DNA of 64,000 nucleotides from Anthoceros angustus (GCA_010909165.1 VJWM01000011.1:1488001-1552000); one strand, 5' to 3'; shown: positions 1 to 64,000, counted from the stretch's first letter. Notes: generated by a model from the sequence alone, not told the origin. Made by a program: numbers and translations.

Positions 1-396
1 ATTCCATTGTCTTCATAAGAAGACAGGGAAACTCTCATATCATATTAGGTCTTTATGTTGATGACCTTGTTCTATGTTCCAACGATCTGAGCTTTCTCAA
101 TTTGATGAAAAGTGAACTCAGCAAGGAGTTCCTCATGATTGACAATGACATTATCAAGTTTCTACTTGGCCATAGGTTATTATCAACACAAATAACATTA
201 GTCTTCATCAAGAGAGGTATATTATAGACATGAGATAAATATCGGATGTAGAATTGCAAACCTGTCGACACCCCTATGCAAAATGGCGAGAGGCTACGTT
301 TCTCTATGTGCCCAAGCACTCTTGTAGAAATAGAAGAAATGAAGGATATATCCTTTAAAGGCGTTGTGGGCAGCATACAACATCTAGTCCAAAATA
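1..396 (+). mobile_element. Degenerate Ty1/Copia reverse transcriptase fragment, cut off by the pogo element
   Basis: Translation gives LILGLYVDDLVLCS...MKSELSKEFLMID...FLLG...NCKPVDTPM (RT YVDD region) with stops; it ends at the TA preceding the pogo TIR. Confidence 0.75.
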
Positions 397-2535
397 CAGT
401 CGGCCCCCCCTAATTGGGAACTCTATAAATGGGATTCCTCTCTAAATGGGACCTCCGATCCTACTCCCTTTAGTTTACAGTGTAAAAAATGGGACTTTTC
501 CCTAAATAATTGGGACCTTTTGAAATATACATTCATGTTAGTTTCACCTCCCTAAATGGGATTTTTTATTTTTTATACTAAAAAATTAAAAAAAGAAAAA
601 AAAGAATCAAATAGGTATCGAATAGACTTCATATTCTATCAATATAATATAAGCACATGACCATCGAGAATAAGTTATAACGCTCGAGATACTACCAATC
701 CCCGAGTCTATATATGTATGTTACTACACACAGAAGAAGGCATCAGAAAGTGTCTTGTTTTGCTAGGTTGATCTACTGTTTAAGTTTTCTCTTGGAGGAA
801 GTTTTTGTTAGAGATAGCAACGATGCCTCCTCGTAAGCATCACACCTTGACTAAAGGGCAGAAGAAAGAGTTATGTGAATATCATATTGCTAATCCAAAT
901 GTGACACAAAAAGTGTTGGGGGCATGGGCACAAGATAAGTTTGGCATCCCAGTGTCCAAAAGTGTTATGTCTAGGATTCTTCAAGAGAGTGCAAGTCATT
1001 TGGACCCTTCGAGAGCTAATATGGAAGCGTTGCGACATCGTAAAGTGGCTTGCCCAGAAGTCGATAAAGCATTGCACGCTTGGGCTATTGCAATGCAAGG
1101 AAGTGATATGACACTTTCTGATGATCTTCTTTGCGAGAAAGCTCGTTTCTTTGGCTGCTGGATGGCGTACTGTAGATGACGTCACCATGATTGGGTCAAT
1201 AAGTGGAAGAATAGGAATGGCTTCAAGTCTTATGTGAGACATGGAGAAGCAGGCAGTGCTGACCATACAGAAGCTGCAAAGGAAGCCATCACCATATTGC
1301 AAGCTCAAATCCTAGAATACGGAGTTGGCAATGTATTCAACATGGATGAAACAAGACTTTTTTATAGATTACCGCCAAATCGATCACTTGCTACAACGCG
1401 ACTTGCAGGATACAAGCAGTTGAAGGATAGGCTAACAGTTGCTCTCACCACTAATGTAGATGGATCGTGGAAGTTACCTCCATTTGTTATCAACATATAT
1501 GCTAGACCTCGTGCATTTACCCAGAGGAACCTTCAATCCCCAAACAACTTGGGAATTGTGTGGGCATATAATCGGAAAGCTTGGATGACTACAGAGCTGT
1601 TTGAACAATTCTTAAGAGACTTTGAACGCAGGATGGTTGTAGCAGGTCGGACAAGAGTGTTGTTAATACTCGATAATTGTCCTGCACATCGTCATCACAT
1701 TGAAGATGAATTGCGTGTCACAAAACTGGCTTATCTGCCCCCCAATGTAACCAACTTGTATCAACCACTAGATCAAGGAATCATTCGGTCTTTCAAGGCT
1801 CAATATCGAAAGCTTATGATTGCTTTCCAGTGTAAGGCATTAATGGATAATGTAGATCCGAGTATTGATGTCTATCAAGCAGTTGTTATGCTGGCGAAAG
1901 CGTGGAGGCTTCATGTTAGTCCACACACCATACGTAATTGCTGGAGGCACAGTACACTGTATGCAGCAGTGCAAGCAGAAGATGCTCAGTTGGGTGAGGG
2001 TTTAGACTTGAATGCAATGCCAGCATATGATCTAGGGGATCTTGAACAAGATCCTTCATTTCATACCGATTCATTGGATACCCAAATATTGGATCTGCAA
2101 CACGCATTGGATAGGTTGGCATTATTAACTTCTGAGGACATGGCATCAACAGATGCTGGATATCCAACCATGACTGCTGAAGAGTATGTCAACTTTGAGC
2201 AGGATGAAAATGTGGAGACAACATTTGTTCCCACAGAAGATGAAATATGGGATTCACTATTCCCTCAAGCTGCTGAAGAGGAGCTTGCCGAAAATATTGA
2301 AGAGCTTGCCGAAAATATTGAAGAGGAAGTAGCGACAATGCCACCCCTACCACGACAGACTATGGAAGATGCCATCAAAGGTTTGGAGGCAGCAAGAACT
2401 TACCTGATACAGATGCCACACGACACTACAGACTCTTTGGCATTGCTTAATGTCTGTGAGAAACACGTGATTAGTCATCATCTCAAAGTATCGCGAGTGC
2501 AAAGGAGTATTGTCGATTATTTCAGAGCACAATAG
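397..2535 (+). mobile_element. pogo/Tigger-like (Tc1/mariner-related) DNA transposon: left end plus transposase; right TIR not found
   Basis: TA|CAGTCGGCCCCCCCTAATTGGGA terminus at 397, followed by several (T)AA(A/T)TGGGA subterminal repeats (410-562) and a DDE_1 transposase. Confidence 0.85.
823..2535 (+). CDS. pogo-family transposase (CENP-B-like HTH plus DDE_1, DD32D), frameshifted at about 1150-1190
   Basis: ORFs 805-1179 and 1234-2535 join through WVNKWKNRNG...RHGEAGS. Motifs NMDET, LILDN and QPLDQG have 32 residues between D2 and D3. The protein ends in QRSIVDYF. Confidence 0.85.
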
Positions 2536-2769
2536 ACTTTTAGGTGTGATTGAAGACTCCTAAGCTAAGCTTTTTCCTTTATAATAGGTAGAGGTTTTTT
2601 AATGCTGCTTAGAGAGAGTGCTAGCTTTCAAGCAACTATGTAGAGAAGTGGTAAAAGTTATTTTTAGTGAAACCTATCAATCAAAATAGGATTGTCGATC
2701 CATCTACTGGTCACTACTCATCTACCTCCGCCGTCGCCTAGGTTCCAAACGTCGCCTAGAACACAATTC

Positions 2770-3866
2770 TCCTGAAGTCTGTGCCAGAGCATTAGCAAAC
2801 AACGAGCTTGATTGCGCACGCAAGAGATAGAAGAAGACAACCTCCCACGTTGGTAAGTAGCCATCCATGATCAATGAAAGTGCTGCTTTCGCTGTTGCTC
2901 GTCACGTGGCCTCTTCAAGGTTGTTGATCCACTCGACCATCCTTCCAGCCTGGACGTCTACCAGTCACTACCCATCTTCCTCCACCGTTGCTTGGCTAGG
3001 TTCCAAACTAGCTTAACCCTAGAATGATGGAGAGGTTTTCTGTGATTTTTTTGCTTAAATATTTATTATATTTTTTTGAAGGGATATTAATTTTTATTTC
3101 TACTAAACCCATAATTTTATTCCCGTAAAAAATGATGTGTCCTGCTCATGATTTTAATCCCTGTACATTCTTGCACCGACATTCATATAATTTTCATAGT
3201 CCACGTTCCTTGAGCAAATGATGTATCCCACTCATAATCTCATCCTTGGTATCAAAATCCATGTAACTATACTGAGCCTCATTTCTTGGTTTTTTGATAG
3301 CATCTTCTGCTGAATAAGATGCTTTAGTCCATGCTTCCTTGAGCAAATATTTTCATGGACACACTCAGCGATGTGTACTAGGCGTGTGAAAAAAACGGAG
3401 TCAACAAGTCACATTTCATTGTCAAAGAATTTTCAGTGCTCCAACCATAGTTACATGAAAACTACATTCCACATATGCACCCATTGAACGTACACCAAAC
3501 CGCCGAGCTCGAGCTAGAGCTTGAGTGTATGCCACACCCCCGCTACACGTGCAAGAATTGCCCTCCAGTAGTACTAATGAAGTCACACATACATGATCTA
3601 CAAAGATGCTTGAATGCCATGGCTATATGAAATCACAAACTCCCAAGTGTCACAATTCTCCCAAGGGCTATGGCAGAGCATTAGCAAGTTCAAGCTCGAG
3701 CTTGAACTTGAGCTTGCGCATGCAAGAGAAAGAAGATGACAATCTCCGCGTTCAGAAGTAACCATCCATGATCCATGAAGGTATTGCTTTCGCTGTTGCT
3801 CGTCACGTGGCCTCTTTAGGGTTGTCGATCCATGGGGCCATCCTGCATATGTGCGTTGTCAAGAAT
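2770..3866. repeat. Local ~300-bp repeat unit (copies at about 2770-2940, 3550-3840 and 10898-11080) that served as the Copia target site
   Basis: Shared GGCAGAGCATTAGCAAAC...GCATGCAAGAGAAAGAAGA and AAGAATTGCCCTCCAGTAGTA blocks. Removing the Copia restores CAAGAATTGCCCTCCAG. Confidence 0.6.
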
Positions 3867-4073
3867 TAAAGAAACCACTAGAGCGAATGAATTTGCATTG
3901 ATAGATCAAGGTATTTATACAAGTGTGTTCGTGTAACTGCTGAGCAGTTGATACTCTACAAAGTAACCTGCCTAACTGTGGAAACTGAAGCTTAAACATT
4001 ATTTTCCAGGCATCTATGTGAAATGTGCCCTAACTCGGATCCGCCAGCGCCTGCATCGCGCTATGTCGCAACA
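3867..4073 (-). repeat. 3' LTR of Copia A
   Basis: Near-identical to 10693-10897; termini TGTTG...TTTA on the minus strand. Confidence 0.9.
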
Positions 4074-7000
4074 CTCCCCCTCGCTGTTGATCCCAAGCTC
4101 ATCATTTCCCTCGCGATGGCGTCACACATCCTCATGTCCAACTAGTCCTCTGCTTTCCTTCCAGTGCCTGCTGGCATCTCTAGCCCGCGAGTCACATGAC
4201 CTCTGGCGCAATGCCGGAGAATCGGAAGTCTCAAGCGTGCTAGAGTCCCCAAACTCAGACATGGAGAAACTGGATGTGCAAAGGAGAACGAGAGCATCTC
4301 GAGAGTAGCTTCGCAGCAAACATGGTAGGGCATCAGAATGAAAAGTTCAGGAAATGTGGATGCCCAACCTCTGCCTCCAGATGGTGAACAAGAGTTGGTG
4401 GAGTGGCCTTGCGATGGAGAGCTAGCTGCTGAGCTTGTAGGCTCCCCCTCAAGCGGAACGGAGAGTGCCTGTGCGGACACCATTCAGATACTCCTCCTTG
4501 CTGAGCAATCCAATGCCACTTACGTGCTTCTCGTGCAATGCCTTGGAGAGTCCCTTGGTAAGCAGGTCTGAGGTATTCTCGCTTGTGTTGACATACTGTA
4601 AAAGAACCTTCTTCTCTTTGACTACCTGATGGATAAAATGATGCTGGATCTCCATGTGTTTGGTCCTCGCGTGCAGGATGGGGTTGTGTGTCATCGCAAT
4701 TGCTGATTGGTTGTCACAGAGCAACTTGGTTGGCTGATCTTGCTTCTGGTTGATGTCACTAAGGAACTGCCGAATCCAAAGGATTTCCTTCGCAGCTAGG
4801 GATGTGGCTGCGTACTCTGCCTCCGTGGACGACAAGGACACAGTTTGCATCTTCTTGCAGCCCCAAGAGACAAGCCCGTGATTGATGAGCATACAATAGG
4901 CTGCAGTGGACTTAGGCATCTGGATCACACCTTGTCTGCGGAGTAGGAGGTTAGTGTGAGTTTGCAAGATGGGTCACCTCGTATACCAATCCAGTGTCTT
5001 GTGGCCCTTCGTAGCGGAGAATGCGCTTCACGCTGGTCCAATGGGCCCTTCACGGGTTGGAGAGATATCTTGATGCAATGTTGACTTGGGAGATATCGCT
5101 GGTCCAATGGGCCCTTCACAGAGGGCACTTGTGACATCTCTTGGGCCTCCTCTCGAGTTGAAGGGCAGTCCTCCATGGATATCTTCTCACCAGATGCGAT
5201 GGGAGTTGAGATAGGCTTGGCATCCTTCAATTTAAATCTTTCGAGCAGCTGATCGACATAGTGTTCTTGATGTATGAAGAATGAGCTGTTCGCAGGGTTG
5301 TGTTCAAATTGCACTCCGAGGGCAAATCGAAGGGGTCCCATGTCAACTACTTCGTACTCCTTTGACAATGTGTCTTTGACTTCTTGTATTGTTAAAGAAT
5401 TCCCAAAGATAAAGTTGTTATCAACATAGTGGTGATGATGACAAGCTTGCCTTGTTCTTGCAGGACATAGACGCTGGTGTCGAGGGCGTGAGGTGAAGCG
5501 CATTTCTTCAAGTACAAGTCGGCCCTGCTCCACACTTGTGCTGATTGCTTCAAGCCGTATATGGACTTGAGGAGCTTGTACACTTTGGAGCTGTGCTTGA
5601 TGAAGCCTGGCGGTTGTAGCATATAGATGTCCTCATGTAGAGTGCCATATAGAAATGCTGTTTTAACATCTACCTGGTGTATGTGCAGGTGATGATGGAC
5701 TGCAAAGGCTAGCAGTATTCGGATTGAGGTTGCTTTAACCACAAGACTGAAGAGTCTATTATCTTCATAATCAAAGCCTGGTACCTGGGTGAAACCATGG
5801 GCTACCAGTGTGGCCTTATACCTGGATATTGTACCATCTGGATTGAGCTTCCTTCGAAAAGTCCACTTGTAGGATATAGGCTTTCTACCACCGTAAGTCC
5901 GTGAGCTTCGGTTTTATTGGCAATTAAAGAGTCGCATTTTGACTTGGGAGATATCGCTGGTCCATTCAAGTGTACCGAGTGCCTCTTGGATGTTGGCAGG
6001 ACATCTTGCATCTCTATTGCGAGAGGCGTGATAAAGGGCAAGTCGAATCTGGATCACACCTTGTCTGCGGAGTAGGAGGTTAGTGTGAGTTTGCAAGATG
6101 GGTCACCTCGTATACCAATCCAGTGTCTTGTGGCCCTTCGTAGCGGAGAATGCGCTTCACGCTGGTCCAATGGGCCCTTCACGGGTTGGAGAGATATCTT
6201 GATGCAATGTTGACTTGGGAGATATCGCTGGTCAGTTACCGGATCTGAAGGCTGCCCAGCTGTAGGGCACTTGTGACATCTCTTGGGCCTCCTCCGAGTT
6301 GAAGGGCAGTCCTCCATGGATATCTTCTCACCGGATCGATGGGAGTTGAGACAGCTTGGCATCCTTCAATTTAAATCTTTCGGTGATCGACATAGTGTTC
6401 TTGATGTATGAAGAATGAGCTGTTCGCAGGGTTGTGTTCAAATTGCACTCCGAGGGCAAATCGAAGGGGTCCCATGTCGACAATACTCCTTTGACAATGT
6501 GTCTTTGACTTCTTGTATTGCGGCGGTCATTCCCAAAGATAAAGTTGTTATCAACATACAGTGATGATGACAAGCTTGCCTTGTTCTTGCAGGACATAGG
6601 CGGTGTCGGAGAGGCGTGAGGTGAAGCATTTCTTCAAGTACAAGTCGGATCTCGTTCCACACTTGTCTTGATTGCTTCAAAGTATATGGACTTGAGGAGC
6701 TTGTACACTTTGATGATGAAACTGGCGGTTGTAGCATATAGATGTCCTCATGTAGAGTGCCGTATAGAAATGTTGTTTTAACATCTACCTGGTGTATGTG
6801 CAGGTGATGATGGGCTGCAAAGGCTAGCAGTATTCGGATTGAGGTTGCTTTAACCACAAGACTGAAGAGTCTATTCTCTTCATAATCAAAGCCTGGTACC
6901 TGGGTGAAACCATGGGCTACCAGTGTGGCCTTATACCTGGATATTGTACCATCTGGATTGAGCTTCCTTCGAAAAGTCCACTTGTAGGATATAGGCTTTC

Positions 7001-10000
7001 TACCACCAGGTAAGTCTGTGAGCTTCCAGGTTTTATTGGCAATTAAAGAGTCGTACTTTGACTTGACTGCTGCGGTCCATTCAAGTGTACTAAGTGCCTC
7101 TTGGATGTTGGCAGGGACATCTTGCATCTCTATTGCAGAGAGAGCGTGATAAAGGGCAAGGCTGGATCATTATCGTGGCTTGTGCCGACACATCTTCAGG
7201 TGGAATGGCTGTATGACGGGAGAATGACTCTCTAGGAACAGAAGGTGGATTCCTCCATAGGTGGCTTGGTGGTCGATTGCGTGCAGAACGCCTTAGAGGT
7301 TCGGGTTGGAGCAGTGCGGGCTTTGGTTCTGGATTGAGCTTCCTGCGAAAAGTCCACTTGTAGGATATAGGCTTTCTACCACCGTAAGTCCGTGAGCTTC
7401 GGTTTTATTGGCAATTAAAGAGTCGTGACTTGGCTGCTGCGGTCCATTCAGGTGTACTGAGTGCCTCTTGGATGTTGGCGAGGACATCTTGCATCTCTAT
7501 TGCGAGAGGCGTGATAAAGGCAAGTAGGCTGGATCATTATCGGGCTTGTCTTGGTCTTGGCACATCTTGTGGAATGGCTGTATGACGGGAGAATGACTCT
7601 CTAGGAACAGAAGGTGGATTCCTCCATAGGTGACTTGGTGGTCGATTGTGCGAACGCCTTAGAGGTTCGGGTTCTGGAACAGGTACGGGCTTTGGTTCTG
7701 GATTGAGAGGTGCAATTGGTTGCAGAGGAGGTGGTACCGACCTATGGCGTGGTAGTGCCTAGATGGCTTGCCGAGGAGGAGGCTGACCGGCCGGCCGCCA
7801 GCTCAAACTGGATTTCCTCTTGAGCTTGGAGCTCGTCTTTGTCGTAGAGTGTTTCCCCCTCAAGGTCGAGAGGGGAATCCGAGTGAAGGAAACCTGACAT
7901 GCTAGGGCAGGAAGAGGAGACGAGAGGGAAGCTAGATAGGAGTTAAGTAGCAAAGATTCATGGAAATGAGCGCTACGGGAAAGAATTACCTCTCGGGTGG
8001 CAAGGTCAAAGAGGCGATAGGCCTTGGATTGGTTTGAGTACCCGATAAAGAGGAGTTTTCTACCCTTGTCGTCCCACTTCTTCCGGTTCACATCAGGGAT
8101 ATGGGCGAATGCGGGGCTGCCAAATATTCTTAGATGAGAAATGCGGGGCTTGTGCTCGGTCCATCATTCAAACGGAGTGATGTTGGGCAGCTCCTTTGTT
8201 GGCAGGCGGTTCTTCAAGTAGTTGGAGGTTGCCACAGCCTCGGCCCAGTAACCTCGAGTGAGCCCAGAAAGCTTGAGAATAGATCTGGAGATCTCAAGCA
8301 AAGAGCGATTCAGGCATGGCTTGTGTACTCCCGCTGTCAATGCGAGAGCATGCACTGAAGCTGCTTTGCCTTTCTCGCTGTGAAATTCTTGGAAGCATGT
8401 AAGTGCGTCATCCTTGTGCTTCAGGAAGAAAATATGGCAGTACCTCGTCCAAAAAAGTCAGGAAGTAGGAGTGGCCTCCAAAACTGGAGGTGCTCATGGG
8501 TCCGCAAATATCTGAGTGAACGACTTCAAGGAGGCGTCGAGCTCGAGTAGGTGAGGGATCTTTGAATGGGAGCTGATGCAGCTTTGAGTACTTGCAAATT
8601 TTGCAGAAGTCTTGGAGTACCTTGATGTTGACTGGATCTTTGTACATGTCCAGGTTGGAAAATGTGCTGAGGTACCGTGGATTGATGTGTCCTGCTCGAC
8701 AGTGCCAGAGTCTGGTGTTGTCGAGGTTGCTAGATGATGAGCTATCGACGGCCAGTGCTGATGAGGACTGAATATTAAGCAGGTACAGGTCGTTGAAAGG
8801 GAGTCCGTGTGCGATTGCAGTTTGCGTCTTGTCTTTTGAATGTAAGATGGAGCAATGATTTCCTTGGAAAGTGATGATGAAGTCATGCTCCGTTGCAAGC
8901 TTAGAGATAAGACTGATAAGAGATTCTTTGTCATAGCAGGGACATGGAGAGCGCCGTTGATTATAAGGGTCTCGCCGTTTGACAATCGCAGCTGTACTTC
9001 ACCGGTGCCTTCAACTGGGAGAGAGCTGTCGTCTCCGAGGAGGACGTGTTGGTCGAAGTGAACAGTGTGATAGGATGTGAACATATCCTTGCTGCTGCAG
9101 ATGTGGGTTGTGGCTCCTGAGTCTAGAAACCATCTGCAACTGTTCGTTCTGGTGAGTGTTAAACAAACAGCTAGAATTGAGCTTGCAAGGGGTGACTTGA
9201 TGGATGTAGTCACGTTGGACTCGTTTCTGGGTGAGTCTCGTCGGGGTTCTCCCGACTGTTTCTTTCTGCATTCGTGCTCGAAATGGCCTCGGATCTTGCA
9301 CCAATTGCAGGGTCCTTTGCCATTCTTCTTATGATTGTTCTGACTGTATCTGTTGTAGCTTCCAGATGACTGCTGTTGTGAGTCGAAAGGTCGCCGATCG
9401 GAGAAGTTACCGCGTCCTCTGCCTCTTCGACCCCCTCGGCCTCGAGAGATGAAGAGTGCGGAGTTGGAGCTACCTTGGCCAGCACGTGGGTTGGAGCCAC
9501 GGCTTGATTCCTCCTCGTGTAGTGCTCCCACAACTTCAGAGAAGATGCCAGATGCTGGTGCACCTCCCGCTCGTGTGGCTTGTCAGAGGATAGAGCTCTG
9601 GGAACTAACAAACATTCTGTAAGATGCAGGCAGAGATGTAAGGAGTTGCTGCTTGATGCTCGGTGATGGTGGTGCCGGCTGCGGTGAGGCGAGCCCTGGA
9701 AGCTTGAAAGTTGCTGATATGCTGCTCAACACTTTCAGTGTCCTTCATCTTGATTTGGTAGAACAATCTGGTTGCATTTATTTGTGACATTGAGTCTTGC
9801 GACTGGAACATGTCGTTAAGTGCTTTCGAGATTGCGTGAGCATCGTCCTTCCCTTGTGTGTGATGGAGCATGTTTTTGTCAAGTGCAAAGATTAGAGCAT
9901 TGCGCGTACGTTTGTCCTTCTTAACCTAGGCTGCAATTGTATCAGGTGTAGCAACGGGGTTGGTAGCGGGCCCAGGCTTCACGAGTGTGCCGTCCGCAAT

Positions 10001-10692
10001 CTCCATCAACTCGTGTTCTTCAAAAAGGGCGGTAACTCGCATCTTCCATACACCAAAATCTGTTCCGCTGAATCGGTCACGATCGCGGAGCTCAATTTTG
10101 GTGGTTGGTGCTGCCATGATTGCTTGTTTCTTAGTCTTTCTTTTATAATTCTTAAGGGGATCGAATGCTAACATACGCCGTGTAGGATGCTAGGATACTG
10201 TCTAAAATCTACAGATTCTCTCTAATGCTAGGTGGAGCGACTTGATTTGGTACTCGATTGCTGAAAGTTGTGACTTCAGGTCTTCAGGAGTGATGATTGT
10301 CCTTGCAGGGAAGGTACTTGGGTGATTGCGAGATGATCCTGCAAACGGTGAGTTAGGAAAACGTCGAGATGATGGTGAGCTGCGAGGTGGCAGCGATGAT
10401 GGGCTTGAGTAGCTTGCGTGGTATGCTGGAGTAGGTGCACGTCGAGGTTTGAATCCAATACCGCGCGTCATTTCTGCGACGCAATCACTGCAGATGACTT
10501 GCCTTGGGGGCGGGGCCCGGCCAAGAGGTGAGTAGCACGCTGGTGTGCGCTTCCTAGCCATGTTGCCAATTTCAAGATCGTTGGCGCTAATTGCCTTTTG
10601 TTTTGTGCAGCGCCATAGCGACGGATCTTGGAAGACCAGGCGCGACGCGCTTGATGCACCGAAAGGCAGGGAGCGCTGCGGCTATGATACCA

Positions 10693-10897
10693 TAAAGAAA
10701 CCACTAGAGCGAATGAATTTGCATTGATAGATCAAGGTATTTATACAAGTGTGTTCGTGTAACTGCTGAGCAATTGATACTCTACAAATAACCTGCCTAA
10801 CCGTGGGAACTGAAGCTTAAACATTATTTTCCAGCATCTATGTGAAACGTGCCCTAACTCGGATCCGCCAGCGCCTGCATCGCGCTATGTCGCAACA
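10693..10897 (-). repeat. 5' LTR of Copia A
   Basis: Followed on the minus strand by a tRNA-Met-like PBS. Confidence 0.9.
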
Positions 10898-11391
10898 AGA
10901 ATTGCCCTCCAGTAGTATTACTGAAGTCCACACATACATGATCTACAAAGATGCTTGAACGCCACGGCTATCTGAGATCACAAACTCCCAAGTGTCACAA
11001 TTTTCCTGAGGGCTGTGGCAGAGCTCTAGCAAACAAGAAGCTTGAACTTGAGCTTCCGCATGCAAGAGAAAGAAGACATGTCCGGCAAACGGAGACAAAG
11101 TGTCGAAATGATCTCGTCAGCCGGTCCCTGTCCGGCGCAGACGGTGGTGGTGCGCACCAAAAGCCTCCTCTATCATACAATTCAGAAGGATCCGAGGTAT
11201 GGGGGAGCCGGTGTATGTGATCTTTTAATGGAGAGTAGGGCCCGTATTCTTGTCAACGGAAGGAGGTTTGTCTGGATCATGCTGCTCATGTGCTGGCATT
11301 CGGCTACACGTGCAGATGCAGGAATCAGGAGCCGTGGCCTCGACTGCGCAGGACAGAATGGTGAAGGTGGAATGTATATGAGGCTGGGGCT

Positions 11392-11709
11392 GTGTGTCAT
11401 GCGCATCCGGCCTCGAACGGGGCTGAGCTCTGGAGCATTGCGGCATCTGCGGTTGCCGCATCGTTGCTCAATTCGGTGGAGAAAGCAGGGGAAGTGCAAA
11501 GTAAGCTGCTGGAGAATTTGCTCCGCAAGAACGCGGACTGCGAGTATCTCCGAAGGCACGGGCTCAATGGCAGAACCGACTTGGATTCCTTCCGCTCCTG
11601 TATTCCGGTGATCGATTACGATGCGGTGGCTGAAGACATTGAGCGGCTGATGCAAGATCACACTGCTCACGTTCTGTGTTCCGAGGATACTACTGAATTT
11701 TTTGTCAGG
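11392..11709 (+). pseudogene. GH3: GH3 acyl-acid amido synthetase, first exon only
   Basis: VQSKLLENLLRKNADCEYLRRHGLNGRTDLDSFRSCIPVIDYD...IER...VLCSE..TEFFV matches the GH3 N-terminus. It ends at an AG|GT donor just before the expected SSGT motif; no downstream GH3 exons are seen. Confidence 0.8.
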
Positions 11710-11849
11710 TGCTGAACTGCTCGTGAGCAAAGGGATTGCGCAGAAGTGTTTCCATGTCCTTATTCTTGAAGAAAAGCATTTGCAGACGTGGTTTGTGATT
11801 TGTTTTCCATCCGTGCCTAAAGTAACGATCACCCTACATTAATATTGCA

Positions 11850-13802
11850 GAAGGGGAAGCTGCTTCATACACAAATTTAAGGAGGACGACACGAAACTGA
11901 TATGCTCGTAGCCAATGGTTTGGTGAACATGTATTTAATGTGTGGTAGCTTGGAAGACGATTGAGGAGTATTTGATGCACTCGGGACAAAAGATGTGGTG
12001 ACGTGGAATACCACGATATCTCTGTATTCCCAGCAGGACAAGGGCCAAGAAGCGCTTCATCTTTACAGCGGTATGCAAGGCAGGGCCGGATACTATGACA
12101 TTTCTGTCCCTACTGTAGGCATGTGGAAACGTGGGATCCCCAGCTTTGGAGAAGGGGAAGCAGCTTGATGTGCAGATCAGAGAACGAGGCTATCAAGCTG
12201 ATGTGTTTATAGGAAGCAGTTTGGTAAGCATGCACGCAAAGTGTGGCAGCTTACAGGATGCTCAGAGAGTGTTCCATGGGCTTGGTGAAAAAAATGTGGT
12301 GACTTGGAATGCCATTATAGCAGGGTATTCCCAACATTTCGGGCCATGGGCCAGGATGCCCTTCAGGTGTACAGTGCTATGCAAGAAGATGGCATGGCAG
12401 TACCAAGTGCTGTGACGTTTGTGTGCTTCGTAAAGGCGTGTGCAAGTGTGGGCAGCCCAGCGTTGGAGAAGGGGAAGAAGCTTCATTTGCAAATCAGACA
12501 GCAAGGGTTTGAAGGTAATGTGGTTGTTGGCAACAGTTTGGTAACATGTATGGAAAGTGTGGCAGCCTGGCATACGCTCAGGATGTATTTGATGGACTTT
12601 GTGAAAAGAACGTGGTGTCATGGAATGCCAGATTGCAGGGTATTCCCAGCAGAACATGGGTCAGGAAGCCCTTCGTCTCTACTATACCATGCCACAAGAT
12701 GGCTCCGTAGCACCGGATTCTGTAACATTCGCGTGCCTCCTGCAGGCATGTGCAGGCATGGGCACCCCAGCTTTGGAGAATTGGGTAAGCAGCTTCACGA
12801 AAAGATTAGAGTAGGAGGACATGACGATGATGTATTTGTAGCCAGCAGCTTGGTAAACAAGTATGGAAAGTGTGGCTGCCTGGAGGATGAGGAGAGAGAC
12901 GGTCTCGGTCACAAGAATGTGGTGACATGGAATGCCATGATAGCAGGGTATTCCCAGCAGGGCATGGGCCAGGAAGCCCTTCGTGTCTACAGTGCTACGC
13001 AAGAAGGTGGTATCGCTGTATCGAATTCCGTGACGTTTATGTGCCTCCTGCAGGCATGTGCGAATGTGGCAGCGTTGGATCTTGGAAGGCAACTGCATGC
13101 AGAGGTTCAACAACAGGGGGAGGCTGATGTGTCCGTTGGTGGCAGCCTAATAAACATGTATGGCAAGTGTGGGAGCATGGTTGATGCACAGGGGGTGTTT
13201 GATGCGGTGTCTGAAGGGGACGTCGTCTCCTGGAGTGCACTGATTGCAGGCTACACCTATCAGGGAGACAGTGAAGTGGTCTTTGACTTGGTTCAGCGCA
13301 TGAGAGACGATGGCGTGCCCCCAGCCGCCATCACATTCCTCAGCGTACTAACGGTATGGAGTCATGTGGGTCTAGTGAACAAGGGGAGACAGTACTTCGA
13401 TGCCATGACCAGAGAGAATGGCGTCAGCCCCACGGTGGAGCACTACACTTGCTTGGTGGGTCTCCTGGGCCGTACAGGCCAACTGGGTGAGGCACTGGCT
13501 TTGGCAAGGACAATGCCTGTACTGCCCAATGCTGCAGTTTGGCATACATTGTTGGGTGCTTGTCGAAAGTGAAGCAACGTGGAGGAGGGATACTATATGC
13601 TTTTAATGAAGCCCTGAAGCTAGACGAGAAATATGCCGCAGCATATGTATTCATGTCAGGCGTATACACGGGTGCCCAGATATGGGATCAGGCAAAGGAA
13701 ATGCAGTCAAGGAGAATGAGAATCGGCGCATGGAAGCAGGCAGGTCAGAGCTGGTGGGCAGACATGGACGGACGGGTGCATAGTTTTTTGGTCGGGGGAT
13801 AA
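11850..13802 (+). pseudogene. PLS-class PPR protein with E/E+ domain (WW-type PG box), with frameshifts and stops
   Basis: Repeated SLVNMYGKCGSLEDA...VF...KNVVTWNAMIAGYSQQG motifs. E domain [17 protein letters not shown]...WHTLLGAC. E+ KQAGQSWWADMDGRVHSFLVG followed by a stop; no DYW domain. Confidence 0.85.
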
Positions 13803-14049
13803 GACTGAAAACGCAAACGGGTGGGTATGAACCGAATCATCTGTACAAGTGTTATGTAGGCCACGCAAATTTTCCCAGCTGTTGTGTGGTGATTGTGAGA
13901 GTGAATTCCCGACATCCAGGTCTTTATCGATGCCCCTGTGCTGTTTCAGGATTGGAGTTGAAACCTCTGCATCCAATTGCAGAAGTAGAGACCCGTAACA
14001 GTCATGGTGCAGATCCTACGAACAGGTGGATCAAAACATAGTGTGACTG

Positions 14050-14425
14050 CATGCTGCCATCAGTCTTGTCTGTATCGATGCGATTCTATGGAATCCGAGG
14101 TACGAGAGCCCATTCTAGTATGCTCACGTACTACGGCATCACCCCCACGGCGCAGCACTACAAAGACATGGGAGATCTCCCGGGCCGTGCAGGCCGACTG
14201 GATGAGGCTCTACAGACACAAGGCTCGGCAAAGTCAATGCGTGTACTTGTACTTCCTGATGCTGCAATTTGGCAGACTTTGTTGGGTGCGTCTCGAAAGT
14301 TCGAAAGTGGAGCAACTTTGAGCGTCCCAGCAAGACAAGAAAGATGCGGCAGCGTCTCTGCTCATGTCAAACCTGTACCGGTGCCCAGGTGTAGGAGCCG
14401 GAACAACAGATGCCGGCATGGATGA
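14050..14425 (+). pseudogene. PPR E-domain fragment
   Basis: [27 protein letters not shown]...LPDAAIWQTLLGASR. Confidence 0.65.
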
Positions 14426-15073
14426 GGAGCTCCCCCCAAGAGTCAAGCAATGTTGAACTCGATTCATCTTTGCCAAGATAAAGAAGCAAGGGAATCTATA
14501 TGCCCTCAGACAAACCTGATCATGCACCTAGTTACTGGTGCGGACAAACCACAAACCTGGGCATTGAGGCGTTGCTGCATCGTTACGGCATCCTCGTCGG
14601 CTTTAGCTTACACGCGTCACGCAGCCACCCTCCGCCACAAATCGCAGACGCGCACGCGTCCTACCACATGGGCTACTACTATACTGCACAGTCTACCATG
14701 GCATAGCACCAGAAATTCGGTCTCAGCAACTACACATGCTTCTGCAGTATACAGACCTGATCGACGGAATCGAGCAGCAGATCGTCGTCGTCGACTGCAC
14801 AGTCCACCAGCAGTCTACCAATAATTTGGTGGACTGTGTACCTTCCCACGGTGAGACCTGTGCAGTCAGTGTGATGAGTCAGCATGAATCTAGATCTGAT
14901 GTGAAGACCAGGGGCAGGCAAGTCCCGCACCTCCAGGCTGGTCTTTCTAGAGCTGGCCTCCTGATACAGCAGCATTCTTGACAAAGCAAATATATACATC
15001 TCTCATCCTTCAGCGCCCACAGCCAGCATTGAGCATTTCAACTTGTGGGTGCAGCAGCGTTGCGCGCGAGGCC

Positions 15074-15673
15074 ATGACGAGCCCAGCCTCTCTTCTCCTC
15101 CCCTCCCTCCTCGTCCTCGCCTTGAGCGGATCGTGGGTTCCGACGGCCTGGGCGGGCAAGCACCACAAGCTCAAGCCCAGCCCGAAGCACGAGAAGTTCC
15201 AGGAACTCAACTTCTTCCTGCACGACGATCTGTTGGTGTCCAACGCCAGCGCCTTCTTCATTGTACCTCCCCTGGCGGGCATCCCCAAACAGTTTTCCCT
15301 GGAAGGGAAGGCGTTCTTTGGCGGCGTGGTGGTGATCGACGACCGCTTGACGGAGGGCCCCGACCCCGCCTCCAAGCAAATCGGCCAGGCCAAGGGATTC
15401 TACGTGTGGGACAGCCTGGTGGGCGGCCCTGCCTTGGAGTTCGTCTTCACCGCGGTCTTCAACGATGACAGCGGATTCGCCCCGGGCACCACTTTGTCTT
15501 ACCGCGGCCACGACGACCTTCCTGCCGAGGTGCGGGAGATCGCCATCGTCGGAGGCACCGGGGACTTCAGGCTCGCCCGAGGCTGGGCCCAGTTCTCCGT
15601 CACCAAGGCTGTCCAGTTCACCGCCGTCCTCAATTTCACCTCGTCCGTCTTCTACGGTGGTTATCGATCGTGA
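15074..15673 (+). CDS. DIR: Dirigent protein (secreted, 199 aa, intronless)
   Basis: Signal peptide LLLPSLLVLALSGSWVPTAWA; motifs LNFFLHD, FGGVVVIDDRLTEGP, IGQAKGFY and REIAIVGGTGDFRLARGWA; high GC3. Confidence 0.93.
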   Translation: MTSPASLLLPSLLVLALSGSWVPTAWAGKHHKLKPSPKHEKFQELNFFLHDDLLVSNASAFFIVPPLAGIPKQFSLEGKAFFGGVVVIDDRLTEGPDPASKQIGQAKGFYVWDSLVGGPALEFVFTAVFNDDSGFAPGTTLSYRGHDDLPAEVREIAIVGGTGDFRLARGWAQFSVTKAVQFTAVLNFTSSVFYGGYRS

Positions 15674-17079
15674 GTCGTGAATCGACCAGTTCCCATTGAT
15701 ACAGCCTTTGTAGTGTGTAGTACCAGTTTCGAAATGATTGCTGAGTCAGCTGAGATTGATGTTTGTGATCTGCAGTTTGATGACTCTGGATGAATCCTCT
15801 GGCTTCATTGCAGTTGGAGGAAAGCAGGCAAGCTTGAATCTCCTTGTAGTAGGATTGGATGAGAGCTAGGTAGATCCATATGCAGCCCAGAGAAGGGCGA
15901 ATGTGCAACCCACGTTGGAGAGCATTGTTGCATTTGTCATGCTTGAAAGTTTGAAGTCATGTTGCAGCCGGGAAGCTTGGTGTCATATCACCTTCTTCCG
16001 CATTGACCAGGCCCCGTAGAATGGCAGCATGCACTTGTTGTCTGACGTTCACAAGTAGACGAGCGGGTTCTGCGCTGTACAGTCCACTCTCCACGGGTCC
16101 CAGCTCCCAGGTGAGCAGCCTTTGCGCGTTGTTGCCTCCAAGTCTTCTCCTCGCGGTCCTGGTGCAGATATGATCAAGTATGTGACTAGATTCTATGCAC
16201 TTCAGAAGCTACCTCCTGCAGTGCAGCTGGGATGTTAAAAAACTTAGGGAGGAATTGTGGAAAGCGGGCCTGGCCGAGCCCCACAAGCCTGACATGGGCT
16301 GCCGACCAATGTTACGCTTACCACGCTGCCGGATCTGGAGGGCGCGAGAGACATTGTTACTGTCAGCCTAGAGGCTGCAGCCTGTGGGCCTCCAGACTAG
16401 TTTGTGATGAGAGTGAAGCTGCTGGCCCGGCCCCTGCATTTCCAGAGCTCCAGGCTGGTGCGTACCTCACTCGCACACATGTCGCCTCCCTACAAAAAGC
16501 CCACAAATGTTGCAGGATCTAGGTGGGCCTTGTTCTACATTGCGTACAGTATGCGCAGTGCTTGCGGGCCCATCCCCTGCCAGGATCCCAGTTCACACGT
16601 TCGCACTCCATACGTAGAACATCTTCGGACCCAAGCGCATTTTGCTCCTACACTTTCATCCGCCCCGATGTCACAACATCTGCGCATCCCTTCATCCACC
16701 ATTCCTTTGTGGCATGGGTATGAGATATTGGGGTTAGCTGCCCGCGTGGTGTGTGTCTTTTTCGATAGTGTAGATGTCTTTTCTAGGATTGTGTTTGCTA
16801 GTTTGCAGCCAAAGTTGAAAAAGAACTGAGTGATAAAGATTTACATATCTTTTTTATTATTTTTATGTGTCAGTCTACATTGATTCGTAAGCGTAATTGG
16901 CACGTAGAAATAATTTAAGTAGTAACTTATAAGTTTAATTATGAAGTAAATTATACAAGTATAAATTTTCGAAGAGAATCTCTGTATATAAAGTCCCACA
17001 CGTTCAAATAGTGAGCTGAACTTGAATAGTAAGCTTAAGTGGAATGTAAATAGCCAACCTATTCAATAATGAAATGGTA

Positions 17080-17880
17080 AGCTAAATTCATTTATGAGAT
17101 TCTTGTAGTTGGGTCAAACAAAAGTAAAATTCCATAAAAATATTTTTCTCATTCATTTAAGAATTGGTAGTAACGTGTCACACCATAAATAAATCTCTTG
17201 TCGTTACATACATGCACGTAGATTTTCTATGCTTTAAAAGTTTTTCAAGAAGAAGAAGAATTCTATTTCAAGGGAAACTTGTATCCCTCTAGATGGCGAT
17301 ATTCTAGAATCTCAATTATCTAACTTGTTAATCCGGTAATTCGTAGGTCTTGTATAGAGATATAAGTTGTGCGAAAGCGGTATGCTAGCTGTGGGTTTGA
17401 GTGGAAGTGAACATCTCTTTGTTGCGCGATTTGCAACCTTTCATGATTCAACCTTGAGTAAAGACGTGTGTTGCGTTCTATCGAAATTCATCTCAAAGTC
17501 TTGAGTTCAAAACATGGCAATTAACAAGAAATAATATTGCATCGGGGCCTGTAGTTTTGCTAGGCGCAGCTTTTATCGTTGTCACTGTAGCTATATACTT
17601 GGCCAGCACGCACGAGGCGCACAAGTTCCAGTGGTAACAAGCCCTAAACCCATTTGAAGCCATTCTCCATGAACAGAGTGCTACTACAAAATTTGTCAAT
17701 ATCGGCACCTAATTCATTCATAGGCACAGAAATTGTGAAGCATCGTGTGGACTCCTCGTTTCATGTCCTTTTAATAAAGTCAGCACATCCAGGCAATACA
17801 AGACTATTGACGAATCAACCTTATGTTGTTTGGGATGGTGAGATAGTGACATCTAACCTGACTCGATGTTTGACCCGTTT
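17080..17880. repeat. Dispersed non-coding repeat related to 25810-26190
   Basis: Direct matches 17581-17643 ~ 25818-25876 and 17785-17878 ~ 26090-26185; inverted match 17669-17732 ~ 25920-25986. Confidence 0.6.
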
Positions 17881-19555
17881 GCACCCTAAACTTAAAAGAT
17901 GCATTTTTAACTTAAAATACATACAATATGTTATTTGGGTGAAAAATATGTTATGAGTTTGAGGGTCGAACGTAGAAGGAAAGAAATGATTTAAAAAATT
18001 AGAAAAATATGAAATAAATTAATTTACAAATAATATAATGTATAGTTTAACTGATATAATTTTCATTAAATTAATTAAAATTTTAAGGAAATGAAATTTA
18101 TGTAAGATTTGTAAGGAACTCTGGCTTGATATAAGCCAAATATATTAAAACTGCGAGCAAGGGATTGCCCGATCTAGTGAGGGCATGGTCATTACCCTTA
18201 TCAATGCCTAAAGAACAGAATCACACATACACCAAAGTAATTAGTACATCCACATGATTATATTAAGAGTCTCTCAATCATCATAATCGACATCAAAACC
18301 TCTAAGGTGAAATGAAGCAACTTCTTTTATGGTGGCTACGAAGTGCTGGCTACATTTTGGTAAAAATATGTAGGGCTACATAAGTACAACAATGACCTTG
18401 GTGTTATCGAAAACTTTCCTTAATTTGACTTAATTTTGGTGTAGAAAAGTTCCCTTCTTCGGAAAGTATGCTATAGGAAAGTTTGGCATAGGAAACTTCC
18501 CTTCTTAAGGAATGTTTGGTGTAAGAAACTTCCCATCTCGAGGAAAGTTTTAGAAGCTATTTTATTTAATAATAATGGGCTAGATATGGATATTACTACA
18601 TACTTCTCAGGTTGTAAGAATTGGTAGTAACATGTGACACTATAAATTAACTCTCAGTCCTTCTGTACATGCACAATGTTTTAGGACTCTTTCAACAGAA
18701 ACTGGTAGGTCCTCTATAAACAAAGATATTTTAAAATCTCAATAATATAACTTGTTAATATACTGCTTTGCATAGGTTATTCTGCTACAAAGCTCTAAGA
18801 TATCATTATAATCAATTGCCTTGCTGACTTTGTAAGACTATACATTTCATTTGAGTTTTCATCTCCATATCTTCAACTATATACTACTTCTTTCAAGATT
18901 TTTTAATTTCATAGCTCTATTTCACAGAATCTCAGGAAAGTTATCAGTATTTGGAGGTAGTTCGAACATGATGAGTGGGTTTTTACAAATTCCAAGACAT
19001 TGTCATCTGAAGGTCATATACAATTCAATCAAAAGACCAAATCCAAAAGTTATATGTAATCTAATAAAAAGAGTAGGAACTAAATTAAAGAGAGCAAATC
19101 CAAAGGCCATATATAATTTAATTAAAAGAACGAGAAAACATGGAATATGTAAGAAGACGAAGACAGTTTATGAATATGTGGAAGAAGACTATTCTCAAGA
19201 AGAGTTGACTATAGAACATTTCGTCAATTTTGAAGTTAAAAGATCCGTTCAGACGACAGAGTATTATAATGAACAAATACGACATACATCTGCCCAGGTA
19301 TAACTTTTCTTTTCCATTTTTATTATTTAGTAACTCAACATAAAATTTAAGTCATGGATGGAGTTTTTTGTTTGCTCAAACAAATCCAACTTAGCTAGGT
19401 TTTATTTTACAGAAAAAAATAGCCAGGTTTTTGTTTGGGTGTGTGTACATAACCGGAATGAGGGTGGGATTAAGTCCAGGAAGAATCATATTAGGGAAGG
19501 GGGCGACTGACTACCTTGGGTAGTATTGTGTGAGAGTGATTGGGGAGCGGTGTGG

Positions 19556-21515
19556 ATGGCATCGGAATTGGAGGAGCTTGTAGCCTTCTTGTCGTCGCCC
19601 TCGCCGCAGGTTGCAGTCGTGAATGCTGAAATGGCAGTGGGGAAGTGTCTGTTGGGGGTTGCTTGCTCGGGGTTCGTGCCCGCCCGACCCGCCGCATGCC
19701 GGATGCGGATTGAAGGCTTGTTGGATGAGGCAGACAGAGTGTGGCAACCCGGCAGTGGAAGCTGTGCGGTGGGGATGGGTGATGGAAATTTTACTTGCAT
19801 CATGGTGAACAGGTTCGGAAAACTGCGCTGGGCATCGTACAAGGTTACACCGGGACAGACGAGGGTATTCGACTTTTGGGCTGCACGATTACCTCGCTGA
19901 TTCCGCCTCTGCGGGTAGCGCTTGGAGATGAAGACATGGTAGAGACTGAAACCCTGGTTTGGCAGCTGGTTGCAGCTCCTGTGCTTTTTCGCGGAGGTAG
20001 GTGAATAGTGACTTGTTTGTTGCCGGAGCAGGACGTGGCTAAGGTGGCAGCCGGCAGTCTTGTCAACTTGTCTCAAGACTCCAGATTCACGGAGGTGATG
20101 GTGGCCGAGGGCGTCGTTGAGCGGGTTATGGAGCTCATCTTCCAGCCGCAGCGGGCTCCAGTGGCCCGGCTGTATGTGATGCTGCTTGTGAATTTGAGCC
20201 ACATTGAGAAGGGAGCCTCCATTGTGCTGCAGGTGAGAGATTTGTGAGTGGTTCCCTTCGCTGTCATGTGTGACTGTCCTACGTCGGCTTTTGAAACCAA
20301 GTTAGAACTTCATGGCGTGACTTCCTCGTGATTTGTTGGAAAGGTTACCCTGATGACTCCTCCTCAATTTTGTACATGCAGGCCGCAGACCAAAAGCTGG
20401 CAGGCTTGTTTGTGAGCCAGTTGGTGAGGACATTCAGCATGTATTCAAAGGATGAGGACGGTGAGCTTTGCGCTTGTGCCACTCAGACAATGAGAAGCTT
20501 CATTTGCTGGTACAGAGCACGTGCTTAGTGAGTGACTGTGACTTATTTTTGGTTGATGCTTGCTACAGTTGAAGACAGGTATGAGCATGTGCCAGCAGTT
20601 CTTCTAAATCTGACGACGATTCCCTTGGGATGCGAGCTTTTCCTAGACAGGAAGAGGGGACTGCTTAAAATGCTTTTGCGCCACAAGGATGCCAAGAGCA
20701 TAATCCGGAAGAAGGGGGTATAGCCATCACTAATACACTTCTGCATGATTTGCACATGTAGGTTTTTGGGCTGTATCGGTCTGCAAGCATCTTTTAAGTG
20801 GTACTGGTCATGCAGGTGACAGGTCTGATTAGAAATTGCTGCTTTGAGGTTGACAATCATCTCTCCAGCTTGCTAGAAGTTTCCCAGTTTCTTTGGCCTG
20901 CTCTATTGTTGCCTCTGGCCGGAAGTCAGGTATAGTGTTACTGCCAGTAACTTTGGTCTTAGGCCCTGCTTGATTGATGGCTCACTTCCATGAACGTTGT
21001 GTCGTATCTAACCAGATCTTTCCAGAGGAGGACACAAGTAACATGCCACCTGAGCTAGCAGTCCCCTTGTCCATGGAACGTGAAGCAGAAAAGGATCCCC
21101 AAATACGCTTGGAGGCTGCAGAGTCCATCTATTTGATAGTTCAGAAGGTGCCTCATTGTCGCAATGTCTTATGCTTTACACAGTGGGGAAATTTAAGGAA
21201 GTCCTCATGACGCGTTTTAAGTACTGAATATGCAGGAGGAAGGAAAACAGGCATTTCAGTCGGTGAATGGACCGAGAATAGTTCAGCGGGGTTATGAAGA
21301 TGAAGCCGATCCCGAAGTCTGCAGCGCTTTAGAAAGGTTGGGGTCCCTGGTGAGTGAAATTGTGAGTACTTTCTGTCTATGCATGGATTAACATCTCTCT
21401 CCAAGATGTAACATTCGTTATACCTCCTGTTGCGCAGGCGTTGGACCTTCTACAGGAGAAGCATGGGATTTGCGAACAAATTGACAACGAGGCTGGTGAC
21501 GAAGGAGACCAGTGA
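19556..21515 (+). CDS. HGH1: HGH1/FAM203 homolog (ARM-repeat eEF2 chaperone), about 9 exons
   Basis: MASELEELVAFLSSPSPQ|VRKTALGIVQGYTGT...SLVNLSQD...VMLLVNLS...IRNCCFE...LWPALLLPLAG...MPPEL...EREAEKDPQIR...GYEDEADPEV, with GT-AG introns. Confidence 0.9.
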
Positions 21516-22258
21516 CCGTAGGATAGGCCAAGGATATGGCTGAGTCCTAGCGAATTATGTATTCCGACAGGAGTGTCCCCTGGAGCGAGTCATCATCTGT
21601 ATAGGCACTGACCCGACAGTGGGACTTCAGCTGGAAAGCGGTGGTAGTGCAGCCCTCTGTATTAATGATGTAGCAGATTTCTATTCACAGCAAGAGCTGT
21701 ATAAGGTCAAGCCTGAAACACTATACCGGTGGTAAACAGTGTAGGTATTGTAGAGTAGTATGTTACATAAAGTCCCTGATATGTGCAACATATACAAGCA
21801 TCAGCCTCTCTATGAGACAGCCCCTGTCGGCCAATGGTAATAACTGGACGTCTCGTTCTCTTCGTTTCGTGATAGAGAACGGACAGAAAACGGGATACTC
21901 TCAGTAACGTCCAAAGAGCTTTGAGTGCACGCTGATCTATCGCGAAAGGTTCTTGTGGTGAGTCAAACCAAAAACATGGCTTGCAAAAATCTGTTAGTGG
22001 AAATGAAAGTTTCGCAAGATATGAAACTCCGTTTCCGGTTTCCGGCCGTTGCCTCTCGGTCACGCGCTTCAGTTAGTTAGGTACACCATGTGGGACTTAG
22101 CGTTGGTTACCGGGACCCGGGTTTATCGAAAACCAACCTATATTATAAATATGATGCGTGAATTACTTCAAATTTGACAACTGGGGAACTCCAGGATGGA
22201 AATGCTTGCCGATAGAACTCACCAGTCGACGCGTCACACATATCCTGTGAATTGGCGG

Positions 22259-24050
22259 CTAAGTACTTGCATATGGAAGCAATGGTGCTGTGAGGCCAGC
22301 TTCTGGTGGTGCCGCTCGTCTTGTTGATTTCTCCAAATCAGGGATTTCCTCTGCCGTTAGATTCTCTTCCAGGGGAGTTCCCTTTAATTCTGGAGTCGAG
22401 GACTGAATCTGTAGAGCAATATTTCGACCCCAAGTGACGAGGTACAGGCCCATCACTATCCCAGCCCCCCCGAGAATGCTGTTCATGCATGCAGAGAATG
22501 AGTAATCGTCCATGTTTTGATTAGTTTGAATACAAACAAGTAACGAGGACGACCAACCTGCCAAAATATAATGTGTCGCCGAGTAAGATCACGGCCAGAG
22601 ATAATGCAATCAAGCATTGGAGGGGAGTGCACGCTGCTGTGAGGAGGGGCCCTCCCATCCGGATACACCATGCTTGAAGGGTGTATCCAAAGCCAGAAGA
22701 TATTAGGCCCTGGATCAAGAATCACGGATGACTTTAGTGATCCACCAGTAGGCGAAGGAACGGCAAAAATGATCAAGGTCCTGGACTCACCGAATAGGCA
22801 ACGGCTAGTAGAGGTAATCCCCCTTGCAGAGTCCAGAGAGAAAGATCTCTCTCCACCAAAATTGCTGCGCCTCCAAATTGCATTGCCCCAAATAAGTAAG
22901 TGAACGCCAGAATTGTGAGCGGTGCCGGATAGTCCTGTTGAATCGGAACCTGCAGGCGATAAAACATTTCACTGACGACGTCCTAGCTTATAGATGTGCC
23001 GAAGGCCGAACTCAGCTTCTCATTACTAACCTGCAAAGTGAGATATGTAGCCCACAAGACGCTGCTCATGATGCAAAGCAACGCACCGACTTGCCAGTCA
23101 CTCCAGCCTGTGGCCTGCGAGTTTACCCACTGAGCAAGGGGAGTGCCGTCCACATTCAACTGCATAGTCTCCAAAATCGGCTCATAATCAGCCAAATTAA
23201 GCCCATTTTGCCACAAGCCCGAGCTTGGATGCCCTACGAGGTGCGGGCCCTTGTATATGGTCATGGTTACCGCTCCCGACATACATAAGATTGTGCCGAT
23301 GACTTTTGCCAGACCGTCCCGTTTTCGTATGTGCACCTGCTCCACTCTGCATCAAACCTTGTCAGATAAACGTATGTAGCAAAAAAAGTGCAGATCCTTC
23401 AATCCAACTGCTGCTGGCGCGGCTCAGGCTGCCGGCACGTACGCGTGAGCATATGCTCACCCCATGGCAGCTGCCACGATGAAAGTGAACACCGGAACAG
23501 AGTTCTGAATTGCTGCTGCGAGTGCCGAGGAGGAGGACCCGGCTCCCGCCAAGAAGAGGGATTGTGCAGCAAAAAGCCTGAAAACGAGGACGGTGAGGAT
23601 GGAAGAAGTAAACCAGTCGATCACTATCAACGCTACGACATTTCTACCAGGAAGCTTTGTGCAACAGAAATTGAATGTGGACGATGGTCTCACCCGACGA
23701 ACGACAGCACAAGGAATTTAAGCACTAATTCCAGAGTAAGGGGAGGCCGTGTCTTCCTGCAGAGCACACAATTGAAAGGAGCAGACCACTTCATTTTCAG
23801 AAACTTTTACTCATACAAACACATGATCAAAATTAGGGGCCCCAAAGGAAGCTAACAATCACCTTTCAAAAATCTGCGCAGCAGGAATAAGCAACGTCAG
23901 AGCAAAGAGACTCCTATAGAAGGAGAAGACGAAAAAGCTAACGCCATGGTTGAGAGCCACTCGAGACAGTATCTGGTATCCAGCAAACATCGCTTGGAGA
24001 ACAATGAGGCCAAATGGTAGCCGGATTCTCCTCAGCCAGGATGTCTCCAT
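22259..24050 (-). CDS. WAT1-related / UMAMIT (EamA, MtN21) transporter, multi-exon
   Basis: LQAMFAGYQILSRVALNHGVSFFVFSFYR...AAAIQNSVPVFTFIVAAAMG|VEQVHIR...AKVIGT...YKGP...YPAPLT...QAWCIRMGGPL...GSILGG...GLYLVTWG, with GT-AG introns. Confidence 0.92.
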
Positions 24051-24921
24051 CCTTGCTCCTGGAAATGCCACCACAATGCCAACTCCTGTCCCGGATCAGG
24101 TCTTTGCTCAAAGCGTCATCGGTGCTCAATCGCGCTGTCACCTGAATTCCAGCTGCAGTCCTTGAAGCTCCTCAATTCATATTAGGGGAACCTTGGTCTA
24201 GTGCCACAACGGTGATCAAGTCCCTGCGAAGCAACAAGATAGTGTCAAGCTATCAAAATTCAGCACAACACGAGGACAAAAGTAATACCAGGTCAGGCGA
24301 GCAGTCCAAGCTCAAAGCAGGCACCTGTCCTCACGACTTTTCAGCGGAGGCCAGGATAAGCGACGGGTGCAAATTAACAGCACAACGTCGTGGAGCTGGA
24401 TGCCAGGCATCGGCGCAAAAGGAGAGCTGCTGCAGTGTACAAAATTGATTTGGCGGAAACTGTGATCAATACGGTCGTTGGAAGGCCGAGGAAAGGAGGA
24501 AGCAACGACGCCAGCCGTTTTTAACAGGATCTGAATGTAGCAGGGGGAGGCACTATACGAGGAGTCGCACCGTTGGCCTACCGGTAACACGAAAGCCGAC
24601 CGTGAGCTCGGAAGACGGACATTTGTCCAAAGCAGCTGATGGAGCGCCACCCTTTGCGCGGCGCGTCTAGGTTTTTCACTCACACAGTAGTCAAGGAGTA
24701 AGAGAGGCGCCGCGTGATGTACAAAATTTTGATGTAGGCACTTATCTAGTTCGAGAAAAGTTACAGGGGTAGTTTTGCGATACGGGAGATCGCGGGGCTT
24801 GTCCCTATGGCCTTGGCCAAGTGCCCTCCGTAGGGTTGTTTCCCTTTGTCTAGGGGTAGATGGGATTTCTCAATCTTTTTATTCTTATATTTTTTATTTT
24901 ATGAGATTATAATTTATGATC

Positions 24922-25060
24922 GCAAGGTAGGCTAATCAAACAAATGGGGCTAATTAAATTGAAGGCTGGCAAGGTAGGCTAATCAAACAAATGGGGCTAA
25001 TTAAATTGAAGGCTAGCAAGGTAGGCTAATCAAACAAATGGGGCTAATTAAATCGAAGGT
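24922..25060. repeat. Tandem repeat, ~46-47 bp x3
   Basis: GCAAGGTAGGCTAATCAAACAAATGGGGCTAATTAAATTGAAGGCT unit. Confidence 0.9.
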
Positions 25061-26987
25061 TGGATGATGGTTTTACAGGAGGAGATAAGTCCCCCTTCAT
25101 ATAGGCCTGATGGCCAGTCTCGACACACAACGATTGCAGATGCTAGGAAAATAGTAGGCTTGTCAAAACGTCGGATCTTGTTCACATAAGTGACTAGCCA
25201 GGATGACACGTCAAGAATAGAGAACAGTTTGAATTCGCAAGAACAAGAGCACTCGAGTAGTGGTTCGCAAGTGGGATAAGTGAAGAAAAATAAGCTTGAA
25301 GTTTCGTGTTTGCAACAGGGACTGTAGTCAAGCAAGGCATGTTAGTCCAAGAGCCACAATGAAAAGCATAAGCTCATGTGTTAGTCATCAGCTTAGCAAG
25401 GACAAGGGACAAGGCACAGTAGTAGATAGAGACAAACTTCACACTTTGCCTGTTAGCCTATGAGAACAATATTGTTGAACAGAGACGGAGACATGGTTGA
25501 GCTCAAGGGCAACATGGCCGTTGCTGTGAGGGATGATTCTTTGCAAGAGCAAGCGGGCTTTATAGTTCCTCAGCCTTCCCAATTTTCAAGACACAATAAA
25601 CTCCTGGTGGCTATACAATCTTCCAAGTCACAGTACACCATTGGACTATACGCATTCGATTGCCTACTCATACTATGGTCTAACTCTTCAAGAGTGTGGC
25701 ACGTGCCTCACAGGCGATTCTTTGAGCACATGTACACCTCAGACGCGCACCCGTTTCTTTCATTGCTGGCAGAATTTACTCACAGCTTTCTCAAGAAGGA
25801 AAGCTTCTTTCATCGCTGTCACTGCAGCTAGATACTTGGCCACCACTAATGGCATAAGTTCCATTGGTAACAAGCCTCCGATGAAGGAGAAGTGAGGGAT
25901 TCCACCAGAGCCAGTGAGGGATTTCCGTGCCTATGAATGAATTAGGTCCCGGTGTTGACAAAATTTGTAGTAGCGCTCCCTTCATGAATTTTAGGACTTT
26001 AAAATGACGAATAAACTAAATTCATCTATGAGATTCTTATCGATTGGACGAACCAAAATAAAATATTCCATCTCATTATGTAAAGTACGCATATTCAGGC
26101 AATCCAAGACTATTACCGAATCAACCTTATGTTGTTCTGGATCGGGAGCTGGTGACACCTAACCTGACCCGGATGTTTGACACGTGTTGTTATGAATAGC
26201 GTACGAAATAAGGTAAAATATGGGTATTTATATGGTATAGGATATCATATGGGGTAGAATAGGGCATAAGGCAAAGAGTGTAGGACCTGCCTCATAGGGG
26301 ATCTTTGGATGTGTAGGAAACGGCACTCATCCGTTTTCTAAGCATTCCTCTCAGGTTTTGTAGTTTGCTGGAGAGATCACCTCTTGTGCCCTTGCTTCTG
26401 TAGTGATACGCTGCCGCCTATGGAATTATCATTGATGCGGTGCGGGGAAAGGGTTTGCAGAGTCCCATCTTTCATTCATGTTGCCAGGGTTAAAGTTACA
26501 TTATGTACGACTTCTCTTCGCTGAGGGGTGGAGGCTCAGTTGGCTAGAGGTAGCTTAAGCTTTCATAGCTGGGAGGAATCTTGAGATCGAGAGTCCGAGC
26601 CTCTTCCACCCCATTTGGTCCAATTGGTACTATATAATATTTTAGGACGATATTCCAGTCACTCCTCATAACCCCCCATGGAAGATGGAAAACGTGAAGT
26701 TGAGCACAACGGTGAAGTCGTCTTTCTCGAAAAACAAACAACAAGTGTGAAGTCTTCGACTTCGGCGACAGAGAATTGGGCCCAACCTTGAGCCAACCTC
26801 AGATTCCCTGTACCCCCAATGATGGCCATCTCTCCCGCCGTGGCGGGGATGTATAATCGTTAGTCATGACCTCGGTATAAAACGGTGGAGCCTGAAGCGA
26901 AGCTGCTGTTTTCGTTGAAGAAAGCGGTAAAGGTGCTGTTTTCGTTGAAGAAAGCGGTAAAGGAAAACTGTAGCTCAGGGCTGCCAT

Positions 26988-27240
26988 TTAGTGCGTTCCA
27001 CACATGGCGTGGCCGATGTGTTGGGAGTCGGGATCGGGACCTTCTGTCAAGGCGTCGTCTATAACCACCACACTTTCCAGTAGGACCTTGTCATTCGAAG
27101 GAAGTGTCTTGGCTGTTTTACCCGTCAATGGCGGTACCACAGAAAAATGCACTCGTGTAGCCATCTTGCAAAACATCATGGAGAAAATAGTTTAGTGTTA
27201 CAAACTTCTCGGACTTGGGAACTGGGCTTGGTATTCTTGG
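26988..27240 (-). pseudogene. Truncated dirigent pseudogene
   Basis: LNYFLHD...VVVIDDALTEGPDPDSQHIGHA, homologous to 15074-15673; frameshifted and 3'-truncated. Confidence 0.75.
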
Positions 27241-27255
27241 ACTCTTACAGATGCT

Positions 27256-28320
27256 TCAGATCCTGACTGGAAAACTATACATCAGTTCGTCCATGTCTGT
27301 CCACCAGGTCTGACCTGATTGCTTCCAAGCACGGATTTCAATTTTGTGCCTGCTCCCACATCTGGGCATTGGTTTATGTCTTTGGCAACAAAAGATAGGC
27401 TGACGCATCAGAGTCTGCCAGATTGCGACATCAGTACAGACACTGACTGCAACCAAGCAAGTGCCTCATCCAGTCGGCCTGCACGGCCCAGGAGATCTAC
27501 CATGCACGTGTAGTGCTCCACTGTGGGGGTGATGCCGTAGTCTTTGATCATGACATGAAAGTATGTAGTGTCTCCCCTCGCTTACTAGCGCCGTATAACT
27601 GTCAGTACGTCTAGCAACGTGTTGCCATCTGGCTATTACCCATCATCTCCCATGCTGAGAAGCAAGGTACAAACATCTTCACTGACTCCTTTTCACCAAG
27701 TCCATGAAACACCCTCTAAGCTGCCTTTAGCATACTCTAAGCAGCCAGACTCGGCATACATGTTCCATACACAACTGCCTATAAAGACATCAGATCGATG
27801 TCCTAGTTTTCTAGTCTGCAAATGAAGCTGCTTCCCCTTCTCTAGAGCTGAGCGCTTCACATGTGCATATGCCTGCAGTAGGCAGACAAATGTCACCTAA
27901 TCCGGTTCTGCACTGCCATCTTCTTGCACAAAACTAAAGAGATAAAGCGATTTTCGGCCCATGCCCTGCTGGGAACACAGAGATATTATGATATTCCATG
28001 TCACCACATCTTTGTTTCCAAGTCTGTGAAGGATTCTTCAGTGTCATCCAAGTTGCCACACTTTGCATATCTGTTTACCAAACAGTTAGCGACGAGAAAA
28101 TCAGCTGTATGTCCTCCTTGTAAAATCTGTGTATGAAGCAGCTTCCCCTTATCCAATGCCGAGGCACCCACTCTTGCACACGCTTGCAGGAGGAACATAA
28201 ACGTCATGCAATTGGGTACCTTCTCCAAGGCTGGCCACACTTGCAATTGAAGCCTTGGAGAAGGGGGTTCAGCTGCAAGTGTGGCCACACTTGCACACGC
28301 TAGTAGGACGCGCACAAATG
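27256..28320 (-). pseudogene. Degenerate PLS/E+ PPR gene (WW-type)
   Basis: [46 protein letters not shown] and KQSGQTWWTDMDELMYSF. Confidence 0.8.
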
Positions 28321-28750
28321 TCCCACAGGTCTGGGCACCGCCATGCCATGAAAGGGACTGAGGTCAGCTCTGGTTCGATGACAGCCACCAGAATTAGCAG
28401 ATACTATCTCGTTGCGGTTAAGGATAGATTCAAAGCACAAAGATAACACATGGAGCGCCAGTCTGCCCGTAGCAGAAGAGAAGTGGAGCAGCGGCAGGCT
28501 ACCGATCAGAACGTGAAGCGGAAGCTACGAGTTGCGGCCGGGCAAGGGCATTCCGTAGGTAGACTGTCTAACAGATCAATCAGACATTTGAGTTTCTCGA
28601 ACTCTAAAAACAAGGACAACAGCACCAGGTCGCTTCTTGAGGCATGATGGTAAGCTTCGGCACCAACAGGCATTAAGCCAGGCACCCCACAATAAGAATA
28701 GACCCACTAGACTAATCCGAGTGCAAAGGTTCCGAAACCTTGACACGCTA

Positions 28751-29933
28751 CTACACAAAGAGATACTTCTGCAACTTCAGGGTTACATACACTAATCCCA
28801 ACAAGACAGGTACCTCAATCAACGGGCCAATGGTTGCAGCCAATGCCTCTTGAGAGTCTATGCCAAAACTGCCCACAGCCACGGCTATGGCAAGCTCGAA
28901 ATTGTTGCTGGATGCAGTGAACGACTGAGTAACAGCCTCTGCATAAGGGATGCCCAGACGACGACACAGCCACACAGATGAGAAGAAAACGATTGTGAAG
29001 TACAGAAGCATAGGGACCGCCACTCTTGCCACGTCCCCGATGTGGTCGACAATCTGATGAGCTTGGATGGAGAACATCACAAAATAGTGTACAGCAGGCC
29101 AATAAGAGCCCAGGGCGCTATGAAAGGTATGAACTTGGTGTCGTACCACTTTCTACCCACGGTGTAACGTAGGGAGTACCTTGTGATGAATCCAGCAGCC
29201 AGAGGAACTCCGAGAAAAAGCAGCACACTTCTGGCGATATCCCAGGCCCCTACATCAATGCCCTTGCCCCTGGAAACCACTTTAAGATAGAAGAGAGAAA
29301 GTGGAGTATACAACACCATCTGCATCACAGAATTGATGGCCACCAGTACTGCACACAGCTGTCCATCTCCCTTGGCCAGATCATTCCATATGAGCACCAT
29401 GGCGATGCATCTGGCAATGCCCACCAGAATAACCCCTGCCCTGTAGTGCTCAAGATCCGGAAGTGTAGCCCAAGCAAGGCCTGTCATGAGTGCAGGGCCC
29501 ACAAGCCAATTCAGAATGAGGCTCAACACCACATTTCGCGCCAGTCCTCCAGTCTTGATTGTTTTATAAAGAACTTCATACCGAACTTTGCAGAGAACTG
29601 GATACATCATGACCCACAGTCCTACGGCAATAGGCAGAGAAACAGATGCCAGTTTCACAACCTCCAGTCTCTTCTTGATTCCTTTCACATAGTAACCAAT
29701 AACGAGTGCCAATGCCATGTCCACAAGTATCCAGACGAACAGGTAGCGATCTAGCAAAGACAACTTCTTGAACAGGCCTACATCTGCGATAAGTATTCAT
29801 GCCGAGTAGGTCAGTCACACTCTAGGAACTCTTCAGAAGACAAAGAAAGCCAATCTTTCACGAACTGAAATGCTGTACCGGCGGAGTCGTCAGCTCCAGG
29901 CTTCATCACAGCCTCACACACAAGCTCCTCCAT
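28751..29933 (-). CDS. ACR3: ACR3 arsenite/antimonite efflux transporter, copy 1. Two exons (29933-29879 and 29783-28751); one 1-bp frameshift at ~29080, probably a sequencing error
   Basis: MEELVCEAVMKPGADDSA|DVGLFKKLSLLDRYLFVW...SLPIAVGLWVMMYPVLCKV...NWLVGP...GIARCIAMV...SNNFELAIAVA...GPLIEVP; 95-bp GT-AG intron at 29784-29878. Confidence 0.93.
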
Positions 29934-30560
29934 GTGGTAGCAATATTGACACACTCGTCTGCCGATCAAACGCCTGGCAACATGCACTTTAGAGTAATTA
30001 CCAAAACAGCAGAGACACTCTCAATTTCTCACAGCACAAACATGAAACTTGCCACCAGCAAGCCTTCACGAGAGGTGGAGCTCACTTCTCTGCTGGTGCA
30101 ACAATAAACCCCGGCGCAATTTTCGTCCGGCTGCGCAGCAACATCGGCTAATGCTGAACCATTTGCCACAAATCTGCAGCGCAAACCCCGTCCGCGCTCT
30201 GAATATTGAAGGAGGTCTGCTGCGCACCAACCGGGCGGCAAAGAACCTCCACTTCATCCCTTTCAAAGGGAACTTCCAGGGCCATGACTCGGCACCGGAA
30301 TGTCACCTAGCGCGCTCCTCACGCCAAGGACGAATGCCGTCTCCTGATGAAGCACCCCGACAGAGATGCAAATGGCGCCAGCCGCAAAATCGCCACAAGT
30401 GAGAAGCAAAATGCTCTCCACGCGAATACACAGCACTGCAGCCAAATCGGATCTGCTTTCGGGCTAACAAAACGATAGATGCACTGACTCCAAGGCCTTG
30501 ACAAACATGAAAGATGGTACACCACGAACACCAATGTGCTGCTTCCCTCGCCCGCTCATA
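29934..30560 (-). promoter_or_regulatory. ACR3 upstream region, duplicated at ~50230-50885
   Basis: Colinear similarity, e.g. ACAAATCTGCAGCGCAAACCCCGTCCGCGCT occurs in both copies; promoter function is inferred from position only. Confidence 0.45.
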
Positions 30561-31556
30561 CGATGCATTCCTGCAGAATACACTTCCCAGTTTGTGGCCG
30601 ACGGACAACCACCTGCCGTCAGCACAGATCATCAACTCGGTGGAGAGCAACAACGGGTTGAGCTTCCCACCGGCGTCACAGCCAGGGGCCAAGGCCAGCT
30701 CGGCAGCAACGATCTTGGGAGAGCCTGCTAAAGGCGGGCCGGACCCACATTATACTGTACACCGTGGCAGATCGAACACGAGAAGCCGGTTCCTGGGTAT
30801 ATCGGAAGCCGGGAGCCGGTAGCACCCTCTCTCTACAAGCATGAAACCCCGTACGGCCTCATTTCGGCTCATTTTTTTTGGGTCGCGCGGAGCGGCTGGC
30901 TCCGCAATGGGCGGTGTTTCCCCGCTTTTGTTTTGCATTTGAGTTTTGTATTTAGGGTTCTTAGTTAGGGTTTCTGGTATTTCTAATTATTTTTTCTTTT
31001 CTGCTGTTTCGTTAATCATTATTCAAGACTGTAATGTCCTAATTAGGTATATTTTTAATTAGTGACATTTTTTTCCCCAACAGTTTTCAGGGCTCTGACG
31101 TTGTTATGGTTTTTGACCGTTTTATGTTGCCCCTGTGCATTATTGCTCGATCAATTAGCTTGTTTTTGGTCGCATGGGTAATTTTCAGGTGGGCGGCATG
31201 TTCCCTCTTCTATTTCGCATTTTGTATTCAGTTGCTTTTTTCTAATAATTTTATGGATTTTAACACTGTTATGGCTTCTAACAATTTTATGTTTCTTATC
31301 AAAATTACTTTGTTTATCACCATATTTTAGTGATGTTGTATGTCACAGCAGTGACCAGGCAGCAGCAACACAAGCCCGGATATTAGACTCGCAACCCTAG
31401 CCTGAACAGGTATCGATATATTTGGCATATATTTCATTCATATAATTAAAAACTAGAACTGATACATGTAATTCAAGTAATTAGTTGAATAGCCTATGTA
31501 ACTTTCTTGACCTGCACCACCATAGATGTACAAGACTTGTTGTGAGGGTAATAGGA

Positions 31557-31660
31557 CAACCATTCTTGGAGGCTCAAGTTAGATATGAGGGTAACCATTC
31601 TTGGAGGCTCAAGTTAGATATGAGCATAACCATTCTTGGAGGCTCAAGTCAACTATGAGG
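31557..31660. repeat. Tandem repeat, ~35 bp x3
   Basis: AACCATTCTTGGAGGCTCAAGTTAGATATGAG unit. Confidence 0.85.
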
Positions 31661-32868
31661 GTAGCTATTTCAGCTCCTAACATTGTCGTTTGATGGTCGT
31701 CTAACATAATATGGTATTTTTTTATCATAGTTTTCCTTTTCCTACCGAAGTTTGGTTCTGTTGCTTTTTTATGGATTTTAACATTGTAATGAGGAAGAAG
31801 AAGAAGAATTTTATTTAAGTCCACTAAGGACGGATTTCCGTCACGGGACTGAAATATGACAACTACATCGATTGCGGTAAAATGGTGTGGACGAATGCAA
31901 AGGTAAAATTCAAACAACACAAATAATCTTCAATCAATCAATAGTGTCAATGAAAATGCATGAACGACGGCTAAACACCGCCAATTCTTCCCCATGAACG
32001 AGGGCTAAACACCACCAATTCTTTCCCATGAATGAAAGAAAGTCACTTTGACCTACAGCACGAGCAGCAATAAGGGGTATTTCTTGTCATCATGACTTTG
32101 TTCACTACCCATAGTTCATTCATATTCCTATATAATAGTCCGCTAATCATTTAATAGTATTTTACCATAATATTTTACATATTTATAGTAAATTAATCAT
32201 GTTGCAATATAATTGTCATTTGCTGTACTTCTCTTTGTAGTAAGACATGAACATCACCTCAAACTTACGGTCATTGTTTACAATATCCCTCCATGTCCTA
32301 CATCCTGTTCCATTTCAGCAATCTTGGCTGCCATCCCTAAATTCCATGTCTACAATATTATTATAAAATAGTAAAATAAAAATGAATAATAATTCAAATA
32401 AAATAATAATATATAAAGTATAAAATCAAACTTAAGTTAAACTTAATCAGAGCAATTGAGCGAGCGGAAGGACAAGTATAGCCGGGAGGGCGGGAGGACT
32501 TGGGCTGGGTTCGCATGAACCCGAACCCGACATGAAATACATGACGTGGAGAAAAGGACAAGATCAAGCCACACTAAATACAATAAAGTAACTGGTTCCG
32601 AGTCGAGATGTTTCCTGGGTCCGTTTTAAGATACCTGAGAAATCCTTCGGGTCAGATGAAACCGGGTTACCGGAACGGCAAAAAATCCCGTGCACGGCAT
32701 CTGTAAGAAATATCGGGTCGGGTCTTTATGGAACCTACATTGAACTCAAGAACCCCATTACTTCTAGTTTTCTAGGGTACAAGTGTGGCGTTTCGGAGTG
32801 CGCAGATGCTTGGCGGCGGTGCCGTTTTGTTGTGTTGTGCAACCTAGATCTCATACCCAGAACGAATC

Positions 32869-34262
32869 ATGTGGCCTCTATCTTTGCAGGCAGTACCAGG
32901 AGAATCGCAACGCTCTCCTCTAGTTGTCCATAGAGGAAATCATGACCTTGGTCTGCAACGGATGCCTAACACAACAGGTGCAAGTGTGAATAATCAGCAA
33001 AACATTCTTGCCACTCATTTTCAATGGCCGGATGCACAACCTACATGGCAAGTGGACTCCCCTTGGCCGGTGTCCCAAGTTCCTTGCAGTATCACTACTG
33101 CAAACGACTCTGTGCATGCAGAAGAAAACAGTGGCAAAAGGAAGAAAGGAGCAAGAAAGTTCGACAAGGCCACTGGCCCTCCTAAGGAGCCAGTGGCAAA
33201 CAAGAGATGGGAGGAAGCTGACCTTCTTACGTTGATTGCAGCAAGAAAAGAAGACATGGTCAAACATAGAGAAGGAGGTACCAAGGAGCGAATGATGACA
33301 GGTAAAGCTCGTTGGGCTGCAATATCAGTTGCATGTGCAGCTTTAGGGATCTTTAAGACTAACAAACAGTGTAAGAACCGCTGGCCAGAAGCTTTGATGA
33401 CAGACTTCAACAAGGTGCAAGACTGGGAGAGGCCTGGCAGTCATTCGGGAAGGTCAAGCTATTGGGCTATGGAGAAGGGGGAGCGAGAGGCACAGAAACT
33501 CCCCAAAGCTATGAGTAGAACACCTTTATGCTACTTGCTGCAACAAAGCGATGAATAGCAGGCTAATGCGGCGCAAACAAGGCAAGCGGATGCTAACAGT
33601 ACCAGCATGGGCGGCGGAGGAAGGCGACCTTCTTACGTTGATTGCAGCAAGAAAAGAAGACATGGTCAAACATAGAGAAGGAGGTACCAAGGAGCGAATG
33701 ATGAGAGGTGAAGCTGGGCTGCAATATCGATTGCATGTGTGCGACTTTAGGGATCTTCAAGACTAACAAGCGATTGAAGAACGCTGGCGAAGCTTTGATG
33801 AGACTTCAACAAGGTGCAAGGCTGGGAGAGGCTTGGCGGTCATTCGGGAAGGTCAAGCTATTGGGCTATGGAGAAGGCGAGAGGCGAAACTCCCCAAAGC
33901 TATGAGTAGAACATGCGATGCTATGCGACCTGGCGCAACAAAGCGATGACCGTGGATAGCGGCAACAAAACAAGGCAAGCGGATGCTAACGGTACCAGCA
34001 TGGGCGGCGGAGAGGAAGGCACCCCATGCAAGCAAACAAAGGAACTGGGAGTGGCAAGCGGAGGAAACTAAAAGCACAGAATGGAGTAAGCGGCCTTGTA
34101 CCTTTATTTGAGAAGAACCATGCAGAACAGATGGATTTACTAAGAGCTGATGAGGAGTCCAAACAGGCTAGGCATCAACAAATCTTAGAACTAGAGCGAG
34201 AGAAGATAGCAACGCATGTTGCTACAAAACAAAAAGATAGACTCAGATTGGCATGTTGTTAG
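32869..34262 (+). pseudogene. Harbinger Myb/SANT (trihelix-like) DNA-binding protein with an internal ~400-bp tandem duplication
   Basis: KRWEEADLLTLIAARK...RWAAIS...KTNKQCKNRW..LMTDFNKVQDWE...SYWAMEKGER...KLP; segment 33215-33615 is repeated at 33620-34010; C-terminal coiled coil. Confidence 0.8.
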
Positions 34263-34449
34263 CAATGAGCTTCGATAGATTCGGAATTTAGGAGCTTCTC
34301 TAATAGAAGCTGCCCAAATTAAAATGGCAATACAAAATAAGTGGATGTGTGGCTTCGCTCTTCTTCCTTCATGATTTGGAAGCTTTATTAAGTGCTCTTG
34401 TCCATACACATTCTGGCTGTAGTCTTCTTTGTATGTTTGTAATGTAGTC

Positions 34450-35745
34450 TTATTCTTCTTCGTCTGGGTCTATTGGATTATGTACCGTTCTTGGTACTTC
34501 ATTCTCAATGTCCTCTGTACGTAATAAACTTGGGTCCAATTCATCTCCTCGATCAATTCTAATATTGTGCAATATTGCACATGCATAAGAAACCTCAATG
34601 AAGTCGCTGATGTTCCCACGCCAAATTTTTCTTCCCAATATTCGCCATACTTTATCAATGCTCCAAAAGCAGTTTCAACAACCATTCTTGTGGATGAATG
34701 CTTGTAATTAAAGGACTCCATATTACGCAATAGACCTCTTCCTGGGAAAGGAATAATAAGCCAAGGTAATAAAGGATAACCTGCATCACCTATTATGTAT
34801 TCTCTTATGGCTTGTTCTTCAACCATGACAACCTCGCCATTTAGTCTTCTACCTGCATTTGCCAGATAATAAAATTCACTATTACATAAAATACGCATGT
34901 CATTAGCCCTGCCACCGTGACAATGTCCAAGAATTTCTCAGCCCTACAATTGCTTGCATTACCATAGTATAGTCTTTGTACCGTCCACGATATTCCCATG
35001 AGTTTTCGCCCATGGCAAGCTCCATCTTGAAGTGAGTTGCATCTACGGCCCCACAACAATTGATAAAACCTTGTTTATCCTTAAACCCATCCTTCACCGC
35101 TCTTAGTTCTTCTCCTTCAGGCCACCGTAGATGATGTGTAGCTCGTTGAATGAAGGCCACAATAAACCTACGAGTCACTTCACATGCGGTGCTTCAACCA
35201 ACACCAAACGTTTCACCAATTGACAAAAAAGAGTCACCTGTTGCAAGCCTTCTCAGAGCAATAACCACTTGTTTATGAACTGGGATATTTCTTACAGGCA
35301 CAATGTTAAAGCCTGGCACATTTATAAATTGCAAGTCTTGCCAAACTAAACTACAAATATATTCAAAAGTTGAACATGAGAATCTCAAGAAGCTAGAAAA
35401 TCTCCGCCATCTTCCCTTGCCACCATGCTATATAAAGGCCACATATCGTGATACGAGGTTTGATGTAATACATACCCTTTGTACTCCATGAAAGAGCCCT
35501 CTTGGCAACTTTTTTGGGTCATCCAGCATCCCAAGTATAGCAATTAACTCATCACATGCACAAACAAGGTCTTCCATCGCATCTTCAAAAGACAATTCTT
35601 CTCCTTGGAATAATGAGGCTTGCATGATGTTAGCATTGTTAGAATAAAAAATATCCAATTGCTCCATAAACTTAAACACATTTTCCATACATTCAATAAA
35701 GAATGAATGATTTATTGAGGTGAAAGAACGATGGAAAGAGACCAT
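34450..35745 (-). pseudogene. PIF/Harbinger transposase (DDE_Tnp_4), frameshifted
   Basis: IALRRLATGDSFLSIGETFGVG, GAVDATH, IIGDAGYPLLPWL, FNYKHSSTRMVVETAFG and ACAILHN. Confidence 0.9.
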
Positions 35746-35749
35746 CTAG

Positions 35750-37770
35750 GAGGGGACAACAAATGGGGACCCGGGGGTCGGAGTGAAGAGGAGCAACTGA
35801 GCTCCCTACCTAAAGTGACCAATCGCACCCACAATGTCATATGCGTAGAATAAACGGCCCGCAAACCACGGAGGAAGAGGAAAAGGCATCACCCACCGCC
35901 GCCGCCTTTATGGAGAATCGCCGCTGAGAGCGCCTGCTGAAGAGCAATAGAAACCCGCCAAGTATGCCGTGAAGTACGAGAGGGACAAGACTATGCTCGC
36001 CAAGATGGTAAGCTTTGGCACAAGACTTGATGAATTTGTCAAAGTCCTCACCATTGCCCCATACGCTTTAGAGCAAGCGGATAAAGAGGTGGCCCGCTTG
36101 CATCCCGCTATACTTGCGGACCTTGAGAGTCACGACGCAGCACCACCGGGCTGGTGATGACTGGCGGAGGTGGCGCCACGCAGGTCAAGAACCACTACAT
36201 CCGCCACCACAACCGGTCGCCACGGACAAGGTATAAGTCCGCCCGATTGAACGACCAGAAGAAGAGTATACTCCCGCCTCCGTGCCATATAGCCACTTTC
36301 GCGAGCAATGGCAAACATGACGCCACGGATGGCGCCGTGAGTGGCAATGCGGCGACTCTGGGGACAACGAGCAAGGTGGACACCAGAGACGTCAAGAGCA
36401 GAGCCGCACTCACAAGTGAGGAGCGAAGAAGCCACAGGCTGGAGTAGGCCGAGACGGAATCGCATCGCAGTAGTGAAGGTGGTTGGTGCGATGTGAAATC
36501 CCCGTATGCATGGGCGGGCCAGTAGCCAAGCACCTGCTCCCTTCCCAGAACAAGAGCGGAGCCGCGCTCTAGTGGACCTGGAGATGGAGGGGTCCTGGAG
36601 GACAGACTGAAAAGCCTGGCCGAGCTGCTTCTCGAGCAGAGATGCCTGCAATCCCCTAAAGCCATCAGTGATAAATGTAGAGAAAGGAGGGAAGTCCTTC
36701 CGAGCATCTGCTGATAACATGTCTCTGGCCTGTCTCAAGGACGATTGGAGAGAGAAGGTTCCCTCCTCCACACTTGATACGAGATCCTCGAGAAAGGGCT
36801 TGTCATGGAGGATGAAAATTTCGATCTATGATGTGCTTGTGACCATTATTGGATGTGATCCCCTTCAATTTGGCATTGCCACTCCGGGGGGCTGCGAGTC
36901 TGTGGTGCTAGGGGTGAAAGCTTTCCTTGATGCCCACCCGGAGTGGGTAGTCTTACAGGTGGATGTCGAGAACGCCTTCAATACCATTTCCCGGAGCGTC
37001 ATCTTTGAGGAGCTTAGGGATGTCAAGGCCCTGGGAGTCTTATACCTTTGTCCGGTGCTTCTACGGAGGTCCTCCAACTCTACTACCAAAGACAAGAACG
37101 TCTCTTCAGTTTCACTGCTCCGCCTTGAATCGCCATGTGTACCGTGTAAGGCGATCCGCTAGGCGGTGCTCTTTGCTATTGCTCACTATAGGCCTCGCCT
37201 AGGGCCGCCTCCGCTGCGGATCGTGTCTCCTTCACGGGCACGATTCTCACATCCTCGGCCTGGGACAAAGTCAAGGAGGCCTTTGAGATATTCTCTTCGA
37301 GCTACAGGGCTTGAAGGTCAAGATGTCCAAGTGCAGCGTCGGTCCCGTCGGGGATCCCGCCATTCTCAGCTTCGCCGGGAGATTGCTCCGCCTTGGTCTC
37401 ATGGATTCTTGGGGTCCCCTTGGTTCCTGACTTCATTGGGAGCTTCTGGACAAGGCCCTTGCAGGACCTCCCATATTGAGGACCTCCTTTGCCGGAGGAT
37501 GCCTGTGTGGCCTTTGGAATCCTTTCCTTCTGTTTGCTAGGCGCCTGGTACCTCATCCAGACGCCGCCTCCATCTCCGGTCCTTTGTCCTGCCCGGGTTT
37601 GATACTAAGATTATGGATACTCTTGGGGACATCCTGGCCTGGGGGCTTTTGAGTGCCTGGGACGACTGCCCGCTGGCAAGCATCCCTGCCTGTGCAATTT
37701 GGAGGCGTAGGACTGCTCTCATCGGAGGTCTCTTCCCCGGCGGCTTTCTTGGGGAGTTGGGCCCTCTCTA
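35750..37770 (-). mobile_element. 5'-truncated, 5'-inverted non-LTR retrotransposon with a restriction-like endonuclease (CRE/NeSL-like)
   Basis: Minus strand 35750-36840: GAGAWL, RFRLG, CECG...HLARC, THGAIR, RADL, VADV (CCHC plus REL). Plus strand 36840-37770: RT PLQFGIATPGGCE...QVDVENAFNTISR...GDPL...AAFLGSWA. Confidence 0.85.
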
Positions 37771-38479
37771 CTTGACGTAACCATAATTATAATTATTATA
37801 ATAATAGAAACCAAACCACCTCAAGTTCTTGGCACCATCTACAAAGCGCCGCTCCCCTACAGAACTTGAACTCCCAAGCGCTGCTCCCAACAGAACTTGA
37901 ACCCCTATCCTTGCAAAAGCCCAAATGCGCCCTGCAGGTCGTGGAGTTACTTAAAGTAGGTAGGGTCCGTGGAGCTTCAACGGACAATCAAAACAACCGT
38001 ATCTCAACCGTTACATGAGGTAAAAGTGAGGAAATCCGGGTTGTAGTTCGTGGCACATGCAAACGCGAACGCCGCAACTCCGCTCAGATTAGGCTCGGGT
38101 TCGGGTTCATGCAACCCACCCTTGGGGTATAGAAGAAAGCATGAGCCGTGTCGAGAGAAGGTACACCGGAGGACCCGGTTCACATCCGCCACGGCAATTG
38201 AGTAATGATTGTTAGGGTCCGGCCCGCCCATGTAGACGGGGGCGGATGTCGATCCGAGATGCGCTTGGAGGTCCATGTTGGGATGGGAGATGAGATACCT
38301 AGTCTACTTTATTTGTGCATTTCAAGACCAGGGGCTATTTGGGACAACAATGGCAAGTCGCAATAAGTTTATCCAAGGTTGGAAGTGGCACCAAACCAAC
38401 CAACCATATGAACTCGGAGTTTGATTTCTTCTCAAACCAAAATTTCATAGCCGAGGAGTTATTGTTACCAGGCCCAGAT

Positions 38480-39030
38480 CCTGGAGCGGCAGATTCATCC
38501 GCATCTAGGAGACCTCGATTCATCTGCATCCGGGACTAGCAGGTGGCCCTTGAAGGACGACGAGGGCAGATTCTTCAACCTACGAGTCTCATTGAATGGT
38601 TTTTTATGATGAATTTGCCTGAGGGGCCAACTTTACCACCACCATGACTTGATTGAAATCCTCAGATTGCAATGGCCCCGTATGACAATCAATTCCCCAT
38701 CAACCAAGGAGCTTCGAGGAAAAATTGCATCGGCTATGAATGCCGTGCATTGCCGTGATGGAGGAGCGGAAGGTTCATCTCGCATCCGGACTAGGTGGCC
38801 CTTGAAGGACAAGATTCTTCAACCCACGAGTCTCATTGAATGGTTTTTATGACAGAATTTGCCTGAGGGGCCAACTTTACCACCATCGATGACTTGATTG
38901 AAATCCTGTGATTGCAATGGCCCGTATGACAATCAATTCTATCAACCAAGGAGCTTGAGGAAAAATTGCATCCGGCTATGAATGCCAGCATTGCCGTGGA
39001 TGGAGGAGCCAAGGTTCATCTCGCATCCGG
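38480..39030. repeat. Tandem duplication of ~270-280 bp
   Basis: GGTGGCCCTTGAAGGAC...CAATGGCCCCGTATGACAATCAATTC...GAAAAATTGCATC occurs twice. Confidence 0.8.
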
Positions 39031-39388
39031 ACAAAGACATGTTGGTGCTTCAAGGGTCATTGACTTGGTATGCGTGCGTTGCAAGCATCAATCGTGAAGC
39101 ATCTTGCCCGCCACGCCTCGATTGCGCGATCTGGCGAAAGTCTCTTCCGTCCAGAACCGCTGCGCCCAGCTCAAGAATATCCGGATTACTGTACAGCTTC
39201 GATAGATAGGGAGCACGTCTATGCGCGGATGGGACCCAGCAGCTAGCTGCGTGTTTGGCTTTGAATTCGAGGAGACTGGAGGAAGCTCCAGTGGATGAGG
39301 TGCAAGCTTGGTGACTTGCATTCGAGAACTGAATGTGGCGTCTGGCTCGGTTGTTGGATTGTGAGAGGCAAGGGGGACTGCATGCTAG

Positions 39389-42300
39389 TGTTAGAAAACA
39401 GTTATTCCCAGATTCAGTACATTTAAAATGGTGTGCTATGCATACATATATAGCCTTTGGCCTTGTCATACTCTCGATAGTATGAAACCCTATCTCGCTC
39501 CTGGGATAGTCCTATATACTTCTAGGACTTATACTCATAACTCTAATATATGATGTGTTGCACCAATTCTATAGATTTCTAACACTCCCACTCAACACAT
39601 CAGTGCTACTCTTTTAAGCCTAACATCTTGCTAAACTTAACGTGCTTCTCTAAAGTCAACCCTTTGGTCAAAACATCTGCAGGCATGTCCACAGTGGGAC
39701 AATACGCTAGTTCTATCTCCTTGGATTGAACTTTCACCCTGATGAAGTGATGCTTTACTTCAATGTGTTTTGTCCTCGCGTGAAAAGTAGCATTCTTCGC
39801 TAAGTAAATGCAACCCTGATTGTCGTTGAAGATGGTTGTTGCACCCTTCTGCTTAAATCCCATTTCTTCGAGCAATCATCGTAGCTATATTGCTTCCATT
39901 GTTGCAGCAGATATTGCCATGTACTCCGCTCAGAGAGGACAAAGCCACGATGAGGTGGCCTACTACTCCATGAAATGGCTCCCCCAAATAGCATAAACAC
40001 ATATCTTGTGGTAGACTTGCGGCCATCGACATCTCCACTTAATCAATCACAAAATCCAACCACAGGTCTTCATGTCAATCCTTTTGGTATTTCAACTTCC
40101 AATGTTTTGTGCCGCGCAAGTATCTGAATATCCGCTTGACTGCTTGATAATGCTGTTGTCCAGGGTTGGCCAAGAATCGACTCACAACTCCCACTGCCTC
40201 TGCAATGTCGGGCCTTGTCCCTGTTGCCAAATATGTAAGACAGCCAACGGCACACTTTGATCCTATGCTCTTCCTTCCGTGAGGTAGAGGAGTGATTGCC
40301 CAAGTTTTGTTCTTGAGAAGAGAGTTATACTCACTGTCCACGGCTTCTTTCCACTCCTTTGCCTTTGGTCCTTCCAATGCTTCCCTTCGGCTTTGTGGTT
40401 CGCCGACATCTACCAACCATGCCTTCTCATATGCACATGCATTCATGGATTCCAAGATCTTCTGTGAAGGTTTCCATTGTCTTGTTGATCTTCTCAAGAT
40501 TGTTGTCTCTCTCGAATACTTCGAGCTTCCTCTTCTTCGTCAATTACGATAATGCGTTGATCTTCATCTACTTCTCCAACCGCGACATCGGGAATTTCCC
40601 TTTCTCCCCTCTCTATGTCGCATTGTTGAGAAGGTGCGTTGGACTCTCCTTGGGGTTAGGAAATGAGCTGGGTTTGTTTTTTTTCGTAGGTATGGAGTGG
40701 AAAATAAGGCGGAAAGGGAGGAAGAAGCACGGACGGTACTCCGGACTACACTCCGGACTCCGGGATAGGTAACGGACCCTGGAGTCCACTCCAAAGGACC
40801 TTCGGACCACGCACCGGAGTATCGGGATAAGTCCGGACCCCACTCCGGGTCAAACAGGATAAGTACGCCAAGGAAAGTAACTTAGAAGTTGGAGCGTGAG
40901 TTAGACAGGGCGGCGCCACGTGGGCAGTCTTGAGAGGTGAACGGCATGCAGCCAGACCGTAGGGTTGCTGCCAAGGGGAGAGGTATTCATCCACAACAGA
41001 AGGCTAGAGCAGCACGCGCGCGTAAGGCAGGTAAGCCAGGCGAGAGTAAGCCATGCTGCTCACGCGACAAGCGGCCACCCCTCCGCGCGCAGTTACTCGA
41101 CGGCGAGAGGCAAGGCGAGGTCATTCTTCCAAGCAACCGCGATCCTCGCATTCTCGCCGTGACACCGGCCCTCTGGCGTTGTCTTTTTATCGCCAGCACC
41201 CTTCGGCCGCCTCGACTTCGCGAGGGAAGCAACCGACGCTGCGGGCCAAGGGACGACGACATGAGCCTCACACTCCAACAGTAGCGAAGGAGCGGGAAGA
41301 TGGGACCCAAGAAGGCGCGGAGGTGTGAGCCATGGCGCTGGTGGAGCGCAACATCGCCACTGTGCGCTACCCGGACTTCGGGCCGTGGCCGGAGGAGGCG
41401 GGGAGCCGTCGAGGAGCACTCGGACTACACTCGGACCTTCGGCAAGATCGCCTAGTCCGGAGTACGCCAAGGAGCGGGAAGATGTTGGCAGCGCCAACAA
41501 GGAGGTTCGCTCTAAGAGCCTCGCGAGAGGACCCTAGGAGGTGGACCGTGGAGGTCCCGAGGGCGGTTACAACCGCCCAATGGAGGAAATTGGAGGCCGA
41601 GCCTCAAGGCAAGAGGGAAGATAGAGGCGGCAAAGGCCGCAATGTCAAGCTGTGAACGCAACAACCAATCACCGTTGATGTCGGATTTGGTCGGACAGAG
41701 GGTGAGAGCAAAGTGGATCATCGCCCATCGAACATGCTCACCAAGGTAGATCACCTTGGTGACACCGGTGTTCCCGCATGCGCCGCAGAGGAAGGAGGGC
41801 GATCGGGAAGGATCATCTTCGCCAGATCAATCGAGAAGCTCAAGCCGAGGTGTGAGAAGCCTCCTCCATCGGCGTTATCGCTGCTTTTAATTCATGCGGG
41901 GGGCACGCGAACCTCCCGAAGGAGGGTGAAGAGGAACGCGACTCGGAAAGGGCTGGGCCGCCCACCGGGAGGCGATGGAAGGGCGCAGAGGCGGAGGCCT
42001 GGCCCACCGAGCAAGAGGGTCCGGAGGAAGACGACTGAGGGAATCCTGCACCCATACGGCCCGAGCGACTCCACCAAGGGAAGTGTGGGAGGACATCCTG
42101 CCTCCTCCCGTGCTCCCACCGAGCCGCAAGGGGAGGCGGCCCGACCGGGAGTTGGTGGCTCCAGCTCACGACCAGACCAACGTTGGCGATACTGGCCGAG
42201 CCCCGACGGACTACTGGAGTCAAGAGGCGGAAGACGGTGCCACTCCACAACACCGCACCTGGACGAGCTCCGTGTTTCCGCCCCGCCAACGGAGTGGCAA

Positions 42301-45300
42301 GAAGCCGAGGAGGCGGAGAGGGCTAAAGGACGCCGCCAAGGAGGCGGAGGCCACCGCGCAGCCCCACCGAGCCGTCCTGCCTCCGACCGGGAGAGGCAAA
42401 GGGCCCTCAACCCCTCACCCTCCGAGCCCTGTGGAGAAAGAGGGCGACAAGGAATTGGCGGCCAAGAGGGCCAAAGAAGGTGAGGCTCCGGACCTCGATC
42501 AGGACCTAAGGGTCCCGATTAGGTTCTGAGAGCCCACCGACTCACCCGGACCGCGTATGGAGGTCCTTGGCGGAGAGATGCCCGCCTGACGGACTTCTTG
42601 GGGCCTCACGCGGCAATGGAAGAGACACGCGGTCCGGCTACCGCCATGGACTAGATGCCTGGGACTCTACGAGACGGCCGAGAAGATCCAGGAGGTGGAG
42701 GCAACAAGGAGGCGCATGGTGCTCCTCCGTGAGCTGGAGGCGCCCAGAGGCAAGGAAGGCGGAAGCCCTCGCCGCATCGAGGAAGGGAACGCGGAGGCGG
42801 AGCGCGAGGTCCGAGTGATTCAGAAGACGGACCAAGGTCCTCCAGTGAGCAAATGAGGCAAAGCAGGAGGCCCAAGCACTCCAAGATCTCGCAGCAAGGG
42901 GAGGCGCAGCAGGAGGCGGAGAGGGCTAGACTGTCGAGCGCCCCGCCAAGGAGGCGCAGCAGGAGGCGGAGAGGCAAGGCGGAGGCGGAGGCGGCCCACG
43001 GGATCGACGTGATCGAACCGTGGAGGGAGACGGGGGCTAACCCTCAAGGCCGACAAGTGCACGGAGGCACCTACGAGCCGTGAGGAGGAGTTGGAGGTCG
43101 CACCGGAAATAGGGGACCCTGTGCAGCAGAGGTAGAAGGCGGAGGCGGAGGCGGAGGAGGCAAGGAAGAAGGATACCTTGGAGTCGCAACTCCAAGACGC
43201 CTTGAGTGCCAGGGGTTCTCAACGAGAGAATCCAAGACTTCGAAAGGAGATAGAGCGCCCGCCTTCGCTTGAAGACGGAGGAGAACAGGCTACCAAGGAG
43301 TTCGACGCCGCGAGGCCGCAGCAGGAGAGGTGGAGGAAGCCGAGTCGGACGGGATACCGCCCGCTGGAGAAGGAAGTGGCGGACCTCGGGAAAGGTTGAA
43401 CGGAGGAAGAAAGCGCTGGAGGAGGCAGCTGCCGTCCGGCCATGGGAAGCGAGGGGAGCTACCCATGGCCGCAAAGAATCATGAGCTAGAACACGAAGGG
43501 AGGAGGAGGAGGCGAGCAGCCAAGGCCGCAGGAGGTGATTTGAGCCGCCTTGACGCATCAAGAGAGTCCGCCTACCGGGCCTTGGTCGCACGGAGACGGA
43601 CCGGGTGACAACATGCCCACCGAGCACCTCTGGAGGAGGGAGTACCGGGTGCCCGGCCCATGTGGAGGAGGCACCCAACAAGTCGACCCCGACTTTGCCT
43701 ACTACCACGCAGAAGCCCTCAAGGCTCGGAGGTCTTGCGCCACGCAGTGAGGCGGACTTGTAAGGGCTCAAGGAGGAGCGAGGGAGGAAGGACCCGGGAC
43801 AGCCACGGGACCCTAGGAGCCACCTACTGGCAGCAGCGGCGAGGGAGAGCTGGAGGAGGCGAGGAGGAAGGGTCACCACGGGAGGTAAGCACTCGCACTC
43901 CGCACGAGGAAGGAGGAGGTCCGGGAGGCCGTGGAAGGCGAACCGGGATCCGGAACCAAGGGAGGGCTCATGAGCCCGATAAGCGAGGAGGCAAACCAGA
44001 GCTGTGAGTCCGGACTTTGTCCGACTCGAAGAAAGGCCAACTCAAAGTCCGCCCTCAAGGAAGACCGGACTTAGAGGTCCGGACTCGAGGAAGGGTCGGA
44101 AGGAGGAGGTCCGGACTCGAGGAAGGGTTGGGTCCGTAAGATCGGACCCCGAGGTCCGACTTAGAGGTCCGGACTCGAAGAAGGACTACCCAGAGGTCCG
44201 GACTGAGGCGAGGCCGACCACGGACTCGAGGAAGGGTCGGAAGGAGGAGCCCCGCCGACTTACGCAGGGAGAACACCACTGGCCCCAGAGGGACATGGGG
44301 AGAGGAAGACGTGGTGACCGCGCCACGACGCCGCCAGAGCCCAACCCGGTGGATTCCGGAAGGGGAAGGGTCTACCGCTGGATCATCCGATTGCGCGCCG
44401 TGCCGCCGAGGATTGGGCCACCCGAGACGGGACCAACGGCATTCCCACACCACCGACGTAGATAGGAGGAATAAAGAATGGTAGTGATTAGGGCGCCGGT
44501 ACTCATCGAGGAGGGATGTAATAAAGGCACGACTTCGAGTATAAGAGGGCCGAGGCCGCCTGGTAAATCATCTTTTCTTGGTGTTGATGCGTCTTCTTGC
44601 GGTGCCTTGTGCCTTCTTGTTAACGCGAGTCCCAGTCACCGAGCAGTCAAAGCACCGGAGGCTGATCAAGGTCTTGGTGACTGACCCTAACGTGTGGTGG
44701 TGTGTGTGTGAACAGCGCTTAGGGACCCTTGCTGCCCGTGACAGGCCGCCCGCCGCTGGACGGACCGAACGTGTGACGGACGACCCCGAGAGGGCGGGCG
44801 GAGCACGAGAGGCTCGCAAAGCGGCGGAGGAGGTCCGGACTGCGCAGCCACCCGCGATTCTTCCCAAGGACGATGAGGGTGGTGTGAATGGTGAGAGGGA
44901 CGGACTAGATGGATGAGTGACGAACTGGAACGACACGGACGCGAACGGGCCCTTAAACGTTTGGCCGCACCGGGCCTGTCGGTGAACGTTGCGGTAGCTA
45001 GGCGCAAAACGATAAATAGGTGTGTTGAGACTGAACGGATACTAAGTAAGGTGAGAAACGATTGAAACGTAGCAAACGGAGCCTGTTATTCTCTTGGGAG
45101 CGGACCCCTTACTACAACGACACGGGATTGTGCGCGCCCGGCTGGCCATCAGCGAAAGTCTCGCCACAGTTGGGCTCAGGAACAGGTTGCTCAAGAGTGT
45201 CATCATCCTCAGAATCCTCATCAGGGTTGTCAACATACGCCGTCGGATCCTTCGTGATAACTATTGGGGTTGGAGCTCCCACTCCTTTGCTAGGTTCCAC

Positions 45301-47708
45301 AACCTCATTAAATACAACGTCCCTGCTAAAAATGATTTGCTTCCTTGAAAGATCATACAACCGGTAGCCCTTAATCTCAGTAGAGTATCCAAGCATAAGG
45401 CACTTCACGCCTTTTGGATCCCATTTTGTTCGGGTTTGCTTGAACGTGAGCATAAACCATCGAACCAAAGATCCTCAAATGGCTTGTCGGGCTTGACGCT
45501 GCACCACGCTTCCTCGGGGTCATTCCAACAATAGCTTTGGTTGGAACTCGATTCAAAACATAGGTTGTAATAACAGCCTCACCCCAAAACGCATTTCCAA
45601 GCCACTATGATGTAACATGCATTTAGCTGCCTCCACGGACTCTAAGTTTGCGCCCGCCACTCCATTTTGCTCCGGTGTGTGAGGGATGGTTAGTTGCCTT
45701 CCAATTCCATGCTCCTTGCAAAAGCGCCAGTTAGTGGAGATGTATTCACCTCCGTTGTCACTACGCAAAGTCTTCTTGACGTTGTCCACTTCATGCTCTC
45801 CACCATGGCTTTCCATTCCTTGAAGAGTGTAAATACAGGATTTCTCCTTCATAAGATATGTCCAGTCTTCCTAGTGAAATCATCCACAAACACCGAATGT
45901 AGCGGGCTCCGCCATGAGTGGGATTTTCATTGGACCACACACATCCGTGTGTACCAACTCTAGCGCCATCTTTGCTCTGGCAATCTTTGGGAACTTAGTT
46001 CGTGTAGCTTTCCCATTATGCACCCTTGGCATAATTGCGGCTCACCCACTTCTTTCAAATCCAAGCTCAACCATATGTTGGTTCTTCATCAACTGATATT
46101 GTCCACACCAATGTGCCCTAGACGTTGATGCCATAAATCAATAGATCCAATGCTATTTTGCGAATCGTCCATAAAGGTGCAAGCTTGCCTTCCACAAGCA
46201 CAACTTGTACAAATTTCCTATTCGGACGCCTAGCAATCACTTTAGCATTCGATAACTCAGTTTGATTGATCCAAACTTTGAATTGAACACAACCTCATGA
46301 CTGCATCGCAATTTTTATGGAAAGAAGATTCCTCGCAAGATGAGGCACATGATGCACGTCTTAATTCAGAGATCGCTCCTCCGGAAGATGGACTCAGAAC
46401 ACTCTTCCCCTTGATGTCATGTGACCTATTGTCACCAAGCGCCACCGTATGCCCCTCCGCAATACCTCGTAGCTTGAGAACCAAGGAAGGTTATATAAAT
46501 GTTGGGATGCACCGTAGTCAAGGTACAAACTCTCATCCTTCTTTGATGAAGTCGCTTGATCTCTTGAAGCACGCCAAGATGTGTTCTTGGTCCTTCTCAC
46601 GACTTGATTAGCTTGGGATGATTTCCTTCTTCAAGTCTCCAATCTTATTTTACACCTTTGCGTGATTGGGCTTCGCAGAATAACAAAAGCCTTTCACCTT
46701 TCTCTTGCATCTCCTCCTTGTCCCTTCTAGAGACTTGGCTTGCAGGTCTTCCACCGTGATGTGCCCTTCTTGGAGAAGAGTGCCAAGCGCTTGCCTTGTG
46801 TCCGGAAAGAACCATCAAGCTCCTCTTGTAGGAGTAATCTAACCACCTCATCAAAGGTTGGTTGATTGTCACTTGGGCGCATCGCTACGGATGCCCTATA
46901 AGACAATAAAAATTGCCTACATGATGGTGGCAAACTACTCGGCGATGATCACCTTACCCGAAGGTTTGATCTGCCTCCCTCATTTGATCAACCAAGCTTT
47001 TCAACTTGTTGACATGTTGTTGAACGTCGCCTCACCATCTTGAAGTTGGAGAATTGACTTTCCAGGACATTTCGCTCACAATGCTCTTCTTCTCATCGTT
47101 GTGCAAAGAATTTTCCATGCATCCCGAAGAGACACACTCGCTCAATTGTGAGAGAATGTCATCCCACATTCAGATAATATTAGCCAAGGCTTTATCCTTG
47201 TCTATATCCTTTTCGGCGCCAGTCCATTTTCCAAACTTCCACAATCCTCACAATGAGAAGAGATTTTAGCTTCAACTTCCATAATGTGAAGTTCACGCCA
47301 TCAAACTTCTCCCCACCACGTAGTCTCCATATGCACACCGAAAGCTATGCAAAGACAAGACAAAAGTTCCTCGCACCAAAACTACTACCAAGCTTCAAAT
47401 TGCAAGCGAGCTTTCCACGGACAGTCGCATAACTACAAACAATGCAATAGAAGACAAGTGGCAAGAGTCTGCGGTGGTGCAGTACTTTCGCATCTCACGA
47501 ACCATGCTCGATACCATGTTAGAAAGCAGTTATTCCAGGTTCGACATTAGAAATGGTGTGCTATGCATACATATATAGCCTTTGGCCTTGTCATACTCTC
47601 GATAGTATGAAACCCTATCTCACTCTGGGATAGTTCTATATACTTCTAGGACTTATACTCATAACTCTAATATGTGATGTGTTTCACCAATTCTATAGAT
47701 TTCTAACA
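39389..47708 (-). mobile_element. Ty1/Copia LTR retrotransposon (element B), RT largely deleted, carrying a nested 4.4-kb insertion
   Basis: LTRs at 39389-39584 and 47517-47708 (TGTTAGAAA...TTTCTAACA), TSD GCTAG, PBS TGGTATCGAGC, PPT GAGTGGGAG. Integrase LRSDNGGEY and TPEQNGVA; RNase H DNQGCI...RTKHIEVKHHFIR. RT jumps from KSIGSKC to AVGCLTYL. Confidence 0.93.
40655..45092 (+). mobile_element. Unclassified GC-rich insertion inside Copia B
   Basis: Copia linker sequence resumes across a duplicated CTTGGG (40649-40654 and 45093-45098). The insert has GTCCGGAC-rich repeat arrays (40735-40850, 44025-44260) and a frameshifted coiled-coil-rich ORF region. Confidence 0.65.
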
Positions 47709-47715
47709 GCTAGCA

Positions 47716-47821
47716 TGGTGCACTGCAAATGGACTGGCTCCTCCGAGGCTCGGTGCACTGCACATGGACTGGCTCCTTCGAGGCTCGGTGCACTGCACAT
47801 GGACTGGCTCCTCCGAGGCTC
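47716..47821. repeat. Tandem repeat, 35 bp x3
   Basis: GGTGCACTGCACATGGACTGGCTCCTCCGAGGCTC unit. Confidence 0.9.
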
Positions 47822-48340
47822 AAATTGCATGTATCTACCAACTCCGGAGATCACACGCCTGGAACGGGTACTGGCTTGAGCTTGTGAGAAGTATTCACCG
47901 TACGTGGTGCTTAACTGGGGAGCTTGGAGATGTTGGAAAAGGAGCGCAACAATGTCGCAGCGCTGTCTCTCATACCATCTTAGCAAAGCGCGCATTTGAT
48001 AGAAAATAGAGGTATGGGTCGTAACCTTGGCTTTGGTGCTGCGTTGAGAAGGAATTGACGAGGTGCTTGTGCCGTGCTCATTTTGATACACGGAGGCCGC
48101 GATAGAGATCTTGCCAGGCGGGTGATGAAACAAATTTTAAGCATCCAACACAAGCATAACAGTTTTCGAGTCGTTGATTGCAACGAGCGAGAAATGCAAC
48201 CAGCGAGAAATGCACCAAGCCTCCCTATCACACACACACAACTACCATAATTAAACAAAAGTCGACTGATAGACTGTCGTCGGAAGCACCTTGCCCTTGC
48301 TTGCCTGTAAGGTAGAGGGAGCAGATCTGCAAAGTGGCTG

Positions 48341-48821
48341 TCACACAGATGCGGTTGTTGCGGCTGCGGCTGGCTCAGGAGGTGGGGGATGGATCAATTC
48401 TTCCTCTTGGCCCTGGTCTTGGGATTTGGCATACCCTTGCTCTTGCACAAGCAGCTGGATGCGGCGCTTGATGTCATCCCTAATGAGGCGGACGGTTTCC
48501 ACGCTCTGGCCCTTGGGATCCTGCAGCTGCCAGTCTACCCGCTGCAGCCCGGGCACGTATGGGCAAGCTTCCCCGCATCCCATGGTGACCAGCAGCTTGC
48601 TCTTCTCCGCAACCTCCTTGGTGAGCAGCTGCGGCTTCTTGTCCGACAGATCGATCCCGACCTCCTTCATGGCCTCCAGGACCTCCGGTGCACGCGGCTG
48701 CCGGGCACACTCCCGCCGACACGGCGTACGCCAGCTTGGGATCCGCCAGAGTCGAACCAGGCTGCCGCCATCTGCGACCGCCCGCATTGTGCACGCACGC
48801 GAACAGGATACAGTCTGCCAT
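48341..48821 (-). CDS. arsC: Bacterial-type arsenate reductase ArsC (LMW-PTP fold), intronless, ~161 aa after restoring 5 deleted bases
   Basis: Reconstructed MADCILFACVHNAGRSQMAAAWFDSLADPKLAYAVSAGVCPAARVHPEVLEAMKEVGIDLSDKKPQLLT...LLVTMGCGEACPYVPGLQRVDWQLQDPKGQSVETVRLIRDDIKRRI, with the CX5R P-loop, CX3C resolving cysteines and the DP motif. Confidence 0.88.
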
Positions 48822-49149
48822 GCCTCAATCTTGCGCTGCCTTCCTCACCCTAGAAGCATGCTTCTTGCCAGGATAAGTAGCCGCAGTCGGCCCGGCCGTG
48901 GAACCGTGGAATGCGGAAGGTGGCTCTCCGATTCTAGAATATCCGGGTTGGCCCTTGAGATGTGAGCTCCTGCGAAAAGCGCCTTCCAGACACACAGGAC
49001 GATAAGCAAAAAAGAGAGGAAACAGCAATACCGGTAGTATCACCTGGCTTTTAGACTTCCTGCTGTTTTTCTTCAGCAATCAGAACGCGGAGCGAACACG
49101 GGGTAGATAGCTTGAATTTGATACCTTTCATTCTTTCGCACACGCTGTG

Positions 49150-50230
49150 TCACAAAGAGATGCTTCAGCAACTTCTATGTCACATCCACTAATCCCAAGA
49201 AGACAGGTACCTCAATCAACGAGCCAATGGTCGCAGCCAATGCCCCTTTAGACTCTATGCCAAAACTGCCCACGACCACGGCTATGGCTGGCAAGCAGCA
49301 AGCCTGAAATTGTTGCCGGATGAGTAACAGCTTCTGCAAGGGATGCCCAGACGTCGACACAGCCACACAGATGAGAAGAAAACGATTGTGAAGTACAGCA
49401 GCATAGGGACCGCCACTCTTGCCACGTCCCCAATGTGGTCGACAATCTGATGAGCTTGGATGGAGAACTTCCCCAAAATTGTGTAGTAAGCCAATGAGAG
49501 CGCAAGGCGATAGGAAAGAATGAACTTGGTATCGTACCACTTTCTTCTCATGGTGTAACGTAGGGAGTGCCTTGTGATGATTCCAGCAGCCAGAGGAACT
49601 CCAGGAAAACGCAGCACACTTCTGGCAATAGCCCAGGCCCCCACATAAATGCCCTTGCCACTGGAAACCACTTTAAGGTAGAAGAGAGGAAGCGGAGTAT
49701 AAAACAACACCTGCATCACCAGTATTGCACACAGCTGTCCATGTCCCTTGGCCAGATTATTCCATATGAGCACCATGGCGATGCATCTGGCAGTGTCCAC
49801 CAGAAGAACCCCTGCTCTGCTCAAGATCCGGGATGAGGCTCAACACAACCTGAGCAAGGCCTCCAGCCTTGACCATCTTGTAAAGAGCTTTCTTACCGAA
49901 CTTTGAACAGAACTGGATACATCATGACCCACAGTCCTACGGCAATAGGCGAGATACAGATGCCAGTTTCACAACCTCCAGTTTCTTCTTGATTCCTTTC
50001 ACGTAGTAACCAATAACCAGTGCACATGCCTTGTCCAAAAATAGCCAGACGAACAGCTTCTTGAACAGGCCTACAGCTGTGAAACAATATTCATGCCGAG
50101 GAAGTCAGTCACTCTCTAACACCTCTTCAGAAGACAAACAAATCCAATCTTCCACAAACTAAAGTGCTGTACCTGCGGAATCATCAACTATACTCTTTTT
50201 TACAGCCTCGCACACAGGCTCCCCTCCATG
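49150..50230 (-). pseudogene. ACR3: ACR3 copy 2, degenerate
   Basis: Colinear with copy 1, including the intron. It has internal deletions (e.g. loss of NWLVGPALMTGLAWATLP), frameshifts, a premature TAG near the end and many substitutions. Confidence 0.85.
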
Positions 50231-50989
50231 TGGTACCAATATTGACACACTCGTCAGCCGATCAAACCTGGCACAACATACACTGAAAGTAATTATCAAA
50301 GGACTTCATCTCTCACAGCAATAGACACCACCTGACAAGACATCGATGAGAGGCCAAGTTCACTGGTGCAACAATAAAATGCTGATTGAGTCTTCGTCAG
50401 GCTGAGGAGCAGCAACAGTCGAACCACGCTACAAATCTGCAGCGCAAACCCCGTCCGCGCTATGAAAATCGAAGGAGGTCCGCTGCGCACCAACCGCGGC
50501 AAAGAACCTCCGCTTCGTCCTTTCAAGCGGAGTTTCCCGGGCCATGACTCGGCAACGGAATGTTGGCAGCGAGCCTCAGGAGTCCGTCACTGCGCCAGGG
50601 CCTGCACAGTGCACACATGGTCCGCAAGACACAAGTCCGAGACAAGTCAGAAACACAGACACGAGCAAATTTGAAGGCCATCACCTCATGCACCGAGATG
50701 CAAATTCCGCCAGCTGCAGCATCATCAAAAGTGAGGAAGAAAATGCACTCCATGACTTCATGGCACTGCAGGAAAATCGGATTTGCTGTGGAGCTAATCA
50801 AAACGACCGCTGCACTGACTACAGAGCCTTGACGAACAAGTAGCTCACAACGCGCACCAATTTTCAGCTTCCCTCTCGTGCTCCAATTTTGCGGTTGTTA
50901 GAAATGATTTAGTGCAATATATCAAAATGTGTTAGACTGATAGATGGCTGCCTCCAAAGCCACCTAAGGAGATTCGAATATGCAGGTTA

Positions 50990-53900
50990 AGTAACGGCAC
51001 TAGTGAAATAAGGTAGAAAGGTGAAAAGTTGAAAAAGGAAAAGCTAAGTTAGTAGCTGCCCTGTTAAGAAGATGCATGTGTTGTATGCTTCATGCAATCT
51101 CTTGTTAGAGAGGAATTACAGCCACAAATGAAGAGCTGCCTAGAGAGGACTCTTAGTGATTAGTGGTCCGTAAGAATCCCTAGATTTAACAAATGCCGCC
51201 TAGTTAATATGGATATATAAGGGCTAGAGCAAGGGCTTTGAGGAACAAGTTACAAGTTACTCACTCTTTGAGAGAGCAGCAAGCAAGCCTTGTGTTGAGA
51301 GAGTCGTGAGAGCTAGCTAGTGAGCTTGTCATGGAATCAAGGCGTGAGCTGGGCGAGATAGCCGATCGTTGTATTCAATAAAGAGCAGACCGAGGAGGTG
51401 GCTGCGAGTCGTCGGGGACGGGCTACTTGGAGCCTAGTGGTGTGTGAGGTTGAGAGCTGAGAATCGTGCAAGTCTCTTGTGGAGTGAATTGGCGAGGTCC
51501 TAGACCGGAAGCCAAGACTTGACGCCTCATCAGCTGAGGGGTGTTACTTGAGTGGTATCGAGCGTAGTCCATTCCTCCGAGTGACTAGAGAGTGCACAAG
51601 ATGGTCAATGAGAAGCGAAGGAGAGGGCGAAGAAGCAGCCTCCGCCGATCATCCGCCTCAACCGCCTCAAGATTCATCATCGTAACAAGAGGAAGTGAGA
51701 GCGACCGAGAGCAAAGCAGCCCATCCGAGAGAAGTCGAGGACCTGAAGAACGGATGGTGGAAGTACTTTATCAAGTTCTTCCACGATGTAATGACTTCAA
51801 GGAAGAAGACAAAGGTAATCCAGAGCCCATACCAACAAGGCGAAGATGCAAGAACAACAAGAAATCTTCCGGACCAAAGCAGTATCTTCAAAGTGGCTCA
51901 AATCGAGCATGAAGCTAGCCCTACCGATAAGTATGAGGGAGAAAGAGATGCAAGTCATTGATTCTTGGATCTATTCTATTGAGACTTATCTCGCCTCATC
52001 CGGTGTTGAGCCGAGTACTACTTAGGTACTGGCAATTTCTTAAAGGGCTATGCTTTGGTCCGTGGCGGTTATGGTGCTAATGTTGCCTGTGGTAACCGAG
52101 CACATACCATCGCTGCATCGGGCATCCTTCAAAGAAGCCCTCAAGAAGGCCCAACCGAATGCTTCGCAGGCATTTGACAATATCAAGCAAAGTAATCGAC
52201 GAGATTATGTAAGTACCTTCGTGAAGTCATGCGCATCGCACTACCATGAGTGAAGATGACAAACCGCATCGCTTCATGGTCGGTTTGAAGGATTGGGCAC
52301 AATGTAATTGAGTTGTAGTCCAACTACATTGGCAGAGGCCATTACGCAGCAGATGCCATCCTGATACTTTCCATTCTAGTACATCCAACTCCTCCAGAAG
52401 ATTTCGAGGCTGGTGGTGGTATGCCCACTAGAGGAAGCTCTAGTAGTGCCAGCAGAGGAGTCGCTAAGGACATCGGAAATGGAATTGCAAGAGGCAATTC
52501 AAGAGGAAATTTCATGAAGAAATCGAGGAGCGCAGAGGTCATGGAGCTCGTGAGAATGCCAAGTATGGGTTCTCGAAAAGGAGTATGCTACTCATGTGGA
52601 GAGCCGGACATTATGCAAATGAATGCCCGAATGGACTCAACGTAGGAGAGATCCACACCAAGACTCGTGGATTACTAAGTGGCGGATCCGAGGATCCCAA
52701 ATGTGGGATCGGCCACATGTGCGAAGGCCGCATGTGGTGAGTCTCGAGTGCCGAGGACGACTATTCGGAGGGCGGGTGGAGAGCTCATGTACATACATGG
52801 ATGTATAAATGGAGCGAAGCGAGGATGTTGCTTGACTTAGCAAGAACACAATTTCATTTCTCCTAGCAAGGCAAGCAAGCTTGGTTTGACATGGGCTAGT
52901 ACATCCGAGCCATGTAGAGTGAAACAAGCTAAAGGAATGCAACACAAAGGTGAATTGCAAGAAGTGCTGATAGGGAGGAATGGAATGGAGCTTCAGTTGT
53001 AGATATGGATGATCATGAAATCATCTTGGGCTTAGAATGGATGAAGGCCAACAAGGTATGTGTGAACGTGGACTCACGCACCATGATCTTAGGAGATGAA
53101 GAGCACAAAGTGAGTTGTGCGCTCAAGCGAGGCTTGGAGACAACATTGATGATATCATCTCTAAGAAAGAGCTCAAATGTTGTGTAAAGGATGGAGAGGA
53201 ACTCTTTACTTGCCGCAAGGACTAGAAGATGGTCTTGAGATGGAGTCTCGTGAGCCCAAAGATTCCAAGGAAGTGCAGTGCCTTGAATGAGTTCAAGGAC
53301 TTGATGCCCGATGAGTTGCCTCCTTTACCTCCTAGAAGAATTGTAGATCATGAGATTGATCTCAAGCCGTGAAGTACACCGCCTTCAAGGCGCCATATAG
53401 ATTATCGCAGGATGAGCTACAAGAGTCAAGAGATGATGTCTAACCTGCTAGCCAAGGGCTATGTGAGAATCTCAAAGTCCCCATTTGCGCGCCTGTTGTT
53501 CACGCAAGAAGAATGGAGGATTGAGATTATGCTTGGATTACGAGCACTCAATCGGATAAGAAGAATTCTTATCCTTTGCCAAGGATGGATGACTTGTTGA
53601 TGATTGAGAGGTGCTAAGTATTTCACCAAGTCGGATCTAATGGCGCTATTACCGCATCGGAAGGACATGAATACAAGACCGCTTGTAGAACAAGGTATGG
53701 ATCTTTTGAGTTCCTTGTCATGCCATTTGGACTCACTAATGCACCACCACGTTCGACTCTCATGAATACTATATTCGAGATCCGTGGATGAGTGTGTTGT
53801 GATATACTTGGATGACATCATGATATATGTTCTACCTTGAAGAGCATGTCCAACACTTGAGGAAAGTGTTAGAAAGGTTAAGAGCAAATTCTTTGTTCTT

Positions 53901-56900
53901 AGCTATAACAAAGTGTGACTTTGTTAAGGAAGAGATAGACTTCCTAGGATTCATTGTCTCACGGATGGTATCGGATGGATCCCGATAAGGTAAAGGTTAC
54001 AGAGTTGGTCCAACGAATGTCGAGGTGCGTATGTTTTGGGATTGGCTAGGTGTAAGATTTGTCGATGTTTGCCAAGATCGCCCATTAATCGATCTCTTGA
54101 AGAAGGCGAAGGCTTGGAAGTGGGATGATGAATGTCGAGGGCATTCGATTTTGAAGTTGAAACTCAAGACTACCCCAAGATTGGCAATCTATGATCCAAG
54201 AAGGATATAGAAGTATATCCGCGCCGAGCATTTGGCGGAGTGCTCATGCAAGAAGGTAGGCCGGTGGCTTACGAATCAAGGAAGTTGCATGAACATGAAA
54301 GGAAGTACCCACTTATGAAAAGGAGATGATCATCATCAATTGTCTCAAGATTTGGAGACATTATCTTCTAGGAAGATCTTTTGTGCGTATACGCATAATG
54401 TAAGCACGAGCTTCTTTACAAATCAGCGACTAAGCGCAAGAGCTAGATGGCAAGATTTCCTAGCAATGTATGATGTGTCTATCAAGTACAAGCAGGGAAG
54501 GAGAATCTTGGCGATGCTTTGAGTCGCAAGCGAGTTTAAGTTTGATAACCGCTTTTCAAGAGGCCTCTAAGCTAAATACGATGGTGATTGAGCCAAGGAC
54601 ACTCACACGCAGATCAAGGAAGCTTATCTGCGAGATCCATTAGCAGTGATTGGATCAATGAAGTGGAGCAACCGGATCTAAGTTTAAGCTTAGAAATGGC
54701 TTGTTGATGTTCAAGCAAAACAGATTGTGATTCCCGATTCTCATGTGTTGAGAAGGAAGTTGCTTGAGTGTCATGATGTGCCAAGTGCAGTCATAGAGGA
54801 ATTGACCCAACTTATGAGAAGTTGAGAAAGTGCTTCTTCGGAATGTACAAGCATACCGTTGAGTATGTTAAGTCTTGTGTAGACTGCGCAGGATAAGGTG
54901 GAGCGCATAAATCCGCGAGGTTTGTTGCAACGCCTATTCCAAGTGGGCCTTGGAAAAGTATATCAATGGATTTCATTATGCCATTGCCAAGAATAATGGA
55001 CACACTATCATGAGTGGTTGATAGATTCAAGCAAGCACACTTCATCCCTAAGAAGCGAGTGAAAGCTTGAAGTTGCTCGATTGTTCAAGAAGCATGTATA
55101 TGTGTTACATGGACTATGCATTGTGAGTGAGAGATCCCATTTATGCAGAGTTTTGGCAACTTATGAAGAGCTTAGGAGTGCAATTATGTATGAGCACGTA
55201 CCACCGACATGATGGATCAATGAGAGGGGTGAATGAATCCAAGAAGAATACTTACGACACTATGTATGGATGGACCGAGACTGGAGTAATCATCTTGAGG
55301 ATGCAATTTTGTTATAATAACATTGTACATAGCTCCAGTGCTACACCTTTTCGGATGACTGTAAGCAATGGACGTAGTTTCCATGTTGAATGCTAGCGTG
55401 TTGAGACAAAGAAGAGAACCACGTGAATTCATTGAGCGCTTAAGGGCCGTGCATGAAGTTGCTAAGAAGATATTGGCCAAGGCTCGTGAGGCAAAAGAAG
55501 TTTCTGTGCATGTGCAAGAGGCAGTTTCAAGTAGGAGACAAGGTGTGGGTGAAATTGAAGAATTTCCCACCGCCACAAGGCGACCTCAAAGTTAAGGCCT
55601 AAGTATGGAGGACCTTCGTAGTTCAAGCGCATTGGAAATGTGGCTTACAAACCAAACTATTCGAATGGATCTTCTCTCATAATGTGTTTCATGTCTCTTT
55701 ATTGAAACCATTTGTGATTTCGAAAGAGAATGAAGATATGAACAGGAAGGATTATGTCATCCTGGTTCAACACAATCATGGTCTGCGGGAGATTGTTGAA
55801 TTCCTAGCAGAGAGAGAAGTGCCTACTGTCCGTGGTAATGTACCAGAGTATCTGGTAAGGCTTCGTAGTTATGCAGATCCTGTCTGGGTTTCACTTGAAG
55901 ATGTGCAACAAGGATCATGGATGATCTCACATCGGAGGTCATTGAGGACAATGACATCTTCCCAAAGGGGAGAGAGTAACGACAGTGAAACAAGGTAGAA
56001 AGGTGAAAAGTTGAAAAGGTAAAAGCTAAGTTAGTAGCTGCCTGCTAAGAAGATGCATGTGTTGCATGCTTCATGCAATCTCTTGTTAGAGAGGAATTGC
56101 TGCCACAAATGAAGAGCTTAGAGAGGACTCTTAGTGATTAGTGGTCCGTAAGAATCCCTAGATTTAAATGCCTAGTTAAGGTCAGCTGGATATATAAGGG
56201 CTAGAGCAAGGGCTTTGAGGAACAAGTTACAAGTTACTCACTCTTTGAGAGAGCAGTGCAAGTGCAAGCCTTGTGTTGAGAGAGTGGAGAGCTAGCTAGT
56301 GAGCTTGTCATGGAATCAAGGGCAGCCATGGGCGATAGCCGATTCCATTATTCTTGTAATAAAGAGCAAGACCTCGAGGAGGTGGCGAGTCGCTGGGGAC
56401 GGGCTACTTGGAGCCTAGTCCGTGTCGTGAGGTTGAGAGCTGAGAATCGTGCAAGTCTCTTGTGGAGTGAATTGGCGAGGTCCTAGACTGGGAAGCCAAG
56501 ACTTGACGCTTCTCATCGCGCAGTTGAGGGGTGTTACTTGAGTGGTATGAGCGTAGTCCATTCCTCCGAGTGACTAGAGAGTGCACAAGATGGTCAATGA
56601 GAAGGAGAGGTCAAGCGCAGCCTCCGCCGATCATCCGCCTCAACCGCCTAAGATTCATCATCGGAACAAGAGGAAGTGAGAGCGCCGCCCGAGAGCACAA
56701 AGCAGCCCATCCGGAGAGAAGTCGAGGACTGAAGCGGATGGTGGAAGTACTTTTATCAAGTTCTTCCACGATGTAATGACTTCAAGGAAGAAGACAAAGA
56801 AGTAATCCAGAGCCCATACCAACAAGGCGAAGATGGAAGAACAACAAGAAATCTTCCACAATTCAGCAGTATCTTCAAAGTGGCTCAAATCGAGCATGAA

Positions 56901-59900
56901 GCTAGCCCTACCAGATAAGTATGAGGGAGAAAGAGATCCGCAAGTCATGATTCTTGGATCTATTCTATTGAGACTTATCTCGCCTCATCCGTGTTGAGCC
57001 GAGTACTACTTAGGTACTGGCAATTTCTTAAAGGGCTATGCTTTGGTCCGGTGGTTATGGTGCTAATGTTGCCTGTGGTAACCGAGCACATACCATCAGC
57101 ATCGGGCATCCTTCAAAGAAGCCCTCAAGAAGCGCCCAACTCGCGAATGCTTCGCCTAGACAACTTGACAATATCAAGCAAAGTAATCTACGAGATTATG
57201 TAAGTACCTTCGAAGTCATTATGCGCACTACCATGAGTGAAGATGACAAACCGCATCGCTTCATGGTCGGTTTGAAGGATTGGGCTAATGACTGAGTCCA
57301 ACTACATTGGCAGGCCATTAAGCAGCAGATGCCATCCCATACTTTCCATTCTAGTACATCCAACTCCTCCAAGATTTCGAGGCACTCGTGGTGATGCCCA
57401 CTAGAGGAAGCTCTAGTAGTGCCAGCAGAGGAGCTAAGGACATCCGGAAATGGAATTGCAAGAGGCAATTCAAGAGGAAATTGAAGAAATCGAGGAGCGC
57501 GCAGAGGCCGCGGAGCTGAGAACATTAGTATGGGTTCTCGAAAAGGAGTATGCTACTCATGTGGAGAGCCGGACATTATGCAAATGAATGCCCGAATGCG
57601 AACAAGACTCAACGTAAGAAGGAGATCCACACCAAGACTCGGGATTACGGCGGTTGATCCGAGGATCCCAAATGACGGATCGGCCACATGCGCGGCCGCA
57701 TGTGGTGAGTCTCGAGTGCCGAGGACAGACTATTCGGAGGCGGGTGGAGAGCTCATGTACATACATGGATGTATAAATGGAGCGAGAGGATGTTGCTTGA
57801 CTTAGCAGAACATAATTTCATTTCTCCTAGCAAGGCAAGCTTGGTTTGACATGGGCTAGTACATCCGAGCCATGTAGAGTGAAACAAGCTAAAGGAATGC
57901 GCAACACAAAGGTGAATTGCAAGAAGTGCTGCAGATAGGGAATTGGAATGGAGCAAGAGCTTCATGAGGTAGATATGGATGATCATGAAATCATCTTGGG
58001 CTTAGAATGGATGAAGGCCAACAAGGTATGTGTGAACGTGGACTCACGCACCATGATCTTAGGAGATGAAGAGCACAAAGTGAGTTGTGCGTTCTCAAGC
58101 GAGGCTTGGAGACAACATTGATGATATCATCTCTAAGAAAGAGCTCAAATGTTGTAAAGGATGGAGAGGAACTCTTTTACTTGTGCAAGGACTAGAAGAT
58201 GGTCTTGAGATGGAGTCTCAGCCCCAAAGATTCCAAAGTGCAGCCGCCTTGAATGAGTTCAAGGACTTGATGCCCGATGAGTTGCCTCCTTTACCTCCTA
58301 GAAGAATTGTAGATCATGAGATTGATCTCAAGCCGTGAAGTACACCGCCTTCAAGAGCGCCATATAGATTATCGCAGGATGAGCTACAAGAGTCAAGAGA
58401 GATGTCTAACCCGCTAGCCAAGGGCTATGTGAGAATCTCAAAGTCCCCATTTGGTGCGCCAGGTTGTTCACAAGAAGAATGGAGGATTGAGATTATGCTT
58501 GGATTATGAGCACTCAATCGATAAGTGAAGAATTCTTATCCTTTGCCAAGGATGGATGACTTGTTTGATGATTGAGAGGTGCTAAGTATTTCACCAAGTC
58601 GGATCTAATGGTGCTATTACCGTGATCATGAAATCATCTTGGGCTTAGAATGGATGAAGGCCAACAAGGTATGGATCTTTTGAGTTCCTTGTCATGCCAT
58701 TTGGACTCACTAATGCACACCACGTTTCGACTCTCATGAATACTATATTGAGATCCGCTGGATGAGTGTGTTGTGATCTACTTGGATGACATCATGATAT
58801 GCTACCTTGAAGAGCATGTCCAACACTTGAGGAAAGTGTTAGAAAGGTTAAGAGCAAATTCTTTGTTCTTAGCTATAACAAAGTGTGACTTTGTTAAGGA
58901 AGAGATAGACTTCCTAGGATTCATTGTCTGGATGGTATCGGGATGGATCCCGATAAGGTAAAGGTTATACAGAGTTGGCGCCGCCAACGAATGTGCACGA
59001 GGTGCGTATGTTTTGGGATTGGCTAGTAAGATTTGTACCGATGTTTGCCAAGATTGCGCCCCATTAATCGATCTCTTGAAGAAGGCGAAGGCTTGGAAGT
59101 GGGATGATGAATGTCGAGGGCATTCGAGTTGAAACTCAGCACTACCCCAGTATTGGCAATCTATGATCCAAAGAAGGATATAGAAGTATATACTGATGCG
59201 TCAGATATTGCAATTGGTGGAGTGCTCATGCAAGAAGGTAGGCCGGTGGCTTACGAATCAAGGAAGCTGCATGAACATGAAAGGAAGTACCCCACTTATG
59301 AAAAGGAGATGACTGCTGTCATCAATTGTCTCAAGATTTGGAGACATTATCTTCTAGGAAGATCTTTTGTCTGCATAATGTAAGCACGAGCTTCTTTACA
59401 AATCGCCGCGACTAAGCGCAAGAGGCTAGATGGCAAGATTTCCTAGCAATGTATGATGTGTCTATCAAGTACAAGCAGGGAAGGAGAATCTGTGGCGATG
59501 CTTTGAGTCGCAAGCGAGTTTAAGTTTGATAACCGCTTTTATAAGAGGCCTAAGCTAGGCAAACATGTATGGTGATTGACACTCACACGCAGATCAAGGA
59601 AGCTTATCTGCGAGATCCATTAGCAGGATTGGATCAATGAAGTGGAGCAACCGGATCTAAGTTTAAGCTTAGAAATGGCTTGTTGATGTTCAAGCAAAAC
59701 AGATTGTGATTCCCGATTCTCATGTGTTGAGAAGGAAGTTGCTTGAGAGTGTCATGATGTGCCAAGTGCAGTCATAGAGGAATTGACCCAACTTATGAGA
59801 AGTTGAGAAAGTGCTTTATCGGCTGGAATGTACAAGCATACTGAGTATGTTAAGTCTTGTGTAGACTGCAGGATAAGGTGCATAAATCCAGAGGTTTGTT

Positions 59901-61479
59901 GCAACCGCCTATTCCAAGTGGGCCTTGGAAAAGTATATCAATGGATTCATTATGCCATTGCCACCAAGAATGGACACAACTATCATGACGGTTGATAGAT
60001 TCAAGCAAGCACACTTCATCCCTACAAGAAGCGAGTGAAAGCTTGAAGTTGCTCGATTGTTCAAGAAGCATGTATATGTGTTACATGGATCATGATTGTG
60101 AGTGATGAGATCCCATTTATGCAGAGTTTTGGCAATTTTATGAAGAGCTTAGGAGTGCAATTATGAGTACACAGACATACAGATGGATCAACAGAGAGGG
60201 TGAACAGAATCCAAGAAGAATACTTACGACACTATGTACGATGGACCAAATGAGATGGAGTAATCATCTTGAGGATGCAGAATTTTGTTATAATAACATT
60301 GTACATAGCTCCATAGGCTACACACCTTTTCGGATGATGTAACGAAGCAATGGACGTAGTTTCCATGTTGAATGCTAGCGTGTTGAGAGCAAGAGAACCA
60401 CGTGAATTCATTGAGCGCTTAAGGGCTGCATGAAGTTGCTAAGAAGATATTGGCCAAGGCTCGATGTAAAAAGAAGTTTCCGAGCAGCAAGAGGCGTAGT
60501 TTCAAGTAGGAGACAAGGTGTGGGTGAAATTGAAGAATTTCCCACGCACAAGACCTCAAAGTTAAGGCCTAAGTATGGAGGACCTTTCGTAGTTCAAGCG
60601 CATTGGAAATGTGGCTTACAAACTCTGAATGGATCTTCTCTCATAATGTGTTTCATGTCTCTTTTTGAAACCATTTGTGATTTCGAAGAGAATGAAGATA
60701 TGAAGAAGGATTATGTCATCCCGGTTCAACACAATCATGGTCTCGGGAGATTGTTGAATTCTGGCAGAGAGAAGTGCCCTGTCTGTGGTAATGTACCGCA
60801 GTATCTCGTAAGGCTTCGTTATGCAGATCCCTGGTTTCACTTGAAGATGTGCAACAAGGATCATGGATGATCTCACATAATCGGAGGTCATTGAGGACAA
60901 TGACATCTTCCTGGGGAGAGAGTAACGCACTAGTGAAACAAGGTAGAAAGGTGAAAAGTTGAAAAGGTAAAAGCTAAGTTAGTAGTCGCCTAAGAAGATG
61001 CATGTGTTGCATGCTTCATGCAATCTCTTGTTAGAGAGGAATTGCTGCCACAAATGAAGAGCGCCTAGAGAGGACTCTTAGTGATTAGTGGTCCGTAAGA
61101 ATCCCTAGATTTAATGCCTAGTTAAGGTCATGGATATATAAGGGCTAGAGCAAGGGCTTTGAGGAACAAGTTACTCACTTTGAGAGAGCAAAGCGCCTGC
61201 AAGCCTTGTGTTGAGAGAGCTGGAGAGCTAGCTAGTGAGCTTGTCATGGAATCAAGGGCGTGAGAGAGATAGCCGATTCCATCGCTGTATTCTTGTAATA
61301 AAGAGCAAGACCGAGGAGGTGGCTGAGTCGTTAGTGGACGGGCTACTTGGAGCCTAGTCCGTTGTGAGGTTGAGAGCTGAGAATCGCAAGTCTCTTGTGG
61401 AGTGAATTGGCGAGGTCCTAGATCACTGGAAGCCAAGACTTGACGCTTCCTTATTGGCTGCGCAGTGAGGGGTGTTACT
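50990..61479 (+). mobile_element. Ty3/Gypsy chromovirus, tandem dimer LTR-int-LTR-int-LTR
   Basis: LTRs at 50990-51548, 55975-56538 and 60921-61479; TSD GGTTA; PBS TGGTAT(C)GAGC; PPT GGGGAGAG. Domains: gag CYSCG, RT YLDDI, RNase H VYTDASDIAIGGVL...AYESRKL, integrase and GPF, chromodomain-like EIVEFL...EYLVRLRSY...WVSLEDV. Confidence 0.95.
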
Positions 61480-62409
61480 GGTTATGCAGATACAAGTATA
61501 TATTTATCAATCTATTTACAACAGCTCGATCTTCACTCAGGGGTTTTTTCAATTTTTCTGATCCTATTATTGTAGGAGTTTGCTTGAAACAAATATGGGA
61601 AATGAGGACTTCCCAAATTCAACTTCTCAACTTGCCGGATATTTGGTTATGCTTCACAGCACTAGTCTCTAGGCCAGACTCAGAATAGCAGTTAATTTTC
61701 ATGATAGTCTCTCTATACAGCTGTCAAATCAGTCCCATGACGGAAATCTGTCCTTAGTGGACTTATGAATAGTGCCCTAAACAATAGGTTATAAAGAGTG
61801 CTCTAAAAATAACAAATTTGTATATGTCGCGCCATAGCCGTATACCTGCTCACTTCTCTCACGAAACAAACCAAGTCTACCATGAACCAAGCTCTATTAT
61901 GCTTTACACTCCATTTACCTATTTCTATTGCATAAAATAAGAGCCGCAAATGGGATTGCTGATGTGCAAAAATCAAAGTATCTCGATTTCATTCACTCGC
62001 ACACACACACACACACACACTGATTGGGCTCTACTGCTTACGGGATCTGTATGTCTACACACATCCGCCTATCTCGGCACTTCCTACGGTAAACATCAGC
62101 AATCCACTTCCTTCGGATTGCTCCTTCCTTTTATGAGCCATCCTTCTCCATGCCATAAATGTCTTTGCTATCTTGAGGAGATGTGTGCTGTGACCGAGGC
62201 GCCGCCTTTGCGTTAATGCTCTTGTCTTCCTCGACTTTTGCCACACTGCTTATGCACATACTTACACGGCCTTTCCTTACAATACTGCTGCGGCTACCAT
62301 CGATCATATTGCTATACGGTTATGCTTACCAACATGCACATCCCCTAAACATGCGTACCCACACCCTATCATGCTAAGTCACATGCTTCTATCCCGTTTG
62401 TGTCACGAC

Positions 62410-63120
62410 ATATACTTTCTAGAAAGTCATGTATCTTCTAGAGAATATCTTCTTGGGCTTTAGAAAATATTTTCTAGAAAGCCTAAGAGTAAAGGGCAAG
62501 TCAATTTACCAATAGGATTAAGAGAATATCTTCTAGAAAGCCCAAGAGTAAAGGGCAAGTGAATTTACCAATAGGATTAAAGTATAGGGCATGTCAATAG
62601 AGCAATAGGATGCAAGGCTGAGGGCTATATAAGGCCAAGCACATGTAGGTGTGGGGTGTTGTGTGTGAAAGTGTGAGTGTGGTGTGTGCAAGTGTGCATG
62701 TGGTGTGTGCAAGTGTGCAAATATTATGTGCAAGTGTACTTGTATTCCCTCTCATACAACACCCCATACTAATATAATATATGGCACTAGACACACTACA
62801 CTAGGTACTGCAGCATATTTCAGCACAGCCCCACACCCACACCTCAGGTGGGCTTGGCCATATTTCGCTTGAATCCTATTGGTGCATCCGCTGACCTTTA
62901 TACTTTAGTCGTGGAGAACATGTTTTAGAAAGCTCAAGACTAAGGGGCCAGCCAACTGAACAATAGGATTCAAGTACAAGGCAAGTCAACAGACCAACAG
63001 GATTCAAGGCTAAGGACTATATAAGCCAAGCCCACCTAGATGTGGGGTGTGGTGTGTGCAAGTGTGCTAGTGTGCTAGTACCTAGTGTGCCTAATGCATA
63101 TAACCCACATCGTATGGGAG
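62410..63120. repeat. Non-coding region with internal direct repeats (probable TE/LTR remnant)
   Basis: TTCTAGAAAGCCTAAGAGTAAAGGGCAAG x2; CTATATAAG(G)CCAAGC...TGTGGGGTGT(T)GTGTGTG x2. Confidence 0.5.
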
Positions 63121-63237
63121 TGTTGTGTTCCCTCTCCATAAAGACTGAACTCTTTTTTTGCAGCATTCTTAACACCTTTCTCAGTCTTTGTGGCACCAAC
63201 TGCCGTCATTGAAAGCAGGCGTGCTGAATGTAAACTT

Positions 63238-63545
63238 GCTAGCGGTGTTAGCAGAGCACCAATGGCGGTGTCGCCTTTGGCTTAGCAACCAATGGCGAGG
63301 TCACCGCTCAGAGAGCTAATGGCGCTGGTCACCGCTTAGCGACCAATGGCGCAGTCAACCTTCGCTTAGCGACCAATGGCGCAGGTCGCCGGCTTAGCGA
63401 CCAATGGCGGCCAGTCACCGCTTAGCGACCAATGGCGCAGTCACCGCTTAGCGACCAATGGCAGCCTGGATTAGCAGCCTATGGCAACAGATGCGACCTT
63501 TGGCATAGCCCAATGGCGCAGTCACCGTCTTAGCGGCCGATGGAT
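63238..63545. repeat. Minisatellite, ~26-28 bp x ~10
   Basis: GCTTAGCGACCAATGGCGCAGTCACC units head to tail. Confidence 0.85.
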
Positions 63546-64000
63546 TCGATGTACTCGTGTATGTCCATTGTTTGCAGACAAGATGCAGTTCATCGTATCA
63601 ATGCTTGGCACCAATCTAAGCTAAATTAATATATACCATTTTTCATTTGATTGATCATAGCATATCAGGATGGCCAAGTAGGCTGAGAGTGATGAAAATC
63701 ATGTTAAGCTCTAAGCATAAAAGATGCTTGCATTACAATGAATATAATAGAAAGTACAAAAGCCTATTTATAGGCAAGGTGGCTAGGTGGTTATAACCAT
63801 AAGTTGTTATAACCGCCAGTTGGTTGTAACTAATATAACAACTAACCTCATAGGACAACTAACTAAGTAACTACTTAATGCCCTAGAGATAAATTAAAGC
63901 ATAAGTAAAGGTGCCCTAGTAAATATTGCCCTAAACTATATGTATTTTATCACTCCCACTCACTATGAATGTAGGGGTGAAAATAAGCTACAAAATGAGA

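Follow-up and report, generated by a model that had tools for sequence, protein, structure and literature searches.

Does the hornwort Anthoceros angustus carry a bacterial-type arsenate reductase gene (arsC) linked to genes for the arsenite exporter ACR3, and do these genes form a working, operon-like module? The question was raised by a window of 64,000 nucleotides (GCA_010909165.1 VJWM01000011.1:1488001-1552000) in which a first-pass annotation had described three such genes, in the order ACR3, arsC, ACR3. We conclude that the locus genuinely belongs to the plant and that in it ACR3 is linked to a bacterial-type gene for arsenate reductase. We also hold, with good though not full confidence, the more detailed reading of a real nuclear locus with a transcribed arsC, a three-exon ACR3 (copy 1) and a dead ACR3 (copy 2), in which the frame breaks of arsC, and probably those of copy 1, are assembly errors and the pairing of the two genes is old.

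The three genes are all placed where they had been claimed, co-oriented on the minus strand (Table 1). The distance from the stop of copy 2 to the ATG of the downstream arsC is about 320 bp, for some 330 bp announced. The spacer between copy 1 and arsC (about 18 kb) is mostly filled by transposons, and the Copia and Harbinger insertions described there were recovered, the former by an LTR pair with SH3_retrovirus and rve pieces and the latter by DDE_Tnp_4 and Myb_DNA-bind_4 pieces. The two LTR pieces (39419-39584 and 47544-47708) are direct repeats of 96% identity lying 8.1 kb apart. Database searches used single exons or pieces as queries; the joined copy 1 (with unknown letters at its breaks) and the read-corrected arsC were translated and aligned only.

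Table 1. Features of the arsC-ACR3 locus (positions in the window).
Feature	Position	Strand	Description
ACR3 copy 1	28751-30285	-	three exons, main body is exon 3
ACR3 copy 1, exon 3	28751-29783	-	transporter body, stop 28751-28753; Pfam SBF
ACR3 copy 1, exon 2	29879-29973	-	end of Cys-rich N-terminal domain, motif ELVCEA; tblastn with P0122 residues 16-32; GT/AG borders
ACR3 copy 1, exon 1	30086-30285	-	ATG 30285-30283; tblastn with liverwort/moss N-termini P0244 and P0253
Harbinger-type transposon remains	32848-35745	Myb_DNA-bind_4 +, DDE_Tnp_4 -	Pfam matches
Copia-type LTR retrotransposon	39419-47708	-	GC-rich inner segment; LTR pair; SH3_retrovirus and rve matches
arsC transcript-like contigs, run X2	48152-49098	-	collinear with genome, no intron, sharp edges
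arsC	48341-48821	-	LMW-PTP-type arsenate reductase, ATG 48821, stop 48341-48343
ACR3 copy 2	49140-50883	-	decayed pseudogene

An LMW-PTP-type arsC is indeed present, but it is not intact as assembled: it contains four frame breaks, its first 45 codons being spread over three frames in tblastn, with letters missing after plus-strand positions 48686, 48711, 48750 and 48780. Two read runs of the same sample bear on these breaks: X1, which is DNA-like and the DNA run that best represents the window, and X2, which is RNA-like but was labelled RNA by guess only. In X2 an 821-nt contig of depth 91.6 covers 48292-49098 and carries six insertions and one substitution relative to the window. Four of these insertions lie inside the ORF, and they are exactly the four breaks predicted earlier from the frame-hopping tblastn matches. 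Once the insertions are applied, ArsC reads without interruption over 161 aa (corrected coding length 486 letters). Because an RNA-like contig restores the intact frame at the break sites, the arsC breaks are most likely deletion-type errors of the assembly consensus, not mutations. All the breaks, in arsC as in copy 1, correspond to missing letters at short runs or repeats.

These observations have to be weighed against a dying locus, in which arsC and copy 1 would be truly frameshifted and the intact transcripts would come from a near-identical paralogue. Seven breaks in the assembly (four in arsC, three in copy 1) would agree with this, as would the two arsC variants found in the reads: the only X1 contig over arsC represents a second variant (18 substitutions and 41 gap letters over 1291 nt) and not the corrected window sequence. 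Of the 18 sites that distinguish this variant, the X2 contig nevertheless shows the window's letter at 17, and over 48152-48321 X2 and the window are identical, so that the X2 sequence belongs to the window copy and not to the other variant. Moreover, six indels, all letters missing in the window, for a single substitution is the spectrum of consensus errors, whereas the real decay of copy 2 shows 289 substitutions alongside indels. We therefore consider true decay of arsC and copy 1 rather improbable. Another explanation, that the assembly wrote one real locus twice, once with more errors, appears less probable still, since the two variants differ by substitutions in contigs derived from short reads and both occur in X2. 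Frame breaks in the Anthoceros angustus assembly are not to be read as pseudogenisation.

Over the 3 kb examined, the X2 contigs are limited to 48152-49098, the only others being two short stretches of 30-60 nt at low depth within copy 2, both from one partly fitting contig. Between arsC and the body of copy 2, at 49111-49817, there is none. Since coverage is confined in this way, X2 behaves as RNA and the arsC message is monocistronic. Thus arsC is transcribed, which answers the objection that it might never be expressed. Its message is intronless, the contigs being collinear with the genome, as the first-pass annotation had it for the gene. The locus is therefore not an operon, and the term operon-like has to be abandoned: arsC has a monocistronic message, and its immediate upstream neighbour, ACR3 copy 2, is dead and silent. 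In run X5, from a related species (organism B), no contig was found over arsC at 90% likeness.

The class of the encoded protein was examined on the in-frame C-terminal piece of arsC. The Pfam profile LMWPc (PF01451) matches it with 27.0 bits for a cut-off of 23.2, the top database matches of arsC are arsenate reductases (60-73% identity), the nearest relatives being bacterial, and all the top PDB matches of the piece are arsenate reductases as well. The P-loop motif, which is split by a frame break in the raw assembly, reads CVHNAGRS at residues 9-16 (Cys9-X5-Arg15) when the letters of the X2 contig are applied. Cys84 and Cys88, in GCGEACP, align with GCGDVCP of the PDB entry 3T38 and are the predicted resolving cysteines of a disulfide relay; their spacing differs from that of pI258 (Cys82/Cys89). 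A role may be proposed for Asp103, in the motif QDPKG, by analogy with LMW-PTP-type ArsCs. The enzyme would be of the Cys-X5-Arg, three-cysteine type and is probably thioredoxin-coupled. On the NCBIfam models TIGR02691, NF010053 and TIGR02689 the piece scores 46-52 bits, below the cut-offs of 157-215 bits, and its close bacterial relatives score 60-84 bits against the same cut-offs. Judged by its sequence, ArsC belongs to a sister subgroup outside the pI258 and Synechocystis equivalogs.

The entry 3T38 is the best PDB match for both the arsC piece of the window and the protein of the liverwort Calypogeia. It is the arsenate reductase ArsC1' of Corynebacterium glutamicum, a thioredoxin-coupled enzyme with three cysteines. 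It has in common with the plant ArsC the P-loop CVHNAGRSQ and the TMGCG..CP motif with its two downstream cysteines, for a moderate identity over the part compared. The proteins differ at both ends: the 3T38 chain has 213 residues and the match starts at residue 82, which leaves an N-terminal extension that is absent from the plant ArsC, while the latter carries a C-terminal tail of about 25 aa. This tail is rich in Q, E, P and A, a low-complexity sequence of eukaryotic style, and the bacterial matches are devoid of it.

An intronless gene with bacterial nearest relatives at 60-73% identity could also have been brought into the contig by bacterial contamination or a chimeric join. Contamination was considered and rejected as the source of arsC, and either event seems to us extremely improbable. 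A single 1291-nt contig from an independent run reaches from arsC across the spacer into the 3' end of copy 2; plant transposons flank arsC; its product bears the eukaryote-style tail; and a liverwort and an alga have the same subtype next to ACR3, the algal gene containing introns.

Copy 2 is not a working ACR3 gene. It is a duplicate of 28743-30557, with 77-84% nucleotide identity. As the duplicated unit ends at the ACR3 stop codon, arsC lies outside the ACR3 duplication. In addition to its substitutions, copy 2 has suffered deletions of 21, 54+5 and 15 nt and many small indels, and its divergence is nearly flat over the codon positions. Copy 2 has decayed to a pseudogene and is not transcribed. 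Some of its small gaps are artefacts, since X1 contigs supply 5 missing letters at 49817 and 2 more at 49849; an artefactual origin of the large deletions was rejected.

The main exon of copy 1 (29783-28754) matches Pfam SBF (PF01758) with 165 bits (1.5e-48). The protein is 88-89% identical to the plant ACR3s P0121 and P0122 and 68% identical to ACR3 of Pteris vittata; in tblastn, P0121 and P0122 match exon 3 at 83-90% identity in two frames abutting at 29083. The description of this copy as near-intact stands only in part. With unknown letters introduced at three low-complexity sites it reads through as 443 codons with no stop, but its frame is broken at three sites instead of one: in exon 1 at about 30192 (a G run), in exon 2 at about 29934 (GGAGGAG) and in exon 3 at about 29090, where a T run has 4 letters for the 5 required. 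These breaks, like those of arsC, are probably deletion-type consensus errors. Sampled words of copy 1 were found at 87% in X1 and 68% in X2. Copy 1 is probably the sole ACR3 copy able to work, a putative gene that rests on three frame corrections.

The Cys of the ARCIAMV helix and the Glu of the PLIEVP helix are both present in copy 1; the functional roles that we assume for them come from bacterial and yeast Acr3 work. Exons 1 and 2 encode a Cys-rich region (LCRP, LRCRF, YCC, LVCEA) whose cysteines align with those of liverwort and moss ACR3s and which may be a plant-specific As(III)-sensor-like domain. The N-terminal domain of MpACR3 of Marchantia polymorpha senses As(III) (10.1101/2025.04.13.648538). 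The extension of copy 1, on two small exons, resembles it but is shorter, TM1 starting near residue 110, compared with a domain of 123 residues in MpACR3.

The same arsC subtype was found beside ACR3 in three other species, two of them liverworts and one a green alga. Calypogeia fissa has an intact arsC of 140 aa located 1.5 kb upstream of ACR3, head-to-head; in Riccia sorocarpa an arsC remnant lies 2.2 kb upstream of an ACR3 array; and in Coccomyxa viridis an uncalled arsC of three exons, intact, lies 0.3 kb upstream of ACR3, again head-to-head. A stretch of 10 kb around ACR3 contained no arsC in Marchantia paleacea, in the moss Ceratodon, at two Klebsormidium loci or in Raphidocelis, and none appears in the Logan contigs, which are short, of the closest ACR3 proteins (L003-L005). 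The recurrence of the linkage in these three species argues for a functional reduce-and-export pairing. The linked module first proposed is thus upheld as regards the transcription of arsC and the recurrence of the linkage, but one of its ACR3 genes is dead and no message is shared.

The ancestral arsC-ACR3 order elsewhere is head-to-head, not co-oriented. An old head-to-head pair of green plants would have been rearranged to the co-oriented order, then duplicated, in the Anthoceros lineage. An unconstrained tree of 120 ArsC sequences, in which the Coccomyxa gene was represented by its exon 1 only, lacked resolution; grouping the three plant and algal ArsCs in one clade was not rejected by a constraint test (p-AU 0.8). 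We can only tentatively suggest that the head-to-head module derives from one bacterial acquisition before the chlorophyte/streptophyte split, passed by vertical descent to the bryophytes and disappeared from several land-plant lineages having other reductases, e.g. HAC1; this scenario is more doubtful than the local reading of the Anthoceros locus. If it is true, the LMW-PTP ArsC would be the ancestral arsenate reductase of land plants. A head-to-head pair with about 0.3-2 kb between the genes would represent a rare eukaryotic gene pair conserved across very deep divergences, and raises the possibility of a shared arsenic-responsive promoter.

As to the mechanism, arsenate would enter via phosphate transporters and cytosolic ArsC would reduce it to arsenite by a disulfide relay running from Cys9 to Cys84 and then to Cys88. 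Thioredoxin would recycle ArsC, and ACR3 would then export the arsenite. The enzyme activity of ArsC, its redox partner, the co-regulation of arsC and ACR3 and the intactness of copy 1 are all predictions. ArsC offers a testable candidate enzyme for the step with which bryophytes begin to detoxify arsenate.

How new is such a locus? The supposition that no such cluster was known in a land plant agrees with our literature search, which returned no paper on a hornwort, bryophyte or other land-plant ArsC, but the novelty is smaller than first supposed, the pairing being already known from green algae. Foflonker and Blaby-Haas (Mol Biol Evol 2021, PMC7826186) described ACR3-ArsH-ArsC neighbourhoods in Chromochloris, Coccomyxa and a streptophyte alga, Klebsormidium. 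The ArsB(ACR3)-ArsH-ArsC neighbourhood of green algae is likewise nuclear and eukaryotic, combines an ACR3-type exporter with a bacterial-type ArsC and shows recent cluster duplications (PMC7826186). The Anthoceros locus differs in that it belongs to a land plant, is co-oriented, is stretched by transposons, has one dead ACR3 and, on an unsystematic look, shows no ArsH. The transcribed ArsC beside ACR3 described here, together with the intact one of a leafy liverwort, extends the algal neighbourhood to land plants. A 2022 review states that eukaryotes are without homologues of prokaryotic arsenate reductases and that plants rely on HAC1/ACR2-type enzymes (PMC9454679). HAC1/ATQ1 and ACR2, of rhodanese/Cdc25 type, would carry out the same presumed cytosolic reduction of As(V) to As(III) before efflux or sequestration, but they are unrelated to ArsC in fold and origin.

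With the bacterial ars operons (arsR-acr3/arsB-arsC) the Anthoceros locus shares homologous proteins and the logic of reduction followed by efflux. It differs from them by the absence of a polycistronic message, by the introns and the plant-specific sensor domain predicted for its ACR3, and in that no ArsR was seen. Among the 13 nearest bacterial loci with the same arsC subtype, two have acr3 within 4 kb.

The three arsenic genes of the window are genuine plant genes and lie on the minus strand in the order ACR3 - arsC - ACR3, as the first-pass annotation had it. The gene of the bacterial-type arsenate reductase, arsC (48821-48341), follows some 320 bp downstream of ACR3 copy 2, with about 18 kb between it and ACR3 copy 1. 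That this spacing is mostly transposons is a reasonable view, with Copia and Harbinger-type pieces in the ~18 kb.

Main features of the locus in the window
Feature	Position	Strand	Evidence
ACR3 copy 1, long exon (exon 3)	29783-28754	minus	Pfam SBF, 165 bits (strong)
Duplicates carrying ACR3 copies 1 and 2	28743-30557 and 49140-50883		77-84% identity in the window self-comparison
arsC	ATG 48821, stop 48341-48343	minus	Pfam LMWPc match
Copia-type element	LTR pieces 39419-39584 and 47544-47708		LTR pieces 96% identical; SH3_retrovirus and integrase fragments
Harbinger-type remains	within the copy 1-arsC spacer		DDE_Tnp_4 and Myb pieces
Related pentatricopeptide-repeat gene segments	11844-14211 and 27271-28349	plus and minus, respectively	67-88% identity

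As assembled, arsC is frame-broken: alignments with bacterial ArsCs run through frames -3, -2, -3, -2 and -1 within the first 135 nt. Missing letters at a short run or repeat account for all seven breaks found in arsC and copy 1. Four public runs were placed on window 48000-51000, i.e. the DNA-like run X1, the RNA-like run X2 of the same sample, and two runs of a related organism B. An X2 contig of 821 nt (depth 91.6) spans 48292-49098; relative to the window it has a single substitution (48996) and six insertions. Four of these fall in the coding region (G after 48686, C after 48711, GC after 48750 and C after 48780), precisely at the four predicted break points, and once the X2 insertions are applied arsC encodes an unbroken protein of 161 aa. 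The other two, CT after 48923 and GCAAGTT after 48965, are letters that the window lacks in the 5' untranslated region; the second is present in X1 as well, and a loss of 7 letters is bigger than the usual homopolymer error. Six indels, all of them letters missing from the window, against a single substitution are the signature of consensus error and not of decay. Thus the frame breaks of arsC are most likely assembly errors.

Within these 3 kb X2 covers 48152-49098 only, plus two short low-depth pieces in copy 2, both belonging to one contig that fits in part. With this restricted coverage X2 behaves as RNA, and it shows a single, monocistronic arsC message of about 950 nt. The gene is thus transcribed and, as had been noticed, intronless, its message being collinear with the window. 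The sole X1 contig over arsC (1291 nt, 48097-49384) belongs to a second variant, set apart from the window by 18 substitutions and 41 gap letters. This variant is also found in X2 as a minor form (48211-48321, depth 31.5 versus 84.6), so there are two arsC paralogues, both present in the RNA-like run. At 90% likeness no contig of X5, a run of organism B, covers arsC in 48000-51000; the arsC of this organism is either more diverged or absent. The X5 DNA contigs on the same interval cover just three short pieces of copy 2.

The duplicated unit stops at the ACR3 stop codon, which leaves arsC outside the ACR3 duplication. Copy 2 has lost 21, 54+5 and 15 nt relative to copy 1, and has 289 substitutions and numerous indels of 1-3 nt besides. 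Its differences are near-evenly spread across codon positions (0.108, 0.082 and 0.160); a related transcript compared with copy 1 gives 0.144, 0.050 and 0.476. Copy 2 is a dead ACR3 copy, essentially silent in X2. The operon-like reading of the first pass does not hold, given this silence and the monocistronic arsC message: the arrangement is a eukaryotic gene neighbourhood. X1 contigs restore letters inside copy 2 (5 at 49817 and 2 at 49849), hence a share of its small indels is likewise assembly error. The large deletions that remain (21, 54 and 15 nt) are each a multiple of three.

Two plant ACR3 proteins assembled from public runs share 88-89% identity with the long exon of copy 1; for fern and lycophyte ACR3 the figure is 66-68%. 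In tblastn with the same two plant proteins the exon is split over two frames abutting at 29083. Copy 1 had been called near-intact. As assembled it has three frame breaks, at a G run (~30192, exon 1), at GGAGGAG (~29934, exon 2) and at a T run (~29090, exon 3); with unknown letters placed at these sites, 443 codons are free of stops. By extension from arsC, these breaks too are probably assembly errors. Sampled words of copy 1 are most frequent in X1 (87%) and X2 (68%), against 23-24% in the organism-B runs. Its two small 5' exons encode a Cys-rich domain (LCRP, LRCRF, YCC, LVCEA) that can be aligned with the N-terminus of liverwort and moss ACR3. In Marchantia, As(III) is bound by this domain, which also governs trafficking to the plasma membrane (10.1101/2025.04.13.648538).

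The corrected arsC is 486 letters long. Its protein carries the P-loop CVHNAGRS (Cys9, Arg15), Cys84 and Cys88 in GCGEACP, and Asp103 in QDPKG. Thousands of proteins named arsenate reductase match its C-terminal two thirds at 60-73% identity. Its best solved relative is the arsenate reductase PDB 3T38, which we take to be the three-cysteine, thioredoxin-coupled ArsC1' of Corynebacterium glutamicum; both have the P-loop and the downstream-cysteine motif, whereas the mycothiol-type enzyme 3RH0 lacks these downstream cysteines. The window arsC scores below the NCBIfam ArsC equivalog cut-offs, which makes it a sister subgroup of the pI258 family. The absence of any N-terminal extension ahead of the P-loop suggests a cytosolic enzyme. 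A C-terminal tail of ~25 residues, rich in Q/E/P/A, is missing from the bacterial matches. The closest named bacterial relatives belong to Acidobacteria, Myxococcota, Planctomycetes and Gammaproteobacteria (47-69% identity), and acr3 lies within 4 kb of arsC in just 2 of 13 of these loci. Arsenate reduction and arsenite export, as first proposed, would most likely be the function of the locus.

We then looked at what lies around ACR3 in other green plants, synteny having been suggested as a check. The linkage recurs in three of them. The leafy liverwort Calypogeia fissa has an intact, intronless arsC of 140 aa and of the same subtype, head-to-head and 1.5 kb upstream of ACR3. Riccia sorocarpa (CM100799.1) keeps an arsC remnant (7573-7784), with an internal deletion and its 3' half gone, 2.2 kb upstream of ACR3 genes in tandem. 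These number three inside 12 kb (10001-21657), a case of arsC decay beside a kept and amplified exporter. In the chlorophyte Coccomyxa viridis (CAUYUE010000017.1) a three-exon arsC (9007-9693, minus strand), absent from the called genes, has its P-loop and GCG/EACP motif intact and lies head-to-head, 0.3 kb upstream of ACR3. ACR3 has no arsC within 10 kb of it in Marchantia paleacea, Raphidocelis or the moss Ceratodon, nor at two Klebsormidium loci. In Raphidocelis subcapitata (BDRX01000163.1, 1-14346) ACR3 adjoins genes for GAPDH, PGK and an MFS transporter, the components of the ArsJ-type arsenic neighbourhood published for algae, so that a single locus carries exporter genes of both arsenic routes in the literature.

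ACR3(ArsB)-ArsH-ArsC neighbourhoods are described in Chromochloris, Coccomyxa subellipsoidea and Klebsormidium, with algal ArsCs seemingly nearer to assorted bacteria than to one another (Foflonker and Blaby-Haas, PMC7826186). A 2022 review (PMC9454679) holds that eukaryotes have no homologues of the prokaryotic reductases. Our literature search found no published report of ArsC in any land plant, and recent papers about ACR3 from Marchantia and other plants make no mention of it. The locus extends the published algal arsC-ACR3 neighbourhood into land plants. A tree that includes 117 bacterial relatives scatters the three ArsCs of plants and algae, without support for any grouping. Constraining them to one plant-algal clade is not rejected (p-AU 0.8) and scores above the quick free search, a result compatible with a single origin of these ArsCs and no proof of it.

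Elsewhere in the window, one of the two pentatricopeptide-repeat segments, which are on opposite strands, lies directly downstream of copy 1. The open frames of 51500-61500 look by eye like retrotransposon fragments, with zinc-knuckle-like and chromodomain-like motifs.
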